This document shows, in pieces, positions 1-63,932 of a stretch of DNA of 63,932 bases (position 1 is its first letter; the number at the start of each line of letters is the position of its first letter). The position numbers and the translations under genes were made by a program. The notes beneath the pieces were generated by a model, which had not been told where the DNA came from, made no database searches, and saw only the letters and a list, made by a program, of their open reading frames with translations. This DNA comes from Myxococcota bacterium (lineage in GTDB: Bacteria; Myxococcota_A; SURF-8; G963663525), in assembly GCA_963676915.2 (NCBI GenBank), contig CAXXVK010000003.1, positions 1-63,932 of the forward strand, written 5' to 3'.

Positions 1-617
1 CAATCGCAAACCGCCAACCCGTCCACTTCGGAACAGGAACCATGCACGCAAGGGTCAGGATTGCAAGGACTGACCGCCACGCATTCCCCACCGGTTTCCT
101 CGTATCCTTCGGCGCAGCGGTCGCAACTCGTCCCGGTATAGCCGTCATGGCAGGTACATACGGCGCTCTCGTTTTCGACAGAGCAATCCCCGTGTCCACA
201 TGGCGAAGGATCGCAGGGACCGCCCGTTCCCGCCGATACGCACTCCAGGCCGTTTTCATCGCGAATGTAGCCCGATGCGCAGTCTTCGCAGGTATCTCCG
301 GCGTATCCCACATCGCAGGTGCACGAAGGCAGGTTTGTGGGATCGGTGCAATGACCGTGTACGCAGTTCGCTTCCAAGCAGAGATCGGCCAGGCATTCCA
401 GCCCGGAAGCGTGATATCCCGCATTGCAGGTGCAGACGGCTTCACCATTCGCCACGACACACGCGCCGAAACCCGAACAAAGCACTCCCTCGCAGGGATC
501 GGCTGTCACGTTTCCATCGCCCGAACCGCTTCCGAAACATCCGGGGGTACTCAAGGAAACCCAGGCGACAAACACCAAGGCAAGAAAAAACGACGGTACG
601 GAACGTTGCAGGATCAT
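1..617 (-). CDS. Cys-rich EGF-like repeat lipoprotein (5' part; runs off the left edge)
   Basis: Absent from the ORF track. Manual translation from ATG 617 (GGAG upstream) gives MILQRSVPSFFLALVFVAWVSLSTPGC-FGSG...DPCEGVLCSGFGACVVANGEAVCTCNAGY...CTCDVGYAGDTCEDCASGY, the same repeat type as the upstream amylase. Confidence 0.85.
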   Translation of the reverse strand, partial: MILQRSVPSFFLALVFVAWVSLSTPGCFGSGSGDGNVTADPCEGVLCSGFGACVVANGEAVCTCNAGYHASGLECLADLCLEANCVHGHCTDPTNLPSCTCDVGYAGDTCEDCASGYIRDENGLECVSAGTGGPCDPSPCGHGDCSVENESAVCTCHDGYTGTSCDRCAEGYEETGGECVAVSPCNPDPCVHGSCSEVDGLAVCD

Positions 618-643
618 GGAAAACTCCGGGATCGAGAAAAAAT

Positions 644-3600
644 CTATGGAACGATATAAACAGCCGAGCCAAGTTGTGGAACGGTTACGGAAACCTTTCC
701 CGCTTGGACCGTCACCGTAGTTCCGGTAAAAACCTCCTTCAAGGAGGCGCCATTCGAAAGACCAAGTGACGAAACCGAAATCGTTTCGGAGCGTTCAGAG
801 GAGCGATTTAGCAAAACCAAGGCCACGTCCGAGGCTTTTTTCCTCGCATAAACCCAAAAATCGGAATCCACACGAAGGGTGGAGGTCGAACCGGTCCGTA
901 ACGCGGGGTGATCCAACCGCGCCTTTCCGATTTTTCCGACATGTTCCAGCGTCGCCCGCTGATTCGAATCGAGGGCATCGAACGCCATCATTCGGCGGTT
1001 GTCGGGGTCTCCCGCGCCGGGCAGACCGATTTCGTCGCCGTAGTAAATCAACGGAACGCCGGATTGTGTAAATAAAAAGGTCCAGGCCATACGTAACCGT
1101 TGATAAGGCCAGGAGGAATTCGGACTCGTCGGCGGATTGCTCCACCCCTGCTCTTTGCTGCCATTGCCCCACAGATCGCCAATGGAACCGTCCGCATGGG
1201 ACAGGACACGTGGCACGTCGTGGTTGCCGAGGAAGTTCGACATCACCGCCTCGGTTCCATACCGGCCTTCGTTGCCAGCGACAAAATTTTTCAGGTCCGT
1301 CAATCCCATCTCGTGGCGAACAAGCGCTTTGAGAGCCGCCCAGAACAGGGGAAAATCGAATTGTCCGTCCAACAGATCGCTTCCGACAAACTGGGCAATA
1401 GCATCCTGCCCGTTTTCTCCGGTGAACGTTTCGCCCACCATGTAAAAACGGATGTCATCGTGGGTATCGATTTCCTCATCAATCCTCGCCCGAATGGTCT
1501 TGCTGAAATCAAGAATCATATGCTTCACCGCATCGAGCCGGAAACCATCGATGTTCGTTTCCCGAATCAACCAGATCGCATGATCCATGACCGTTTTCAT
1601 GACGTCCAGGTTTTTGTATTCCAGATCCGGCAGATAGTCGGCGAACCAGCAGTCGATAGGACGCTCCCATCCGCAGACATAACCATTGCCCTGAACCCCG
1701 TTATCCCAATGAAACCATGGATTTTCATCCTGCCAATGCGTGTCGTACAAGGGTGAATCCTTATGGACGTGGTTGGCGACGAAATCCACGACGATCCGTA
1801 TCCCGTTTTCGTGAGCCACCTCCACAAGTTCCTTGAACTCGTCCAGCGTTCCGAAATGGGGATCGACAACCTCGACCCCGGATAAGGGCGCATTGGCGGT
1901 CCATCCGGTGGAAATGGGCCAATACGAATGATATCCCGAATACTTATGACCATCCGAACCCCAAAAAGCTCCTTGGGTGTTCATGATCGGCGACGAAATC
2001 CACAAGGCGTTGATTCCGAGATCGCTGAAATAACCATCCTCGATTTTGTCTTGAATGCCTTGAAAGTCTCCCCCCTGCCAGTTGGCTTTCCAATCGAGTT
2101 GACCATCCTGAACCGGCGCGTTGTTCGAGCCATCGCCATCCTTGAAACGGTCGGTTAGGACAAAATACAACGAGGCATCGCGCCAATCGAACGTCTCTTC
2201 TTCGATCCAGATCGGTACGAACAGCGGATCGGCCTGCACACCCTCGGTGTCGGAAATCGTGAAAAGATAGGAATATTTCCCAAAAACCAGGCCGGATTGC
2301 TCTACCGTAAACGTACCGTCTTGAGCGTCGAACTCTGCCTCGCTCAACACTTCTCCGTTGCGATACACCACGGCTTGGGAAGAATCCAGCGGCACCCGTC
2401 CTCTTCCATAGGATGCACCCACGGAAATTCGAATCGAATCGCTGCCGATCTCCGGTTCTTCCAGCAATTCCAACAGCGGTCGGTCGCAGTCCGTCACGCG
2501 AAGACGGCTGTTGGCCACGCCATCCACATATTTCGTGTAAGGATTGTTGGGGTCCAGGAACCATTCTCCGGTGGACTGATCGTACAATTTGTAGGCGTAA
2601 TCCCCAGTATTGAGAGAATCCAGCGTAATTTCCCATACATCGCCGTTTTTCGTAAGCGGATCGTTCAAAGACCAGGAATTGAGGTCTCCACGAATGTAGA
2701 CAGGACCGGAACTGGCGCTTCGATAACGAACCGTCGTTCCACAAGAACGCACGGGAATGGCGGTCGTATCAAGAACGCAGGTTCCACCATCTCCCTCGCG
2801 GTAGCCGTCATCGCACAGACACTTGAATTCGCTGCCGTTTTCCACACAAACACCACGATTGGGCTGCGTGCAGGGATTGGGAGAGCAAGGAGTCTCGATG
2901 CTTCCCGGATCTACACAGCTTTCACCGTCCCATTGATAGCCTTCGTCGCACATACAGGCCGCTTCGCCTCCCATGTCCAGGCACTGGGTCCGATTCGTTT
3001 CGGTGCAGGGATTCGGATCGCAAGGGTCCAGAGAACTTTTCGAAACGCAGCCGATACCCTGTTGCACGTAACCATCGGCGCAGGCGTCGCAGCGATCCCC
3101 GGTATAGCCTTCCCAGCATTCGCAACGGCTTTGGTCGCCTTCGATCGAGCACGACCCGAACGCGCAGGGATCTGGAGAACAGGGAGAATCCGGGGAGCAG
3201 GCGAGATTTTCGGCATGGTAGCCATCGGCACAGGCATCGCACAAATCACCCGTATATCCCGCATGACAAACACAGGTCGTTTCCCCGTCGATCATCGCGC
3301 ATACGCCGAAAACACAAGGATCGTCCTCGCAGGGATCGCCGGGAATGCATCGCCCGTTCATGGGGCGATATCCGCTGTCGCAGTGGTCGCAGGCATCGCC
3401 TGAATACCCTTCGTCACACTGACACGAAGCGGCGGCATTCAGAACGCGACACAAGCCATATACACAAGGATTCGGGCTGCATGGATCGGGTATGCATCCC
3501 AACCCTTGGGTAATGTATCCCTCATTACAGGTGCATACAGGCTCCCCGTTTTGCAGGGCACAGACTCCTTGTCCGCAATCGATATTCGAGCAAGGGTCCA

Positions 3601-3703
3601 AAAAGGAATCGGCATCGTCTTGCGCAGAACAGGAAACAACGCAAAAAGTCACCGGAAAACACAAAAAAAGCACGAAGGCAGACAACGTTCGAAAACAACG
3701 CAT
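644..3703 (-). CDS. Surface GH13 alpha-amylase-family lipoprotein: EGF-like repeats, CBM48-like domain, Ig-like domain, GH13 catalytic domain
   Basis: Signal ending VVSC; repeated DPC..C.CxxGY units; VYIRGDLNSW...YAYK...WFLDPNNP glycogen-binding motif; GH13 regions DFVANH, GFRLDAVKH, VGET, LGNHD. Confidence 0.92.
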   Translation of the reverse strand: MRCFRTLSAFVLFLCFPVTFCVVSCSAQDDADSFLDPCSNIDCGQGVCALQNGEPVCTCNEGYITQGLGCIPDPCSPNPCVYGLCRVLNAAASCQCDEGYSGDACDHCDSGYRPMNGRCIPGDPCEDDPCVFGVCAMIDGETTCVCHAGYTGDLCDACADGYHAENLACSPDSPCSPDPCAFGSCSIEGDQSRCECWEGYTGDRCDACADGYVQQGIGCVSKSSLDPCDPNPCTETNRTQCLDMGGEAACMCDEGYQWDGESCVDPGSIETPCSPNPCTQPNRGVCVENGSEFKCLCDDGYREGDGGTCVLDTTAIPVRSCGTTVRYRSASSGPVYIRGDLNSWSLNDPLTKNGDVWEITLDSLNTGDYAYKLYDQSTGEWFLDPNNPYTKYVDGVANSRLRVTDCDRPLLELLEEPEIGSDSIRISVGASYGRGRVPLDSSQAVVYRNGEVLSEAEFDAQDGTFTVEQSGLVFGKYSYLFTISDTEGVQADPLFVPIWIEEETFDWRDASLYFVLTDRFKDGDGSNNAPVQDGQLDWKANWQGGDFQGIQDKIEDGYFSDLGINALWISSPIMNTQGAFWGSDGHKYSGYHSYWPISTGWTANAPLSGVEVVDPHFGTLDEFKELVEVAHENGIRIVVDFVANHVHKDSPLYDTHWQDENPWFHWDNGVQGNGYVCGWERPIDCWFADYLPDLEYKNLDVMKTVMDHAIWLIRETNIDGFRLDAVKHMILDFSKTIRARIDEEIDTHDDIRFYMVGETFTGENGQDAIAQFVGSDLLDGQFDFPLFWAALKALVRHEMGLTDLKNFVAGNEGRYGTEAVMSNFLGNHDVPRVLSHADGSIGDLWGNGSKEQGWSNPPTSPNSSWPYQRLRMAWTFLFTQSGVPLIYYGDEIGLPGAGDPDNRRMMAFDALDSNQRATLEHVGKIGKARLDHPALRTGSTSTLRVDSDFWVYARKKASDVALVLLNRSSERSETISVSSLGLSNGASLKEVFTGTTVTVQAGKVSVTVPQLGSAVYIVP

Positions 3704-3766
3704 GGCTTTTTGGCGCTTCCTTGAACGATAAAGGGTAATTTCAGCAGGCGTCCATCTATGTTATGG

Positions 3767-3858
3767 ATATTACCTGCACTTTCTCGATTGTCAAGCGGGG
3801 ACAAGTCCCCCGCTTTCAAGAATCATACGTTGACAACTTCCGTTTTCATAGGTAAATC
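3767..3858. promoter_or_regulatory. Candidate divergent sigma70-type promoters
   Basis: Minus strand TTGACA-N16-TAATAT toward the amylase; plus strand TTGACA (3830)-N17-TAAATC toward the lipoprotein. Confidence 0.35.
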
Positions 3859-3902
3859 TGGGACACGATCAAAAACGAATGATTCGTTGCAAAGGGGATA
3901 CG

Positions 3903-5375
3903 ATGAAAGCGCTTATGGCAGGGATTTTGGGACTATCTCTCGTGTTGGTGTTCGCCTGCTCGGATGAAGATTCCGGCACCGAAACAACCGGAGATCTCGA
4001 TCAGGATACGAATACGGAGCTTACCGAAGTCGAGGAAATTCCAGAGGAAAAACCCGAGCGTCTCGCCGATCCGGTGGTCGTAACGGGCGATGATCTTGAG
4101 CCTCTGTTCGGCGTCGATCCCGACACCCTCGCCGCCTACAGTCTGTCGGAAGAAACCGACGAATGGGTTCGTATTCCTCTTCAGGTGGACGAACGCCACG
4201 AAGCGGACTACCGCGATTTATACAACGATCAGGAAGTCCGTGCCGGTTTGACTTTACTTGTGTATTCCGACACCAGCACACTCGCGGGATTGGACCCCGA
4301 AACGGGAATCGACTCGAACGACGAACTCGTCTTCATGGTCAGAGATGCGGGAAAACGAAACGAAAACGGGACGTTCCCGGAGGGTGTGCAGTCCATTTCG
4401 GGAATCGAAGTGAGGGTAACAGACCCAGGAGATGACACCTTTGAGGGCTGGGTGTACCTATTCACTCTGGAAAACCCAGAAAGCTCAACCGAACCGGAAG
4501 CGCTGGGAAGCTATACATTCGCACTCGAAAACGGCGTCTATCCCGATGACTACGGATTCCACGAAGGTCCGAACCCGGAAGATAGCTGGTTTAAAAGTAC
4601 GTTATACGAACGCCATTTTGCGGACCGCTGGATCGGCGACGTAATGATCCTTAAAACAGAGGGATCGACCGGAGTGGACATCCTCGATCTTCATCAGGAC
4701 CAGTTTTTACCCGGACTATGCAGCCGATCGGTGGTGACCTTCAGCAATGGAGAAGGAGCGTTCATCACCAACAAACAGGGACCGGTACGGTCGATTCGGT
4801 CGTATATGGGAGCCAACAGCGGTCCGCTCACCCAACGAACCCACTTTTTCTACGAAGGGCGCGAAGACATCATCACCGATCTGCGTGTTCATGAAATTTC
4901 CAGTATGTACGACTTTTTCGATTTCAGCGCCGAAGCTATCGGCATGACGTATTCTTCCGAACAATTCCCGGATGAAGTCACCATCGACGGCAAGGACGAT
5001 GCCCTGGAAGATCGTCCCCTTCCCGCTTGGGAGAGAATACGAGGCGAGCCGGGCGGACTCATTATCATCCTGCGGTACCACACGAATCTCGAATTGGATC
5101 TTAAAGGTTACTATGTGGATGAAGACCCCGCCGAAGCCCCACCCTGCTACGGCGACAATGCGTATTACGGAGCCTGCGGAAGCGCCATCCCGATATTCCC
5201 AAGCCTTCTGGGTATTCCCTGCACCGATCCTAAAAACGATTGTGATGGGATTCTGCAAGCCATCCGGGTCGTCTATTACGAAAAACCGGACGTAACAAAA
5301 GCCCAGGCCGAAGAATATTCTCGTGGCGTGGACGAACCGTTCCAAGCGGAACTGACTCCACTAGAAACAAAGTGA
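3903..5375 (+). CDS. Acidic lipoprotein of unknown function
   Basis: ATG 3903 after AAGGGGA; lipobox VFAC; long acidic ORF. Confidence 0.8.
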   Translation: MKALMAGILGLSLVLVFACSDEDSGTETTGDLDQDTNTELTEVEEIPEEKPERLADPVVVTGDDLEPLFGVDPDTLAAYSLSEETDEWVRIPLQVDERHEADYRDLYNDQEVRAGLTLLVYSDTSTLAGLDPETGIDSNDELVFMVRDAGKRNENGTFPEGVQSISGIEVRVTDPGDDTFEGWVYLFTLENPESSTEPEALGSYTFALENGVYPDDYGFHEGPNPEDSWFKSTLYERHFADRWIGDVMILKTEGSTGVDILDLHQDQFLPGLCSRSVVTFSNGEGAFITNKQGPVRSIRSYMGANSGPLTQRTHFFYEGREDIITDLRVHEISSMYDFFDFSAEAIGMTYSSEQFPDEVTIDGKDDALEDRPLPAWERIRGEPGGLIIILRYHTNLELDLKGYYVDEDPAEAPPCYGDNAYYGACGSAIPIFPSLLGIPCTDPKNDCDGILQAIRVVYYEKPDVTKAQAEEYSRGVDEPFQAELTPLETK

Positions 5376-5442
5376 AAATACAGGGAGAGATTACCCAACC
5401 TGCGATTTCATTAAGAAGGACATTGACTCGAAAAGAATCAGC

Positions 5443-6276
5443 TTATTCCATGTTTTTCTTTTCGTGTGCAAGTTTGTAGGCTTCATTTCGAGGAAGTCCG
5501 AAGCGTTGTGACAACTCGACGGCCAGACGTTTTCCCGTAAATCCATCGGCTTTGAGTTGTTCGATGGCTTCGACCAGCGTTTCCTGGTCCGGAACGTCGC
5601 TTTCGGTGTTTCCTTCGATGACGAGAGTGATTTCCCCCCGCACGTTTTCCGAATCAAAGCGTTCCGTCAGTTCACTCAGCTTCAAGGAAAGAATTTCTTC
5701 GTGCAGCTTGGTCAATTCACGACACAAGGTGGCGTTTCGGTCGCCGAGAACGTCGTGGATTTCCTGCAGCTTTTCTGCCAATCGTTGCGGGGTGAGAAAC
5801 AGCACCAGCGTCTCTTTGTGAGTCGCGGCTTCTTCGAGCCAGCTTTTTCGTTTTCCACCGCTTTTGGGAGGAAATCCCAGAAACGTGAAACGGTCGGTGG
5901 GAAGTCCGCAGACACTCAAAGCCGCCAGTACGGCGGATGGTCCGGGAATGGGCGAGACACGCAACCCATGGTTCCGCAATTCGCGCAACAGACGAAATCC
6001 CGGATCGCTGACGGACGGGGTTCCCGCATCCGAAATCAAGGCGATGTCCTCGCCTTCCTCCAGTCGCGTCACCACTTCGGCGACACGCGCCGCCTCGTTG
6101 TGTTCGTGCAGGCTTTTCAGGGGTTTATGCAACCCGAAATGAGCCAGCAGCTTACCGCTGTGGCGGGTATCTTCGGCGAGTACCAAGGTGACGTTTTCGA
6201 GCGTTTCCCGCGCTCGTGGACTGAAATCGCCGAGGTTGCCGATCGGTGTGGCGAGAACGTACAAGGTACCGGTCAT
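5443..6276 (-). CDS. rsmI: 16S rRNA (cytidine1402-2'-O)-methyltransferase
   Basis: LYVLATPIGNLGD, AEDTRH, SDAGTPSVSDPG, CRELTKLHEE motifs. Confidence 0.96.
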   Translation of the reverse strand: MTGTLYVLATPIGNLGDFSPRARETLENVTLVLAEDTRHSGKLLAHFGLHKPLKSLHEHNEAARVAEVVTRLEEGEDIALISDAGTPSVSDPGFRLLRELRNHGLRVSPIPGPSAVLAALSVCGLPTDRFTFLGFPPKSGGKRKSWLEEAATHKETLVLFLTPQRLAEKLQEIHDVLGDRNATLCRELTKLHEEILSLKLSELTERFDSENVRGEITLVIEGNTESDVPDQETLVEAIEQLKADGFTGKRLAVELSQRFGLPRNEAYKLAHEKKNME

Positions 6277-6653
6277 CGTCGCGGACTCCAGGTTTCGAAG
6301 GCTTGTTCCAGGTGTTCGACTACGGGCTGGTCGTTTTCGAAGGTTACGGCCAGGGCGTCGAAACGGACTTCCGTTTCGTGAAGATCGTGCCGCCGCAGAT
6401 AGGCTTCAGCCGCCCGAGCTACACGACGTTGTTTGGGTGCCGTAATCGTTTCGAACGGATGAACCAGAGCACCGGGGCTACGGGTACGAACCTCGGCGAA
6501 AACCAGGGTGCGACCCGTACGCAGAATCAAATCCACTTCTCCTCCCGGACAATGCCAGTTTCTAGCCACGACGGAATACCCTTTTTCGGCAAGGTAGTCC
6601 AAGGCGGCTTGCTCGCCTTTTTGCCCCAATTCAATGTTTTTACGCTGGTTCAT
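6273..6653 (-). CDS. yraN: YraN/UPF0102 family endonuclease-like protein
   Basis: LGQKGEQAA, RNW, GEVDLI, FAEVRTR, RFD; 4-bp overlap with rsmI. Confidence 0.93.
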   Translation of the reverse strand: MNQRKNIELGQKGEQAALDYLAEKGYSVVARNWHCPGGEVDLILRTGRTLVFAEVRTRSPGALVHPFETITAPKQRRVARAAEAYLRRHDLHETEVRFDALAVTFENDQPVVEHLEQAFETWSPRR

Positions 6654-6694
6654 CAGCCAGTCCGAAGTGATGGTCTTTTAAAAAAGTATCGCAC

Positions 6695-6881
6695 TAGCCG
6701 TTATTGTTTGCTTTATAGCGATCCCTACCCTTTTCGTTGTGGGTGGTGGGTGACATGGGCGAACCGTAAGTTGCCCATGGTCATCGTTGAACCACGGGCA
6801 AGCAGACGTTTCACGTCGCTTGGACCGTGCCACCCTTCGTTTCCAGGATTCTCTATCGCTAAAAGCAAAATAGAACGGCTA
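6695..6881 (+). mobile_element. MITE family A, copy 1
   Basis: Imperfect ~27-bp TIRs (TAGCCGTTATTGTTTGCTTTATAGCGAT / ATCGCTAAAAGCAAAATAGAACGGCTA); internal hairpins CATGGGCGAAC-GTTGCCCATG and AAGCAGACGT-TTC-ACGTCGCTT; homologous to 9576-9754 and 45642-45982. Confidence 0.8.
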
Positions 6882-7068
6882 TATCCTGCATTCGGTAAAT
6901 TCGCACAAAAAAAAGGACACCGCAAGAGTGTCCCTTCGAACGACATGATCCAAGCCTTAAAAATCTTTCCAAAACAACGGAAAAACTCCCAAAAGAACGT
7001 CCTATGATATGTTACTATCGTAACATTTACGAACGGACTCGCCGATATTACCCTTTGGGAGAATTTCC

Positions 7069-8091
7069 ATGCGCATTTTCTCGGCTACGTCTTCTTTTTA
7101 TTCGCTCCTCACTGGTGGTGTCTTTTTCCTGGTATTGGTTGCTTTTACCAGTGAAATCCACGCAGCACAGTGCTTTCCGGGACATGTCGCTCCCGGAGGC
7201 GGCACCGTCGTTCCGGCAAATTTCCCTGCCATCGGGTTGCAGGTTGCATATCATGAAGGTGCGATGGGGCTGCCGTTCGAGGTGACGCTCTTCGAGGAAA
7301 ACGGAGAGGAAATTCTCTTGACCGAGCGGGAATGCAGCATGGAATATTTCCCGCATACCGAGCTTGTCCCCGAAGTTCCATTGGAAACCGGCAAAACCTA
7401 CCGACTGGAATACGAAGATCCTTGTCAAGAGTTCGACTACAGTGAAGACGACGAAAATGTCGTTACGATCAACCGTTTCGAAGTCGTCGAAGAGTCACCG
7501 CTACCGCAAGTGTTCGGAAGCATTCGAGCCGAAGACCTCGGCGTGGGTGAAGTCTGTCCCAATCAGTATGGCTGTGTCGATTGTTGTCTTTTAGCACATG
7601 TTGTGAGGATTCACGTCGAGCCTTCCAAGTCATTGGTTCCCTTTCTTCCCACGACCAAATTTTGTCTCCACAAAGACGACGAATTTTTTGATTGCGACAA
7701 CTTTGATGGCAGCATCGATTACGGATTGGAGAAAGCTCCGGGTAACGAGCGCTATTTCGACCTTTATCAACCTTGCCCGGAATCCATACAAAACCTTCCC
7801 GAAATCTGCGAAAATCATTATTTTCCTGAAGAACCCAACACCTACGAGATTTTCGTCTCCGGGCATGTTGCCGGAATGAATGACGCGCTGATATCGGACA
7901 GCCTTCAAGTTACGTTGTCGAATTGCGAAGAACTTCAAATGGATAGCTTCGACGGATCATCAAATGGCGGTATCATTCATGCCAATTCGTCCAACGGTTC
8001 GTGTGCGTTCGTGCAGAAAACGTCCGGCATCTGTTTGGGAATAGTTTTATACCTGTTCGCGTGGAGACGGCGTATTCTCCATCGATCATAG
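7069..8091 (+). CDS. Secreted Cys-containing protein with MYXO-CTERM-like C-terminal anchor
   Basis: N-terminal signal; C-terminus SSNGSC + hydrophobic helix + WRRR. Confidence 0.7.
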   Translation: MRIFSATSSFYSLLTGGVFFLVLVAFTSEIHAAQCFPGHVAPGGGTVVPANFPAIGLQVAYHEGAMGLPFEVTLFEENGEEILLTERECSMEYFPHTELVPEVPLETGKTYRLEYEDPCQEFDYSEDDENVVTINRFEVVEESPLPQVFGSIRAEDLGVGEVCPNQYGCVDCCLLAHVVRIHVEPSKSLVPFLPTTKFCLHKDDEFFDCDNFDGSIDYGLEKAPGNERYFDLYQPCPESIQNLPEICENHYFPEEPNTYEIFVSGHVAGMNDALISDSLQVTLSNCEELQMDSFDGSSNGGIIHANSSNGSCAFVQKTSGICLGIVLYLFAWRRRILHRS

Positions 8092-8145
8092 AGCCTTGTT
8101 CAGAGCTTGTTTTCGTGGGAATTCAGCGCTGGAAACACCGTTGTT

Positions 8146-8580
8146 TCAGTGCATCTCCTCGTTTTTCCGGCACTTCGGACAAATACCGCTGAAATGGATT
8201 TTGTAGTCCATCACCCGAAAGCCGTTATCGGACGTGTCGGGCATGTGAGAAAGCTCGATGGTCGGATCGAAAATATCCGTAATTTCCTTGCAGACCGAGC
8301 AAATGGCGTGATGGTGCTGCTGAATGTCGGGATCGTAGTGCTTGCGCTCGTGATCGATGGTGATTTCCTGGATTTCCCCCATCGAAACCAGTGTTTCCAG
8401 CGTGTTATAGACGGTGGTAAACGAGGTGGAGGGATGATCGATCAGGATCTGATTGTAGATCTCCTCGGCGGAGGGATGGCTCTTATTGCCGTCCAGAATC
8501 TTCAAAATCGCCAGTCGTTGCGGCGTGATACGATATTTTTTTTGCCGGAAGAGTGTGATCGTATCGTTGATCGATTTCAT
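8146..8580 (-). CDS. Fur/PerR family transcriptional regulator
   Basis: RITPQRLAIL, HPSAEEIY, TVYNTL, HHHAICSVC, CPKC. Confidence 0.95.
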   Translation of the reverse strand: MKSINDTITLFRQKKYRITPQRLAILKILDGNKSHPSAEEIYNQILIDHPSTSFTTVYNTLETLVSMGEIQEITIDHERKHYDPDIQQHHHAICSVCKEITDIFDPTIELSHMPDTSDNGFRVMDYKIHFSGICPKCRKNEEMH

Positions 8581-8718
8581 GATACCACCTTGCTGATTAT
8601 GACCCCATCAATCTGTACCGATTCCAAAATAACAAATACAATAAAATTGTCAAGTTATTTTACAATCCATGCTTTTTCCAATCTATGGAAAATTCCCATA
8701 CCATAAAAAGAGCGCCAC

Positions 8719-9390
8719 TCAAAACAAAAATGGGATATCGGACGCCTGGTATTTTTCAAGAAACTCTTCGTTGTAGATGTGATCGATCGACCGGCTATTG
8801 TACAACTGAATCGTCGTCCACATGGTATGCAACGCCAACAAGATTTTCCCCCAGTTGTTTCGTTCGTCGCCTCGAACCATTTTGGGGAGTTTGCGTAAAA
8901 ACGCTTTGGCTTCTTCCGGGTGGTGTACGATACCTTTGCAAAACCGGAAGTGCCCGTTTTCACTCAACAAATGGCATTGGAAAATCGAGCCTTTTTCCAG
9001 GCCCGCCATGCTGCGATCCTCGAAGATTTCGTAGGTTTTCCCGGTCAGCATCTCTTTTAAAGTGCATAACTGCTTTTTGGGATGCAGTTTCTTGATCAAA
9101 AACACCCCGTACACCGGTTCGCAAAACGCTTTGAAAATCTCGTGGGTCTGTTCGTCCATCGCCGTGGAATGCAGACGATAGTACAGACGAGCGGGGGTAA
9201 GACCCATCTGCTGGAAATTCCAGTGAAAAAGGAAAAACTCGAAATATTGGGAAATTCTCAGGTCGAACAGGGGATCGTCCTCGAAAACCTCACGAGTCTG
9301 TTCGAAAAAGAGCCTGCGCGCACGTTCCAGTTCGCGAGGATGATTCTCGTTGAAATACGTAATAATCCGTTCTTGCTGTTCCGTGAACAA
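8719..9390 (-). CDS. Hypothetical cytoplasmic protein
   Basis: 223-aa ORF with protein-like composition; start uncertain. Confidence 0.7.
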   Translation of the reverse strand: MFTEQQERIITYFNENHPRELERARRLFFEQTREVFEDDPLFDLRISQYFEFFLFHWNFQQMGLTPARLYYRLHSTAMDEQTHEIFKAFCEPVYGVFLIKKLHPKKQLCTLKEMLTGKTYEIFEDRSMAGLEKGSIFQCHLLSENGHFRFCKGIVHHPEEAKAFLRKLPKMVRGDERNNWGKILLALHTMWTTIQLYNSRSIDHIYNEEFLEKYQASDIPFLF

Positions 9391-9575
9391 AGCGCGGCCC
9401 TCATCGCTCTCCCGTCTACAACCTTTTCATATTAAATCTCGAACCTTTTCCTGACAACAGTTTTTCCCCCAACTCCCGATTCCAATGAATATCCGATAGT
9501 TAGGATTGGGATTTTTCGGAAAAATTTCACCAAACCCCGCACCGGGCAGGAATTTTTCGGATGGCTGGTAGTATA

Positions 9576-9754
9576 TGGCAGTTGTGATTTGGTTTTGGCG
9601 ATAGAGAATCCTGGAAACGAAGGGGGGCACGGTCCAAGCGACGTGAAACGTCTGCTTGCCCGTGGTTCAACGATGACCATGGGCAACCTGTGGTTCGCCC
9701 ATGCCGCCCACAACGAAAAGGGGAGAAATCGCTAAAAGCAAAGTATAACGGCTA
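9576..9754 (-). mobile_element. MITE family A, copy 2 (inverted relative to copy 1)
   Basis: Reverse complement near-identical to the core of 6695-6881; TIRs TGGCAGTTGTGATTTGGTTTTGGCGAT / ATCGCTAAAAGCAAAGTATAACGGCTA. Confidence 0.8.
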
Positions 9755-9846
9755 TTTTTGGAATCAACGACCTTGGAAAACTCCAATGGATAGTAGATAG
9801 CGTGTTCTTCCACCGAATTCGACGATTTACCGTCCCGGTATCTGGA

Positions 9847-10809
9847 TCAATAGCGCGATCCAGCCGTCTGTTTCGGTAAGCGACTTCGGATTTGTGTCAG
9901 TTCCTCGGTTGTAAACTGTACGTTCGAGGCTCCGAGGTTTTCTTTCAATCGTTCGATACGTCGCGTTCCCGGAATCGTGAAGATATCTTCGCCCTGAGCC
10001 AGCACCCAGGCAAGCGCAACTTGTGCCGCCGTTGCCCCCTTTTGAGTGGCGATTTCCTGGATCAACGCCACGAAGCGGGCGTTCTCTGCCAATGCTTCAT
10101 CACTGAAACGAGGATTTTCGAGCCGCCAATCGTCGGAACCGAGTGCTTCCCGGTTGGGAATCGCACCGGTGAGAAAACCACGGCCCAGCGGCGCATAGGC
10201 CACAAAGGCAATCCCCAAATCGCGGCAGGTACCAAGAATATCTTCCTCCACATCGCGGCTCCAGAGTGAATATTCGGTTTGCAGCGCCGTGATCGGATGG
10301 ACGGCATGAGCAGCGCGGATTTGTTCGGCAGAAAATTCGCTCAAGCCGATAAAACGCACTTTTCCCTCGTCTACCAACTCCTTCATGGCACCGACGCTAT
10401 CTTCCACCGGCACGTCCGGGTCCGGACGATGCTGATAGTACAGGTCGATCGCCTCGATCCCTAAGCGCTCCAGGCTTTTCTCGCAGGCTTGTTTCACATA
10501 GTCCGGTCGCCCGGAGATCCCCAGCCATTCCCCATTCGGTCCACGCTGAACGCCGAACTTCGTCGCCACCGTCACTTTTTCCCAACGGTCCGAAAAAGCT
10601 TTGGAAAGCAATTCTTCGTTGTGCCCGGCTCCATACATGTCGGCGGTGTCGAAATGATTGATTCCAAGATCGATGGCTGTATGCAGGGTCTTGATGTGGC
10701 CCGCTTCGTCAAGCGTTCCGCTGTAAAACTCCGACATACCCATGCATCCGAGACCAATGCGGCCAAGCGTAAGTGTGCTTTTTCCAAGAGTTTTCTGAAT
10801 ATTTGTCAT
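9847..10809 (-). CDS. Aldo/keto reductase
   Basis: [36 protein letters not shown]. Confidence 0.95.
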
Positions 10810-10932
10810 GAAAATTCTCCTTTGATTTTCGTTCTTTTATTCTTTCATCCGAGCTTCTTGGGGAGTTCCCGGTAAGCGGTTTATACCTTTCATTGAACAC
10901 TGTAAAACGTCCGAATATTCCAAAATCATATT

Positions 10933-12264
10933 TTACGGATCGTTTATTTCCGGTTGTATGCCGAATTTTTCAAAAAGTTCCTCCAGGCTTTCCTTTCGTA
11001 CGGTAGGTGGATCACCACGGAACAGGAAATACAAGGAATCTCCTTCGAAAAACTGAACGAGTTCCTCATCGATGGGTGGGCTGAAAGGAAAACAACTACC
11101 CAACCCTAACTCCCAGTTATCATTGAATTTTGCAGCGCAGAACTTTCGAACGTCCTCATTCCATACCGACGGAACCGACCACAGCCATTTTCCCGTAATT
11201 TCCAGCGATGGAAACGGCCAGGAATATCGGTAATCCGTCCGAACATCCGGGTCATTGTAGGAATAATGGGTTTCCAGTGCTGTCGGTTCGTTGAAATCCA
11301 CGATCCTCAAACGCTCAACGGCTGAGCTCCAACTGGGAAACCACAAGACAAGGGCATGATTCCCATCGATGCTGACACGTGAATCCGGTTCGATGCAACA
11401 GGTGTCCAACTCATCCAGAGTTTGCAGGTATTGAGGTTGTCCCTGGTCATCGAAATCGTAGAGTTTCCAGCGATCGATGTTGAAATCATCCTGAGAACTG
11501 TACAGGTGGCAATATTGGGTCGCTCGTTGGTCATCGGCCATGATCAAGGGGGATCTCCCGATGATAGTCCAGTCATCGTTTTCCAGTCCGAAAACGGAAA
11601 TCGGCTGAGGATTTTCAAGGTTTTGCCAATCCAACACCATGGTGATGTCCGCATAATGGGCAACTTCCTTGCCTCGTAAAAAAGCCTGGACCAGCCAATA
11701 CAAGCGATTTTCCCGCACGCTGAAAGCATAGCCGTGCAACACCTGTAAAACATCTTCAGGCAGGTTCGTCATGTCGGCCACACCCATTCGTCCCGTTTCG
11801 GTGGGAGTTCCCTCATTGTCCAGCGTGTAAAAGTTCAACGTGTCGTTTCCTGAAACGATCAGATTGTCTTCCCAGACAAACAAGGTGTTTTCCCGTCTGG
11901 AACCGCCGTACCCTTTTCGAGAAGGTGCCGATTCCAATTCCAACTCGTAAGAAGCCTTCCACCGTGGCGTATCCGAAGAGATCCGATCGAAAATGTGCAA
12001 CGTGGAATCGTCGAGCCAGTACAACCGATCTTCGAAAATTTTTACAGGGTTGCTGTTGCCGTACATTTTTATCGGCTTGTCGGATTCTGAAGGCGAATCT
12101 TCCTCGTACTCGGTATCGATTTCTTCACCGTTTCCAGGACGGTCGTTGTCTCCCAACGTACCGACCGGATGATCCGACGAACAGCCCGCAACAAGGCACA
12201 GCAAAAAACAGGATAAAAGCGAAAAACGCAGTCGAAAAGGCAAGTTGGAACGGTTTCCCATCAT
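10933..12264 (-). CDS. Beta-rich lipoprotein, tandem paralog 2
   Basis: ATG 12264 overlaps the upstream stop (ATGA); lipobox VAGC; shares LYWLDxSTLHxF, CCxEPDS and RKESLE with the neighbour. Confidence 0.8.
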   Translation of the reverse strand: MMGNRSNLPFRLRFSLLSCFLLCLVAGCSSDHPVGTLGDNDRPGNGEEIDTEYEEDSPSESDKPIKMYGNSNPVKIFEDRLYWLDDSTLHIFDRISSDTPRWKASYELELESAPSRKGYGGSRRENTLFVWEDNLIVSGNDTLNFYTLDNEGTPTETGRMGVADMTNLPEDVLQVLHGYAFSVRENRLYWLVQAFLRGKEVAHYADITMVLDWQNLENPQPISVFGLENDDWTIIGRSPLIMADDQRATQYCHLYSSQDDFNIDRWKLYDFDDQGQPQYLQTLDELDTCCIEPDSRVSIDGNHALVLWFPSWSSAVERLRIVDFNEPTALETHYSYNDPDVRTDYRYSWPFPSLEITGKWLWSVPSVWNEDVRKFCAAKFNDNWELGLGSCFPFSPPIDEELVQFFEGDSLYFLFRGDPPTVRKESLEELFEKFGIQPEINDP

Positions 12265-13646
12265 TGCAACGAAGACTCCTCCAAGGTTTGGAACCAATCT
12301 TCCAGGCTTTCTTTTCGTATCGAGGGACGATCGCCGGGAAACAGAATGTACAGATCATCTCCATCGACATATTGAACGAATTCCCTCTCGTCGGGAAGAT
12401 GGAACGACACGCAATTTCCCGGTCCCGGCTGCCACTGGTCGTCGAAAGTCGCCGCGCAAAACGTTTTCTGACTTTTATTGACGGCCCAGAGCCGGTCTCC
12501 CCGCAATTGTGTAGATTCCAATGGCCAATCGTAAGGCCATTCCCAATCCACTCCTTCGTCGAAACCTTCCGAAAAAAGTATGTCGAACGATGTGGGATCG
12601 CTTATGTCGAGTAGCGTCATCCGTTTAAAAAACGAAATGTTCGTTGGGTACCATAGGATCAACAACCGGTCGCCGTCGATACGAACTTGAGAGTCCGGTT
12701 CCCCGCAACAGATCTCGACGTTCTCCAGCGTTCCGATGGGAAACGGTTTGCCATCGTCGTCGAATTGAAAAAGCTTCCATAGATCGAAATTCGCATCGGA
12801 CGAAAGATCATAACGATGAATGTATTGGATCGCCAGTTGATCCCCGTGCAACAGAAGCGAAGAACGTTCGATGTGACTGTACCATCCCACGTTTATCTGG
12901 TCGTTGACGGTATCCACGATACGTAGGTTTTTCATATCGTGAAGATCCACGATCACATTGTTTTCCACATGCAGAAGATTTTCGTTACTCAGACCCTGGA
13001 CCAGCCAGAACAACAGTCCATCACGAACACTGAACACGTTGGATAGATTCGTCCAGGTATCCGGTATGATTTCCCGGTCGAAACTTGTAACGAGTTGAGG
13101 TTGTGGGGCGAGTTCACTGAAGGTGTAGAACCCCAAATGATCATGTGTGGAAACGATCAGTTTGCCGTCATCTACAAGGAGGGTTGGGGCTGCGCTGCCA
13201 CCGAACGATTTACGGGATACCAGCGACTCCAATGGGTAAGAAGCTTCCAGCGACCACGTATTCCAAAGGGTGATTTCGAAAACGTGCAGGGTCGAACCAT
13301 CGAGCCAGTAAAGGCTATGGTCCTCTATTTGTACGATGTCGCTGGTTCCGTGCAGTTCCCAAGGTTCATCGAGTGCGGAAAAGGATTCTTCTTCGTCCGA
13401 CGACTCCGATTCTTCAGAATCACGATCCCAATCCTGATCCAGGTCCATATCATGGTCGCCACCGGTTTCGACCTGGTCTTCATCGCTACTGGTTTCATCA
13501 GCAATTTCAACAAGTTCGTCATTGTCAAGGTTCCGGTCGTTATCGGCATTTTCTCCCGGCAAACCCACGGACGTCTCCGACGAACAACCCGCAAGTCCGA
13601 CAAGCAGGACGAGAAAAAGAAAAATCATCGGGCCACGGCGGCTCAT
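12261..13646 (-). CDS. Beta-rich lipoprotein, tandem paralog 1
   Basis: Probable start MSRRGPM (13646); lipobox LAGC; acidic linker; collinear similarity to the downstream gene. Confidence 0.8.
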   Translation of the reverse strand: MSRRGPMIFLFLVLLVGLAGCSSETSVGLPGENADNDRNLDNDELVEIADETSSDEDQVETGGDHDMDLDQDWDRDSEESESSDEEESFSALDEPWELHGTSDIVQIEDHSLYWLDGSTLHVFEITLWNTWSLEASYPLESLVSRKSFGGSAAPTLLVDDGKLIVSTHDHLGFYTFSELAPQPQLVTSFDREIIPDTWTNLSNVFSVRDGLLFWLVQGLSNENLLHVENNVIVDLHDMKNLRIVDTVNDQINVGWYSHIERSSLLLHGDQLAIQYIHRYDLSSDANFDLWKLFQFDDDGKPFPIGTLENVEICCGEPDSQVRIDGDRLLILWYPTNISFFKRMTLLDISDPTSFDILFSEGFDEGVDWEWPYDWPLESTQLRGDRLWAVNKSQKTFCAATFDDQWQPGPGNCVSFHLPDEREFVQYVDGDDLYILFPGDRPSIRKESLEDWFQTLEESSLQ

Positions 13647-14042
13647 TGGCTTCGCTTTCGACGCTAGGGGATGAAAAGATTTCGTATTATACCAATTCGA
13701 CGATCTTTTGTGCGATTTTTCTGCTTTTGTTTCTCGACTCTGGGAAAAGGGAAACGCCGGATGTCCTTGAAACGAATCTCTTTCCCATACCGCAAAACCG
13801 CGTCGAATCCTTCTATTTTGTGCCAGATCGTAGTCTGGAAAAACCGTCACAAAGTGTTGGATCAGGGGAACATTGGGTGGAAAATCGCCCTTTTTTCGTC
13901 ACAAAGGGTGGTATTTCGGGGAACATTGTGCCAGTCGGATTCGCTTTTGGAACGTTTTATTCCCTTCGTTCCCATTCATGGATGGTTTTGCGTCGAACAT
14001 CGCGATTCGGAACGGCATTTTTTACCCGAATCGAATCGGTTA

Positions 14043-14705
14043 TTATCCTTCGTTTTCGTCCAGACGATGCAGGAAGCGGTTCACCAACGCCACCATATCC
14101 GACAAGCGATCGATCAGGTCGTGTTCACCATCGAGATAATGGGCTTCGACTCGGGGATTGTATTCGACGAAGCGCCGCGAAAGCTCCACCGGTACCACCT
14201 CATCGTTCAAACCGTGCATCAGCAGGGTGGGAAGCCGCCCCACGGCGGGATAAGCGGCATGGTTGAAAGCATCTTCGGCAAAACCGAAATGCAGCATTTT
14301 TTCCGCTTCGTAGGCGTAATGCAACATCGGCAAACGCCCCATGGCTTTCCAGCGCTCGAACGTTTCCTCTCCCAGCGTTCCTTTGAACTGCCGGGCAAAG
14401 TCGAAGGCTGGAGCCATCAGCACAAGCCCCCGAAGGCAGTCGTCGCCCTTGGAGGCCGCCAGCGACGCCGTGTAGCCGCCGAGACTCGACCCCATCAACA
14501 CATAAGGGCGATCCAACGCTCGTGCTTCCCGTTCGACGAGCGCCAGCATTCGAGAAAGGGTCATGTGCTCGAAATCGTTTTCGTTGAGGTCGGGAATTCG
14601 CACCTCGCGGCCCTCGGCTTCCCAGATCTCGCGATACACCTGCGCCTTGCGCGAACCGGGACTCGAAGCAAACCCGTGAAGATACAAAATCGGCAAAGGC
14701 GTCAT
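14043..14705 (-). CDS. YqiA/YcfP (UPF0227) alpha/beta-hydrolase esterase
   Basis: LYLHGFASSPGS, GSSLGG nucleophile elbow, HGLNDEVVP, GEH. Confidence 0.9.
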   Translation of the reverse strand: MTPLPILYLHGFASSPGSRKAQVYREIWEAEGREVRIPDLNENDFEHMTLSRMLALVEREARALDRPYVLMGSSLGGYTASLAASKGDDCLRGLVLMAPAFDFARQFKGTLGEETFERWKAMGRLPMLHYAYEAEKMLHFGFAEDAFNHAAYPAVGRLPTLLMHGLNDEVVPVELSRRFVEYNPRVEAHYLDGEHDLIDRLSDMVALVNRFLHRLDENEG

Positions 14706-14819
14706 GAGTTTTGTTCCTTTTTGTCCGAAAAACCGGGGCTATAGCAGGGTTTGCACAGCCTCCCGGACCTGAAGGTCCGTGAGACTATGGCACACGTTGG
14801 ATTTATAAAATGTCAATAA

Positions 14820-14865
14820 AAACCTAATCTTACGGTTTGGCTTTAGAACAGGTGACGACACTACC
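14820..14865. repeat. One-ended copy of the 80-bp TIR element at 36528-36607
   Basis: 40 of 46 bases identical to 36562-36607, ending GTGACGACACTACC. Confidence 0.7.
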
Positions 14866-14880
14866 TAATGTATTTTTGAA

Positions 14881-14905
14881 AGGTCGGGTGAAAAGCACCC
14901 GACCT
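14881..14905 (-). terminator. Hairpin downstream of kbl
   Basis: AGGTCGGGTG-AAAAG-CACCCGACCT perfect 10-bp stem. Confidence 0.55.
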
Positions 14906-14935
14906 GTTTAAATGGTGATATCCGCCTGATACAAC

Positions 14936-16123
14936 TCAGGAAATCACGCCGTGCTTGCGACCGACCTTGGTAAACGCGGCAATTGCACGGTCCAGATGTT
15001 CGCGGGTGTGACCGGCGCTGATCTGCACCCGGATGCGGGCCTTGTCGCGAGGAACCACCGGGAAGCTGAAGCCCTTGACGTAGATGCCCTCGGTCAGCAT
15101 GTCTTTGGCGATGTCCGCCGCCAGCTTGGCGTCTCCCAGCATGATCGGAGCGATCGGCGTGACGCCTTCGAGGATCGTGAAGCCGGTTTTCGACATTTCG
15201 TGACGGAAATAGTTGGTATTCTCTTCCAGAGTGTCGCGCAGGGTCGTGGTTTCGGAAATCAGGTCCAGCACCACCATGGAAGCGCTGACGATCACCGGCG
15301 ACAAGGCGTTGGAGAACAGATACGGGCGGCTGCGTTGACGCAGCAGGTCGACGATCTCGCCGTGGGCGGCGGTGAAACCACCGGAAGCTCCGCCCAACGC
15401 TTTACCCAGCGTGGAGGTGATGATGTCCACGCGGTCCATGACGCCCCAGTGTTCCGGGGTGCCGCGTCCGGTTCTTCCGATAAAGCCCGTGGCGTGGGAG
15501 TCGTCCACCATCACCAGGGCATCGTAGCGGTCCGCCAGGTCACAGATATCTTTGAGTTGGGCCAGGTAGCCGTCCATGGAAAACACGCCGTCCGTAGCGA
15601 TCATGCGCAGGCGTTTTCCCTGGGTTTTTTTGAGAATATCTTCCAACTCGTTCATATCGCTGTTTTTGTAGCGATGCCGTTCGGCCTTGCACAGACGAAC
15701 GCCGTCGATGATGCTGGCGTGGTTCAATTCATCCGAAATGATGGCGTCTTCCTTGCCAAGCAGCGTTTCGAAAAGCCCGCCGTTGGCGTCGAAACAGGAA
15801 GAGTACAAAATGCAATCTTCGGTTCCCAAAAAGGCCGCGATTTTTTTCTCCAACTCCTCGTGGATGTCCTGGGTTCCGCAGATGAAACGAACGGAACTCA
15901 TGCCGTAACCGCGTTTTTCGAGAGAGTTTTTGGCGGCTTCCATCACTTTGGGATGGGAAGAAAGTCCAAGGTAATTGTTGGCGCAAAAATTGAGCACGCT
16001 GCCCTGGGGAACTTCGATATCCGCGCCTTGCGGGGTCTGGATCGGCCATTCCTCTTTGAAAAGCCCGGCCTCTTTAATGCCCTTCAATTCGTCGGCCAGA
16101 ATCGATTTGAGTTTTCCGTACAT
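14936..16123 (-). CDS. kbl: Glycine C-acetyltransferase (2-amino-3-ketobutyrate CoA ligase)
   Basis: [37 protein letters not shown] (PLP Lys), [11 protein letters not shown]. Confidence 0.96.
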
Positions 16124-16450
16124 GGGTCTATCTCCATTCAGGTTTACGTTAAAAAGAAATGGGTTCAGATTGCAACGTCAAGCAACAAAAAGCGCCGGAA
16201 GAAAAAACGAAATATTCAACAAAAACCGGCTCTTCCACCATACTCGCCAGTCTTCCGACATCGTGAAATCACAGCAGAAACGACAACGTTGCAGGCATCC
16301 GAAACCATACCATTGCAGGATCGATCCTCAAACAAAAATCCTTGTTTGCCGTGGTTTGGGGGTGCAAACGTACGATGATTTGTAAGGATAGCGTGGATTC
16401 AAAATGGGAACCTGGATAACACTGTTTTTTCGATCAACCTGGCGTGAAAT

Positions 16451-18691
16451 TCACTCCTGAAATTCCTGGGGTACGGTATCGTCTCCCACCGGCGGGAAAA
16501 AGTGAAAGAACTGCCAGATCTCGGCGGTATCCTGTGTCGAAAGATTCTGGAGCCAGCGGTAGGCATGGAAGCGTTTCTTGCCACCATCCGGGATCACGCC
16601 GAAATACACGATGGGAAGCGTCATGTTCTCCGGAACGACCAGAACTTCCTTGAGGCTCGGTTCGGCAGCGACCACCGAACGGTACAGCATAACCATATCG
16701 GCCTTGCGCTGGATAAGAGCATCGACGGCCTCGCGGTTCGAAGATACATGACGGACGATTTTCTCGGCTGCGTTCCATAACCCCATGGTTTTCATAGCGT
16801 ATTCCGCGTGAACGCCACCGGGACATTGTACGGGGTCGAGGGTGATCAACCGACCTTTCTTCAGAGTTTTGAGAAACTGGACCGGATTGGTGGAAGGGTT
16901 GTAATCCTCATTCCGTATGCTGATGGAAAGTCGGGTTTGCGCCACGGGAAGAATCACGGCTCCCTTGAACGGACCCTGCTTGCGAATCATCCGCACCGCG
17001 TCCGAGCCTTCGAGCAGGAACAGGTCGCAGCGTTCGTTTTCTTTCAAAATCCGTTGTTTCCAACCGGGAGTCGAATCGGCCAGGATCTCTATTTCACCGA
17101 CGAAACGTTGTTTTTTTCCTACGATTTCACGAACGGCGTCCTCTACGGTATCGTCTACGCAAAAACGAAAAACCGGCTCCGGCGATGCTGCCCATGACTG
17201 GGAAACACCACCCGAGGAAATGAGCGTACCTAAGAAAATTACGAGAAAAACCGCCATCTTGGCCAGCAATCCTTCCACTTCCTTACGCCAGCGTTCGTCA
17301 CGGATGTTTTCCAGGAAACGTTGACCCAATCGACGGATATACGGTTTGGCGGATCTCTTGTCGAAAATCATGTTGGCAAGGCTATGGTGAGCGAGTTGGT
17401 CGGTGACTTCGCAATCCGGGTGACGTTGCCAGAGGCGTTGCAGAATCTGGCGTACCCATTCCCACTGCTTGACCCGACCATACTGGTTGGCCGCCAGCAA
17501 CAGAAGATACGGTTCGCCGGTGTACTGTCGTTCCGAATCGTTGAAAAAAACGGGAAAGCGATCGAAAAAATGCTTCCAGTCGCCAAGGTTGGCAATGGCG
17601 ATCAGTTCGTGTTCCAGTCTTTGCAGGGTTTCGGCATCTTTTTGGGGATCTTTTTTCCGAACGGTCAGGGAACCGATGGTTTGCAGCACGCTGGACAAAC
17701 TGGCGCTGGCGTCCGAACGGTCGGGCTCGTCGTCGTCATCGTCCGGGGCAAGCTGGCTTTCGGTATACAGATTCGGATCTTGCACGGCAAGCAGTTCGCT
17801 GGTTCTGGAATTGCCCATGGACATCAGCTCCATGGTGACTTGCCTGAGCTTCGTTTCGGGAGTGGATTCGCTTCCCAGCAACAATTCCACAGAGGACAGC
17901 GCTTGTCGATGCTCTTGCCGTGCCTGTTCGAAAAGTTGCGGTTCCCGGTTGGCGATTACAGCGGAAGATACCTGTACCGGAATCAGTTCTTGAGCGCGAA
18001 AGTACTTGAATAAATCGCCTTTGAGCGAAAACAGTGCCAACACCAGTCCCACCGCCGCACTGCCGCACTGCCCGGCCCAATCCAGCGGATTCGCCAGGAT
18101 CGGCATTCCCTCGGGCCAGGAGGATTGCAGTGCTTTCGCCATCATGGGCCACAAGCCTTGAAATGCAGCCCAGGCGAACAGCAAAAACAGGGGACCGACA
18201 ACGAAAACGCCACGGTAGATTTTGTTGAACCCCAGCATCATGTAGGTCCACTCGACACCCATTTTCGGCGAGATGAAAAACGAAATGGTCAGCAGCCCGG
18301 CAATGGCTCCGGTGGGACCGGTCAAAGCGACCGGTGACGGGCTGTGAATCGCTACCGTAGCTATAGCGGCTCCCATCCCGCACAACACGAAAGCCGCCAG
18401 AAAGCCGAAGATCGTCCAACGTCCTTCGATAATCACACCGGTGACGAACAAAAGCGCCCCTGAAACAATCAGTTGCAACGTGTCCGAAGGCAGTACGAGA
18501 TGGGTCAGCCAGGAAATCGGCTTGGGTTTGGGGGCAATGAACAGGTAGGGAAAAAGACGTTCCACCGATTGGTGATGCTGGAAATACGAGGCCAGCAACA
18601 ACCCCAGAAAGCAGAGAAAAACGAGAAGGATGGTTCCAACGGCCGGTCGTCCGGTGGATTGGGTAAAGCCGGTGGGAACAGCAACCATCAT
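16451..18691 (-). CDS. Membrane protein: degenerate rhomboid domain, helical middle region, TM segment, ModA-like substrate-binding domain
   Basis: Rhomboid-like TM pattern (WLTHLVL, IIEGRW, TGPTGAIAGLL); C-terminal DPVQCPGGVHA, ADMVMLYRS, PIVY resemble ModA. Confidence 0.7.
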   Translation of the reverse strand: MMVAVPTGFTQSTGRPAVGTILLVFLCFLGLLLASYFQHHQSVERLFPYLFIAPKPKPISWLTHLVLPSDTLQLIVSGALLFVTGVIIEGRWTIFGFLAAFVLCGMGAAIATVAIHSPSPVALTGPTGAIAGLLTISFFISPKMGVEWTYMMLGFNKIYRGVFVVGPLFLLFAWAAFQGLWPMMAKALQSSWPEGMPILANPLDWAGQCGSAAVGLVLALFSLKGDLFKYFRAQELIPVQVSSAVIANREPQLFEQARQEHRQALSSVELLLGSESTPETKLRQVTMELMSMGNSRTSELLAVQDPNLYTESQLAPDDDDDEPDRSDASASLSSVLQTIGSLTVRKKDPQKDAETLQRLEHELIAIANLGDWKHFFDRFPVFFNDSERQYTGEPYLLLLAANQYGRVKQWEWVRQILQRLWQRHPDCEVTDQLAHHSLANMIFDKRSAKPYIRRLGQRFLENIRDERWRKEVEGLLAKMAVFLVIFLGTLISSGGVSQSWAASPEPVFRFCVDDTVEDAVREIVGKKQRFVGEIEILADSTPGWKQRILKENERCDLFLLEGSDAVRMIRKQGPFKGAVILPVAQTRLSISIRNEDYNPSTNPVQFLKTLKKGRLITLDPVQCPGGVHAEYAMKTMGLWNAAEKIVRHVSSNREAVDALIQRKADMVMLYRSVVAAEPSLKEVLVVPENMTLPIVYFGVIPDGGKKRFHAYRWLQNLSTQDTAEIWQFFHFFPPVGDDTVPQEFQE

Positions 18692-20403
18692 GGTGAAGAC
18701 TTCCTTCGTTCGATTTCAGAAATCGCCTGGTTCGCGGCATCCTCCATAATGGGATCGCCCGAATCCTTCAGTTCATACAAGATCGGTAGCGCGTCCATAT
18801 CCCCGATATTCCCCAGCAATTCCACAATTCCCACGGCGGTTTCCGGGGAGAGGTCGTCCAGTTCGAGTTGGGAACGAGGCGCTCCGGCAAACTCCGGATC
18901 GATGACGCTACGAACGATCGGACCGAATTGCAAGGCCCAATCCGGGAGGATATCGCAGACATTCGCCACCGCCTTCATGATCAGCAACATCGTCTCGCTT
19001 AATTCCTCCCGCTCCCCTTTGAGCACGCTCAGATAGAACTCGATTCCCTCTTCGTCGAGCGATTGCGCCTGAATCAGTCCTTCCACCGCTGCTCGGCGCA
19101 TTTCGGAAAGGTCGTCTTTCAGGGCTTCGAGCAACATCAGCTCGCTTTTTCCAGGGTCAAGACCCGCCATGGCCGCCAAGGCTTCGACTCGGACGCTCGG
19201 ATCATCGTGAACGAGAAATGTTTGTACGGATTCCCAATGTTCCGATTGACCGATAGCACCGACCAGGTGGATTAAAGGTTGGAGTACTTGGGGTTCCAGG
19301 TAGGTTGCGTTTTCGAGTCGTTTGAGCAACTCGGGCATCGCCGGTTCGCCGATCTCGGCCAAGGCTTGCACGAAAATCTGGCGGATCTCGTCGTCGTCGT
19401 TCTGAATCAGAGCATCGAAGAGTATGGAAGCTCCCTCGGTTCCTGCATAAACGAGAATCACAGCCGCTCGAATCAGTAGGGAAGTGTTCTCTTGCACCAA
19501 CGCCCGTCCCAGGAATTCGGCCACCTCGTGATTCAATGCCGAACCGAACTGTTTTTCCAGAATCGCCGCCTGATCGGCCTGGACTTCATCGAGCATGGAA
19601 AGCAGGTAATCGAGCACGAATACGGAAACAGGCAGATCCTTCGCCGCTACCAGTTTGGGAACGGCAGCCAGCAGACGGGCAAAGCAATCCACGAATTCCG
19701 CCGGTGGCAAACTCGGTTTGCACGTGCGGGTGATTCCTTCGGGATCGCGGCGCAGGCTCGCCACCCATTCGTCATCCACTTCGGCTGTAAAGGTCGGTAA
19801 CAATTCCTCTTCGTGAGAAAATTCGAAATCGGTGGTCGATTCGTCCGCCACCGTGAAGTCCGTTTGCTCGTCATTGTCCGGCAAAGAAAGAAACTCGTCG
19901 TCTCCCATGGGAACGAAGGTCGGCGACTCGGGTTCGATGGTGATTTCATCCAACTCCATATGAGACGAAAATTGCGAGGAACTCGCCCCGAGAGTGGAGG
20001 TGGAATCCAGATATACGTCGATCATCCGTTTGTCGGTATCGGGAAGACCGTTAAACCGGAAAACGGACAACTGTGCGCCTTGAGCAAGGGTTTTGGTCGA
20101 ATCGATCAGTCCTTCCAAACGGATTTCCACGCTGTTGGGCAGCTCGATGATAATCTCCCGAACGTCGCCGATGACAGCCTGACTCGACGTTTGGGTGACA
20201 CAGATATTGTTGCTCCAAAAACGACGATAGTGGTCGGTGACTTCATCCGCGCTTTCGACGATGATCCGCAGCGGCTCGTTGCAATACCAGTTCGTTTTGT
20301 TGTTGCATGGTCCTGCAAAACGCATGGGTCGCCCGATCTTTCTTTCCGTGCCGGATCGTCTGCCTTGCAACGTCGATCCGGCGCTCTGATTCCATTCGAA
20401 CAC
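18688..20403 (-). CDS. PilZ-like N-terminal domain, acidic linker and HEAT repeats
   Basis: RKIGR (RxxxR) and beta-barrel-like segment; repeats such as DDDEIRQIFVQALAEIGEPA, HDDPSVRVEALAAMA, DDLSEMRRAAVEGL. Confidence 0.75.
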   Translation of the reverse strand: MFEWNQSAGSTLQGRRSGTERKIGRPMRFAGPCNNKTNWYCNEPLRIIVESADEVTDHYRRFWSNNICVTQTSSQAVIGDVREIIIELPNSVEIRLEGLIDSTKTLAQGAQLSVFRFNGLPDTDKRMIDVYLDSTSTLGASSSQFSSHMELDEITIEPESPTFVPMGDDEFLSLPDNDEQTDFTVADESTTDFEFSHEEELLPTFTAEVDDEWVASLRRDPEGITRTCKPSLPPAEFVDCFARLLAAVPKLVAAKDLPVSVFVLDYLLSMLDEVQADQAAILEKQFGSALNHEVAEFLGRALVQENTSLLIRAAVILVYAGTEGASILFDALIQNDDDEIRQIFVQALAEIGEPAMPELLKRLENATYLEPQVLQPLIHLVGAIGQSEHWESVQTFLVHDDPSVRVEALAAMAGLDPGKSELMLLEALKDDLSEMRRAAVEGLIQAQSLDEEGIEFYLSVLKGEREELSETMLLIMKAVANVCDILPDWALQFGPIVRSVIDPEFAGAPRSQLELDDLSPETAVGIVELLGNIGDMDALPILYELKDSGDPIMEDAANQAISEIERRKSSP

Positions 20404-20775
20404 AAGACACCAAAGGAGGAGGAAAGCACGTTTTTCGATCCCTCCTCCATTGGTCCCCTGGAAACAAAGACCTATTTAACCACAAACAACGAAAATCCTT
20501 CAATAAAATGAAGCAACTTGGTGGTTTTTGGGAGAATTTTTATTGTCGGAACAAACCGTAAAACGACGAGATCGGATTGTTTTTACCCAACAATTGCCAA
20601 AAACAACCGGAATGCCGGTTGAAGTTTCCCCGCCTGCAACATTTGTGATTTCAGGGAATTACGAAAAACCGTATAGAAAGACAAAAAGATACCTAAGCCG
20701 AAAACACGATTTCGACGGATGTATCTTTTCGTACATTTTTCGAAGGATGACAGACTCGTTCCAACAACGAAACGG

Positions 20776-21168
20776 CTATTCTTCGGCAATCAACGCTTCG
20801 TAGGCTTCTGCGTCCATCAAGTCGTCCAGTTCGTTTTCATCGACGTCCGTGAATTTCAGCAGCCAGCCGTCATCGAAAGGAGATTCGTTGATGTTTTTCA
20901 GGTTGGCATCGTCTTCGAGAAGATCTTCGTTGCGCTCTGCGATGGTCCCGGATACCGGGGCGTAAATATCGCTAACGGCTTTGGTCGATTCGATCACGCC
21001 GAGCGTGTCGCCAGCGCTCAACTCGTCGCCGCTTTCCGGCAGTTCCAGGTAGACGATCTCGCCGAGCTGCTCTTGCGCATGGTCGGTGATACCCATCAGG
21101 TAGCCGTCATCGGTCTTTTTGAGCCACTCGTGGTTTTTCGTATACAGGTAATCGGTCGGAACCTTCAT
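20776..21168 (-). CDS. gcvH: Glycine cleavage H protein (lipoyl carrier)
   Basis: ATG 21168 after GGAGG; YTKNHEW, GITDHAQEQLGEIVY, IESTKAVSD lipoyl-Lys motif. Confidence 0.95.
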   Translation of the reverse strand: MKVPTDYLYTKNHEWLKKTDDGYLMGITDHAQEQLGEIVYLELPESGDELSAGDTLGVIESTKAVSDIYAPVSGTIAERNEDLLEDDANLKNINESPFDDGWLLKFTDVDENELDDLMDAEAYEALIAEE

Positions 21169-21253
21169 GGAAATCCTCCGGATAAAAAAACCTTGTCGAT
21201 CCTCGAAACGTCCGGGCAGATCATAACCCAAGCGTTGAGGCGGTCAAGGTTTT

Positions 21254-21628
21254 TCAGCGAGGCTTGGACAGCAATTTGGCGACCGTCGCTTTAAGCTCGG
21301 TCATGTCGGCGGACTTGACGATGTAGGCATCGGCGGCCCAACTCATGTAGTTCTCTTTGTAGTGGGTGTACGCAGAGTTGATAATCACGGGTAAGCGATT
21401 GTTTTGACTCAATATTTCGTGCATGGCATCCACGCCGTCCATACCGGGCATCCGAATGTCCATGATGGCGAGATCCGGCTCTTCGCTCTGTACGAGTTTG
21501 ATGGCTTCCGGTCCCGTCGAAGCCAGAACGACTTCGTAGCCTTCGCTCTGGAACACTTCTTTATACAACTCCCGAATGTTCGGTTCGTCGTCTACGATCA
21601 GCAGTTTTTTCGGTTCAGGCATCTTCAT
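21254..21628 (-). CDS. Single-domain response regulator (receiver only)
   Basis: LIVDDE, MDIRMPGMDG, VKS; overlaps the kinase stop. Confidence 0.93.
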   Translation of the reverse strand: MKMPEPKKLLIVDDEPNIRELYKEVFQSEGYEVVLASTGPEAIKLVQSEEPDLAIMDIRMPGMDGVDAMHEILSQNNRLPVIINSAYTHYKENYMSWAADAYIVKSADMTELKATVAKLLSKPR

Positions 21629-23816
21629 CCTCCTTCACCTTCGGTTTTAAAGGCAAAAGCACTTCGAAGCAAGTGCCTTTACCCGGTTTGCTCGTGGCGG
21701 TGATTTTTCCGCCATGGTCGTCGATAATCTGTTTCGAAATGTGCAACCCCAGGCCGGTGCCTTCCGATTTCGTCGTGAAAAACGGATCCCATAGTTGTTG
21801 CAAATGCTCCCGGTCGATTCCTACACCCGTATCCTTGACCGTAATGGCAATCGCCTTGCCGTTGTCTTTCAGCTTGGAGGCCAGCACGACACGTCCACCC
21901 GGCCCCGTCGCATCGATGGCGTTTTTCATCAGGTTGATCACCACCTGCTCGATCTGGTCTTTCTGGATGATGATCGACGGAAGCGGGTCTTGCAGATGCA
22001 CGGCCATTTCGATGTCGTTGTTGACGGCCTGATTTTTCAACAGCGTGGCGATCCGGTGCAGAATCGGATTGAGTTTGGTGTTGACGAATTCCGGCTGAAT
22101 GGGTCGCGCCGTTCCCAGCACGTTTTCCAGAATCCCTTCCAGTCGCATGACTTCTTCGGCAATGATTCCCAAGCCTTTTCGGGTTTCTGGGTCCGTCGTT
22201 TCCTTGCCGATCAGCATTTGGGCAAAGCCGCCGATCGTCACCAGCGGGTTGCGGATTTCGTGGGCGACTTTGGCGGCCATTTCGCCCAATCCGGCCAAAC
22301 GCTTCTGGTCGGCAGCCTTTTTCTTCTGCTCGTCGAGTTGACTCCAGGCTTCCTGCAAATCGGCGACTTTCCCTTGCAGGTCGTCTTTGAGCGACAGGTT
22401 GGCCATGGCCGATGAAGCCCGTTCGGCAAACCCGGCCAGGAAAGTGACATCCTCGTCGGTAATCGGCTGCCGGGTCGTGAGGTTGTCGGCGACAATCACC
22501 CCCAGCTTTTCATCGTGCCAGACCAGGGGAACCGCAACGAATTGATCGGTCCACAACTGGTTGGCCAATTGCGACGCCAAAGGTTCATTCGTATCCCTGC
22601 GATTATAGAGAAACGGAGTGCGGCGATCGAGGCATTGAATCAGGGGATGATCCGCCTGATCCAAAGGAATGCGCAACTGACGGACGATCTGGCTTACCAG
22701 AACGTCCCGGTCGTCTTTTTGCTGGGAGCGTTCGATGATGATTTGTTGCAGCGACCGGGAGCGATAGTACTGCTTGCGATGGCCATCCAGCAGTTCGGCG
22801 GCGTTGGCCGGTCCCACCGCCGTATTACCCGCCAGCACCTTTTGACCTTTGTTGACGATGAACAGAAACGCACGGCTGAAACGCAATCCTTCTCCCGCCG
22901 TGACCGCTACCAGTACGGCGTCGAAAATCTCCTCTTTGGTTTTGGCCATACGAACCACGGCATTGATGCCGTCGAGTTTCGTGAGGTGGTCGATTTTCTC
23001 GGAAAGCGAATCCTCCAGGCGCGCCACATGGGTGAAATCACGCACGATCATCGAGGTGCCGGTACTTTCTCCCTCAGCAGTGCGAATCGCCGTCAGGGTA
23101 ATGGCCACGTTCAGTCGGCGACCTTCTTTGGACACCATGGTGATGCGTTCGTTGCGAACATTGCCTTTTTCGTTCACTTCGGTCTGAATTTTGGCGAATT
23201 TGTCCTGGGTATCGCTATCGAGTGCAAACAGGTTGGTGACCGGCTTTTTCTGCACCTCTTCGGCTGTGTAGCCGAACATCTCGTGTGCGCCTTTGTTCCA
23301 ACTCTGAATCAACAGCATGTCGTCGGTGGTCAACACAGCGTCTGCGGTGTAATCCATCAACGTTTGGGTGATTTCGTAGTTTCTTTCCTGCTTGATTTTC
23401 TTCCGGCGCTCGGTGACATCCTGTACCAGCCGCACCCAAGTTTTAACCTCTTCGCCATCATGCAAAGGAACGGAAGTTACCTCGAAATACCGCTTCGCGG
23501 CACCCGTACCGGTATGGACGCAGGTTCGTTCGAACTTGCCATCCTTGATGCCGGTATGAAACGGGCAATCCATGCACAGCGACGGAGAACCTTCCTCCGT
23601 ACGCTGGTAACATTGCCCTTCTTTGTCGTGGGGATCGCAGTATCCCAGGTTTTTGAGCGAGTCGCTGCGCCAGATCATGTTGCCTTCGGGGTCGAAGGCC
23701 AACACGCCCACGTTGAATTCCGCAAGGACGGAATCCACTTGTTTCAGATGATCCAACATCGAAACGTGCAGATGTTTATCCGCGTTCGGCGAGAATGTCT
23801 TCATAAAGTCCAGCAT
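21615..23816 (-). CDS. Cytoplasmic PAS-PAS-GAF sensor histidine kinase (NtrB-like)
   Basis: WNKGAHEMFGY PAS; GAF (AVTAGEGLRFSRAFLF...GVIVADN); H-box VAHEIRNPL; NLMKNA, DTGVGI, FFTTK, GTGLGL. Confidence 0.95.
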   Translation of the reverse strand: MLDFMKTFSPNADKHLHVSMLDHLKQVDSVLAEFNVGVLAFDPEGNMIWRSDSLKNLGYCDPHDKEGQCYQRTEEGSPSLCMDCPFHTGIKDGKFERTCVHTGTGAAKRYFEVTSVPLHDGEEVKTWVRLVQDVTERRKKIKQERNYEITQTLMDYTADAVLTTDDMLLIQSWNKGAHEMFGYTAEEVQKKPVTNLFALDSDTQDKFAKIQTEVNEKGNVRNERITMVSKEGRRLNVAITLTAIRTAEGESTGTSMIVRDFTHVARLEDSLSEKIDHLTKLDGINAVVRMAKTKEEIFDAVLVAVTAGEGLRFSRAFLFIVNKGQKVLAGNTAVGPANAAELLDGHRKQYYRSRSLQQIIIERSQQKDDRDVLVSQIVRQLRIPLDQADHPLIQCLDRRTPFLYNRRDTNEPLASQLANQLWTDQFVAVPLVWHDEKLGVIVADNLTTRQPITDEDVTFLAGFAERASSAMANLSLKDDLQGKVADLQEAWSQLDEQKKKAADQKRLAGLGEMAAKVAHEIRNPLVTIGGFAQMLIGKETTDPETRKGLGIIAEEVMRLEGILENVLGTARPIQPEFVNTKLNPILHRIATLLKNQAVNNDIEMAVHLQDPLPSIIIQKDQIEQVVINLMKNAIDATGPGGRVVLASKLKDNGKAIAITVKDTGVGIDREHLQQLWDPFFTTKSEGTGLGLHISKQIIDDHGGKITATSKPGKGTCFEVLLPLKPKVKEDEDA

Positions 23817-25263
23817 AGCTTTCGGCGCTTTTATCCCAGGAAAAATCCTGTTTCATCGCCCGGCACACCACTTTGTGCCAGGCTCGTTGGTTTTCATACA
23901 GTTTCAGGGCACGAAACAGGGCTTCGAGCAGGTCGTCTCCCTGTTCTCCACGAAAAAGGAACCCCCAGCCTTCACCGGCGAAATCCTCGGCTTCGTGAAT
24001 CGAATCCTTGTTCCCGCCCTCACTGCGAGCTACCGGAACGGTTCCGTACCGCATCGCTTTGAGCTGCGACAGACCGCACGGCTCGAAATGCGATGAGTTG
24101 AGCAATATATCCGATCCGGCAAGCACCTGGTGAACGACATCGGCTTCGGAACTGAACACCACGGCGAACCGTCCGGCGTGCTTTCGCTGCAACTCGGCCA
24201 GTTCGTTTTCGATGCGCCATTGTCCCGTTCCAACCATCAGCAGTGTCAAGTCGTTGACCAGGATACGATCGATCAGGCTGAGGATCAACCCCGCGCCGCC
24301 ATGACTTTCCAGGGCACCCACGTAGGACACCAGCGGTCTGTGAAGAAGATCCGTATTCAGACCGTTTTCTTCGAACAATTGCTGTTTGGCGATCTGTTTG
24401 CCTTTTAAGTTTTTTGCACTAAACGCCGCCGGAATTCTTGGGTTGGTGCGCGGGTTCCATTCTTCGGTATCGACGCCGTTGGGAATACCGCTCAGATGGT
24501 CACCCAGCGATTGGAACAATCCTTCCAGTCCCAGACCGAATTCCTTGCTTTCCCGAATAGACCGCGCATATTCCACCGATACGGCGTTTACCCGGTCCGC
24601 CAGCGCTGCACCAGCTTTCAAAGGATTGAAATTACCGAAGAACTCCAGAATTCCACCCGGCGAGGCGTACCGGCGATCCAGATCGAGACGCCGCGCCCAG
24701 TCCAACGCACACAAGCCCTGGTGGGCGGCATGATGAACGGTCAGGAGTATCCCCGGCTTGTTTTTCGGACCGGACGCCCTCGCCCGCAACAACGCCGCCA
24801 GCCAGGCGGATTGGTGCCCGTTGAGATGCAGTAGTTGAGGTTTTACAACGCCACGATCCATCAGGAATTCCGCCGCTCGGCACAGCAGTACCGAACGCTG
24901 TACTTCGTCCTCGTGGGGTTCGCGGCTGTTCGGTTGTTCGTAAATACCCGGTTTTCCATACAGTTCGTCGCATTCGACGAAAATGGCCCGAACCGGCGTT
25001 CCCTTAAGTGCGGTTCGATAAAAACGCACGGGGTAGCTGTGTCCCGCTACATCGATATCGCAGGTTCCCAACCCGGCCATACGGCAAAGATGGTACTTTT
25101 CGCGATCGATGCTGCCATAGAGGGGAAGCAACACACGAAGGGTGAATTTCCCCGACAAAGCCGTCGACAGTCCCTTCGAAAAATCTGCCAGTTCCCCCAC
25201 AACAGCGAACGGCGCAAGCTCCGTGGTTACAAACAGCACTTCGGGTTTGGATCGTGCACTCAT
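23776..25263 (-). CDS. glgA: Glycogen/starch synthase-like GT5 protein with degenerate donor-binding motifs
   Basis: Overall GlgA layout (ELAPFA, AVSVEYA, GIPNGVD, FEPCGLSQL, DFSW), but KTGGL is VVGEL and SRLxxQKG is GALESHGG. Confidence 0.8.
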   Translation of the reverse strand: MSARSKPEVLFVTTELAPFAVVGELADFSKGLSTALSGKFTLRVLLPLYGSIDREKYHLCRMAGLGTCDIDVAGHSYPVRFYRTALKGTPVRAIFVECDELYGKPGIYEQPNSREPHEDEVQRSVLLCRAAEFLMDRGVVKPQLLHLNGHQSAWLAALLRARASGPKNKPGILLTVHHAAHQGLCALDWARRLDLDRRYASPGGILEFFGNFNPLKAGAALADRVNAVSVEYARSIRESKEFGLGLEGLFQSLGDHLSGIPNGVDTEEWNPRTNPRIPAAFSAKNLKGKQIAKQQLFEENGLNTDLLHRPLVSYVGALESHGGAGLILSLIDRILVNDLTLLMVGTGQWRIENELAELQRKHAGRFAVVFSSEADVVHQVLAGSDILLNSSHFEPCGLSQLKAMRYGTVPVARSEGGNKDSIHEAEDFAGEGWGFLFRGEQGDDLLEALFRALKLYENQRAWHKVVCRAMKQDFSWDKSAESYAGLYEDILAERG

Positions 25264-25511
25264 GCTTCTTTCCGGGTGTCGTTGGAGCCTTTGCAAAAAC
25301 GAACATCGGCGGCAACGACGAAACGAATCCTTCGAAACGAACGGCGGGTAGCCCTTCAGGTCAAACGTAGTCACGTAGGGAACCTTTCCCCATGATCAGT
25401 ATACGCTTTTCAAATTTGAATTTCTAGTGGTTTGTCCCGGAGGGGACAATGTTAACAAACTCTTAGCCGGTTTTCCAAATTCACCATGAAAAATGAAGCA
25501 AATTTCGGACA

Positions 25512-25994
25512 TTATTTGAAACGGTCGTCGGATTTGGCCCCTGGTTTGGGAGCGGAGTCCAACCAACCGGCTTTCGCCTGCGGGTAGGCGTCGAATTCAG
25601 GAACGTAAGGTTTGAGATCCAACAACGGAGTGCCGTCCAAAACGTCGATGTCGGACACATGGAGCGTCGCGTTTTCGATCCGAACCAGTTTCACACAGGA
25701 CATGCCGATACCATTGGGACGTTTCGGGGCGCGAGTGGCGAACAATCCCCGTTCGACCGTATCCCTAAACGGTGTCACGTGAGGTGTCCAGCCCTCGGCC
25801 CTGTCGAAAACGTACATCAGCCAGATGCGCTCGAAGCCATCGAGGTCCGCCAGGGCTTCGGCGTATTCGGGAAATACTTCGATAGTACCTTCGCTTCCAT
25901 CGGCGTAACGAGGCTGAATAGGCGTTCCTTGCAGATTTTTGTAAGGCGACCGAACGATGCCGATCGGTTGAAAGGAAAAAACGGGTTTGTTCAT
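25512..25994 (-). CDS. trmO: tRNA (N6-threonylcarbamoyladenosine37-N6)-methyltransferase TrmO/TsaA
   Basis: PIGIVRSPY, GLFATRAPKRPNGIGMS, DVLDGTPLLDLKPY. Confidence 0.93.
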   Translation of the reverse strand: MNKPVFSFQPIGIVRSPYKNLQGTPIQPRYADGSEGTIEVFPEYAEALADLDGFERIWLMYVFDRAEGWTPHVTPFRDTVERGLFATRAPKRPNGIGMSCVKLVRIENATLHVSDIDVLDGTPLLDLKPYVPEFDAYPQAKAGWLDSAPKPGAKSDDRFK

Positions 25995-26076
25995 GGTTTT
26001 TCGCTTTTTATGGAGGTTGTCTCTAGCAGTGTCGTCAGATGCTTGATTTCACCCGGTCGATCGTCTGGAGTCTCGT

Positions 26077-27090
26077 CTACGACCGTCCCGAGGCGGTTTC
26101 CCGTGACAGGAGATTTTCCAACCCCAGATCGCCTCGTACGTTGAACTCCAGCGTTTCGCGCAGGCTCTGAAGTTCTTCCACCTTTTGGGCAGCTCTGGCG
26201 GCTCCAATCCGTTGCGCTTCTTCCCGCAGGCGACCGATGAGGTCGCGGTTGATCACCAACCGTTCGTCTGCACCCAACGCCAGCAGGAAAACGTCACGGT
26301 ACCAGGATTGCAACAGGTCGATCCGCCAGGATGTTTCTACCTTGCCACGGGCGTCACGAACCTCCGCCTCGAAAGCTTCAACCGCGCCTCGCGAACCTTT
26401 CACCCACGCTTCCAACCAGGCGTCGCGGCCTTCGATCCACGGACCTTGAGCCAACTCTACGGCACGGGCAATGCCTCCGCTGGAGAGTGCCGCCGCAATA
26501 CGCGCCTTGGCGGGATCGATGCCCTTTTCCTCGACAAGATGCCGCTCGATGATTTCCAAAGAAACCGGATCGAAAGGCACCACCCTAACCCGGCTGTGAA
26601 TGGTGTCCAGCAGTTGATGCGGACGAGAGGTGAGCAGCACGAAAACCGTGCGCAATCCTTCGGCGGGTTCTTCCAGGGTTTTGAGTAAGGTATTCTGGCT
26701 GTCCAGGTTCAGTCGGTCGGCCTCGTGAATCAACACCACGCGATGGCGTGCTTCCAACGGGGCATGTGCGAAAGAGCCGATGAACGCCCGAATCTGCGCC
26801 ACGCGGATCGGTCCGCCTTCCTTTTCCGCACGCAAATGCACGAGATCCGGGTGCAGCACGTTCTCGGGATCTTCGCTGCGGGCGATTTTCGTACAGGCAA
26901 GGCAGAGACCGCAGGGGTCGTCGGGACTTTCCAGGCAATTGAGCGCCTGCGCCAGCACGATCGCCGCACGAAGCTTTCCCGCACCGGTAGGTCCGCTGAA
27001 CAGGTAAGCATGAGAACCACGCCCGTTTTTCAGGGTCCGGCGAAGGATTTCGACCACGCGGGGTTGGTGAGGAATGCGGTCCCAACTCAT
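26077..27090 (-). CDS. holB: DNA polymerase III subunit delta'
   Basis: [13 protein letters not shown], zinc cluster C...[25 protein letters not shown]. Confidence 0.93.
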
Positions 27091-28427
27091 GGCCTGCGTT
27101 TGCTCCGGGCGACGGGTTTTTTATGAGGAAAAGCAATCACTTCGTCTACGCTCTGCGCACCGAGCAACAGCATGATCAACCGATCCAGTCCCAGCGCGAT
27201 TCCCGCTGCTGGAGGCATCCCGTATTTCATTGCGTCGATCAAGCCCCGGTCCTCGGGATACGGCTCGCCGTATTCTTCCAACCGTCTTTTCTGGTATTCC
27301 CGGTAGCGTCGTTGTTGCTCGGCCACGCCGGTCAGCTCGCTGTACGCATTGGCCAGCTCAACACCGGAAATGTAGACTTCAAATCGTTCGCAATATCTCG
27401 GAGCACCGCTCTTGCGCCTGGAAAGCGCCGCCAGTTCCACGGGATAATCGTACAGAATGATCGGTCGTTCCACCCCGAGATCGAATTCCAACTCGTTGAT
27501 GAACAACCGGAAGAAGCTATCCTCGAACGGTTCGCCGTCCTTGAGGTAATCGTATCCATGCGCACGAGCCTGGGCGCGCAGGTCGTCCGCCGTCCGAGCC
27601 GAATCGAGATCGATTTGAAGCTTCGTGGCGAACAGTTCGGCGACGCTCATCCTCGGCCAAGGCGGCTCCAGGCGACAACGGCGACCCTGGTCCTCCACCT
27701 CGAACACGTTGAGCGACTGGGCGGTTTCCCAGACCATCGCTTCGACATCCTGCATGATGGTCTGGTAATCTTCATAAGCCCGATACCATTCGAGCATGAC
27801 GAATTCCGGCTGGTGCAGCCGGGAAAGCTCGCCGTTACGAAACGCACGGGCGAGTTGGAAAATCTTCTCGTATCCCAGCACAAGCGCCCGTTTCATGTGG
27901 AATTCCGGGCTGGTAGGGAGATAAAAGTTCTGATTGAAGCTGTCGCCCGGACCTTCCCAGCGGGTGGGAAATGCGTGCAAGTGGGTTTCGCATCCGGGAG
28001 ATGGCACGAGCACGGGAGTTTCCAGTTCGAGGAAACCCTGCCCGTAAAACCACGAACGCACCGCTTGGTTGATCCGCTGCCGTGCCCACAACACCCGTCG
28101 CCAGCGGTCGCCCTGCGCTTCGAAGCGCTTGCGCCACAATTCGCGCCGTTCGCCTTCGACCTGACTGGGAGTGAGCACCATCACCTGGGTGATCCGCCAT
28201 TGGCCGTCCTGGGCCACGAGCATCATTTCCACAATGTCGTCTTCGCGAAGCGTGTGAAGGTTCTCGGGTGGATCATCGGCGAAACCGAACGAACGCCTGC
28301 CGGTTTCGTCGTCCAGCGCGAGGCTAGCCATACCGTGCTTCAACAGGCGTCCCTGTACCAGTTCCATACCGTTTTCAGGGGCATCCACAGACAGCTGCCC
28401 CAAAGGAGTTCGCGAGAGAAAATCCAT
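27087..28427 (-). CDS. epmA: EF-P lysine aminoacylase EpmA/GenX with N-terminal extension
   Basis: [54 protein letters not shown]. Confidence 0.9.
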
Positions 28428-28431
28428 CGTA

Positions 28432-30318
28432 TCAGTTACCTTTTTTCCGGTTCCACAAAGCGTCCCACTCGATTCGATAGGTATCCTTCAAGGCATGAAA
28501 CGCCATGACGGGAACCACGGTAGAACGCAGGAACGTATGATTAGCCACGAGATCATCGCGGAATGAACCCTTATATAATCGCCAGTTTTTCAAATAAAAT
28601 CCACTTTGTTCCGTAATTTGTTGTTGAAGGAGCCAATCTGTGGCTTCCTGCACGGCGATTTCCCACTTCGGCAAGCGTTCGGCATCACCCACCAACACAG
28701 GATACGCCATCGCCAACCCCCACAAAAACATTCCGGTATCGAACGTTTCGGGCGACTGGTTTTCATCGTACCGCACCGCACCCACGAGGTCACGAGTTTC
28801 GGCGTTTTCTTTGGAAATCCGGTAGGTTAATGCTTTGTCGAAGTTGTTTTTCACAAGTTGGATAAGTTCGATATCCTCGCTATTCAAACGTAACAGCGTG
28901 GCAGACATCACAAGCGCATAGGGATGTTCTGCCGGACATTGACCGGCGGCTTTTTTCAACAACGCCATTTTTTGAGGACGGAAATTTTTTCCCAGCAGCA
29001 ACGCAGCCGACCAGGTGGCTTCGCACTGATATTTCGGATCGAGCGTCCATTGGCCGTCCGATGAAAAGCGGCTTTCCATGGCGTCGAAGAGTTTTTCGGC
29101 AAGATTTCGGGTATTGGCCACGACGCCGGAAAGTCCCAGCAGACGAGACAGGGCAAACAGCAACGGTTCGTCGAGTTTCTTTTCGGACAGCAAACGAGTC
29201 AACGCTTCGTTGACCAAGCGGCTTTCGCTACGTTTTTTACCTGCTTTGTCGTCTTTCGGCACGAAGTAATCCAACCAGGCGCGCCAACCTTTGGTAGACC
29301 ATTCGGCCACGCCCAGGTTGCGCAGCACTTCGCCCCCTTGTCCGAGCATCGCCGCCGCGTCCAGATGCGCCGCCCAGTCGTAGGGACCGCCGAGAGGCTT
29401 TTGGTCGTCTCCAACGCCCATCAGGTAGCGTTCTTTTTCCACATCCCAGTGACCGGTGACCCAGCGCCGGGCCAGACCGAAACGGTGCTCGACGTCTTCG
29501 CTGCCCAATGCCTGTCGCACCGGTTTGTAGCGGTAGAGATCCACGACCTCGCCCTTCGGTTCGGCTTCCATAAATGCGATGGTATCGAAGCGATACACAC
29601 CCACATCGGGAGAGCGCCAGTCGCCTTTCGGAATACCCGCCTTTTTCGCCAAGCGTTGCAGCCAGGTATCGGTGGTACGTACTTTTTTGACAAACACATA
29701 CGGCAGGAAAAACGCACGTTTACGGGCTTTGCTTTCCATGTAGATGCCGTGAATCCCCGGCACCAGTTGCTTACCGATGGTTTCCGGGTTTTTCTCGCGA
29801 ATCAGGGTTTTAGGCCCAGGATACTCCAGAACCAATCGGAATTTATCGACATTTTCGGGCGTCGGGTTCTCGAAACGGCGATCCTTGGCGGTGTTGATCA
29901 CCGCTTGGATGGTGGCATCGACGATAGTGCTTTTTCGACTCGACACACAACCCAGCCATTTGCCGTCCAGATACAACGTGCCCCAGGCCGTGTTGACCTT
30001 TTTCGTCTTCAGGCTCTCCGGCACGTCCGCCGGTTGGAAAATCTTCTTTTCACGAACCCAGAGGTCAAGAGTCTGTCGAGCGATACCCATCAGGGCTTTT
30101 TTCTCTTCGTCCGACAGCGACACCTCGACTTCCCCGGCGATGCGCTCGGGAAAATCCACGGTAGGTGTTACCGTAGCCTTTTTCGCGGCAGGGGATGCTG
30201 CTTTTTTCGCCTCGGGAGTTGGAGACTCCGTTTTTTCGCAAGCCGTCAGAACGAGGCAAAGACCGGCGAACAGCAAAATTCGTCGAGCCATCGATACAGT
30301 GGAAATCATCTTGCTCAA
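28432..30318 (-). CDS. AMMECR1-domain lipoprotein with C-terminal alpha-helical domain
   Basis: Lipobox LTAC; WGTLY..WLGC, DRRF, GIHGI, FFLPYV, LAKKAG AMMECR1 pattern. Confidence 0.8.
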
Positions 30319-30359
30319 TCCTTTTTGATCGAAAACAGCAGATATTTCGTTAGGTTACG

Positions 30360-32639
30360 TTATCTTCCGACACCGAGAGCACGAAAATCCTCGTCGGTGA
30401 AATGCTTCAATGCACGGTAATGCACGGTCAGGCAATGGTACACGTAATCCAGGCGGCATTCGTCGTCGAAGAAATCGCCCGGAATCGCACCGAGCGCTTT
30501 TTTGACGTTCGGCAGGTACCAGACCGAGCCGGTTTTGTATTGCAACTGACGAATGAAGCGCATGGTCAAGTGCACGATTTTACGGTATTTTTCGGCCCGA
30601 ACGGTGTCTTTGCGATGTACGGCCAGCCGCCACGCGGCGACGGTGCCTTCTCCGAATACCCCGGTGTTCCACAAGGGAAAATCGTACTGGCTGTGGCTTT
30701 TCTTGATGCCCCCCACGTAATCGGGGAACCACGTTTCGTTCGGTCCGTAGGCAAACCAGTTGTCGTTGAGCCAATCCGCCATGGCAAAAGTGAATTCGGC
30801 GGCCCGGTCGTCGCCCGTCTGGCGGGACAACTCGGACATTGCCGCCATTTCCCAGGGCACGTATGCGCCAAACGATCCTTTATGACGCGGATTGGAGCGT
30901 TTTTTGAACCACTCGAAATAGTAATCGATGATCCGTTGCAAATGCTCGATATACCGTTTGTCCGGATAAATCTCGTGCAACATGATCAGACCGAGATTGG
31001 CCTCACCCGGATAGATCAGGATTTCCTTGCGGTTGGGTTCCTCTCCCGGTTTGGTGTAGATGCTCTGGTACGGTCCCACCGGTTTGCGCATTAACATGAT
31101 GTGCTCGGCCAGCGCCTTCATTGGCCGTTTCCATTCGGGTATCGGCGACAAACCGTGATAGATCGCCATCGCTTGGAGCAGGCAACCTACACCGCCGAGT
31201 TTGTATTTGCGGTCATACTTTTCATGGTGGAAAAACGCCATGTCCCGACCCTGGGGCGTTTTGGCGTATTCGAGACGTTCCACGACGTAGTCTATCGCCT
31301 TTTTTCCCGCATCCAGATAGCGCTTTTCTTTTGTAATATCGTAGGCTTGCAACAGTGTCATCGTAGCCAGCAGGTGGCGGATCATGTTGTACTTGTATTT
31401 AACGACTTTGTTCTGCACGGCGTAATAGCTGTACATGAACATGCCGGTTTCACTGTTGAACGCTCGCAGCAGCCATTCGGCTCCAGCGGTGAAAGAACGC
31501 AGAATCTCGGCCTTGTCCATCGTTTCCGCGTCGATGAATTCCCAACCCCGCCACAGGCGAAGCACCTGCCCACCGGGGGAGCGTTCGGTCAGATCCACGG
31601 TTCGGAAGGTTCGAATCTCGGCTTTTTTCCAGCAATCGGCGGGCATCCGATATTCCGAGCAAATTTCGTTCAACAAAGCCGTCGACGTGCTCAACGGAAC
31701 GTATTTGGTCCGTTTTTTGGGCTTTTTAACCTCTTTTTTGTGGAATTTGACGAATTCGGGCGGGATGCGCAGAATACGCCCTTCGTTGGTGCGCAACTCG
31801 ATCCCGTCGAGTCCCAAAGAAATCCGCTCGCGCAACGTTTGTACTCGTGTATCGGCGATTTCGGTGGATTCCCGGTCCTGATGCAGGGTCAGGGTCAGCC
31901 GGGGAAGTTGCTCGCGCAAAGGTTTCAAATCGCTTTCCGACCACTTCTTTTCGAAGGCTTTTATAGCGGCGTCGATGGCTTCACCGGGCGTGCTTCCCTC
32001 ACCGTCGATACGACCGATGGCCTCGATAGCGCCACGCGCATCGGCGGCTCTCAACCCGGCATGAGCCTTGCCGTCAAGATGAGGCTTTGCAAATATTTCC
32101 GGCAACTTGGCCGAACGTCCGGCCAGTCGATCCCGAACGTAGGCCATGACCGTTCGGTCCCGTTCATCGTCCGGCACAAATGCCGGATGCGTCGGTGCAA
32201 GCATCACCGTCTGGGCATCGACCGACACCGGAGAGAGATGATCCAGGCGACCGTTGGTGTGAATTCGGAAACGAACGGAGCCGTTGGGGGTTCCCGGTTC
32301 GGGTTTCGAGACGCGATCCAGCAACAACAACCCGGTGCGCCTCTGCGCGAGTTGGCGTGCAACGACTTCTTCGTCCTCACCGTCCAACGCCTGTGCTATC
32401 GCCGGAACGGTTTCCAGCGTCGTTGCTTCCGCTCCATACGTTGCAGCCAGACTGGCGCGTTTTGCAGGCAGCAGGATGCGTTTTTCACCACCCGCGTGGC
32501 TTATGCGTTCGACAAGCCCTTTGCGACCTTCGGAAAAAGATGGATCGTCAGCGGTAGACGTTGCCTTTTCAGGACAACCCGGAACGAAAACAAGCAAAGA
32601 ACCGATAAAAAAAATCACCGGGATCAAGCGGTGAATCAT
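30360..32639 (-). CDS. Lipoprotein with degenerate AMMECR1-like segment and (alpha/alpha)-barrel-like domain; distant paralog of the neighbour
   Basis: Lipobox VPGC; LGLDGIEL; GMFMYSY...YNMIRH, YPGEANLGL, FIRQLQY..GSVWYL...ECRLDY. Confidence 0.7.
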   Translation of the reverse strand: MIHRLIPVIFFIGSLLVFVPGCPEKATSTADDPSFSEGRKGLVERISHAGGEKRILLPAKRASLAATYGAEATTLETVPAIAQALDGEDEEVVARQLAQRRTGLLLLDRVSKPEPGTPNGSVRFRIHTNGRLDHLSPVSVDAQTVMLAPTHPAFVPDDERDRTVMAYVRDRLAGRSAKLPEIFAKPHLDGKAHAGLRAADARGAIEAIGRIDGEGSTPGEAIDAAIKAFEKKWSESDLKPLREQLPRLTLTLHQDRESTEIADTRVQTLRERISLGLDGIELRTNEGRILRIPPEFVKFHKKEVKKPKKRTKYVPLSTSTALLNEICSEYRMPADCWKKAEIRTFRTVDLTERSPGGQVLRLWRGWEFIDAETMDKAEILRSFTAGAEWLLRAFNSETGMFMYSYYAVQNKVVKYKYNMIRHLLATMTLLQAYDITKEKRYLDAGKKAIDYVVERLEYAKTPQGRDMAFFHHEKYDRKYKLGGVGCLLQAMAIYHGLSPIPEWKRPMKALAEHIMLMRKPVGPYQSIYTKPGEEPNRKEILIYPGEANLGLIMLHEIYPDKRYIEHLQRIIDYYFEWFKKRSNPRHKGSFGAYVPWEMAAMSELSRQTGDDRAAEFTFAMADWLNDNWFAYGPNETWFPDYVGGIKKSHSQYDFPLWNTGVFGEGTVAAWRLAVHRKDTVRAEKYRKIVHLTMRFIRQLQYKTGSVWYLPNVKKALGAIPGDFFDDECRLDYVYHCLTVHYRALKHFTDEDFRALGVGR

Positions 32640-32871
32640 CGTGCCTCCAATCGTATGAATTTCAAGGAATATCGAGAATATTCCATATCTTGTCTACCAT
32701 GGCCATCCCTTGGGTGTCAAACGAAGTTCACGATCAATCAGAGGGAAGAGTGTGAATTTTTTTGAAAAATAGATGGGCGGGTGAGGAACCACCCGACCTC
32801 AAGAATCTGACGTTTTCACTTTGAAATTGCTAAAATGCCGTAGTCTTTTACCGGCGCTGGTAACTTCTTTA

Positions 32872-33732
32872 TTAATATGTGTTACAAGAAATATTCAAAT
32901 AAACCCTAAGCGTATTGCCGCCCACATTTGCATCTAAATAGCTGTAATATGCCCAGTCATCTTCGTACTTAATGTTCAGCTCGGCCGAGCCTGTTCCCAC
33001 TTCGTCGTCGCCGCCGGTAAAAAACCCGTCGTCTTCTTCCCAAGCATGAACATCGATGCGGTATGTCTCCACAAATGACGCTTCTCGAAGAGGTTGACAT
33101 TGGAATAAACTTAAAATGGAACTTGAATTGGCAGAAGAATTGAAGCTATAATTTTGATTTCCTCTAAATGTAGAAACGGCATCCAAATGCATTTCGTCCG
33201 GTCTCGCTCCTGCCGGATCGTAATTTTCGTTTTTTTGGAGCCAAACAAGAGACTCCTGAAAAATGCAGAGCACATAACCCGAATTTTCAGGAGGGTCGGA
33301 GACATACTCCGGATCGTAAATCACAACCACATCGATAGGATCGCTTTCCATGTCGTTTTCACCGATCGCTTTGATTTGCAAGTCGTTGGAGCCTTCCAGC
33401 AACTCGACCTCGATCGACCAGGGAAACACACCTTCTCCCAACTCCTCGTCTAGCTCCTCGCCAAACTCCACCTGCTGGCCGTTGACTTCCACGGAATTCG
33501 AGTAGAACGTAGTTCCTTCTATGGTAATGGAACTTTCTGCCGTGGTCATCTCGCCTTCATCAAAGCCTGCCACGTTGACAAAGGGTTTATGCACCACCTC
33601 GCCGTCTTCGCCCTGGCTATCGAAAGCGTCTTCGGGTGCGTCACCTTTGCCATCTCCTCCACAGCCAAAAGGAAGCAGTAGAAACATCAACAAGCTTATG
33701 GCAAAAAAACGATTTTTACGATTGTAAGTCAT
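32872..33732 (-). CDS. Lipoprotein with Ig-like and C2-like beta domains
   Basis: Lipobox PFGC; ITIEGT..VEVNG..LLEGSNDLQIKA Ig-like pattern; IDVHAWEEDDGFFTGGDDEVG C2-like pattern. Confidence 0.7.
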   Translation of the reverse strand: MTYNRKNRFFAISLLMFLLLPFGCGGDGKGDAPEDAFDSQGEDGEVVHKPFVNVAGFDEGEMTTAESSITIEGTTFYSNSVEVNGQQVEFGEELDEELGEGVFPWSIEVELLEGSNDLQIKAIGENDMESDPIDVVVIYDPEYVSDPPENSGYVLCIFQESLVWLQKNENYDPAGARPDEMHLDAVSTFRGNQNYSFNSSANSSSILSLFQCQPLREASFVETYRIDVHAWEEDDGFFTGGDDEVGTGSAELNIKYEDDWAYYSYLDANVGGNTLRVYLNISCNTY

Positions 33733-33942
33733 GGTGTCCCCCCTTTGGATGTTGAAATGTTTTCTCTATATTAACCCCGTGATAACAAAACAAGCAACTT
33801 CTTGTACATAGGCACACAAACAAAAGCCCTCGACCGGCGACAGTCAAGAGCTTTGCATGATTGAGTAAAAGATCCTCATTTCCTGCGATATAGACGCCAA
33901 CTTAATGGAAATTCACGATGAAAGAGCATGAATACCGTCGGG

Positions 33943-34875
33943 TCAGACCATCGGTTTCATGCTTTCAATGGCGTATTCCAGTCCCGAAGCCAAGGAAGAT
34001 CTGCTGATGATTTTTTCAAGATCGACTCCCAGGTGTACAAAAGTCTGAGCTATAGCGGGGCGCACTCCTGTCAGAATGACTTTTGCTCCGAGCAATTGCA
34101 CGGCGCTCGAGGCTTCCAGCAAATGCCTTGCGATTTGCGTATCTATAGCCGCTACACCGGTAATGTCGATCAAGACAACCTGTGCCTGGTTTTTTGCAAC
34201 CCCATTTAGCAGAACTTCCGTAAATTTCTCTGCTCGCCTGGAATCCAGAGAGCCGATGAGGGGAGAAACAAGAACTCCATCCCAAACCTTTAAAACCGGT
34301 GTAGATATGTCAATGATTTCACGAGCTTGTGCTTCTACTCGATTGGAAGTTTTGATCTGTCGCAAGCGATCGAGTCCCATTTGAGCGGCAATCTCGGAAA
34401 AAGTAGTCAGGAATTTCAAAATTCCGGGCAACCGACCTTGATCCACGATGGGAACGGCCTTCAACGCTTCCATATAGTCTTCCATATCGAATCCATATTT
34501 AGAAGCCTGTTGCCTAAAACCGTCAAGATCCGGCTCATCGAGAAGGAATTGCCCAACAAATGCATTGGCGATGTGCTCACCCTCAATAATGATGGGAGAC
34601 GCGGCGTCGGTCAACCCAAGCTTGCATTTGTATACGTTAACCTTGTTTCCTTCCTCGATCATGTTGGCAATCTGCGTATCGCTCTCCAAACATAGTTTGC
34701 AAGATTCCTCGTTGACTCGGTGAAAATCGGTGCAGATCCGATTCCAACCCGCAGCAGCAAGAATATTGCCCTCAAGATCTATAATCGCGGAAGGAATATC
34801 AATCGTAGAAGAAAAAGCCTCTAGAAGATCCTCGATCTTTGACATATCCACCAGTTGGTCAAGTCGATATTTCAT
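33943..34875 (-). CDS. PocR sensory domain fused to an RsbR-like STAS domain
   Basis: WNRICTDFHR..CLESD..YKCKLGLTDAASPI (PocR); STPVLKVWDGVLVSPLIGSLDS, IDITGV, TGVRPAIAQT (STAS). Confidence 0.9.
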   Translation of the reverse strand: MKYRLDQLVDMSKIEDLLEAFSSTIDIPSAIIDLEGNILAAAGWNRICTDFHRVNEESCKLCLESDTQIANMIEEGNKVNVYKCKLGLTDAASPIIIEGEHIANAFVGQFLLDEPDLDGFRQQASKYGFDMEDYMEALKAVPIVDQGRLPGILKFLTTFSEIAAQMGLDRLRQIKTSNRVEAQAREIIDISTPVLKVWDGVLVSPLIGSLDSRRAEKFTEVLLNGVAKNQAQVVLIDITGVAAIDTQIARHLLEASSAVQLLGAKVILTGVRPAIAQTFVHLGVDLEKIISRSSLASGLEYAIESMKPMV

Positions 34876-35079
34876 TTTGTTTCTCCGAGTAAGAAAACGA
34901 TTCCAAAATACGTCGGCAAAAAGAAGTCACATGTCGGATAATTCGTTATTCGACAAATTCCGGAAATCATCCAATGAACGTGTAGATCCCTCCCATGTCA
35001 GATGTGATGAGTAAATTGATAACGGTATTATACACCCAAAGGATCAGGGAGGCAAAACAATCAGGAAAGAGTTTTTCTC

Positions 35080-35281
35080 GGGTGCATCACAAAATATAGT
35101 AACTTTCGTAAAATCCTCTTTTTTCGTAGCGGCGAGGCGTAAGCCCGCCGTTTTTGCCTTTTAAAAGTTGCTTTTATACCCCCAATCTCCCTTTTCGGCG
35201 GGCTTACGCCTCGCCGCTACAACCAAATGAATGAATGCTTCGATATTATTGGGCCAATTCGCACCATTTTGTGATGCACCC
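35080..35281. mobile_element. MITE-like element with perfect TIRs enclosing a GTAG REP doublet
   Basis: GGGTGCATCACAAAAT / ATTTTGTGATGCACCC; flanks GTTTTTCTC and GTTTTTCGC (8/9 direct repeat). Confidence 0.8.
35126..35220. repeat. GTAG-type REP doublet (REPIN-like)
   Basis: GTAGCGGCGAGGCGTAAGCCCGCCG (35126-35150) and its exact reverse complement (35196-35220), 45-bp spacer. Confidence 0.8.
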
Positions 35282-35359
35282 GTTTTTCGCAATTTGGCCG
35301 AATAAGTATTGCGCCATCTTGCTTTCATGCCTCACAGTAAAATTTCGTTCCATGAAACG

Positions 35360-35397
35360 AAAAAGGACGTCGGAAGTTTGACCTTCCGACGTCCTTT
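35360..35397 (-). terminator. Rho-independent terminator of the beta-barrel gene
   Basis: AAAGGACGTCGGAAG-TTTGAC-CTTCCGACGTCCTTT stem with an A-run on the left (U-tract on minus). Confidence 0.7.
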
Positions 35398-35420
35398 CAA
35401 TATCCATATTTAGTTCCGGA

Positions 35421-36437
35421 TTAGAAGGAAACTCCCGCGTTGACCACCAGCCTCCAGGTTTCCTGATCGTCGTGCTTCGGCGGCAGTTGGAATTGCACGC
35501 CGACCATGGTGTTGAAATTGTCGCTCCGGTAGCCGATACCTGGAGTAATGAAATTGTACATCAAGCTTTCCGGGATCAGCCACAGAGTTCCCGAAGGCGT
35601 CACGGATACATACATGCCTTTGTAAATGCTCAAACTGATGGGCAGGCCGTAATCGACGCCGAAATAATCGTCATCGGCCAGCACGTTGGGAACGCGGTTG
35701 GGGAAACGCGCCTCTTTTTTATCCCGGAAAAACGTCCCGTTCATATCGCTTCCAAATCCTTTCGGGTCGTTGTCCGAGTTCGTGTCGAAGTACTTAGGCA
35801 ACCCCAGAAACGGCTGGAAGGTGAAGCGCCAGACCCGATACCCCAACGTGGCGTAAGGACGCATAAAGAAGTAATCGGCGGACATGAATGTTTCCAGCGA
35901 GTCGTTGCCCAACTCGTTGCTCAAACCGACCAGCACGACCATCGAACCGCTTTCATATACTACGTAATTCGCTCCCAGTCCGATGTGGGCCATCGTCACG
36001 GCGCTCGGAGCGTCGCCTTGGTTGATCGACAGGCCGAAATCGAATTGCAGACCCAGTTTTCCATCGAGCAACGCAATCGACGCTCCGGGATTGAGAATCA
36101 TCCGGGTGACGGTGCGGTCGGAGTAGACGGCATATCCGTTTTCGTCCGTTTGTATGTAGCCGTTACCATCGTCATGGTATTCCCGTCCGGTATAGCCTTC
36201 GTTGTTGAACTGGAAATAAAATCGGGTGCGGGGAAACGGAACCGGGACGGTGGGAGAGTCCGGGTAATCGTTACGGATTTCCCGGCTGCCTTCGTCGTCT
36301 TCACTGCTTCCGTCATCACCGGGTTGATCACGGGGTTCGGGAATGGTGCCCCAGTCTTCGGCCTCTTCGGCGAACGCATTGAACAGGGGAAGGATGAAAA
36401 GCACGAGCGACAAGCAAACGATCAGGCGACGCTGCAT
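35421..36437 (-). CDS. Putative outer-membrane beta-barrel protein
   Basis: ATG 36437 after GAGGAGG; signal ending AFA; alternating beta-strands; C-terminal VNAGVSF. Confidence 0.75.
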   Translation of the reverse strand: MQRRLIVCLSLVLFILPLFNAFAEEAEDWGTIPEPRDQPGDDGSSEDDEGSREIRNDYPDSPTVPVPFPRTRFYFQFNNEGYTGREYHDDGNGYIQTDENGYAVYSDRTVTRMILNPGASIALLDGKLGLQFDFGLSINQGDAPSAVTMAHIGLGANYVVYESGSMVVLVGLSNELGNDSLETFMSADYFFMRPYATLGYRVWRFTFQPFLGLPKYFDTNSDNDPKGFGSDMNGTFFRDKKEARFPNRVPNVLADDDYFGVDYGLPISLSIYKGMYVSVTPSGTLWLIPESLMYNFITPGIGYRSDNFNTMVGVQFQLPPKHDDQETWRLVVNAGVSF

Positions 36438-36527
36438 GAAGACCTCCTCGATCACAACGGGAAAAAAGTTTGTCCTATTTATAACACAAAAGAAGAACAA
36501 TGGAGAAAAATTCCCGAGTTTGCCTAC

Positions 36528-36607
36528 GGCAGTGTCGTCACTTGCCCTATAACTGCATGGTAAACCTAAGCTTACGGTTTAGCTATATACCATGTGACGA
36601 CACTACC
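36528..36607. mobile_element. 80-bp miniature TIR element (IS remnant)
   Basis: GGCAGTGTCGTCAC / GTGACGACACTACC (13/14 inverted match); right half recurs at 14820-14865. Confidence 0.6.
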
Positions 36608-36719
36608 AAGGGTTTGGATAGGAAGATCGATTTGGAAATCATGATATACTCTTCCTGTGATGTGGATTCGTTGAAGTTTCGCACTTTGGAGTATCATGAT
36701 TTAAAATTATCGTAGCGAC

Positions 36720-36736
36720 CTTAAGGGTTCCTTAAG
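36720..36736 (+). promoter_or_regulatory. CTTAAG-N5-CTTAAG direct repeat, candidate OmpR-family (PmrA/QseB-type) binding box
   Basis: Exact hexamer repeat with 11-bp period, about 90 bp upstream of an OmpR-family regulator. Confidence 0.5.
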
Positions 36737-36826
36737 CTTGCTTTGATACGTTCACACTCGGTGAAGAATTGTTGGATTGTTCCGCCTCGGTCGAAACGAG
36801 GCAGCAGACTTTGGGAGCAAAACATT

Positions 36827-37498
36827 ATGGAAGAGACCATTCTACTCATCGAGGACGACAAAGAGCTGGGCACCCAAATCATCAAGTATTTGCACCGTGG
36901 AGGATTTCGGACCCTGTGGGATACGGAGGGAGAGTGGCTTCTGCCCGGCTCGCTCTCTTCGATTTCCTTAGTGATCTTGGATCTGATGCTACCTGAAACA
37001 CCCGGGTTGGATATCCTCAAAAGGCTGCGGACGTTTTCGGATGTCCCCGTCCTGGTGCTCAGTGCTCGCAACAACACCCAGGACAAAGTACGTGCCCTGC
37101 AACTGGGTGCGGACGACTACATGACCAAGCCCTTCTGGCCCGAAGAGCTGATGGAAAGGGTCCATGCGCGTCTTCGCAGACCGATGATGGCGCATGGAGA
37201 ACCCATACAGTTCGGGCCGGTGGCGTTGGATCTCGGCTCGCGCACGGTCAAAGTCGATGACAAACCGGTGGATCTGACCAAGGTGGAGTTCAACCTGCTG
37301 GCGGCACTGGCTTCACGCGAGGGAGAAGCCATCACAAGGCGCTGGCTGGTGGATCACGTCCTCGACCCGGACAAAGACGGCACCGAACGCACGTTGGATG
37401 TCCACGTTTCCCGATTGCGCAAAAAACTGAAAAGCAAAAGCCTGATCGAAACCGTCTGGGGCATCGGATATCGGTTGAATGCCGGGGAGCAAGCATGA
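36827..37498 (+). CDS. OmpR-family response regulator
   Basis: ILLIEDD, LDLMLP, GADDYMTKPF, RTLDVHVSRLRKKL, TVWGIGY. Confidence 0.96.
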   Translation: MEETILLIEDDKELGTQIIKYLHRGGFRTLWDTEGEWLLPGSLSSISLVILDLMLPETPGLDILKRLRTFSDVPVLVLSARNNTQDKVRALQLGADDYMTKPFWPEELMERVHARLRRPMMAHGEPIQFGPVALDLGSRTVKVDDKPVDLTKVEFNLLAALASREGEAITRRWLVDHVLDPDKDGTERTLDVHVSRLRKKLKSKSLIETVWGIGYRLNAGEQA

Positions 37499-39102
37499 CG
37501 CTTCGCTTGCGATTGCTGTTGACCATGTTTGTCATCGGCCTTCCCTTGACGGGGCTGTTCTGGTGGTTCGGTGTGACCCTTCAGAACAGGATGGAAGAAG
37601 ACAAACAGGCGCAGTTCATCGTGGTATTCATGAAAAACAGGGGAAGAGCAGCCTGTGAAGCCTCCCCGGAAAACTGGAATGGAAGCCTGTTCAGGGATTT
37701 CATGCCCGATTTTCATCATCGACCGCCTCCCGACCGGAACGAGTCGTCCGAATGGATGCCCCCGCCTGGATTTTCCTCTCCTGATTTCGATCCTTCCGAC
37801 AGACCGAGACCACCGGAACCTAAACATTTCGACAGAGGCCCGATGGGACCGCCTCCCGACATGGATCAATGGGGACCACCCGGAAAAGGCCCACGAGGAA
37901 GACCGCCTTCGATGCCTCGTCTTTATGCGTACGATGCACAGTTGCACTCGTCCAATTCGTCCGCTCCGTCGTTGAGCGAGGATCTGCTCGACGACTTCGA
38001 CTCCGCCTCTACAGGCCATGTTCTCGCCGACGATCTTCGAGACGAAGACGGGGAACGGATGCTGGTCAAAATGCCGTGGGATGAAGGTCCGTGCGTGTAT
38101 ATCCTCGCCCATAAAATGGTTCCCCGACCGTTCATTTCGTGGGAACCGACGAATCCCCGGTTTTTGATCTGGCTGTTGCCGATTCTTTCCGCCATCGTAG
38201 CTCTGCTTTTGACCATCGGCCCGGTGGTTTCCCGCGTACGTCAACTGACCAAAGAAGTCGGGGCATCGGAGGCGGCTCGGTATTCACCGGAAATCACGGT
38301 GAAAGGGAAAGATGAAGTCGGGCGACTGGCGCAGGCGTTCAAAGATGCGGCAAACGAAATCCGCGTCTATATCGAAAGCCAGGAACGCCGCGAACGAACC
38401 TTACGCGATTTTCTCGAAAACACCACTCACGATGTCATGATTCCCCTTACGGTTTTGCAGGGACATTTATCGACATTGAACGAAAAACACCCGGAAGATG
38501 ACGAGGATGCGGAGATCATCGAGTCGGCCATTCACGAAAGCAACTACATGGCGTCGTTGATCCACAACCTCGCGGTCGCCGCTAAACTGGAAGCGGGCGA
38601 ACCGAAAGCACAATGGGGAAACGTCAATCTTAACGGTATTTTAGAAAGAATCCTGCTGCGCCAGCGTCCGGTAGCGGTCCAGCACAACGTCTCATTGGAT
38701 AGCGCCGTGCCGGACGTAAAACTCGCCGTACGGGGAGACGTGACCTTCATCGAGCAGGCCGTCACCAACGTGGTCTACAATGCCATTCGCCACAACCAAC
38801 CCGGCGGACACGTCGCGATGATCCTGGAAACGATGGACGACAACCGCTTCAATGTGCGGGTGATCGACGACGGTCCCGGTATCCCGGAAGAGGAGCGCCA
38901 ACGACTGGTAGAACGTTTTTATCGGGGCAATGCCGCTCGAACGCGTGACCCCGGTGGACATGGGCTCGGCCTGAATATTGCCTACCAGATCGTCAAACTT
39001 CACGGCTGGAGTCTGGAGTTGAATGACTCCGAATACGGCGGCCTGCAAGTGGATATTTCCGGGCCATTGCTTGTGGAAACGGACGATTCAACGACTTCCT
39101 GA
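37495..39102 (+). CDS. Membrane sensor histidine kinase (HAMP, HisKA, HATPase) with Pro-rich periplasmic region
   Basis: Two TMs; DEVGRLAQAF HAMP; TTHDVMIPL H-box; NVVYNAIRH, DDGPGI, GHGLGL; ATGA overlap with the regulator. Confidence 0.95.
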   Translation: MTLRLRLLLTMFVIGLPLTGLFWWFGVTLQNRMEEDKQAQFIVVFMKNRGRAACEASPENWNGSLFRDFMPDFHHRPPPDRNESSEWMPPPGFSSPDFDPSDRPRPPEPKHFDRGPMGPPPDMDQWGPPGKGPRGRPPSMPRLYAYDAQLHSSNSSAPSLSEDLLDDFDSASTGHVLADDLRDEDGERMLVKMPWDEGPCVYILAHKMVPRPFISWEPTNPRFLIWLLPILSAIVALLLTIGPVVSRVRQLTKEVGASEAARYSPEITVKGKDEVGRLAQAFKDAANEIRVYIESQERRERTLRDFLENTTHDVMIPLTVLQGHLSTLNEKHPEDDEDAEIIESAIHESNYMASLIHNLAVAAKLEAGEPKAQWGNVNLNGILERILLRQRPVAVQHNVSLDSAVPDVKLAVRGDVTFIEQAVTNVVYNAIRHNQPGGHVAMILETMDDNRFNVRVIDDGPGIPEEERQRLVERFYRGNAARTRDPGGHGLGLNIAYQIVKLHGWSLELNDSEYGGLQVDISGPLLVETDDSTTS

Positions 39103-39165
39103 TCCAAATCACTCACAAACGTTGAAAACAAGTATATGTCGGGCAAATGTTTTACCCGGCATTTC

Positions 39166-39771
39166 TTATTTACTGCTATTGCACGAGCATTCGACTTCTA
39201 AACGGTAGGCTCCCGCCGCCATGTCGTAGCCGTCCACGACAGTATAGTAGGTCACTCCCTTTTCGGCGTCGAACGTGACGCTTTCCTGATTCTGTATGTC
39301 CTGCGGCGTAGAGGAACAGGCGAGGCCCGAAAAAGCTTCGCAACTCGACAGCAGAAACAGGTCGAGATCCTTTGCTTCGGTAGGAATCAGCCTGACGACG
39401 ACCTCGCAGTCGTCGTCAGGCGTCAAAGCGTAAATCACTTCCCGGCCGGATTCGTAACGTGCCGTGCAGGAATACCCGCTCCACGTATCGTCACGGCCGG
39501 TTTCTTCACTATTTCCGGCAACTTGAGAGTTGCAACGAAGCAAAAAAGGCTCATCGCAACCACCGGAGCCGGAGATGTCTTCAGGCTCCGTTTCGGTCCC
39601 ATCGCTATCGGTATCGTCCGAATCTTCGGACTCTTCGTCACTCTCCGCTTCGTAAAGATCGCTGTCTCCGTTCGTCCATGGAACGCCCACCGCATCGGCC
39701 ATGCATCCCACGAGGAAAATGGCGAAAAGCAGGCCAACGATCCAACCGAAAGCGGTTTTGCAACGATTCAC
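39166..39771 (-). CDS. Small Cys-rich lipoprotein with PPC-like beta domain
   Basis: Probable GTG start after AAGGA; lipobox LVGC; DLDLFLLSSC, TYYTVVDGY. Confidence 0.65.
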   Translation of the reverse strand: MNRCKTAFGWIVGLLFAIFLVGCMADAVGVPWTNGDSDLYEAESDEESEDSDDTDSDGTETEPEDISGSGGCDEPFLLRCNSQVAGNSEETGRDDTWSGYSCTARYESGREVIYALTPDDDCEVVVRLIPTEAKDLDLFLLSSCEAFSGLACSSTPQDIQNQESVTFDAEKGVTYYTVVDGYDMAAGAYRLEVECSCNSSK

Positions 39772-39788
39772 GACGCGGTCCTTTCGAT

Positions 39789-41267
39789 TCAGGCTTTGTC
39801 GATAACCTCCCGCCACTGTTCCCGACGTCGGGTGCGTTCCTCCTGGGGCATGGTGGCCGTGAATTCACGGTCCATTTTCCAGTTGCGGCGAATGTCTTCC
39901 TGATCCTGCCACAACCCGACACCCAGACCCGCCAAAAACGCTGCGCCCAACGCGGTGGTTTCGAGCATTTCAGGTCGTGCAATGCGACGGTTGAGGATAT
40001 CGGCCTGGAACTGCATCAACAGGTTGTTGGCCGCAGCGCCGCCGTCCACTTTGAGCGCTTTCAGATCGATCCCGGAGTCTTTTTCCATGGCATCGAGAAT
40101 CTCGAAGTTTTGCAAGGCGATGCCTTCCAGCACGGCGCGTGCGATGTGCCCGCGATTGCTGCCCCGAGTCAGGCCGTGAATCACGCCCCGCGCCTCGGGT
40201 CGCCAGTGGGGAGCGCCCAGCCCGGCGAAAGCGGGAACGAATACCACGCCGTTGGAGGACTCCACTGTTTCGGCCAAAGCTTCGATGTCGGGAGCCGAAT
40301 CGATGATTTTCAGTTCATCCCGCAGCCATTGCACAGCGGCTCCGGCAATGAAAGCGCTGCCTTCCAGGGCGTAGGTCGTCTTTCCATCGAGACGCCAGGC
40401 CACGGTTGTCAGCAATTGAGACGGAGAAGGAACCGCCCGGTCGCCGGTATTCATCAGCAAAAACGCACCGGTTCCGTAGGTGCATTTCGCTTCGCCAGGA
40501 GCAAAACAAGCTTGGCCGAACAACGCCGCCTGCTGGTCCCCCGCCATACCTGCCACCGGGATGCCGTCGGGCAGGAAATCCAGCCCTTTCGTTTTGCCGT
40601 AGATACCGGAGCAATCCACGACCTCGGGCAGTAATTCGCGAGGAACTTCAAGGATATCCATCAGTTGTGAGTCCCACTCCAACGTGTGGATATTGAGCAG
40701 CAACGTGCGCGAGGCATTGGATACGTCGGTGACATGTGCCGCACCGTCGGTCAGTCGATACACGAGGTAGGAATCGACGGTTCCGGCGGCCAATTCCCCC
40801 GCTTGGGCGCGGGAAACCAGCTCGGGGTTTTCTTTGAGCATCCAGTGGATTTTCGTGCCGCTGAAATAGGGATCGAGCACCAACCCGGTTTTTTCTTTGA
40901 ACGTACCTTCGTAGCCCGCTTTCTTCAGCCGGTTACAAATTTCGGTGGTGCGTCGGCATTGCCAGACGATGGCGTTGCGCACGGCCTTATGGCTGTCGCG
41001 CTCCCAGATGGCCACCGTTTCGCGTTGGTTGGTGATACCGATTCCGGCAAGCTGAGAACCTTCGATGCCGGCGTTTTTCAACGCGCCTTGCACCGCTGCC
41101 CGGACGCTGCTCCAAATGGCTTCGGGATTGTGCTCGACCCATCCCGGCTGGGGATAGATCTGCTCGAATTCCTGGTAGCCTTTACCCAACAGTTGCAATT
41201 GACGGTCCAGAATCAGCGCCGTGCTGCCCGTGGTTCCCTGATCGATGGCGAGAATGTAGTCCGACAT
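39789..41267 (-). CDS. glpK: Glycerol kinase
   Basis: AIDQGTTGS, GITNQRET, DPYFSGTK, TDVSNASRT, AGDQQAALFG, KCTYGTG. Confidence 0.97.
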   Translation of the reverse strand: MSDYILAIDQGTTGSTALILDRQLQLLGKGYQEFEQIYPQPGWVEHNPEAIWSSVRAAVQGALKNAGIEGSQLAGIGITNQRETVAIWERDSHKAVRNAIVWQCRRTTEICNRLKKAGYEGTFKEKTGLVLDPYFSGTKIHWMLKENPELVSRAQAGELAAGTVDSYLVYRLTDGAAHVTDVSNASRTLLLNIHTLEWDSQLMDILEVPRELLPEVVDCSGIYGKTKGLDFLPDGIPVAGMAGDQQAALFGQACFAPGEAKCTYGTGAFLLMNTGDRAVPSPSQLLTTVAWRLDGKTTYALEGSAFIAGAAVQWLRDELKIIDSAPDIEALAETVESSNGVVFVPAFAGLGAPHWRPEARGVIHGLTRGSNRGHIARAVLEGIALQNFEILDAMEKDSGIDLKALKVDGGAAANNLLMQFQADILNRRIARPEMLETTALGAAFLAGLGVGLWQDQEDIRRNWKMDREFTATMPQEERTRRREQWREVIDKA

Positions 41268-41293
41268 CGTATTTCCTCGTATAAGTTATGGAA

Positions 41294-42418
41294 TTATTTC
41301 AACAATTCCTCGGGATTGAGAGGAATCAACTCGTCCGTGACAAACAGGCCGTCCTTGCGGATCAACACGTCGTCGAACCAGATTTCCCCACCTCCGTGAG
41401 CCGCAAACTGGCGGCACACCATGTCCCAGTGGACGCTGGACTTGTTGCCGTTGTCCGCTTCGTCGTAGCAGCCACCCGGCGTGAAATGGAACGACCCGGC
41501 GATTTTCTCGTCGAACAGAATGTCCAGCATCGGTTCGGTGACGTGAGGATTGACACCGATGGCGAACTCACCGATATAGCGGGAGCCTTCATCGCGGTCG
41601 AAGATGTCCTTCAGCTTGTCGGCGTCGCCGACCTGGCAGGATTCCTCAACGATTTTTCCGTCCTTGAACACCAGCCGTACGCCATCAAAGAGGGTTCCTT
41701 CATATAACGTCGGTGTATTGTACTGCAATACGCCATTGACCGAATCCTTGACGGGCGCGGTAAACACTTCGCCGTCCGGGATGTTCAGTTTTCCATCGCA
41801 TTTGACGGAGGTCAGTCCCTTGATCGAGAACGTCAGGTCGGTTCCCGGTCCTTTGATAGCCACTTTGTCGGTGCGGTCCATCAGTTCGACGAGCGGGTCC
41901 ATGGCTTTGGACATGATCGAGTAATCGAGCAGGCAGCATTTGAAATAAAAATCTTCGAAAACGCGGGTGGGCATTTTCGCCGACTGGGCAAACGCCGGGC
42001 TGGGCCAGCGCATGACGACCCAACGGGTGTCGGGTACGCGGCATTCCATATGCACCTGCTTCATGACGGTGGAAGAATACGCCTTGAGCTGCTCAGGCGC
42101 CACGTCGCTGTTTTCCAATACGTTCGACGTACCGCGCACGCCGATGAATACGTCCATTTCTTTCATGCGAGCCAGTTCGAGATCCGCCTGAAACTGGAAC
42201 TGTTTTTCGCTTCCGCCTTTTAAAATCGCGCGTTCGACGAATTCGTCCCGCAAGGTCACGTAAGGCAGCGCTTTGCGCTTGTACGCTTCTTCCACGAGGG
42301 CTTCGACGAAGGGGTAGGTTCGCGTTCCAACCGCCTGAATCAGGATTTTTTCACCTTCTTTGAGGTCGGTCGAATAGTCGAGAAGTTTGATGGCCAATTG
42401 GCGTGCTCGTTCGCTCAT
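41294..42418 (-). CDS. M29 family aminopeptidase (AmpS/AmpT-like)
   Basis: NIPDGEVFTAP, GEFAIG, LFDEKI, SFHFTPG, SSVHWDMV. Confidence 0.93.
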   Translation of the reverse strand: MSERARQLAIKLLDYSTDLKEGEKILIQAVGTRTYPFVEALVEEAYKRKALPYVTLRDEFVERAILKGGSEKQFQFQADLELARMKEMDVFIGVRGTSNVLENSDVAPEQLKAYSSTVMKQVHMECRVPDTRWVVMRWPSPAFAQSAKMPTRVFEDFYFKCCLLDYSIMSKAMDPLVELMDRTDKVAIKGPGTDLTFSIKGLTSVKCDGKLNIPDGEVFTAPVKDSVNGVLQYNTPTLYEGTLFDGVRLVFKDGKIVEESCQVGDADKLKDIFDRDEGSRYIGEFAIGVNPHVTEPMLDILFDEKIAGSFHFTPGGCYDEADNGNKSSVHWDMVCRQFAAHGGGEIWFDDVLIRKDGLFVTDELIPLNPEELLK

Positions 42419-42802
42419 AATGCCTCCGAATTTTTTAAAGTCCTATCAAGAAATCTTAACCGAAAATCAATGAAACGAATCTAATCCATCCGGTTCCCGA
42501 TTGCAACGGGCGAGGTTTAAATTCGTGAAAATCCTAAACAATAGGGAGATTACGTTTTGGGGAAAAAGAAGGTTGACTCGGACGATTCAATGGAAAGATT
42601 GCTTTCGAGAACTCATTGCCGAGGTTATTCTGCTACTTCCCCTCCCGAAATTGACAAATATTCATCCCAAACATTAAGCTACATGATTAGCAAAATGGAT
42701 GAAACCAAACACTTTCGACATTACTACCTCATAAAGAGTTAGAGAGTTTTGTTTTCTGCAATGTTCTCTACCCCGAATGTAGCAACAAAAGGAGCTTGGA
42801 AA

Positions 42803-43540
42803 ATGAAATCCAATAATCATCAAGAGCATCATCTATTGATTTCACTAATCATCTTCATCATTCTTTCTGGATGTGTAACCCCTGCATCACAAGTAATAAC
42901 AGCAAAAACCGAATCACAATCCGTCAATTCATCTATTGAAAAGACAAATGAACCGTTTCAACTTCAAGTCGATGAGTCCAATTGGAATGAAGTGATTGTA
43001 AAGATTGGAGCACGGTGCAGAGTCAATATTTCAATTCCGATCCCCCTCGAAATTGACTCAAAAATTTCATTCCAATCCTTTTCGGGAATTACACAGGAGC
43101 AATTGTGGATCTCTTTGCAACATACGCTGGCTTATCACCATTTCAAACTTGTAACGGAAAATAATACATCCTCTTGTATGAGACCTACAAAAAACGATGC
43201 CCCCCCTGTGCAATGCAAACTCATCAAGATAGAGGAGCAACAAGAGCCAACGAAAATCGTAAAAAAAGACGAATCTCTCTTTACAACGGCTCGGATCGTA
43301 CCCAACTTTCGTAACGGAAAAAAATTTGGATTTCGTATTTACTCAATCCAAAAAGATTCGATTTGGGAGAATATTGGCCTAAAAAATGGTGATGTTATGC
43401 TCTACTTCAACCAAACAAGTCTAAATACTCCACAAGGATTTATGGATTTTTGTGCCGCCATAGAAAACAACGATTATCTTACCATCCAGTTATCGAGAAG
43501 AGGAAAAAACACAGTTATTATGGGAAAAAAATCTCAATAA
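42803..43540 (+). CDS. AT-rich lipoprotein with secretin N0-like segment and GspC-type PDZ domain
   Basis: Lipobox LSGC; ARIVPNFRNGKKFGFRIYSIQKDSIWENIGLKNGDV resembles the GspC PDZ domain. Confidence 0.7.
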   Translation: MKSNNHQEHHLLISLIIFIILSGCVTPASQVITAKTESQSVNSSIEKTNEPFQLQVDESNWNEVIVKIGARCRVNISIPIPLEIDSKISFQSFSGITQEQLWISLQHTLAYHHFKLVTENNTSSCMRPTKNDAPPVQCKLIKIEEQQEPTKIVKKDESLFTTARIVPNFRNGKKFGFRIYSIQKDSIWENIGLKNGDVMLYFNQTSLNTPQGFMDFCAAIENNDYLTIQLSRRGKNTVIMGKKSQ

Positions 43541-43593
43541 ATATCTAATAATCTTTTCTTGATCGGGTCAATTCCAAACTTCTTTCCTCGAAA

Positions 43594-43623
43594 TTGACAA
43601 CAAACGGCGGGATTCGCTAGAAT
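43594..43623 (+). promoter_or_regulatory. Sigma70-type promoter
   Basis: TTGACA-N18-TAGAAT about 50 bp upstream of ATG 43672. Confidence 0.55.
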
Positions 43624-43671
43624 TTCTACCAATCGCTACGCAACGAGGTCATTCCGGGGAACGAATCATCG

Positions 43672-45627
43672 ATGGAATCTGATAACCTTCATAAGAAGAA
43701 CATTCTCTGGCCGATCGGCGGTTTGGCTCTCTTGTTCGTTGTCGGATGGCTGGTTTTCGGCGAAACTCTCCAGGCCGATTTCATCAACTGGGACGATCCG
43801 GACTGGATCACTCAAAACTGCACGATTCAATCCCCTTCGCTCGAAACCCTGGTTTGGGTGTTTGTTCCCAATACACATAAGTATTATCAGCCGGTTACCT
43901 ATGCATCCTGGATGTTGGATACGTCCATCGATGGCCTCAACCCCTTCTATTTTCACCTGCAAAATCTTTTCTGGTATCTGCTCGGTTGTGGACTGGCGTT
44001 TTTGTTTTTGAAAAAGCTTTTCGATGCCACCGACACGTTTTCGCCTTCCAGACGTTGGCCGCTGGCTTTGGCGGCATCCTTGCTCTTTTTGCTTCATCCC
44101 GGACATGTCGAATCCCTGGCCTGGGCTACCGAACGCAAGGATCTGCTGACTCTGGCTCTCGGTTTCGCTTCGTTGCTGACATCCCTGCACGTCGCCGTGC
44201 ATACGGAGCGCTCCCCCTGGCGGCTGCGTTCGTGGTGGTGGACACTCGTTTTGTTCCTTTTGATGATTCTTTCGAAGGGTTATGCCGCCGTTTTTGCCGC
44301 CGTATACCTTCTACTCGAACTTGGCGTGCAGCGAGCACGTGGAAGATTCGACCTTCGGCGGCTGTTCTACCACATCCCTTTTTTCGTTCTCTTCATCGCG
44401 TCGGTTGCCTTTTATTATTCGATCAACACGGCCCTTTCCAGCATTCAGCAGTCTTTCGAGCAATACACCTTCGGCCAGCGGGTCGCGCTCTGGTTTTCGT
44501 TTATGGGCGATTATTTTCTGACAAGCCTGCTTCCCTTCGACATCCACTACATCTGGATTTACCGTGAGGAAATGCTTGTCTGGGGTGCGAGGCACGGGTT
44601 CGCGTTGTTCGTCTGTCTGGCAAGCCCGATCTTTGCGGTGCTCGCCTGGCGTAAAAAGTGGATCGCAGGCTTGTTTCTGTTCGCACTGGCGGCCATTTAT
44701 CTCATGCCCGGATCGAGTATCGTTCCATTGAATTGGGCGTCGCGGTATCTGTTGTTTCCGCTGTTGTTTCTTTGTTTCGGTTGGGTGGTCTTGGCCAACA
44801 AACTGCTGGATACATGGCCCGAAAAAGGCGGAAATCTCGCGGCGCTGCTGCTCTTTTTGATCGTTTTGGGAGCCTATGCCACAGAGTCGAAATCGAGAGT
44901 GCCGGTGTGGAAAAACGAGTTGGCGTTTCGTATGGATGCTTTTCGACAGCACAGGGACGCGGATTCCCAGGTTCTGATCACGGCTGAAACGTTGCTCAAA
45001 TACAATCCGGCGTTAGGCTTGAAACTACTGACTCCCATGCTGGAAAACTCCGAAAACCGGAAATTTACCAACGTCCGGCTGGCGGAAATCAATCTCGTGC
45101 GAGGTGCCGCAGGGCCGGAAAAAGCCATTGCCGTAGCGGAAGCCGCTCTGAAAGAAGCTCGCGTTCCCGAGCCTATCGCCAACAACATCGCCTACTATTA
45201 TATGGAATTGGGCAATCCCGAAAAAGCCGCCGAATGGCTGGAATTTTCCGTTCGCAACAAGCCTTCGACAGACGCAACACGAACACGAACGTCTTTCTGG
45301 TTGATCTGGGTGCAAAACGCCATCGAACGGGAAGATTATCCTACCGCTTTGCAGCTTCTCGATCGCCTGCCGCACCAATCCGGTCGGACAACGGCGACGG
45401 TGTTGAGAATTCTGGCCGAAGCCGGTGCAAATGCCGATTGGGAAGGAGCCATTCAAAAGCTGGAAAACGGTCCGTGGCCCGATGCGGCTCGCCCGGTGGT
45501 GTTGCAAGCGCTCGTTCGACTGCACGAAAAGCAGGGAAACTCTTCCAAAGCACAACAACTTCTTCAGGAAAGTGAAAAGCGGAATCAGGACGAGATGTTC
45601 CACCGCTGCTGGTTCGGTGCTTTGTGA
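43672..45627 (+). CDS. TMTC-like GT-C glycosyltransferase (putative protein O-mannosyltransferase) with TPRs
   Basis: FINWDD, YYQPVTYAS, HPGHVESLAWATERKD, SRYLLFP, many TMs, C-terminal TPR-like helices. Confidence 0.88.
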   Translation: MESDNLHKKNILWPIGGLALLFVVGWLVFGETLQADFINWDDPDWITQNCTIQSPSLETLVWVFVPNTHKYYQPVTYASWMLDTSIDGLNPFYFHLQNLFWYLLGCGLAFLFLKKLFDATDTFSPSRRWPLALAASLLFLLHPGHVESLAWATERKDLLTLALGFASLLTSLHVAVHTERSPWRLRSWWWTLVLFLLMILSKGYAAVFAAVYLLLELGVQRARGRFDLRRLFYHIPFFVLFIASVAFYYSINTALSSIQQSFEQYTFGQRVALWFSFMGDYFLTSLLPFDIHYIWIYREEMLVWGARHGFALFVCLASPIFAVLAWRKKWIAGLFLFALAAIYLMPGSSIVPLNWASRYLLFPLLFLCFGWVVLANKLLDTWPEKGGNLAALLLFLIVLGAYATESKSRVPVWKNELAFRMDAFRQHRDADSQVLITAETLLKYNPALGLKLLTPMLENSENRKFTNVRLAEINLVRGAAGPEKAIAVAEAALKEARVPEPIANNIAYYYMELGNPEKAAEWLEFSVRNKPSTDATRTRTSFWLIWVQNAIEREDYPTALQLLDRLPHQSGRTTATVLRILAEAGANADWEGAIQKLENGPWPDAARPVVLQALVRLHEKQGNSSKAQQLLQESEKRNQDEMFHRCWFGAL

Positions 45628-45641
45628 TCCTTCGAAAACTA

Positions 45642-45982
45642 TAGCAGTTACTATTTGGTTTTAGCGCTCCCTATCCTTTTCATATGAGGGGTGGCATGGG
45701 CTAACCGCAGGTTGCCCATGGTGATCGTTTGTACACGGGCAAGCGGACGTTTCACGTCGCTTGGTCAAAGGTTCTCCATCGTTAACCCGCATAATTCATG
45801 AAGAATCTGCTACGACTTGAAAATCCTCGATCTTTCACTTGTTTCCCGATTTCCATCCTCGACAGACTGTTCAGTATGCCTGCGGGTGAAAATCGCTCCA
45901 ACTTCATGAAATATCTTCGATTTCCGGCGTCTCGCTACGATTTTCATGAATAATGCGGGTTAACACCAAATAATAACTGCTA
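45642..45982 (+). mobile_element. MITE family A, copy 3, interrupted by a nested element
   Basis: TA-flanked TIRs TAGCAGTTACTATTTGGT / ACCAAATAATAACTGCTA; same two internal hairpins as copies 1 and 2. Confidence 0.8.
45785..45960. mobile_element. MITE family B nested in family A with a TA target duplication
   Basis: TIRs ACCCGCATAATTCATGAA / TTCATGAATAATGCGGGT (17/18); TA on both sides; removing it restores the family A right end. Confidence 0.82.
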
Positions 45983-45987
45983 TAGAC

Positions 45988-46022
45988 AAAAACGCCCGGT
46001 CCATAGTGTAACGGACCGGGCG
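45988..46022 (-). terminator. Terminator downstream of the megaenzyme operon
   Basis: CGCCCGGTCC-N10-GGACCGGGCG stem with an A5 run on the left (U-tract on minus). Confidence 0.65.
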
Positions 46023-46068
46023 ATACTGTGAAAAAGTACGTTGATTCAAGCGAAATCGTTACGGGTTG

Positions 46069-49000
46069 TCACTCATCCTCTCCTTCCGGTCGAAATCCTC
46101 CGGACTGGTTTCCAAGCTGGGCAGTCACACCGGGATCGTCCCGTCTTTGGATTTCGTCGGTGGAATCCTTCGCCCACTGCCAACGGGTGAAATCGACTTC
46201 CTCGCCGGAGTCGTTCCAGCGCCAGCGACAGGTATAACTGCGCCAGACTTCCCGTTGATCTTCCGATAATAAATCCAGTTCAGCGGCGCGATTCATCACG
46301 ACATCGAAGATTTTCGCCGTCGCGGCATCCACGAGTCCACGGGTGGGCTTGTCCAGCAAATAGGTGAATTCGTACGGAATCGCTCCCAGGTTCTCGATTC
46401 GTTCCGCCTTGTAATACCGTTCCACTACAGCGGACGCCTCGGCAATGAGATCGTCTCGCGGTGTATAGGCCTGACGAATCTCGTCCAGATGTTTCGGGGT
46501 TTCCACAACCTGCCCGCGAATTCCCATGTGGGCGGCACGGAAGGCCCGAGCGGTGCGGCCTTCGTCGTTGGTATCCACACCCTGAATCGGATCGATTCCC
46601 AGGCTGGACGCCGCACTGACCAGTGCTCCCGAAACATCCCAGTTATCCAAGGGAGCGATCTGGTTGATCAATGCGGTCACACCGGCATGATCACGCGCCA
46701 GTTTGAAGGCATGGTCCAATTCTTCAGTTGTTTTCAGGCCGAGTTGAATCGATCCACCCGCGCCGAAGTTTTCGGAAGCTTTTTCGAACGTTTTTTCGTC
46801 GATGGGCTGTCCTCCGCTGCTCTCAAGCACCAGCGTATCAGCCAATTCCCGCGCTTTTTTGAAGTCTTCGGCGGAGGCATCGGGAGACAGAATCACGGCG
46901 GCTTTTTCTCCCAACGCTTTTACGGAAGATTCGTAGGAGTGTAGCGATTCGCCCCTGAGATCCACCTGCACCTGCGAGGCTGACTCGGGGTCGAAATCAC
47001 CCAAGCGCTTGGAATCGATCCGCAGGATGGCCAGGCGGTCCGGCACGATGGCGCGATTCATCGGCAGCGGTTCGTCGAACAGCGGCGATTCGGAAGCCGC
47101 CAGACGACCCAAGGTATCGAGATCGAACAATCCGTTGGAAAATTTCTCCGCTCCCGGATGAGGTTTGATCGTCAGTTTCGGCGGCGGGAACTGCACCTGC
47201 CGAATACCTGCGATGTGTTCCAGGTGAATCGACCATTTGCCGTCGAATCCCATCGCTGCAGCTTTTTCGGCGTCGATTTTCGCAAGTTCCGTGGAAATCG
47301 ATGGTGTAATGGCGTCGATGGCGATCTGTCCGTTGGCGTGGGCCGCTTCGACGGTCCGGCGCTTGGCATAGTGCTGGAATTCGAACTGATAGTTCTGATC
47401 CCATCCGCGTGTAGCCGCAACGTAATCCACATGACCGTATATCAGCGAGATGATTCGAGGACTGGCGGCGGCGATTTCATCCACATATTCCACCGCCAGC
47501 GGATGTTCGATCAGCAACTCCAGCTTGATCCGTCCCACAGGCCAGCCGTTGGCGATTTCCAACGCCGTCAACACCCGGTCGATTTCCTCGATTTCACGGG
47601 GATCGCGGGATTTCGGAATGGTCAAAGCGTCGATGCGATCTCCGACGTGGCGTACCACCTCGTAATAATCGGCAGCCGAAGCCGTGGTGCGTACATTGTT
47701 GGGACGCAGTTTGAGCACTTTGCCGCCGAAGTCCAGATGGCCCAGCGAATCGGCCAGCACGCGCCGCGTTCCTTCGTTGGCCAGATAGCTTTTCAACAGT
47801 TTTTGTTGCGGACGCTTCATGGCCTTCAAAAAGTCTTCGCCGCCTTTCTTTCGGAAGTCGAGGGTAGCCATCAGGCTTTCGAGATCGTGAACGTCCGGGT
47901 TCATCAGAGATTCGGTTATATTTGCCCCTTTCAGGCGCGAACGCGCCGTCTGCAAAGCGGCGACCAGTCCCTTTTTCGCAGGGCTGGAATCCCGACGAAC
48001 GCGGTGGAAGGTTTCCACGGCACGGGGTCGGGCCTCGCGGCGCATGGTCGGTGAAACGGCGTCTTCAAGATCGATCAACGCGGCATTGACATCAGGGTCG
48101 GCAGCGCTGTTCTCGGCATCACGCGGTCTCGTCACGGGAAAAACGTTGATGATCTTCTGCTGCACCAGCGTTTCGGCCAGTTTTTCATCCGAACTTTGCA
48201 CGTCGGACGTTTCATTGACCGCTGTCTCCTTTTTGGTAACGCCACCGACATACAGCAAGCGCCCCAGAGAGTCCGCAACTTCCATGCCAACGGCGATGGA
48301 GCGTCCCGGTTGTACGCCTTCGAGTTTGTCCACAACGGTCGTAACGGCCAATTCTCCCGCTTGAATCGAAACGTCGGCGTGACTCCATGTCGCGTCAAAC
48401 TGTTTCTTTCCACGTTCGGTCGCCAACAAACGATCCAACGTGCGCTCGATGGTGGAAGGCAGCGCTTTTTTCAACAACTTCCCAGCTTTGCCACTTAACG
48501 GCAACGCATCCAGGAAACTCGCGGCGCTCTCGGTGCTTTCCACGGCTTTTTGCACGTCGGCGTTCGTGGCTCCGGCACGCTCGACACTTCGCTTGAGTTC
48601 AAAAATGGCGCGACGTGTATCCAGCAAACTCGTGCCGGTCAGTACGTACCCCGGAACGAAGCTTGCGGACGCAAACGACAGAAGCTGAATCCCCAACGCA
48701 CCCGAAAAGGCCGCGTCGCCTCCCGGGAAAAGCTGTCGGGTTGCGGCGATACGGTCGGTGTCGAGTTCATAGGTGAATGTTTCGTTATCCCCCTCGCTGA
48801 AGTCGGGAGCAGGACGAGGCTCGAAGGCAACGGTATCTTTGGAATACGCCTTCAGATCGATCTCTTCGGTTCGAGGATAGGACGTGGAACGAGGGGAAAG
48901 CCAGGCCGTCGCATCGAAGAGAATGTCTCCCCAGCCGTTGACGGCCTGAAGTCCGACTTTGATTTCCTGCGGCGCGGCATCGAGAATTTCTACAATGGGT

Positions 49001-52000
49001 CGCACCGTATCACCGATTTTGACCGGTGCTTTGAACGAAGGCTGCTCCACGGCTGTAATCTCCATCGACGGAAAACGCCGCCCGACATCGGCAAGCACGA
49101 TCCCTTCGGACCCGACACCATGCAGAATCACCGCGCCGTAACGGGTACGTGCGGCATAGTCCTCATCGAGGTGGTAGCTGTTGCGATCACCGCTGGAGGT
49201 GGCAAGCGCCTTGATGAAATCTCCCGTTACTTTCAGCGGTTCTCCGAGATAAGCGCGACCCGGCAGAGCATCGAGAGATTCCACACCCGCCAGAGTGCCA
49301 ATCGAATGAATACGCACGCCTTCATCGATCCCTTTTTCCGAACGCAGCTTCTCCAGCGCATAAGCGCTTCCCGCGCTTCCAAGTTGAATCAGGTTACGGA
49401 TACCGCCCTCGACCATCGCGGCCATGGTGGCGGACCATTTTAGCGGGGTGGTGAAGGTGCGTTTGAGGTTGTCGAGAATTTTGGCTTTCGAATCGAGCGG
49501 CTGGCCCGGATCGAGCGTCGAGAGCATCGGCAGGCGTGTAGCTGCGATATCGAGGCCATCCACGAAATCCAGGTAACCTTGAAGAATGTCGGTGGATTGC
49601 GCCAACCGTGGTTCGTGAGCGGCGCAAGGATTGTTTGAAACCAGGGCACGACCGCCGGCCTGTCCCACAGCTTCTTCGAGCTTCGTCAGGTTTTCGCGAG
49701 GCAGCGCCACGATAAACAGTGTCTTGGACTCCTCGATGACCACCGAAGCCCCCAAAGGCTTGGTTACATCCAGCATGCGGTCGTAGTCGAGATTTTCGAC
49801 GACAGCCATGCGCAGACCGATATCGTCGGCGCATCCGGCAAGGGAGGCGGCCCAGCGGTAGGCAACTTCCACCGCCGTTTCGTCGGAGAGCGCCCCGGAT
49901 ACGGCGTAAGCCGCCGGTTCGCCCATGCTTTCGCCCACCACGACGGCAGGTTCGCCGTGAACGTCGAAGAAACGCCGTGCCAGCGCGATACTGACGACGG
50001 TTTGAGCGGCGACACTCAACGGGAAGTTCCCGTCCCAGTCCCAACCGCCCCCTTCGACCTGTATGCGTCGAGCCTGGTTTTCACCGGACATCAGGGCGCG
50101 CAATTTACCTTTGGACACACCGAGTTTCTCAAGTGCGACTTCGGCGTGATTCACCAGGTTGATAAGATCGGCATCCAGGTCGAGATCCGCTCCCATGCCG
50201 GGCCAGTGCGAACCTCCCGTCGGGAAGATCAACGCCGATTCGGAAGCTTTCAAAACCGGGGGCGCCACAGGCTTTTCAGGCTTGGAAGTCTTTGTTTTGC
50301 TTTCGTTTTTAGAATTTTCACCTTTGCGCAACTGAGCGCGAGCCAGCTTGCCGAAGTTACTCTTGGCCAGATCCCCGACGATTTCCACAAGCGTCGGTGT
50401 CTCGTGGGCTTCAAGTAGCGGCTTGGCGGCTTCGATAACCGATTCCGGGGTCAGTTCGGCACCGGCCGCCGGAACCACAAAAGCTTTGACACGGTTGGTT
50501 TCGATACTGTCGTCAAAGACTCCGATCACACCGACCTCGGCCACGCCATCAAGCGTCAACAACGCTTGCTCCACCGTTTCCGGGTATACATTGAGTTCGT
50601 TGACCGTAAACATGTCGTCGGCGCGTCCCTGGAAGACGAAGTAGCCGTCGCGGTCCATTTTGAAGATATCGTCCTTCTGCCACCAGCCATCGAGCATCAC
50701 CTTTGCGCTGGCTTCCGGGCGTCCGGCGTAGCCTGAAGACAGATGCGGTCCACGAATCTGGAGTAAACCGGCCACACCGGGAGGTTCCACCTCTCCGGTC
50801 ACGGCGTTGACGATTCTGGCTTCCACGTTCGGTACGGGAATTCCCTCGGTACCCGCACGATTGGTGCGGGCGGGATTCATCAGACTCGAAGGCGTTTCCG
50901 TCGAACCGTAACCCGAGCAGGGAATTACGCCGAAACGTTGTCGCCAGATTTCGGTTACAGCCGGTGTCAACGTATCGCCGCTGGAGGCAATGCGATGCAA
51001 ATGGGAAAGGTCGGCGGATTCGGGAATCATCCGGGCCAGCGTCGCCAGCGCCGAACGGGAGGAAAACAGAATACTGACGTTTTCGTCCACCATCGAGTCG
51101 GCTACGATACTGAGATAGCGCGGTCCGGTGTTGGGGACCACAAGAGCATCCGCTCCCGTGAGGATCGGTGTGAGCACACCGGTGGCGAAACCGTAGGTAT
51201 GAGTGAACGGCAGAGTGGTTGCAACCACATGGGACCGCTCGTCATTCTCCGGGATCATTGTAATGCCTCGCTGCAGACCCAGCGCCAACATACTTTTATG
51301 GGAATGTACAGCCGCCTTGCTTACCCCGGTCGTCGTGCCCCCGGTATAAGGCCATGCGAGTGGATCGTCCGGGGAAACATCCGCAATAACAGGCTCATCC
51401 GATGCTTTTAGCAACAGATCGCGCAATCGGAAAACTTTGACGTTTTTGCCCAACGCATGACTGAATTCCTCTTCGCTTTCCGGTGCACGAGACGGCTCGG
51501 CTCCAGGTACGAAATCTTCCACGCCGGTCAATACGACGGCTTGGAGCGAAGGTACTTTTACCAGAGCTTCGGCGAATTTTCGCGGCGGATCGAGCTTTCG
51601 ATCCCACAAGGCTTTGAACTCGGGTTGAAGTTCGGCAGGAATCAGCTTTGCCAAACTGTCGCGAGCCGTGGCGGAATCGTCGGCTGTCAGCTTTCGGCGT
51701 GCCTTGCGCAACTCGGCCATGAATGCGGTATCGTCATCGAGATCGTTCTCTCCGGCCCAGGCCATCAGTCGAGCGTGATGCAGTTCGGCGTCATCTCCAC
51801 CGGTTCCGGCATCGAAAAACAGGGCTTTGGCTTCGGCATCGTTGAAAAAGCGGTCGGCCAGATGAGCTTTGGATGGGTCCAGCGGCACAATCACCGCCCC
51901 GATGGAGGCCGCCGCCTGGAAAACCGCTACATTGGCCAGGGTGTTACTGGTCGATAAAGCGATGCGGTCGCCTTTTTGGATGCCCAACTCCATGAGGATG

Positions 52001-52362
52001 TTGGCAACACGGTTGGCGCCGGTTTCGAGAATATCGAGAAAGGGAATATCGGCGGTCAGCACTTCGCGTTCGCCTGTACGAGTGACGCGTTCGGCCTTGT
52101 AGTGAAACGCTTTGTCGGAATGCTTTCGGGCCGATTCCAACAGAACTTCCGGCAGGGTTTTGTCGGGAACGTCTACGGTTGCTGGGACTCCCTTGTCGTA
52201 AAGCAGGGTCCATTTGGCGCGCCAGTATCGTTCGAGCGCGTCTCCCTCCATACCCTTTCGAGCTACTGCTGCATCGAGCACCCGCAGGTCTTCTTCCATA
52301 CGAAATGCATGGTCGGGGTCCGCAACGTTTTCGTCTCGAATCAATGCTTCAAAACTTTCCAA
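46069..52362 (-). CDS. Multidomain enzyme: acyl-CoA ligase, acyltransferase, MaoC hydratase, second hot-dog, CitE/malyl-CoA lyase barrel, degenerate CitE barrel
   Basis: YTGGTTTGVSK, GYGSTE, GRADD, KSNFGK (ligase); FPTGGSHWPGMG, GESMGE (AT); SGDRNSYH..ILHG (MaoC); IDLEDAV, LRPNN, IEHP, GHVDY, GFDGKWSIH (CitE). The TTG start has no SD; probably continuous with the upstream ORF. Confidence 0.88.
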   Translation of the reverse strand: MESFEALIRDENVADPDHAFRMEEDLRVLDAAVARKGMEGDALERYWRAKWTLLYDKGVPATVDVPDKTLPEVLLESARKHSDKAFHYKAERVTRTGEREVLTADIPFLDILETGANRVANILMELGIQKGDRIALSTSNTLANVAVFQAAASIGAVIVPLDPSKAHLADRFFNDAEAKALFFDAGTGGDDAELHHARLMAWAGENDLDDDTAFMAELRKARRKLTADDSATARDSLAKLIPAELQPEFKALWDRKLDPPRKFAEALVKVPSLQAVVLTGVEDFVPGAEPSRAPESEEEFSHALGKNVKVFRLRDLLLKASDEPVIADVSPDDPLAWPYTGGTTTGVSKAAVHSHKSMLALGLQRGITMIPENDERSHVVATTLPFTHTYGFATGVLTPILTGADALVVPNTGPRYLSIVADSMVDENVSILFSSRSALATLARMIPESADLSHLHRIASSGDTLTPAVTEIWRQRFGVIPCSGYGSTETPSSLMNPARTNRAGTEGIPVPNVEARIVNAVTGEVEPPGVAGLLQIRGPHLSSGYAGRPEASAKVMLDGWWQKDDIFKMDRDGYFVFQGRADDMFTVNELNVYPETVEQALLTLDGVAEVGVIGVFDDSIETNRVKAFVVPAAGAELTPESVIEAAKPLLEAHETPTLVEIVGDLAKSNFGKLARAQLRKGENSKNESKTKTSKPEKPVAPPVLKASESALIFPTGGSHWPGMGADLDLDADLINLVNHAEVALEKLGVSKGKLRALMSGENQARRIQVEGGGWDWDGNFPLSVAAQTVVSIALARRFFDVHGEPAVVVGESMGEPAAYAVSGALSDETAVEVAYRWAASLAGCADDIGLRMAVVENLDYDRMLDVTKPLGASVVIEESKTLFIVALPRENLTKLEEAVGQAGGRALVSNNPCAAHEPRLAQSTDILQGYLDFVDGLDIAATRLPMLSTLDPGQPLDSKAKILDNLKRTFTTPLKWSATMAAMVEGGIRNLIQLGSAGSAYALEKLRSEKGIDEGVRIHSIGTLAGVESLDALPGRAYLGEPLKVTGDFIKALATSSGDRNSYHLDEDYAARTRYGAVILHGVGSEGIVLADVGRRFPSMEITAVEQPSFKAPVKIGDTVRPIVEILDAAPQEIKVGLQAVNGWGDILFDATAWLSPRSTSYPRTEEIDLKAYSKDTVAFEPRPAPDFSEGDNETFTYELDTDRIAATRQLFPGGDAAFSGALGIQLLSFASASFVPGYVLTGTSLLDTRRAIFELKRSVERAGATNADVQKAVESTESAASFLDALPLSGKAGKLLKKALPSTIERTLDRLLATERGKKQFDATWSHADVSIQAGELAVTTVVDKLEGVQPGRSIAVGMEVADSLGRLLYVGGVTKKETAVNETSDVQSSDEKLAETLVQQKIINVFPVTRPRDAENSAADPDVNAALIDLEDAVSPTMRREARPRAVETFHRVRRDSSPAKKGLVAALQTARSRLKGANITESLMNPDVHDLESLMATLDFRKKGGEDFLKAMKRPQQKLLKSYLANEGTRRVLADSLGHLDFGGKVLKLRPNNVRTTASAADYYEVVRHVGDRIDALTIPKSRDPREIEEIDRVLTALEIANGWPVGRIKLELLIEHPLAVEYVDEIAAASPRIISLIYGHVDYVAATRGWDQNYQFEFQHYAKRRTVEAAHANGQIAIDAITPSISTELAKIDAEKAAAMGFDGKWSIHLEHIAGIRQVQFPPPKLTIKPHPGAEKFSNGLFDLDTLGRLAASESPLFDEPLPMNRAIVPDRLAILRIDSKRLGDFDPESASQVQVDLRGESLHSYESSVKALGEKAAVILSPDASAEDFKKARELADTLVLESSGGQPIDEKTFEKASENFGAGGSIQLGLKTTEELDHAFKLARDHAGVTALINQIAPLDNWDVSGALVSAASSLGIDPIQGVDTNDEGRTARAFRAAHMGIRGQVVETPKHLDEIRQAYTPRDDLIAEASAVVERYYKAERIENLGAIPYEFTYLLDKPTRGLVDAATAKIFDVVMNRAAELDLLSEDQREVWRSYTCRWRWNDSGEEVDFTRWQWAKDSTDEIQRRDDPGVTAQLGNQSGGFRPEGEDE

Positions 52363-54743
52363 GCGCTGTTCGAGATCGGTTTTCGGGGAGTATCGGGCAA
52401 AAATACCGCCTGATCACCACTCCCCAGACGGATGCCATCGTACTCCCGTAACGCTTCAAGGATCGCTTCGGGCGCTCCGAAACCATCTCCCAGCGATAGC
52501 GGCCCACGCAGCACGGCGATGCCGAGTGGCCGGGCAATGGATCGGATCGAACCGGCTCCGTGCTCCAACGCTTCTTCGGCTTCTCGAATGCGACGAACCT
52601 GGGCGTCATGCTCGGATTCTCCAGGCTTGAGAATGAAAAACCAGCCCAGTTGCGCAGGTAATGTCGCTCCCAGTTCCACAGCAGAAATGCGCGGAGTGGA
52701 CATCAGAACGGTGCGGGCGTTGTCCAAGGCGAGAGGAGATTCCAGAACCGCCTGGATACCGACCGAACCTTTGGTCAGGCCGAGCACGCCTTCAAGTTCC
52801 GTCAGTTCGTCATCCAGCGCCCAGACATCTTCCGGCGTTTCGACTTCGGCCACGACATCCAACAGATTTTCACGCAATTCCGGGAAAAAGCTTCGAATTT
52901 CCTCTTGCGCTTCGGGAATGTCACGGCTGAGTTTGAGCGAAAGTTTTTTGCCCGAAGCCGTCCACGTTTTCGCAACATCCAGAGCAAGATTTCGGGCTTC
53001 TGCGAGGGTTTGCGTACTGACGCGCTCAAATTGCAAATTCAGTACGATTTCACCGTACGCCGAGATTTTTTCGAACGAATCTCCGGCCCGTGCAAGCAAC
53101 GAAACCCGCTTGGAACGGTGGCGCGAAGGCGTGACGGCAAAAAGTTTTGCACGACGCCGCTTTTCGGTTTCAAAAGGATCGGCCACGGCAAGAGCCACAC
53201 CCGGCTCACCGGCAGACGCGGCGTCTTCCGTCGTGGCGGGTGCTGCGATCTTGGGTTCGGGAAAATCAGGCTCGATACGTCCGGCCAGCAAATCGTCCGT
53301 TCGGGTAAGAATTTCGCGCACCTTGGCCGCCGCTCCGGCAGGAGCGACCAGTTCCTGCAACTGAACCCCCATTTCGCGCTTGACTTGCCGCCGCAGGTCT
53401 TTGTCCTGCTTGGTGGCGAACTTCAGCAACTCTTCAATTCCCTTGTCGGTAAGGGAGGCTTCTTCTTTCGTGAAAAGCTCGGAATCATCTTTGAAGCGAT
53501 CCAGCAAACGGAACAGCGCCGGATTCATACCGTCAGGCGTCAAAAAACCGAAACTTTCGTGCAATTCCGATAGTTCCATCTCCAGCACGATGAACGTTTT
53601 CGAGGCAATCCGGCGCTTGGAACCGTCGCCCATTTCCAGATCGAAGGACGGCCTCACGGGATTGCCTTCGAGTGTATCGGTGACGAGTGCTTCGGCCCGA
53701 AGCCGCTGTTCATCCGAAGCCTGAGAAAGCCTCGCCAGTTGCCGCGCCATTCCAGCGGCTTCCTGGAACCACTCATACACAAGCTCTTCCCCATCGGTCT
53801 TGAACGAAGGGTCTTCGAAATGCGCGGCTTCATGCAGCAGTTCGCTTCTCAGCAGCAAGTCACGAGCATCGGAAAGATCCTCGGGACCATCGAACAGGCC
53901 GTAGTTGACCAGCACCGCCCCTCGTGCGCCTTCGGACAGTTCCGGGGCATGCTCGATGGCGGCGTAGGATTCGGCATCCAACGTCAACGCAAGAAAATGA
54001 AGCTGGGCAAACGGAGCCAACTTTCGGAAATCGTTGGATTCTTCCGCATTATCGAGGTTGTCGTACGCTTCGGGATGAACTTCGACCACTCGAAATTCGA
54101 GACCGCAACGACGAGCGAGATCGAACACGGGGCCAAGCTCAGGATCGTCGGCCTTGGCCATCAGAGCATTAAAAACGTCCCCTTCGGCATGGAAGATCGG
54201 AGGAGGAGGAGCTTCGGCAGCGGGGCTGCCCTGCAACAGTTCCATGACATCCGTGCGCGACTTTTCGTAGTTTTTCACACCACCCGTTTTAGCCATGGGA
54301 CGTACGTTGTCCAGCGTTCGAGCGTGCGCGGGAAGCACGACAGCCGCCACGGCATGTCCGCCATCGTGAGAGATCGAAACCGACACTTCGGCAGACGAAA
54401 TCCCCGTTTTACGAGCCACAGAGGCGGGAAAATCCAAGGTCGGCGAACCGTCTTCGAGATGCCGAAGCACCACATCGTGTGGCGAAAGCGCACCCGAGGC
54501 AATGCCCGTTCCGATCGCTTTGAAAAACGCCTCTTTCGCTGCCCAGGCTCCGGCTAGACTGGCCGCTGGACTCTTTCGACTTTCGGCATAGGCAATTTCG
54601 TCTTCCGAAAAATTTTCCCGAAGCGAAATCGACGAGACGTTTTCGAAGTCTCGGGTTTCGACGATATCCACACCGACTCGCCCGGCAGTCTTCGAAGACG
54701 CACCCAGCGTTCGTTCCATCTCCTGTAAGTATTGCTCCACCAT
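52341..54743 (-). CDS. AcpS-type phosphopantetheinyl transferase fused to an HExxH-containing region and a degenerate CitE barrel
   Basis: VGVDIV, LAGAWAAKEAFFKA, SISHD (PPTase); LLHEAAH; AEVETPED..LTELE..GIQAVLESPLAL..PRISAVELG (CitE-like). Confidence 0.85.
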   Translation of the reverse strand: MVEQYLQEMERTLGASSKTAGRVGVDIVETRDFENVSSISLRENFSEDEIAYAESRKSPAASLAGAWAAKEAFFKAIGTGIASGALSPHDVVLRHLEDGSPTLDFPASVARKTGISSAEVSVSISHDGGHAVAAVVLPAHARTLDNVRPMAKTGGVKNYEKSRTDVMELLQGSPAAEAPPPPIFHAEGDVFNALMAKADDPELGPVFDLARRCGLEFRVVEVHPEAYDNLDNAEESNDFRKLAPFAQLHFLALTLDAESYAAIEHAPELSEGARGAVLVNYGLFDGPEDLSDARDLLLRSELLHEAAHFEDPSFKTDGEELVYEWFQEAAGMARQLARLSQASDEQRLRAEALVTDTLEGNPVRPSFDLEMGDGSKRRIASKTFIVLEMELSELHESFGFLTPDGMNPALFRLLDRFKDDSELFTKEEASLTDKGIEELLKFATKQDKDLRRQVKREMGVQLQELVAPAGAAAKVREILTRTDDLLAGRIEPDFPEPKIAAPATTEDAASAGEPGVALAVADPFETEKRRRAKLFAVTPSRHRSKRVSLLARAGDSFEKISAYGEIVLNLQFERVSTQTLAEARNLALDVAKTWTASGKKLSLKLSRDIPEAQEEIRSFFPELRENLLDVVAEVETPEDVWALDDELTELEGVLGLTKGSVGIQAVLESPLALDNARTVLMSTPRISAVELGATLPAQLGWFFILKPGESEHDAQVRRIREAEEALEHGAGSIRSIARPLGIAVLRGPLSLGDGFGAPEAILEALREYDGIRLGSGDQAVFLPDTPRKPISNSAWKVLKH

Positions 54744-54787
54744 AGGGGTTCCTTTGCTTCCGATTGCGAAATTTTTGGTAATACGGG

Positions 54788-55957
54788 TTATAAAATGACG
54801 CTGTAAGGCCAGTTTTCGCGCAGAGCGTAATCCGGCAGTGCTTCAATGATTTTCCAGGTGAATTCGAGGTTGGCGGGCGGCAGCGTTCCCAAAGCGGCCG
54901 CTTTGAGCAGGCTTTGCAGCGCTTTGCCGAACATCGGCGGGTCCAGCATTTCGCCCTTGTGCAGAATCGCACCACCGTTCAATGCTCCGGCATCCAGCGC
55001 TTTTTGCAGGATCTCGATCCGGTCTTTGATCCGCAATGGCGACGGGTAAAAGGCCGCACGGCCCAACGGAATATGATAGGGGTGAATGACCTGCTTGCCC
55101 GTCAAACCGAGTTGCGATTCCTCATAGGCATGCGCGAACACGATGCGGGAAGGCTCGTCCGCATCCTCCTGTAACCACTGTTGAATCTCTTCCCATTCTA
55201 CGAAATCCGGCATTTTTTTCTTGCCGATCAGCGTATCGACGCCCCCGACCACGCCTTTGCCTGCAATTCGCGCTTCGAACAGCAGATTGTCGCGGTAGGT
55301 TTTCAGCTCGTTGGGCCAGTTTTCCGGAGTGATGCGAATTCCCATGGCTTTGGAAAAATCGTGTATGCCGAACACAACGTGGCAAACGGGATCGTAGGAG
55401 AGGATTTCGTCCACGATTTTCAAGCTTTTCGGGTGTTCGATAATCGGCTCCACTGCGATGGCGGCCTGAATACCGACCAGCCACGACGCCAAATCACGAA
55501 TTTCGGCGGCTCCGTATTCTTCCCCTGCTTTGGCCAGTTCGAGGACATGGATTTTGTCTTTGAGATCTTTGACCATTTCCAGGTCTTTGTTGAACTCTTC
55601 CGACAAGAACTGATTGATACGAACGGCAATAATCAGATCGTCTCTCTCCAGCTTCGGCAGAACCTTGCGCAGAAAATCGCGACTCTCTTTTTTGCGCTGG
55701 CAACCGTCTTCCAGGTCGAAAACCAGGGTTGTGGCCTTTGTCGTGGCTCCCCACTTCCAGAAACGCTGCTCGGCCTGCTCGAACGTTTCATAGGTGTTTT
55801 TCTCCGGGATGAATTTGATCGGCGGGTAATACAATTCGATTCCGGGCCAGCGACCGGTTTCATGCACCGAGCCGGTCGATGTCGGCGTTACGCCGAAACG
55901 CTGGTTGTGTATATGCCGGTGCTCGATAGGGGAACGTCGGGTGTTTTCGATTTCCAC
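54788..55957 (-). CDS. CitE/malyl-CoA lyase (HpcH/HpaI aldolase-citrate lyase) family enzyme
   Basis: GTG start after AAGGAGG; VFDLEDG, AVRIN, IIEHP, FGIHDF, GKQVIHP, GEMLDPPM; all canonical residues present. Confidence 0.9.
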   Translation of the reverse strand: MEIENTRRSPIEHRHIHNQRFGVTPTSTGSVHETGRWPGIELYYPPIKFIPEKNTYETFEQAEQRFWKWGATTKATTLVFDLEDGCQRKKESRDFLRKVLPKLERDDLIIAVRINQFLSEEFNKDLEMVKDLKDKIHVLELAKAGEEYGAAEIRDLASWLVGIQAAIAVEPIIEHPKSLKIVDEILSYDPVCHVVFGIHDFSKAMGIRITPENWPNELKTYRDNLLFEARIAGKGVVGGVDTLIGKKKMPDFVEWEEIQQWLQEDADEPSRIVFAHAYEESQLGLTGKQVIHPYHIPLGRAAFYPSPLRIKDRIEILQKALDAGALNGGAILHKGEMLDPPMFGKALQSLLKAAALGTLPPANLEFTWKIIEALPDYALRENWPYSVIL

Positions 55958-56508
55958 GGTTTTTCCTCCTTGGCGACTCCTATACGGAGGCCGTCAGGTG
56001 TTCAACGAATCGTCTTCCAGTAGGACAGGTTCCAAGAAATACAAGACCGATACGAGACAACGTTGGTGTCATTTCGTTCCATATATGCCAAACCTGATCC
56101 TTGAAGATTGTTTCCTATACCAAGTAATAACGACTACAAGTTCGTTCTTCTTAACTATGAGGAATAATTTTAAGAATCAAGTCGATAGACTTAATTTCAT
56201 CATATTTTTTTTCGAAGGAGTAAAAGAAGCATCGGGGAACCGCAGGAAATCAAAACTCAATCAAGAGAAATTGCGGAAAAGGGGTTGGGTATCCAAGAAT
56301 TCCTGGTAAAAAATTCCTTCCCTTGTTCCCGAACAAAGCGTTCTTTCTCTTTCCCTTTGCTTGGGAACGTGGTATGCACCGAAAACAAAGAACATGGGTG
56401 GCCGTAGGCTCCGATCCGCAACCCGCCGTTTTCCTGAAAACGAAGCCGTGGAGGATGGATTTTCGAGCGAAGGGCCGTGGAATCTATAACGGAAAGAAAG
56501 GGACGATC

Positions 56509-57360
56509 ATGAGCGAAATCAAAAAAGTAGGGATTCTTGGTGCAGGAATGATGGGTGCCGAAATCGCGCTGTGCTGCGCCCGCTCGGGTATGACAGTGGT
56601 GATGAAGGAAATCACCCTGGAGTTGGCCGAAAAAGGCAAGGGGCGTTGCGAGAAGATTTTGTCGAAAGCCGTAGCCAAAGGCAAAATGGAAGAAGCGCAA
56701 AAGGCTGAAATCCTTGAAAGAATCGTTCCTACCGAAACCTACGATGGTTTCGAAGATGCACAGATGGTCGTCGAAGCGATCCTGGAAAACCTCGACCTGA
56801 AACACAAAGTTTACAAGGAATTGGACGAAATCTGCCCCGCCGAGTGCATTTTCGCCTCCAACACGTCGTCCATCTCGATCACCAAGCTGGCCAAGGCTGC
56901 GCGGGCGGATCGTTTCGTGGGTCTGCACTTCTTCAGCCCGGCCTCGATCATGAAGCTGGTCGAAGTCATTCCCGGACTGCTCAGCTCGGACGAAACCGTG
57001 GAAGCCTCCAAAGCGTTCTGTGAAGCCATCGGCAAAGTGCCGATCAAGGTGCGCAATGTGGAAGGTTTCGTGGTCAACCGCATTCTCTGCGTCATGATGA
57101 ACGAAGCCTACCGTTTGTTGGACGAAGGAGTGGCGACCATCGAAGAAATCGACACCGCCTGCAAACTCGGACTGGGCCACCCGGTCGGACCGTTCCGTCT
57201 GTGCGACAACATCAGCCTCGACCTGCTGACGAACGTCCACGGCATTCTGACCGAAGCCTACGGCGACCGCTTCAAGCTGCCCAACGCCTACCGCGAGCGC
57301 GTGGATGCCGGGCATGTGGGACGCAAAGTCGGCAAAGGTTGGTACGACTACGAAAAATAA
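56509..57360 (+). CDS. 3-hydroxyacyl(butyryl)-CoA dehydrogenase
   Basis: GILGAGMMG, VVEAILEN, ASNTSSISIT, GLHFFSP, GFVVNR, GRKVGKGWYDY. Confidence 0.95.
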   Translation: MSEIKKVGILGAGMMGAEIALCCARSGMTVVMKEITLELAEKGKGRCEKILSKAVAKGKMEEAQKAEILERIVPTETYDGFEDAQMVVEAILENLDLKHKVYKELDEICPAECIFASNTSSISITKLAKAARADRFVGLHFFSPASIMKLVEVIPGLLSSDETVEASKAFCEAIGKVPIKVRNVEGFVVNRILCVMMNEAYRLLDEGVATIEEIDTACKLGLGHPVGPFRLCDNISLDLLTNVHGILTEAYGDRFKLPNAYRERVDAGHVGRKVGKGWYDYEK

Positions 57361-57385
57361 GCGCTAAAGTTCGTATTTTCGTTCA

Positions 57386-57415
57386 CACGGGGATGGTCGC
57401 AAGGCCGTCCCCGTG
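57386..57415. terminator. Hairpin between convergent genes
   Basis: CACGGGGATGGTC-GCAA-GGCCGTCCCCGTG stem with a GNRA loop. Confidence 0.6.
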
Positions 57416-57440
57416 GCGTTTGATACAGTAAAGAGAAATT

Positions 57441-58880
57441 CTACAGATCTTCTTCCGTTCCGCTGTACGGCGCGATATTCTCTCCATCGTTGATCGCCAC
57501 CATGTTGCGACCGTTTTCTTTGGCGAAATACAGCACTTTATCCGCGTCCGAGATGATTTCCTCGGGGGTCGATACTCTAACCACCGGCCAGGTCGAAATT
57601 CCCAGACTCAGATTGACGGACAGCTTCTGATCTCCCCAAGGAACCGCCGTTGTTTCCACGATTCGCCGGATGCGCTCGATGATCCGAGCGGCGTCTTTGG
57701 TGCCTGTTCCCGGCAGGACGAGAAGGAACTCTTCGCCGCCGTATCGGCATACCACGTCACCGGCGCGGCACTGATCGTCCATGGTACGTGCCACGGAGCG
57801 CAACACGGCGTCACCGGCGTCATGGCCATATGTATCGTTGAATTTTTTGAAATGGTCGATGTCCGACATCACCACGCTGATGGGAATGCCGTGTCGCATA
57901 CAACGAGAAAATTCCTCCCGCAAACGCCGCATCCCGAAACGCCGGTTGAGAATCTGAGTCAATTCGTCGATGGCAGCGATTTCCTTGATCTTTTCATGCA
58001 GTACCGCATTTTGCAGATACGGTGCGGAATGGATACGGATGATGTCGAGCAATTCGTCCCAGTTTTCGGTCTGCACGTTTCCGGGATGGGAAACAAAAGC
58101 CACACCGGACAGGCGTTTCTCAACCATCATCGGTACGACACTGACGGTTTGAGGCCGAAAGGTTCCCAGCGGTGTAGAGACTTGAAACCACTGGAAATTT
58201 TCATCGTCGAGTTTCAACGTCATTACCTGGTCGGTTTTCTGTACATAACCGACGGGGCCGAAGCTGCGGTCGAGTTCTCTGGGTAAATCGTCCGTTCGGT
58301 CGATTCCAATGCAAGAGAGAAATTCGATGTTTCCACTTTTCACACCATAGAGCACAGCAGCCTCGGAATGGAGCACTTTCATCAGAGAAGTCAGAATGGT
58401 TTCCGAAACTTTTTTCAACTCCACGCTGGAAGAAAGATCCATCAACAGCGATTGGGTAAAGGTTTCATGGCGAATTCGTTTGCCGATGGTTTCGCTCATC
58501 TCATTGAAGCCAAGCGCCATTTCACCGATAGCATCGTTGCTGTTGACATCGATCCGTCGGAACTCGAAGGATTTGCCGCTGATTTCGGATTGAGAAATCC
58601 CTTCGATAATGGTGTCCATCCCCCGAAGCACCCGATGTATTTCCCGTGTGACGATCAGGTAAAACGTTACATAATTGAGAAGGGCGATCAGTATTCCCGC
58701 GAAAATGCACATGGCGAAAAATAACACCGACAACGCATTTTCCGCATTCAGAGTCACATTCACATAGGGAGGAAAAACGATTCCCACCAAGGCACCAAGA
58801 GACAACATGATCACAAGCAAAAGACGAAAAACACTGCGTGAAGGAAGGGTTTCCTTCATTTTTTGCAAACGGCTGGTCAT
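57441..58880 (-). CDS. Membrane diguanylate cyclase (HAMP-GAF-GGDEF)
   Basis: Two TMs, HAMP, GAF, DELTQILNRR, DIDHFKKFNDTYGH, RAGD I-site, GGEEF. Confidence 0.95.
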   Translation of the reverse strand: MTSRLQKMKETLPSRSVFRLLLVIMLSLGALVGIVFPPYVNVTLNAENALSVLFFAMCIFAGILIALLNYVTFYLIVTREIHRVLRGMDTIIEGISQSEISGKSFEFRRIDVNSNDAIGEMALGFNEMSETIGKRIRHETFTQSLLMDLSSSVELKKVSETILTSLMKVLHSEAAVLYGVKSGNIEFLSCIGIDRTDDLPRELDRSFGPVGYVQKTDQVMTLKLDDENFQWFQVSTPLGTFRPQTVSVVPMMVEKRLSGVAFVSHPGNVQTENWDELLDIIRIHSAPYLQNAVLHEKIKEIAAIDELTQILNRRFGMRRLREEFSRCMRHGIPISVVMSDIDHFKKFNDTYGHDAGDAVLRSVARTMDDQCRAGDVVCRYGGEEFLLVLPGTGTKDAARIIERIRRIVETTAVPWGDQKLSVNLSLGISTWPVVRVSTPEEIISDADKVLYFAKENGRNMVAINDGENIAPYSGTEEDL

Positions 58881-59158
58881 TACGTTCCCCTGATTTTTTT
58901 GGTTTGAGAAGCGAGTATACAAGATTTTTTTCAAAAAGGTGTAGTTTTCCTTTTCGTTTTGAAAAGTTTGGCTCCATCAAAAAATAGTGCGACCAGAGAA
59001 ATTCTTGGTTTTGTGGAAGTCTCCTTGCACGCAACAATCCCCATTTCGGCAGGCAAACGCCTCACCGCTACGACCCGAATAATGAAAGCTTCATCCTATT
59101 TGGGCCGATGGGCACCATTTCATGATGCACGCATTCATAGGAAGTCTACCAGCCGATG

Positions 59159-59186
59159 TTGACAGATTCCGTTCCATGTCTATCAT
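59159..59186 (+). promoter_or_regulatory. Sigma70-type promoter
   Basis: TTGACA-N16-TATCAT upstream of asnB. Confidence 0.5.
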
Positions 59187-59222
59187 ACATCCCGAGCTAT
59201 TTCTTCAGAAAAGGAAGCGCGC

Positions 59223-61052
59223 ATGTGTGGAATTCTCGGAGCCGTAAATCTCCCGTTCGGGCAGGAAATTCTCGACATCATCAAGCATCGCGGTCCCGAC
59301 GACTCCGGGATGCACGAAATGACGGTCGATGGTAAAAAGATCACGCTGGGGCAGCGACGGTTGTCGATCGTCGATCTTTCCCCGGCTGGCCATCAACCGA
59401 TGCTCACACCCAACGAGCGGCACGCCATCATTTTCAATGGCGAGGTTTACAACCACGAGGATTTCAAGCAAAAGGTGACGACGTTCTCGTTTCGCGGCCA
59501 CTCGGACACCGAAACCGTGCTATATCGGCTGGCCCAGGACGGTATCGGGGCGGCTCAGGAGTTCAACGGCATTTTCGCCTTCGCTTTGGTCGATGTTGAC
59601 AAACGCAAGTTGTATCTCGTACGCGATCCATTCGGCATAAAACCTTTATATTACTGGAGAAAAAACGGTTCTTTCGTTTTTTCATCCGAAATCAAGCCCA
59701 TCCAGAAACTCGTCGGCGAATCTCTGGATCTCGACAGCCTCGCCGAAACCCTGCGGATGCGTTTTACGCCTTCGCCCGATACCCTGTTGACTGGAATCCG
59801 CAAAGTGCTTCCCGGCCACGTGGTGGAAGTCAATTTGGCGTCGAATGACCTGAATCTGCGGGAGTATCCGTATTTCGAGCCGGTTCCGGAAGAACGTTCG
59901 ATCTCGTTCGACGACGCTTTGGAGCGTTACGGCGAACTGTTCGAAAAGGCGGTGCGGCGGCAACTGATGTCGGACGTGGAGTTGGGTGTGCTGCTCAGCG
60001 GCGGGGTGGATTCGGCCCTGGTCGCGGCCTTCGGCCAGAAATATTCCAACGAGAAGCTCAAAGCCTTTACCGTCGGTTTCACCGACCGCAGCCAGGTGGA
60101 CGAAATCGAGCCTGCGCGAGAAACCGCCGATGTGATCGGCATGGAGCACCTGACCACGCGCATCGGCTTCGAGGATTTTCTGGGCACCATCCGAAAATGC
60201 ACCAGCATTGTGGAAGAACCGCTGGCCACAGCTTCATTGATTCCGATGTACTACCTTTCGGAGTTGGTGTCGAAGCACGTCAAGGTTGTGCTTTCGGGGC
60301 AGGGCGCGGACGAATCGTTGGGGGGCTACGGTCGCTATAAAGGGGAACTTGTCGGTCCGTACGTTCCTTCTCCGCTTGCGAAAGTCGCGGCATCCGTCGC
60401 TCAAAAAGCGGGTCTCAAAAACGAACAGATCTTGCGCGGATTGCTGGCGGCGTCCGATCCCAACGAAAGGGGTCGTTTTTTAAAGACCTACGAAGTCTTC
60501 GACAACAACGACATCCGGCAGCTTGTAGGACGCGAAGATACCCGCTCCCAGAGGCGAGTGAACGCACTGTACGACCTGCTGAAAGTATCGAAACGCAAAC
60601 GGAGCGTCGAGCGGATGATGTCGATGGATCTGCGCCTCAACCTGTCCGACGACCTCCTGCTGTACACCGACAAAATCACCATGCACTTTTCCATCGAGTG
60701 CCGGGTACCCATGCTCGATCTGGATTTGGTGCGTTTCATCGAGTCGTTGCCCGCTGGCCACCGGGTCGGATTGCGCGGCGGGAAAATCATCCACAAGAGT
60801 TTTGCCGAAAAGGCTCTGCCCACGCAGATCGTGCAACGAAAAAAACTGGGATTTCAAACCCCTACCGATGTCTGGTTCGGCAACATGGGCGTGTTGAAAG
60901 ACATTCTGCTCGATCCGGGATCCGCCTTCGCAAACCATTTCGACCTTCGGACCGTCGAACGAACCCTGGACGAGTACACACAAGGCTACGCCCGGCAACG
61001 GCACATTTTCCTGCTGTTGGGAATGCATACCTGGATGAACGAATTTTTGTAA
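59223..61052 (+). CDS. asnB: Asparagine synthase (glutamine-hydrolysing) family amidotransferase
   Basis: MCGI, HRGPD, RLSIVD, FNGEVYN, RDPFGIKPLY, LSGGVDS, SGQGADE. Confidence 0.95.
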   Translation: MCGILGAVNLPFGQEILDIIKHRGPDDSGMHEMTVDGKKITLGQRRLSIVDLSPAGHQPMLTPNERHAIIFNGEVYNHEDFKQKVTTFSFRGHSDTETVLYRLAQDGIGAAQEFNGIFAFALVDVDKRKLYLVRDPFGIKPLYYWRKNGSFVFSSEIKPIQKLVGESLDLDSLAETLRMRFTPSPDTLLTGIRKVLPGHVVEVNLASNDLNLREYPYFEPVPEERSISFDDALERYGELFEKAVRRQLMSDVELGVLLSGGVDSALVAAFGQKYSNEKLKAFTVGFTDRSQVDEIEPARETADVIGMEHLTTRIGFEDFLGTIRKCTSIVEEPLATASLIPMYYLSELVSKHVKVVLSGQGADESLGGYGRYKGELVGPYVPSPLAKVAASVAQKAGLKNEQILRGLLAASDPNERGRFLKTYEVFDNNDIRQLVGREDTRSQRRVNALYDLLKVSKRKRSVERMMSMDLRLNLSDDLLLYTDKITMHFSIECRVPMLDLDLVRFIESLPAGHRVGLRGGKIIHKSFAEKALPTQIVQRKKLGFQTPTDVWFGNMGVLKDILLDPGSAFANHFDLRTVERTLDEYTQGYARQRHIFLLLGMHTWMNEFL

Positions 61053-61066
61053 GAATGTTCGTTTAT

Positions 61067-61319
61067 GTGCAGGTTTGGAACAGTTTCGGTTCCGATCGTA
61101 CCGATAACGATTTTTTATCCGAAATGTATTGGACCGCGAAAAAGTTTCGCCCGATTGCATCCGTGACGGGGGAGCGGACATGAAAAAATGCGAACCCATG
61201 GGCAACCTGAGGTTCGCCCATGCCAGCCATCGCTAGTACGTATAGAAATTGCAGACGTAGGTTCTCTTTCATCCTGGAATGAAGACATCGCCCCCTGTGG
61301 GTCGATTCCAAATCCGCAC
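61067..61319. mobile_element. Possible MITE with different ends but the family A core hairpin
   Basis: GTGCAGGTTTGGAA / TTCCAAATCCGCAC (12/14 inverted); CATGGGCAACCTGAGGTTCGCCCATG at 61197-61222 matches 9678-9703 at 25/26. Confidence 0.5.
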
Positions 61320-61403
61320 TTTTTACTTTCCGCCCCGTACCGGGTCTTTTTCCTTGTCACGCTCTCTCCTTCACGTTACTTTTAGGAAAACCACAGCAGT
61401 TGG

Positions 61404-62618
61404 GTGGGTAGTATGCCGGATTTTCGAATGATTTCACGACGCCGGACCGAGACGACGTTGGAGGATTGGATCAAGCTGTTGCGAAACGATCCGGAAGACT
61501 CCGTTGCGGTCAAAGAGTTCGAGGCGGCGTTAGCGCGATACACGGGTATGAACGCGGCGGTGACCTTCCCCTCCGGTCGCTCGGCGATGATCGCCGCGTT
61601 GCAATGCCTGCCTCATGATCGGAAAACCGAAGTCATTCTGCCTGCTTACACGCTTAAATCCCTTGTTCCACTGATTGAATCGATGGGACTCGCCGTTCGT
61701 TTCGCCGATGTCGAGCCGGATACCTACAACCTTTCGGTACGGACCGTAGAAAAGCTACTGAGTCCCCGGACGCTCGCGGTGATCGGTGCGGACCTGTTCG
61801 GAAATCCTTGCGACGCACCGGAGCTTTCCACCTTGTGTGCCGATGCCGACGCCTTTTTTATCGAAGATGCCGCTCATGCCGCCGGGTCGAGCTATCGGGA
61901 CCATCCGGTCGGTTTTTTCTCGGATGCGGCGTTTTTCAGCTTCGATACGATCAAACCCATCAACGCTTTCGGTGGTGGCGCGGTGGTCTCGCTTTCGGAG
62001 GAATATCTCAACTGTATGCGGGGACGCCAGCCTTCTCGCAGAGGCCGGAGATTACCGATAGCGCGACGAATGTGGGACGCTTTGACCGAGCGTCATATCC
62101 AGAATACGCCTCTGTATCCGCTGGCTGTTCGATTGCTGGCCAGTGCGCCGGTACGAGAAATAGTGCTGGAAAAATACTTGAAATTACGGGACAGTACGGT
62201 ACCCGACCCGGAACGGCAGTGGTTGCCTGCGCAGGCATCCATGGCGCTCAGGGGGTTGAGGGGATTGTCCGAACGGGTGGAGGCGCGGCGCAACGTCGCC
62301 CAAACGCTGATCGAAGCGCTGGACGACCGGATAGAGTTCCAGCAGGAATTGCCGCAAGCCGCCAGCAACCGTTATTTTCTCGTCGGTATTCCGAAAAACC
62401 ACCCTCTCCAAGCACGAAAACGACTGCTTGACGTGGGTATCGATACCGGGTACGGCGAGGAAATTACGGATTTTTGTCCCCCTCCGAAGTCGGAACGAGG
62501 GTATCCGAACGCCATGCAAATCTACAAAAACGCCATCCAGCTTCCCTGTTACGAAACGTTGGATGACGAAACACTGGACCGCCTGATCGACCGGGCAAGA
62601 AAGGGTCTGAAACCGTGA
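61404..62618 (+). CDS. DegT/DnrJ/EryC1/StrS family PLP-dependent sugar aminotransferase
   Basis: SGRSAM, EVILPAYT, FIEDAAHAAG, FSFDTIKPINAFGGG, QLP. Confidence 0.9.
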   Translation: MGSMPDFRMISRRRTETTLEDWIKLLRNDPEDSVAVKEFEAALARYTGMNAAVTFPSGRSAMIAALQCLPHDRKTEVILPAYTLKSLVPLIESMGLAVRFADVEPDTYNLSVRTVEKLLSPRTLAVIGADLFGNPCDAPELSTLCADADAFFIEDAAHAAGSSYRDHPVGFFSDAAFFSFDTIKPINAFGGGAVVSLSEEYLNCMRGRQPSRRGRRLPIARRMWDALTERHIQNTPLYPLAVRLLASAPVREIVLEKYLKLRDSTVPDPERQWLPAQASMALRGLRGLSERVEARRNVAQTLIEALDDRIEFQQELPQAASNRYFLVGIPKNHPLQARKRLLDVGIDTGYGEEITDFCPPPKSERGYPNAMQIYKNAIQLPCYETLDDETLDRLIDRARKGLKP

Positions 62619-63932
62619 GCCGTTGGCTTGTCGCATGTCTGTTGATCTTTTTGCCTTTTTCCTTGTATTCCGAGGAAATCCCGCCCGCGTCAGACAATAC
62701 CCAACCTTCGTCCAGTGAGGACCAACCGGTTGTCAAACCCTTCTTCGCCGAGAAGAAAACGCAATCGACCCTCGTTCGCGGTATCGAAAAGCGTTTTCAA
62801 AGCCTGCTTGACGAAGTGGAGGCTTCGGAGTTGGCGAAAAGCGGATACGATATCCGGAATATCAAAATCGATCGGACCGAAGTCACGATCGTCTTGGTGA
62901 AAAAGGACCATGTTTTCCAGACCTTGCACCTGACACACCCTTTGGGAGATTGTGCGGGCGAAAAGATAGCGGCTTTTTGCGTCACAGAGGAGAAAAGCGC
63001 CGAAAAGACCGCGATTGAAAGCGATCCGTTGGAGACGCAAGTCCGTCAATGGCTCGGAGGGTTGGCGTCGAAAGACGTATGGCAGGAAAGCGGGCAGCGC
63101 GACGCTCTGCGTTCTATGCCGCCCCCGGATCAACAATTGCCGGTCTTGGGTATTACCGACAAAGAAATGGAACGGCTGTATCAACAACATCCCGATATCA
63201 CACCGGAAAAGCTGGAGCAAAAAGGGCAGTTCTCGCCGGTGCCCGATCGCCTTCCCGAGTTCGACACGCACTACGCGGAGTTGGGAGCCAAGGATCGACC
63301 CCGTGTCTGGAAACAGTTTCTACAGGCGGCGATGCTGCCACTTCTGCTGTTTCTTTACGTGATCTTCAAACGCCATGGACGATCGGTGCTCGACGCCCTG
63401 AAGCGTCCCCGTATTCCGGCATCGTGGCTTCCCGAAAAACGGCGTAACCGCTGGATACTTTTCGGAATTCTCCTACTCGGAGCGGATGTGCGAGGACTAA
63501 ATCTCAGTGGAATGGCGATGCAGATCGACGAATGGTCGAACGTCGAATTCCTACCGTTGCTCGATGTCGCGTTCCATGGATACGAAACCCTGACCAACCC
63601 TCCGCTGTTGTATGTGATCCAACATTTTCTTTATCCGATCAGCACGCATCCGGCCTGGATTCGGCTACCGGTATTTTTGTTCGGTGTGGTGTTGATCTGG
63701 GCGGTCTGGCGGGCCGGTAAAACCCTGTTCGACGAACGCACGGCGCTGGTGGCGGCGATCCTTGCCGCCTTGCATCCGGCGCTGACGGTGTTCTCGCAAA
63801 CTATACGTGCGTATGAACCCGCAGCCTGCATCCTGATGCTGGCATTGCCGCATGTCTGGCGAATGAGCCGACGGGAAGAGTCGGAGGCGGACGCCATCGC
63901 CTTCGGTCTGCTGTCCTCGTTGGCGTTGTGGA
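62615..63932 (+). CDS. ArnT/PMT-like GT-C glycosyltransferase with N-terminal periplasmic extension (runs off the right edge)
   Basis: Absent from the ORF track. GTG overlaps the upstream stop; manual translation gives MSRWLVACLLIFLPFSLYS...MQIDEW...TNPPLLY...WIRLPVFLFG...ALHPALTVFSQTIRAY. Confidence 0.85.
   Translation, partial: MSRWLVACLLIFLPFSLYSEEIPPASDNTQPSSSEDQPVVKPFFAEKKTQSTLVRGIEKRFQSLLDEVEASELAKSGYDIRNIKIDRTEVTIVLVKKDHVFQTLHLTHPLGDCAGEKIAAFCVTEEKSAEKTAIESDPLETQVRQWLGGLASKDVWQESGQRDALRSMPPPDQQLPVLGITDKEMERLYQQHPDITPEKLEQKGQFSPVPDRLPEFDTHYAELGAKDRPRVWKQFLQAAMLPLLLFLYVIFKRHGRSVLDALKRPRIPASWLPEKRRNRWILFGILLLGADVRGLNLSGMAMQIDEWSNVEFLPLLDVAFHGYETLTNPPLLYVIQHFLYPISTHPAWIRLPVFLFGVVLIWAVWRAGKTLFDERTALVAAILAALHPALTVFSQTIRAYEPAACILMLALPHVWRMSRREESEADAIAFGLLSSLALW

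Follow-up and report, generated by a model that had tools for sequence, protein, structure and literature searches.

A two-gene operon encoding a CitE-like lyase and a giant fusion protein with PPTase, ligase, acyltransferase, MaoC and CitE-type domains

Which kind of chemistry is to be expected from a locus that combines CitE-type lyases, an acyl-CoA ligase, an acyltransferase (AT) and a MaoC hydratase with a phosphopantetheinyl transferase (PPTase), while no ketosynthase (KS) is in sight? This question is raised by the window, i.e. the whole analysed stretch of 63,932 nucleotides from a Myxococcota bacterium (contig CAXXVK010000003.1), for which an earlier note had proposed a megasynthase that forms C-C bonds by a CitE-type enzyme or, alternatively, a channelled catabolic complex. 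The locus is a genuine, conserved and very rare two-gene operon composed of a CitE-like gene and a giant gene, and the giant protein probably processes an organic acid as a thioester. We favour, with a probability of about one in two, a reading in which the operon with its single chain of about 2,890 residues would constitute a channelled thioester line for activation, hydration and C-C lysis.

The region contains three co-oriented ORFs on the minus strand (Table 1), followed by a strong intrinsic terminator 47 nt past the stop codon of the giant gene. While the orientation and the terminator given in the earlier note hold, its three ORFs correspond to two genes: ORFs 2 and 3 are a single gene that is split in the window by a 1-nt frame break, since each of the six full-length relatives is one protein of 2,869-2,910 aa with an N-terminal ACPS domain. 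The reading frame of the giant gene in a second genome of the phylum (G018) is likewise unbroken. The final ~13 residues of P0002 are out of frame, and the TTG "start" listed for P0001 was discarded as an artefact of the frame break. Gene 1 begins with a GTG codon that is preceded by AAGGAGG, and the operon as a whole is framed by RBS-like sequences and the terminator. Eight enzyme-like parts are thus lined up in the giant protein, in the order PPTase, orphan HExxH domain, barrel A, ligase, AT, MaoC, barrel B and barrel C.

Table 1. Positions of genes, domains and other features of the operon within the window.
Feature	Coordinates	Strand	Basis
Gene 1 (P0003, 389 aa), stand-alone CitE/HpcH-family TIM-barrel lyase	54788..55957	-	Pfam HpcH_HpaI
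Giant gene, N-terminal part in the assembly (P0002, 800 aa)	52341..54743	-	In-frame continuation in relatives
AcpS-type 4'-phosphopantetheinyl transferase (P0002 residues 22-140)	54324..54680	-	Pfam, TIGR00556, fold
Orphan conserved domain with HExxH motif (P0002 residues about 150-520)	53184..54296	-	Invariant blocks, few relatives
CitE-like barrel A, degenerate catalytic motifs (P0002 residues 524-794)	52362..53174	-	Fold; sub-threshold Pfam
Frame-break site, C4/A4 homopolymer stretch (coding strand)	52374..52391	-	One base fewer than in-frame relatives
Giant gene, C-terminal part (P0001, 2097 aa as listed)	46069..52362	-	ORF list, relatives
Adenylate-forming acyl-CoA-ligase-type domain (P0001 residues 113-688)	50299..52026	-	Pfam AMP-binding and AMP-binding_C
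FabD-like acyltransferase (P0001 residues about 712-1000)	49363..50229	-	Pfam Acyl_transf_1
MaoC-type double hot-dog hydratase/dehydratase (P0001 residues 1002-1387)	48202..49359	-	Pfam, fold
CitE barrel B, full CitE motif set (P0001 residues about 1400-1765)	47068..48165	-	Pfam, motifs
CitE-like barrel C with CitE-type C-terminal lid and conserved tail (P0001 residues 1766-2097)	46069..47067	-	Fold, alignment
Intrinsic terminator	45993..46022	-	12-bp stem with 9 G-C pairs, loop of 6, TTTTTGT

A split gene in a 74-contig draft genome with a low word depth (3.2 in the source-like run) could also be the product of a chimeric assembly, or a pseudogene that was inactivated by the frame shift and is functionless in this organism, and the degenerate motifs of two relatives would fit such decay. 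This is very improbable. A chimera, which the earlier note had named as a refuting outcome, is ruled out by the recurrence of the identical domain order in P0005-P0010, which come from five sources, in G018 (a 4-contig genome) and in the metagenome contig L018. Moreover, both halves of the gene retain long open frames with 80-84% identity to G018 and have all motifs intact. The break itself coincides with a homopolymer that appears on the plus strand as G4 at 52385-52388, and two independent runs (X1 and X2) yielded Logan contigs whose ends or starts fall precisely on these positions. Contig ends at a homopolymer are the pattern expected when reads disagree on the length of the run, rather than that of a fixed lesion.

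The cassette was found in merely 2 of 401 genomes of the phylum, and the six full-length relatives were retrieved from a collection of 5.8 billion proteins. The CitE gene and the giant gene are paired in all three loci examined, with different flanking genes in each, which leaves the gene context without any clue to a pathway. Gene 1 shares 94% identity with its counterpart in G018 and 66% with that in L018, and the architecture is conserved among sequences down to ~54% identity. PPTase, ligase, AT, MaoC and barrel B all keep their catalytic motifs in the window and in P0005-P0009. In P0010, the Asp of MaoC and two metal/substrate residues of barrel B are missing. P0169 is reduced to the ligase motifs: it has neither the PPTase nor the HExxH motif, and the Ser of the AT, the Asp and His of MaoC and the motifs of barrel B are gone as well. 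Hence, the scaffold can persist without this chemistry. No RNA sequencing runs holding the region were found, and a literature search returned no published description of the architecture.

The domain assignments of the earlier note (AcpS-type PPTase, acyl-CoA ligase, acyltransferase, MaoC and CitE barrels) are all confirmed by Pfam, NCBIfam and fold comparison, with scores above the curated thresholds except for barrel A, which is sub-threshold, and barrel C, which has no match, so that these two are assigned by fold only. The ligase matches AMP-binding with 186.1 bits and AMP-binding_C with 41.9 bits, contains an insertion of ~125 aa, and carries motif blocks that are invariant in all eight sequences, P0169 included. 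By sequence it is closest to dicarboxylate and malonyl-CoA synthetases, the best PDB match of the family profile being the malonyl-CoA synthetase 4fuq (4.2e-44). The AT (Acyl_transf_1, 38.8 bits; cut-off 32.7) finds its best PDB match in Mycobacterium tuberculosis FabD (2qc3, 2.2e-9). Of the eight sequences, seven retain its GESMG Ser together with the downstream His, whereas P0169 lacks the Ser. The MaoC domain (41.7 bits; cut-off 27) harbors a helical insertion of ~80 aa and reaches a Z-score of 23 in the fold comparison (VIA) to Rv0216 (2bi0), the mesaconyl-CoA hydratase MeaC (8hgn) and a Chloroflexus protein (4e3e). Its SGDRNSYH motif, with the Asp and His, is kept in 6 of 8 sequences, P0010 and P0169 being the exceptions. 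Profiles and motifs, in the case of MaoC also the fold, thus place these domains among the ANL ligases, the FabD-like ATs and the MaoC family.

CitE-type lyases are characterized by acidic metal ligands, a substrate Arg and a C-terminal G-K-x-x-I-H block. P0003 has this set, as does barrel B in the window and in P0005-P0009, whereas barrels A and C, and barrel B in P0010 and P0169, lack it or carry it in altered form. P0003 (HpcH_HpaI, 39.5 bits; cut-off 25) has its best PDB sequence matches in Rhodobacter malyl-CoA lyase (4l9y, 3.2e-9) and CLYBL (1.1e-8), and all its CitE motifs (aligned to 4l9y) and its C-terminal lid are intact. An assignment as citrate-lyase β subunit proper (TIGR01588, 40 vs 443.4 bits) or as RipC-Ccl (NF038242, 35.1 vs 375 bits) was rejected, as both scores lie far under the curated equivalog cut-offs. 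Barrel B matches HpcH_HpaI with 63 bits at residues 1532-1713 (cut-off 25) and contains a helical insertion of ~90 aa after the DLEDAV strand; its AF2 model is poor (pLDDT 45-67). The fold comparison of the barrels covered A and C, based on AF2 models that were built on 7 sequences (mean pLDDT 71 and 64). Barrel A, which scores 22.2 bits with HpcH_HpaI (below the cut-off of 25), yields a Foldseek E-value of 4e-9 to malyl-CoA lyase, a Z-score of 23.2 to malyl-CoA lyase 4l7z (rmsd 2.8, 249 aligned) and one of 21.1 to CitE 1sgj. For barrel C, which is devoid of a Pfam match and has degenerate metal and substrate motifs, residues 1766-2029 give Z-scores of 19-20.6 to malyl-CoA lyase 5ugr (20.6, rmsd 3.5, 206 aligned), citramalyl-CoA lyase 8khl and M. 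tuberculosis CitE. The claim of four CitE-family barrels, two intact and two degenerate, therefore stands, the degenerate pair (Z 23.2 and ~20) being genuine CitE-type folds; membership in PF03328 is by profile for P0003 and barrel B. AcpS and CitE are trimeric folds. Barrels A, B and C may imitate a CitE trimer within one chain, and the combination of AcpS and CitE folds suggests a trimeric particle.

The closest solved relatives of the domains (malonyl-CoA synthetase, FabD, mesaconyl-CoA hydratase/Rv0216 and malyl-/citramalyl-CoA lyases) provide the outline of a plausible sequence of reactions. The ligase would activate a carboxylic acid, probably a dicarboxylate, at the expense of ATP. The hot-dog domain could then interconvert an enoyl thioester and a 3-hydroxy thioester of the malyl or citramalyl type, before barrel B and/or the separate CitE protein would form or cleave the C-C bond to a 2-oxo acid, for instance glyoxylate or pyruvate. 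This chemistry would be that of the itaconate/mesaconate pathways and of citrate lyase. Dicarboxylyl thioesters are likewise handled by a MaoC-type hydratase and a CitE-type lyase in succession in Ict/Ich/Ccl (RipABC) and in Mcl/Mch (3-hydroxypropionate bi-cycle and ethylmalonyl-CoA pathway), and the structural neighbours of the cassette domains are MeaC mesaconyl-CoA hydratase, itaconyl-CoA hydratase and malyl-/citramalyl-CoA lyases. In contrast, activation is achieved there by a CoA transferase instead of an AMP-forming ligase, and the pathways consist of separate small enzymes without PPTase, AT, extra dead barrels or an orphan domain.

The orphan domain, a stretch of ~370 aa between the PPTase and barrel A, was overlooked in the earlier note. 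It is very strongly conserved, with long invariant blocks, and has almost no relatives: four matches were obtained among 1.84 billion representatives, and none among Pfam and PDB sequences. Without exception, the window and P0005-P0010 carry an HExxH motif with a Glu 20 residues past its second His, a spacing that can be compared with that of thermolysin; P0169 no longer has the motif. Zincin metallopeptidases were considered for the domain: its match in the Atlas, to a "Zn-binding metallopeptidase", is weak (score 0.76), and AF2 models the domain poorly.

The PPTase domain exceeds the cut-offs of both ACPS PF01648 (53.5 vs 25 bits) and TIGR00556 (73.6 vs 45.35 bits), and its fold aligns with Helicobacter pylori AcpS 5xuk (Z 17.6, rmsd 1.5, 111 aligned; VIA), so that profile and fold together identify it as AcpS-type. 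Its GVD..., WAAKEA..K and SxSH blocks are kept in every member carrying the domain. Five of ten genomes of the order contain ACPS, namely three that also have PP-binding domains, plus G000 and G018, in which the giant protein itself is the sole ACPS match. The cassette therefore supplies its own PPTase, the only one found in the genus. An ACP of any known type was not detected in the genus: PF00550, TIGR00517 and PF06857 (CitD-type ACP) have no match in G000 or G018, and an HMM built from seven ACPs of the same order gave none at E<=10 in a six-frame search of G000. A cryptic carrier candidate at P0002 residues 330-430 was dismissed after hhalign had returned a probability of 0.12% against the same-order ACPs; a carrier of a non-canonical type is conceivable.

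The absence of KS, condensation, thioesterase (TE) and ACP domains noted previously holds for the cassette. By Pfam, the three ORFs are free of KS, condensation and carrier domains, and PF00550 and PF00668 have zero matches in the whole genome; PF00109 and PF00975, however, give weak matches on other contigs, those of PF00109 being partial (profile positions about 163-205). The cassette hence lacks the pairing of a KS or condensation domain with a PP-binding carrier that defines a type I PKS/FAS or an NRPS. Overall, the host lineage appears to be without an ACP, a KS or any PPTase other than the fused one, and thus offers a clean genetic background for asking what this enzyme modifies.

The intact-looking PPTase and the FabD-like AT suggest, by analogy, that a phosphopantetheine arm carries at least one intermediate, in the manner of citrate lyase or malonate decarboxylase. 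Citrate lyase (CitD/E/F, CitC, CitX/CitG) and malonate decarboxylase (Mdc, with the FabD-like MdcH) are multi-part thioester systems that resemble the cassette in combining a CitE-type lyase or a FabD-like transacylase with an ATP-dependent thiol-charging ligase and a dedicated holo-carrier synthase. They differ from it in that no CitD- or MdcC-type carrier was found here (PF06857 in neither of the two genomes), and in that everything is joined in one chain with an added MaoC hydratase. Compared with citrate lyase, the priming enzyme is of the AcpS type instead of CitX, and the ligase of the ANL instead of the CitC type. If the PPTase and AT are functional, the protein has to harbor or recruit a carrier of a kind unrecognised by current models, and it would be the first multienzyme to rely on a CitE barrel instead of a KS for C-C bonds on a tethered thioester. 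Conceivably, though on balance doubtfully, it is a self-priming KS-free megaenzyme, in which the AcpS domain arms a new non-ACP carrier, possibly within the orphan domain, and CitE chemistry serves for C-C bonds. Such an enzyme would add a fourth thiotemplate machine to FAS/PKS, NRPS and citrate-lyase-type complexes, and would be carried as a portable two-gene cassette able to work even in hosts without an ACP or PPTase of their own.

As for the KS-free, carrier-based line proposed earlier, the fusion of CitE, MaoC and ligase with thiotemplate parts in the absence of a KS was corroborated, whereas a carrier was found neither in the cassette nor in the genome. A KS-free megasynthase is a possible reading, yet not the sole one, and a channelled catabolic complex fits equally well. 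In its biosynthetic form, the former would employ a non-canonical carrier, CitE-mediated condensation with a 2-oxo acid and dehydration by MaoC to afford alkylmalate-, alkylfumarate- or itaconate-type acids. In its favour, thiotemplate biosynthesis commonly relies on a PPTase, a FabD-like AT and an adenylating loader, no PPTase or ACP besides the fused PPTase was found in the host, KS, C and TE domains are absent, and the patchy spread across the phylum is typical of accessory or secondary metabolism. We nevertheless regard biosynthesis of this kind as unlikely, given that no search run here revealed a carrier domain, that no genes for release (TE), tailoring, export or resistance are conserved near the cassette, and that the best-known sets of CitE, MaoC and ligase belong to catabolic and central metabolism.

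A purely CoA-based catabolic multienzyme, proceeding from ligase via hydratase to lyase as itaconate or mesaconate breakdown does, would dispense with a carrier, in line with the fact that none was found. PPTase, AT and the two dead barrels would then act only as oligomerisation scaffolds or CoA-binding modules; AcpS and CitE are both trimeric folds. Each of the three core activities has CoA-dependent relatives that stand alone. Moreover, two of the four barrels have already degenerated, and P0010 and P0169 demonstrate that scaffold domains can lose catalytic residues. Against this speaks the conservation of the acidic and basic PPTase blocks and of the AT Ser and His in the window and six relatives (54-84% identity), which argues for retained activity; nor is it evident why a host without another PPTase should keep an intact one that is not used. 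A purely CoA-based multienzyme is therefore rather unlikely in our estimation. Even on a conservative reading, the giant protein would be an unusually complete natural fusion of an activate/hydrate/cleave pathway, which would be useful in studies of substrate channelling and in the engineering of C2-C5 dicarboxylate chemistry.

Type I FAS of the fungal and CMN type share with the giant protein the single large chain, an integrated AcpS-type PPT, a FabD-like AT and a MaoC-like multi-hot-dog dehydratase. This likeness extends to structure: the PPT domain matches that of fungal FAS (2wat/2was) with TMt 0.82 and Z 15.4 (VIA), and the hot-dog domain reaches a Z-score of ~19 with the DH of yeast FAS. 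Unlike these synthases, the giant protein has no KS, KR, ER or recognisable ACP, and features CitE barrels and an adenylating domain in a different domain order. A smaller fusion of an adenylating ligase to a CitE/HpcH barrel, without PPTase, orphan domain, AT, MaoC or extra barrels according to the automatic cluster description from which it is known here, forms an ESM Atlas cluster of 60 members of ~750 aa (PF00501 in 100%, PF03328 in 98%) that is commonest in Campylobacterota.

The cassette consists of a CitE-like gene (P0003) and a giant gene that appears as two open reading frames, P0002 and P0001 (see the table). The combination of CitE, PPTase, ligase, AT and MaoC domains that the earlier note had read from the sequence was recovered with Pfam, with P0001 matching AMP-binding (186 bits), AMP-binding_C, Acyl_transf_1 (38.8 bits), MaoC (41.7 bits) and HpcH_HpaI (63 bits), while the PPTase call was confirmed by NCBIfam (TIGR00556, 73.6 bits versus a cut-off of 45.35). 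A further HpcH_HpaI match at P0002 residues 631-693 stays below threshold with 22.2 bits. P0003 scores far under the cut-offs of the NCBIfam equivalog models for citE and RipC. P0003 starts with GTG downstream of an AAGGAGG motif, and the previously noted terminator corresponds to a G+C-rich 12-bp hairpin followed by a T-run 3' of the last stop codon. An Rfam scan of 45500-57500 gave no match at E<=1, and no RNA run is listed among the public sequencing runs containing the region.

Coordinates of the cassette and of neighbouring features at the three loci (window, same-genus genome G018 and metagenome contig L018)
Feature	Position	Strand	Remarks
P0003 ORF, 389 aa	54788-55957	minus	HpcH_HpaI, 39.5 bits vs cut-off 25 (Pfam)
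P0002 ORF, 800 aa	52341-54743	minus	ACPS, residues 22-109, 53.5 bits (Pfam)
P0001 ORF, 2097 aa	46069-52362	minus	five Pfam matches
One-base deficit	52374-52391		C4/A4 stretch of the coding strand
3-Hydroxyacyl-CoA dehydrogenase gene	56323-57360	plus	window flank; 3HCDH_N and 3HCDH, E 5e-60
TPR protein gene			window flank
Antisense ORF, 352 aa	56257-57315	minus	no Pfam match
PocR-STAS protein gene	33943-34875	minus	signalling
OmpR-type response regulator with HAMP histidine kinase	36743-39102	plus	signalling
GAF-GGDEF diguanylate cyclase gene	57441-58934	minus	signalling
DsbD gene			G018 flank
Repeat protein gene, 2,102 aa	L017:6855-13163		G018 flank, just 3' of the giant gene
Lipoyl synthase gene	L018:10267-11304		L018 flank, immediately 3' of the giant gene; Radical_SAM and LIAS_N

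The three co-oriented reading frames described in the earlier note are present, but the second and third, which overlap by 22 nt, belong to one gene. In a 5.8-billion-protein collection, 45 of the 8000 candidates that were scored matched at E<=0.001. Seven of these cover the whole query, namely the window's own record and six relatives (P0005-P0010; 54-84% identity), each a single protein of 2,869-2,910 aa with an N-terminal ACPS domain (6/6); in the remaining 38, the alignment is confined to the adenylation domain. Three-frame translation of the junction against P0005 located a one-base deficit. To assess the underlying reads, Logan contigs of two public runs were compared with the region: X1, which contains 0.99 of the region's words and is probably the source of the assembly, and X2, a run from another study, which differs by roughly 5-7%. 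One X1 contig terminates at 52388; in X2, one contig terminates at the same position and the next starts at 52385, that is, at a G4 run of the plus strand. No indel was seen across the region in the contigs of either run at a word depth of only 3.2 and 2, respectively. Contig ends at such a run are the pattern that a de Bruijn graph gives for reads differing in run length, which by itself does not settle the true length. That the cassette is an assembly artefact or a pseudogene and encodes no functional line appears very improbable. The short contigs of X2 represent a relative of the region at 51972-53500, and the cassette is therefore present in at least one further strain or species.

Read as one protein of about 2,890 aa, the giant gene product carries, in this order, an AcpS-type PPTase, an orphan HExxH domain, barrel A, the ligase, the AT, the MaoC hot-dog, barrel B and barrel C. 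AlphaFold2 models from a seven-sequence alignment reached a mean pLDDT of 71 (P0002) and 64 (P0001 residues 1000-2097). In these models, P0002 residues 22-138 take up the fold of AcpS, matching 5xuk with Z 17.6 and also the PPT of fungal FAS, and residues 524-794 form a barrel of the CitE/malyl-CoA-lyase kind that matches 4l7z with Z 23.2. For P0001 residues 1002-1387, the model shows a double hot-dog that matches Rv0216, MeaC (a mesaconyl-CoA hydratase) and Chloroflexus 4e3e with Z 23 and that has a confidently modelled helical insertion of about 80 aa; residues 1766-2029 form a fourth CitE-type barrel (Z about 20). The proposed count of two intact and two degenerate barrels is thereby borne out: both degenerate copies have CitE-type folds, and alignment places the acidic, Arg and G-K-x-x-I-H blocks in P0003 and barrel B but not in barrels A and C. 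In barrel C, a C-terminal lid of the CitE type is retained, together with a tail that is strongly conserved. The AT most resembles FabD enzymes in sequence (2qc3, 2.2e-9), and the family profile of the ligase is nearest to malonyl-CoA synthetase (4fuq, 4.2e-44), with other acyl-CoA ligases not far behind.

Between the PPTase and barrel A lies an orphan stretch of about 370 aa that was not mentioned in the earlier note and that contains the longest invariant blocks of the entire giant protein. It has no sequence match in Pfam or the PDB. Out of 1.84 billion representatives, only four matched it, namely its own family, P0169 (a distant giant relative), a fragment of 76 aa and a protein of 288 aa. 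Its invariant HExxH motif is followed by a Glu 20 residues past the second His, a spacing also found in thermolysin-type zincins. The AlphaFold2 model of this domain is poor, and the Atlas lead for it is weak (0.76).

Based on these domains, the ligase would activate an acid, the hot-dog domain could interconvert enoyl and hydroxyacyl thioesters, and a CitE barrel, the stand-alone CitE protein or both might make or break the bond to a 2-oxo acid. We thus read the cassette as a channelled thioester line, with a probability of about 0.5. Citrate lyase and the pathways of itaconate, mesaconate and malyl-CoA follow the same chemical logic, and the giant protein looks like an itaconate-type pathway joined to priming and transacylase components known from citrate lyase, malonate decarboxylase or fungal FAS. 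One version of the channelled line would be catabolic and run on CoA thioesters only; it shares this logic, it has to accommodate a conserved PPTase, and we consider it unlikely. Since it lacks KS and C domains as well as a PP-binding domain, the giant protein falls outside the PKS, FAS and NRPS megasynthases. A survey of the full-text literature, with subscription journals and supplements outside its scope, yielded no published account of this architecture. That the protein is a categorically new thiotemplate machine has a low but real probability. An Atlas cluster comprises simpler ligase-CitE fusions.

The other version of the channelled line, the carrier-based biosynthetic one put forward in the earlier note, depends on a phosphopantetheine acceptor. 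Among ten genomes of the host order, PP-binding domains occur in three and a convincing ketosynthase in two, the rest giving only short, thiolase-like partial matches. ACPS was found in five, i.e. the three with PP-binding domains, the host genome (G000) and G018, and in the latter two the giant protein is the sole match. Neither G000 (90.8% complete) nor G018 (about 96%) contains a match to PF00550 or to the CitD-type ACP model PF06857; G000 moreover has none to TIGR00517, and an HMM trained on seven ACPs from the host order found nothing in its six-frame translation at E<=10. Hence, no carrier is recognizable in the host, and its one PPTase is supplied by the cassette. Conservation of the PPTase blocks, and of the Ser and His of the AT, extends from the window to 6/6 full-length relatives. 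Together, the sole, conserved PPTase and the conserved AT residues argue, at the level of sequence, for a phosphopantetheine acceptor within the cassette itself. Three candidate sites were rejected. A cryptic ACP at P0002 residues 330-430, suggested by eye from a Ser followed by an acidic helix, reached 0.12% probability (E 0.49) in hhalign against the seven ACPs, both alignments being shallow. In the alignments, a Ser in the helical insertion of the hot-dog is not conserved and precedes a basic helix, and the RVRRD[S/T] site in the barrel-B insert carries Thr in two members. The orphan domain has invariant Ser residues that are further candidates. We consider the carrier-based version about as unlikely as the CoA-only one.

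The host order largely lacks hallmarks of type II fatty acid synthesis, including in genomes consisting of one and three contigs. A parallel exists in the Bradymonabacteria, a group that may or may not include the host, for which PMC7460792 reports the lack of FabB/F and FabI/L.

Two relatives have lost catalytic residues. P0010 (2,869 aa) keeps the PPTase and AT residues, while its MaoC Asp is gone, as are two residues of barrel B. P0169 (2,605 aa), which aligns with P0005 residues 152-2819 at 32% identity, has no PPTase; also missing are the Ser of the AT, Asp and His of the MaoC domain, HExxH and the motifs of barrel B. Both proteins preserve a full scaffold and the ligase motifs (all of them in P0169) and may, judging by their motifs, be pseudoenzyme paralogues. 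The scaffold can therefore outlast most of its chemistry, which weakens co-loss arguments and cautions against over-reading the architecture. Accordingly, the idea that the joint loss of PPTase and AT Ser in P0169 reflects a joint function was discarded, as P0169 retains hardly any motif outside the ligase.

The cassette is rare. Among 401 sampled genomes of the phylum, full-length P0001 matches are confined to G000 and G018; a further 327 genomes align with the adenylation domain alone (<=35% identity among the matches listed). P0003 is matched at E<=1e-30 in the same two genomes and in no other. In G018 (four contigs), an unbroken giant gene (2,889 aa, 80-84% identical) lies 36 nt downstream of a CitE-like gene (94% identical), and L018 carries the same gene pair at 66% (CitE-like) and 56% (giant) identity. 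The pairing is thus kept in 3/3 loci examined, with dissimilar flanking genes. Composition gave no signal of recent horizontal transfer (GC 0.54-0.57, the ORFs of the genome averaging 0.534 with sd 0.035; GC3 ordinary).

As for the neighbours, the 3-hydroxyacyl-CoA dehydrogenase gene is divergent from the operon in the window and absent beside it in G018 and L018; the antisense ORF overlapping it is probably a shadow ORF. The 2,102-aa repeat protein of G018 has the Dictyostelium CTDC repeat as its sole Pfam match (four stretches, E 5.6e-15) and gives only a weak 141-aa match to the window, at a distant site (617..234). The adjacency of lipoyl synthase in L018 may be coincidental. Signalling genes surround the operon in the window, and no link between them and the operon was found.

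The P0003 family, by comparison, is large (of 8000 candidates scored, 1,185 match at E<=0.001). Ranked behind the partners of giant proteins are stand-alone proteins of 54-59% identity, hundreds of them in Pseudomonadota; in the few cases where a source is named, it is Usitatibacter, Inmirania, Sedimenticola, Gallionellales or a gammaproteobacterial MAG. A tblastn search of plasmids for this stand-alone family returned nothing, and a search for longer proteins yielded no fused forms at E<=1e-10, which is weak evidence. In the ESM Atlas, queried with the homologue P0070 in place of P0003, nearby clusters contain AMP-binding, or AMP-binding_C alone, fused to HpcH_HpaI in proteins of about 750 and about 400 aa, most commonly in Campylobacterota. 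These fusions may represent a minimal form of the ligase-lyase pairing.

Follow-up and report, generated by a model that had tools for sequence, protein, structure and literature searches.

Assemblies built only from long reads are reported to retain errors at a rate of about one in 5 kb; over 80% of these fall in homopolymers, and indels of this kind shorten the proteins predicted from them (PMC8442456). A bacterial gene may also be read in two overlapping frames by programmed -1 frameshifting, as described for dnaX and for the transposases of IS elements. Here, we consider a window of 63,932 nucleotides from a Myxococcota bacterium (GCA_963676915.2, CAXXVK010000003.1:1-63932; the assembly is called G000 below), in which two overlapping minus-strand open reading frames (ORFs) of 800 and 2097 aa make up, by comparison with their homologues, a single gene, cut by one missing base, whose product is a multidomain enzyme of about 2,890 residues. 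The base is very probably missing because the consensus is in error, through sequencing or assembly, and its absence would then not be a feature of the organism.

The upstream ORF (52341..54743, minus strand; 800 aa) begins with ATG and the downstream ORF (46069..52362, minus strand; 2097 aa) with TTG. Both are present as the initial annotation had described them, and a rereading of the sequence bore out its further particulars: the upstream-frame codons GAT CAG GCG GTA TTT TTG CCC, a T5 run at 52399-52403 (minus strand; A5 on the plus strand), and a second frame that stays open from 52413 (SGGIFARYSPKTDLEQRLESFEAL...) until it joins the 2097-aa ORF, with an overlap of 73 bases between the two frames (52341-52413). 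The upstream frame ends at a premature TGA (52341..52343, minus strand), which is reached 16 codons past the frame change and overlaps a TTG at 52344-52342 as TTGA. It is from this second TTG that the database-called protein P0002 would start, judging by its length (2091 aa, six codons shorter than the 2097-aa ORF). The TTG at 52362 had been remarked upon for its lack of a Shine-Dalgarno sequence, and indeed neither TTG is preceded at the usual distance by a purine tract of that kind.

That the two ORFs are one gene, with a one-base frame change adjoining a short homopolymer, had been proposed beforehand, and both a genome of the same genus (G001) and a set of fused homologues support the proposal. 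In G001, a single open frame of 3163 codons spans the junction with no stop; over residues 1-788 of the upstream ORF the identity is 80%, the frame then continues, and protein P0003 is the product of this gene (99% identity over residues 1-2889). A search with the downstream ORF found 92 proteins, eight of which cover at least 97% of it: the window's own 2091-aa call (P0002), six fused proteins (P0003-P0008; 2869-2910 aa, 54-84% identity) with an N-terminal phosphopantetheinyl transferase (PPTase) of the ACPS type, and one 2605-aa protein at 34% identity without ACPS. The fused proteins agree in size with the roughly 2891 aa proposed for the joined product, and among the relatives of the downstream ORF, over searched lengths of 1153-3670 aa, none but P0002 had the length of about 2100 aa that a split form would have. 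Far from being consistently two genes, the full-length homologues are unsplit in all six cases, and all six cross the junction as single proteins: by tblastn each gives exactly two high-scoring pairs, one in frame -1 and one in frame -3, which meet at 52365-52425. In the case of P0003, residues 1-786 map to 54743-52380 in frame -1 and residues 785-2889 to 52386-46072 in frame -3. The dN/dS ratio relative to G001 is 0.10 over 783 codons of the upstream part and 0.086 over 2105 codons of the downstream part, and the 8.7 kb of the gene contain this one break only. A scan of the genome contigs, using the family alignment with two peptide patterns, returned only an unrelated AMP-binding match.

The alignments and tblastn place the one-base deficit, relative to all homologues, within 52384..52392 (minus strand), an interval that includes a C4 run at 52385-52388 (minus strand; G4 on the plus strand), followed at once by an A4 run. 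Alignment does not fix the exact base and the interval is all that is claimed; the C4 run is most likely the site of the loss. MAFFT sets the gap after 52392, with four mismatches nearby by manual count; a gap in the C4 run entails five nucleotide mismatches but gives a better peptide match (DTPPKT vs DEPPKT). The junction stretch varies in sequence between homologues. The T5 run, to which the initial annotation had assigned the break, was considered and rejected, the break lying 7-19 bases further downstream and the later codons being still aligned in frame with G001. Because the run is not the site, a count of A5 versus A6 in the reads there would have no bearing on the split. The window's GTA TTT TTG CCC GAT and the GTT TTT CTG CCG GAC of G001 correspond codon for codon (V-F-L-P-D) beyond the T5 run, the junction in G001 reads QAVFLPDEPPKTDLEQRLESFEAL, and the downstream frame matches G001 from (S)PKTDLEQ onward. 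An insertion at T5 would yield QAVFFARYSPKT, for which the homologues give no support.

The domain that holds the break is predicted to have the HpcH/HpaI fold, in which C-terminal helices follow a TIM-barrel, and its model superposes on solved members of the family. An AlphaFold2 model of residues 530-900 of the G001 orthologue (mean pLDDT 82.7) aligns by VIA-align with 4l80_A (Z 23.2, rmsd 3.8, 275 aligned, model range 1-303) and with 1sgj_A (Z 21.6), and Foldseek matches the domain model at E 5.8e-11; the Pfam score of this first lyase-like copy is below the family cut-off (22.2 vs 25 bits). In the model, the break would fall at about residue 256, in a loop between the barrel and the C-terminal helices, within a block (residues 251-260) of mean pLDDT 67. 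A natural split at a domain border was looked for and not found at this site, the break lying inside the span aligned to malyl-CoA lyase.

The upstream part of the gene (52389..54743, minus strand; codons 1 to about 785, ending ...QAVFLPDT) contains the 4'-phosphopantetheinyl transferase (ACPS; 54417..54680, minus strand; PF01648, E 2.9e-14, residues 22-109; TIGR00556, E 1.5e-20), a region of about 415 aa without a Pfam match, and the barrel of the first malyl-CoA-lyase/CitE-like domain, whose approximate limits from the AlphaFold2 model and VIA-align are 52225..53153 (minus strand). The downstream part (46069..52386, minus strand; about 2105 codons plus the stop) resumes with the C-terminal helices of that domain and continues, on the same strand, with an AMP-binding acyl-CoA synthetase and its C-terminal subdomain (50347..52026; PF00501, E 1.2e-54; PF13193), whose best solved relative is the malonyl-CoA synthetase 4fuq (E 4.2e-44), a FabD-like acyltransferase (49591..50229; PF00698, E 1e-09), a MaoC-like hotdog (48979..49263; PF01575, E 1.1e-10), a second HpcH/HpaI (CitE-like) domain (47224..47769; PF03328, E 3.3e-17) that overlaps DUF6986 (PF22484, E 8.8e-06), and a C-terminal region. 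The upstream neighbour is a separate 389-aa HpcH/HpaI (CitE-like) protein (54788..55957, minus strand; PF03328, E 4.8e-10), kept beside the gene in G001 as a 389-aa ORF at the same place. For the region of residues 145-560, protein atlas scores (0.75-0.76) were under the atlas noise level, Foldseek gave no PDB match at E <=0.001, and the best wide VIA-align match (Z 5.4) was under the noise guide. Literature searches found no paper on DUF6986, and none that joins three of the four components CitE-like, MaoC, AMP-binding and phosphopantetheinyl transferase. As far as these searches show, the architecture of about 2,890 aa is rare and undescribed within the literature covered; it may merit interest in its own right, and the gene is to be annotated as a single protein of that length.

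Similarity of the window to G001 is limited (blastn: 46073-56211 and 14920-16127 only), and the error rate was consequently measured genome-wide and not within the window. For this purpose 274 non-shadow ORFs of at least 200 aa, from 490 kb of G001, were compared with G000, and 166 of them were orthologue-like (89,444 aligned residues). Abutting frame switches in G000 numbered 27 and affected 22 of these 166 orthologous genes, or about one gene in eight, which amounts to one switch in roughly 10 kb of coding sequence; the reverse control gave four events from 332 G000 ORFs and 124,133 residues. Homopolymers of at least four bases were present in 12 of 16 junction windows of at most 29 nt, compared with 22-35% of windows taken at random. 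Among the broken genes are SecA, MurJ (with three switches), Der/EngA, PriA, NifS and IlvE; for murJ and der, G000 has no other close copy. In-frame stops were counted as well, with 70 for G000 and 109 for the control; over-long ORF starts together with shadow ORFs raise both figures, which cannot separate sequencing error from gene decay. Two other suspicious ORF pairs or triplets of the window, at 10933-13850 and 20307-21294, gave no usable G001 orthologue or only a short frame.

The split is in itself ordinary for this assembly, and since such breaks are found throughout it, the one described here needs no biological cause. Three explanations had been offered at the outset, namely a sequencing error, a recent frameshift mutation and recoding; an error of sequencing or assembly is by far the best supported of these, and recoding is unsupported. 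The assembly lacks one base in the interval 52384-52392, with the C run as the likeliest place, and this throws the frame so that the TGA is met 16 codons later. The single gene, the position of the break and the assembly-wide pattern of errors are shown by the comparisons; from them we infer that the break is one of the homopolymer-associated one-base errors that run through the assembly. Several observations sit less comfortably with an artefact. The event is a one-base deficit, whereas the direction of the others is mostly an excess (16 are +1 and four are -1), and the C run is only four bases long. The sole public run containing the stretch, X1 (contigs; word depth 3.2), bears on the question in both directions. 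Two of its contigs stop at the C run, with ends at 52388 and 52360, and neither spans it by 31 letters on both sides, with no differences listed; these ends at most hint that the reads may disagree with the consensus. Against an artefact, the second record (52360-52900, no differences) has the same C4 allele as the window, flanked by 25 bases. Some at least of the reads would then have that allele, provided that the window was not itself assembled from these data.

It is unlikely, by our assessment, that the frameshift is real, whether as a recent mutation or as a strain-level or phase-like variant, such that the gene is inactivated or gives two polypeptides (the 800-aa PPTase product and a product of about 2,090 aa re-initiated at the stop-overlapping TTG). 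The C4 allele in an X1 contig is in keeping with a real change, a contig end exactly at the run would fit two run lengths among the reads, and the TTGA overlap, a point that also weighs against an artefact, could allow re-initiation if the break were real; furthermore, the break lies in a predicted surface loop of moderate model confidence whose sequence varies among homologues. Set against this are the 26 further breaks in 21 other genes of the 166, some of them essential, the unbroken state of all six full-length homologues, the absence of a Shine-Dalgarno-like tract before either TTG, and the structural consequence that the barrel would be parted from its own C-terminal helices. Constraint is not relaxed downstream of the break, as the low dN/dS there attests, although this says only that a real break would be recent. 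About half as probable as a real frameshift in general is a population in which the C run at 52385-52388 exists in two lengths among cells, switching between the enzyme of about 2,890 aa and the pair of 800 and about 2,090 aa. Programmed -1 ribosomal frameshifting or transcriptional slippage, yielding a short PPTase product alongside the full-length enzyme, is highly improbable. In its favor, a -1 shift anywhere in the 73-base overlap would join the frames, the A4 run (CGA AAA C) could allow re-pairing of tRNA-Lys, and immediately downstream folding predicts a hairpin (-31 kcal/mol, z -2.16), which 7 of 200 shuffles equal and which does not clearly stand outside the range of shuffled sequence. 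Against it, the overlap holds no in-frame X XXY YYZ heptamer (codons 52415 to 52341), its runs of 4-5 bases are far below the lengths at which transcriptional slippage is known, G001 and the five other homologues read the junction in one frame, and the assembly-wide breaks are a simpler cause.

The consensus error that we favor carries a practical warning, in that signals of split genes, pseudogenes or recoding drawn from G000 need checking against relatives.

Set beside described systems, the first lyase-like domain shares its predicted fold with the malyl-CoA lyase of Chloroflexus aurantiacus (4l80), and the match crosses the break to the C-terminal helices; the likeness to the malyl-CoA lyase/CitE group extends to the second such domain and to the separate CitE-like neighbour gene. 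Sequence identity is only 16%, and the domain here is one part of a chain of about 2,890 aa that also carries a PPTase, an acyl-CoA synthetase, an acyltransferase and a MaoC domain. The locus resembles the -1 frameshifting of dnaX and the IS-element transposases in that its two frames overlap, the downstream frame lying in -1, and in that a short product would correspond to a defined N-terminal portion of the long product. It differs from that type in having no slippery heptamer, a shift in none of the six homologues and a hairpin not clearly set apart from shuffled sequence, and recoding is regarded as unsupported because the heptamer is missing and no homologue shares the shift. A further likeness is to the homopolymer indels of long-read or low-coverage drafts, on which the IDEEL test is based. 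Unlike the documented cases, the error here is deduced from comparison. The correspondence nonetheless extends to the one-base change at a short homopolymer, to the intact full-length homologues and to the presence of the same defect in essential genes, and the rate in G000 of about one per 10 kb is of the same order as the value of about one per 5 kb given for long-read-only assemblies (PMC8442456).

Judged from sequence comparison, the 800-aa upstream ORF (minus strand, 54743 to 52341, with an ATG start) and the 2097-aa downstream ORF (minus strand, 52362 to 46069, with a TTG start at 52362 and a frame one base back from that of the first) are one gene. The frames share a 73-base overlap, the downstream one being open from 52413 into the 2097-aa ORF as the initial annotation had described; the minus-strand codons that it quoted are present as given, as is the T5 run at 52399-52403 (A5 on the plus strand). 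The upstream ORF carries an AcpS-type 4'-phosphopantetheinyl transferase domain (PF01648, E 2.9e-14; TIGR00556, E 1.5e-20) and, towards its end, an HpcH/HpaI (CitE-like) match that is weak (22.2 bits, under the cut-off of 25). In the downstream ORF, domain search places AMP-binding, AMP-binding_C, Acyl_transf_1 and MaoC domains along with another HpcH/HpaI domain, overlapping DUF6986. A search of 40 relatives found residues 1-788 of the upstream ORF matched at 80% identity in the same-genus genome G001, within a single open frame of 3163 codons without a stop; in ten other genomes the match is confined to the PPTase or a short piece. As a database query, the downstream ORF retrieved 92 proteins, eight of which cover at least 97% of it: the window's own called protein (P0002, 2091 aa), six full-length homologues (P0003-P0008) of 2869-2910 aa and 54-84% identity, all six with an N-terminal ACPS domain, and one relative of 2605 aa and 34% identity without ACPS. 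The other 84 match through the ligase or acyltransferase part only, with a cover of at most 29%, and are mostly NRPS or PKS, a few having AMP-binding or other domains alone. No second protein of ~2100 aa was found among the 92 matches besides the window's own, a length within the searched range. The G001 gene is itself one of the six homologues, P0003 (99% identity across residues 1-2889). The initial proposal of a single protein interrupted at a homopolymer is correct.

When the six homologues were compared with the window by tblastn, each gave exactly two abutting HSPs, one in frame -1 and the other in frame -3, so that the 8.7-kb gene has exactly one break. With P0003, the first HSP (residues 1-786) ends at 52380 and the second (residues 785-2889) starts at 52386. 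The junction reads QAVFLPDEPPKTDLEQRLESFEAL in G001, QAVFLPDTPRKPISNS in the upstream frame of the window and ..YSPKTDLEQRLESFEAL in its downstream frame. The observation in the initial annotation therefore stands as described except for the location of the break, which it had put at the T5 run: the V-F-L-P-D codons after this run remain in frame with G001 in the alignment, and the run is accordingly ruled out. DNA alignment to G001 requires one gap in the window, positioned after 52392; an alternative gap in the C4 run (minus strand, 52385-52388), which gives DTPPKT against DEPPKT, is about equally good, and the claim is therefore limited to the interval 52384-52392, within which the missing base would fall, most likely in the C4 run.

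The most likely cause of the break is an assembly error, which, of the three causes initially offered, is the one favored by breaks found genome-wide, and the interest of the observation as biology is low. A 490-kb sample of G001 (C3:590000-1080000) provided 274 non-shadow ORFs of at least 200 aa for tblastn against the whole of G000, the assembly to which the window belongs; a frame switch was counted where HSPs that reached 60% identity and 40 aa abutted in query and subject alike, and a looser first pass, which flagged more genes, was left out of the count. Orthologue-like matches were obtained for 166 ORFs, 22 of which show 27 frame switches in 89,444 aligned residues, or ~1 per 10 kb. The reverse test, with G000 ORFs of at least 150 aa against the same 490 kb, yielded four events in 332 ORFs (124,133 residues), including at least one mirror image of a G000 break. 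With respect to sign, 16 of the 27 events are +1, four are -1 (the present event among these) and seven are larger or unresolved. By manual count, a homopolymer of at least 4 lies in 12 of 16 junction windows of at most 29 nt (11 of 15 without the present event); random G000 windows of 18-29 nt contain one in 22-35% of cases. The broken genes include those for SecA (C24:118706-118708), MurJ (three frame switches, C27:4492-5656), Der/EngA (C7:5207-5208), PriA (C72:58308-58309), NifS, IlvE and a YgiQ radical-SAM protein. Neither murJ nor der has another close copy in G000, and the secA paralogue there stands at 41%. Frameshifts in murJ and der cannot be borne by a free-living bacterium of ~5 Mb genome size; these breaks are consensus errors, and the one studied here has the same appearance. 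Elsewhere in the window, three short overlapping same-strand ORFs of 84, 91 and 191 aa (20307-21294, plus strand) and an overlapping pair of 454 and 529 aa with no Pfam match (10933-13850, minus strand) are candidate frame breaks, for which G001 offered either a short frame or no orthologue that could be used.

The stretch is also represented in one public sequencing run, X1 (kept as contigs), in which 0.99 of sampled words are present and which may be the window's own source. Two of its contigs, at a word depth of 3.2, match 51900-52900 without difference and meet at the break site: one (51900-52388) ends on the C4 run's first C, the other (52360-52900) bears the C4 allele, and neither spans the run with 31 letters on each side. 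In a de Bruijn graph, reads that disagree on the length of a run produce a contig end exactly at its edge. The contig ends fit reads differing in run length, which is a hint, not proof; by our own arithmetic, a random 29-base overlap within the 1001 bases compared would touch the 9-base interval of the break with a chance of ~4%.

A real, recent frameshift or strain variant is an improbable explanation. Relative to G001, dN/dS is 0.10 over the 783 codons upstream of the break and 0.086 over the 2105 codons downstream of it, from which a real break would have to be recent. Were it real, the TTG at 52344-52342, the start implied by the 2091-aa length of P0002, could allow re-initiation. This codon overlaps the premature TGA as TTGA (52341-52344, minus strand), most likely by chance, a start codon in this position being expected, by our estimate, at ~3 in 16 stops. 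By eye, no Shine-Dalgarno-like tract precedes either TTG, as had been noted for that at 52362. A natural two-gene form is disfavored by structural modeling. In an AlphaFold2 model of residues 530-900 of the intact G001 orthologue (mean pLDDT 82.7), the break lies in a loop after the last barrel strand and a short helix (model residues 239-250) and before three further helices (model residues 259-317). Model residues 1-303 align with malyl-CoA lyase 4l80_A (Z 23.2, rmsd 3.8, 275 residues aligned), a match that crosses the break at ~residue 256; the break thus cuts through a folded domain and does not fall between domains. That recoding joins the two frames is scarcely credible: in its zero frame the overlap is free of X XXY YYZ heptamers, the runs are only 4-5 bases long, and the shift is found in none of the six homologues. 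A hairpin of -31 kcal/mol is predicted just downstream, with z -2.16, and 7 of 200 shuffles fold equally well.

Read as one gene (46069-54743, minus strand; counterpart G001:C3:624932-633598), the locus codes for a protein of ~2,890 aa with, in order, a PPTase, a Pfam-less region, a malyl-CoA-lyase-like domain, a malonyl-CoA-synthetase-like ligase (nearest 4fuq, E 4.2e-44), an acyltransferase, a MaoC domain and a CitE-like/DUF6986 domain; a search of the six homologues at E up to 1 found a PP-binding carrier domain in none of them. This architecture is rare. In a set of 401 genomes sampled from the phylum, only G000 and G001, which are of one genus, have the gene at full length, and the remaining matches are to the ligase domain alone; a search of a large protein collection gave only six full-length relatives, and two peptide patterns scanned across 185,579 species genomes retrieved no related sequence. 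The combination of ligase, MaoC hydratase and CitE-like lyases is reminiscent of malyl-CoA, mesaconyl-CoA and citramalyl-CoA chemistry. No paper on DUF6986 or this set of domains came up in a literature search. Directly upstream lies a separate 389-aa HpcH/HpaI (CitE-like) gene (54788-55957, minus strand), whose place next to the giant gene is conserved in G001, which brings the CitE-like modules at the locus to three. Residues 145-560 of the upstream ORF (window ~53064-54311, minus strand) are conserved with no Pfam match, and have an invariant H-E-x-x-H (LHEAxHFE) in all six homologues. Their model (mean pLDDT 67) has as best structural neighbors the zincin-like HExxH proteins BlaR1, ArdC, Ste24 and an HExxH oxygenase domain, at Z of at most 5.4, which is within noise; a zincin-like domain within a CoA-ester enzyme is possible.

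Other split-gene or pseudogene signals from G000 should be regarded as suspect. Long-read-only bacterial assemblies are reported to carry ~1 error per 5 kb, over 80% of these in homopolymers, and such indels truncate predicted proteins (PMC8442456). The rate of breaks in G000 is of the same order as that published for these assemblies (PMC8442456).
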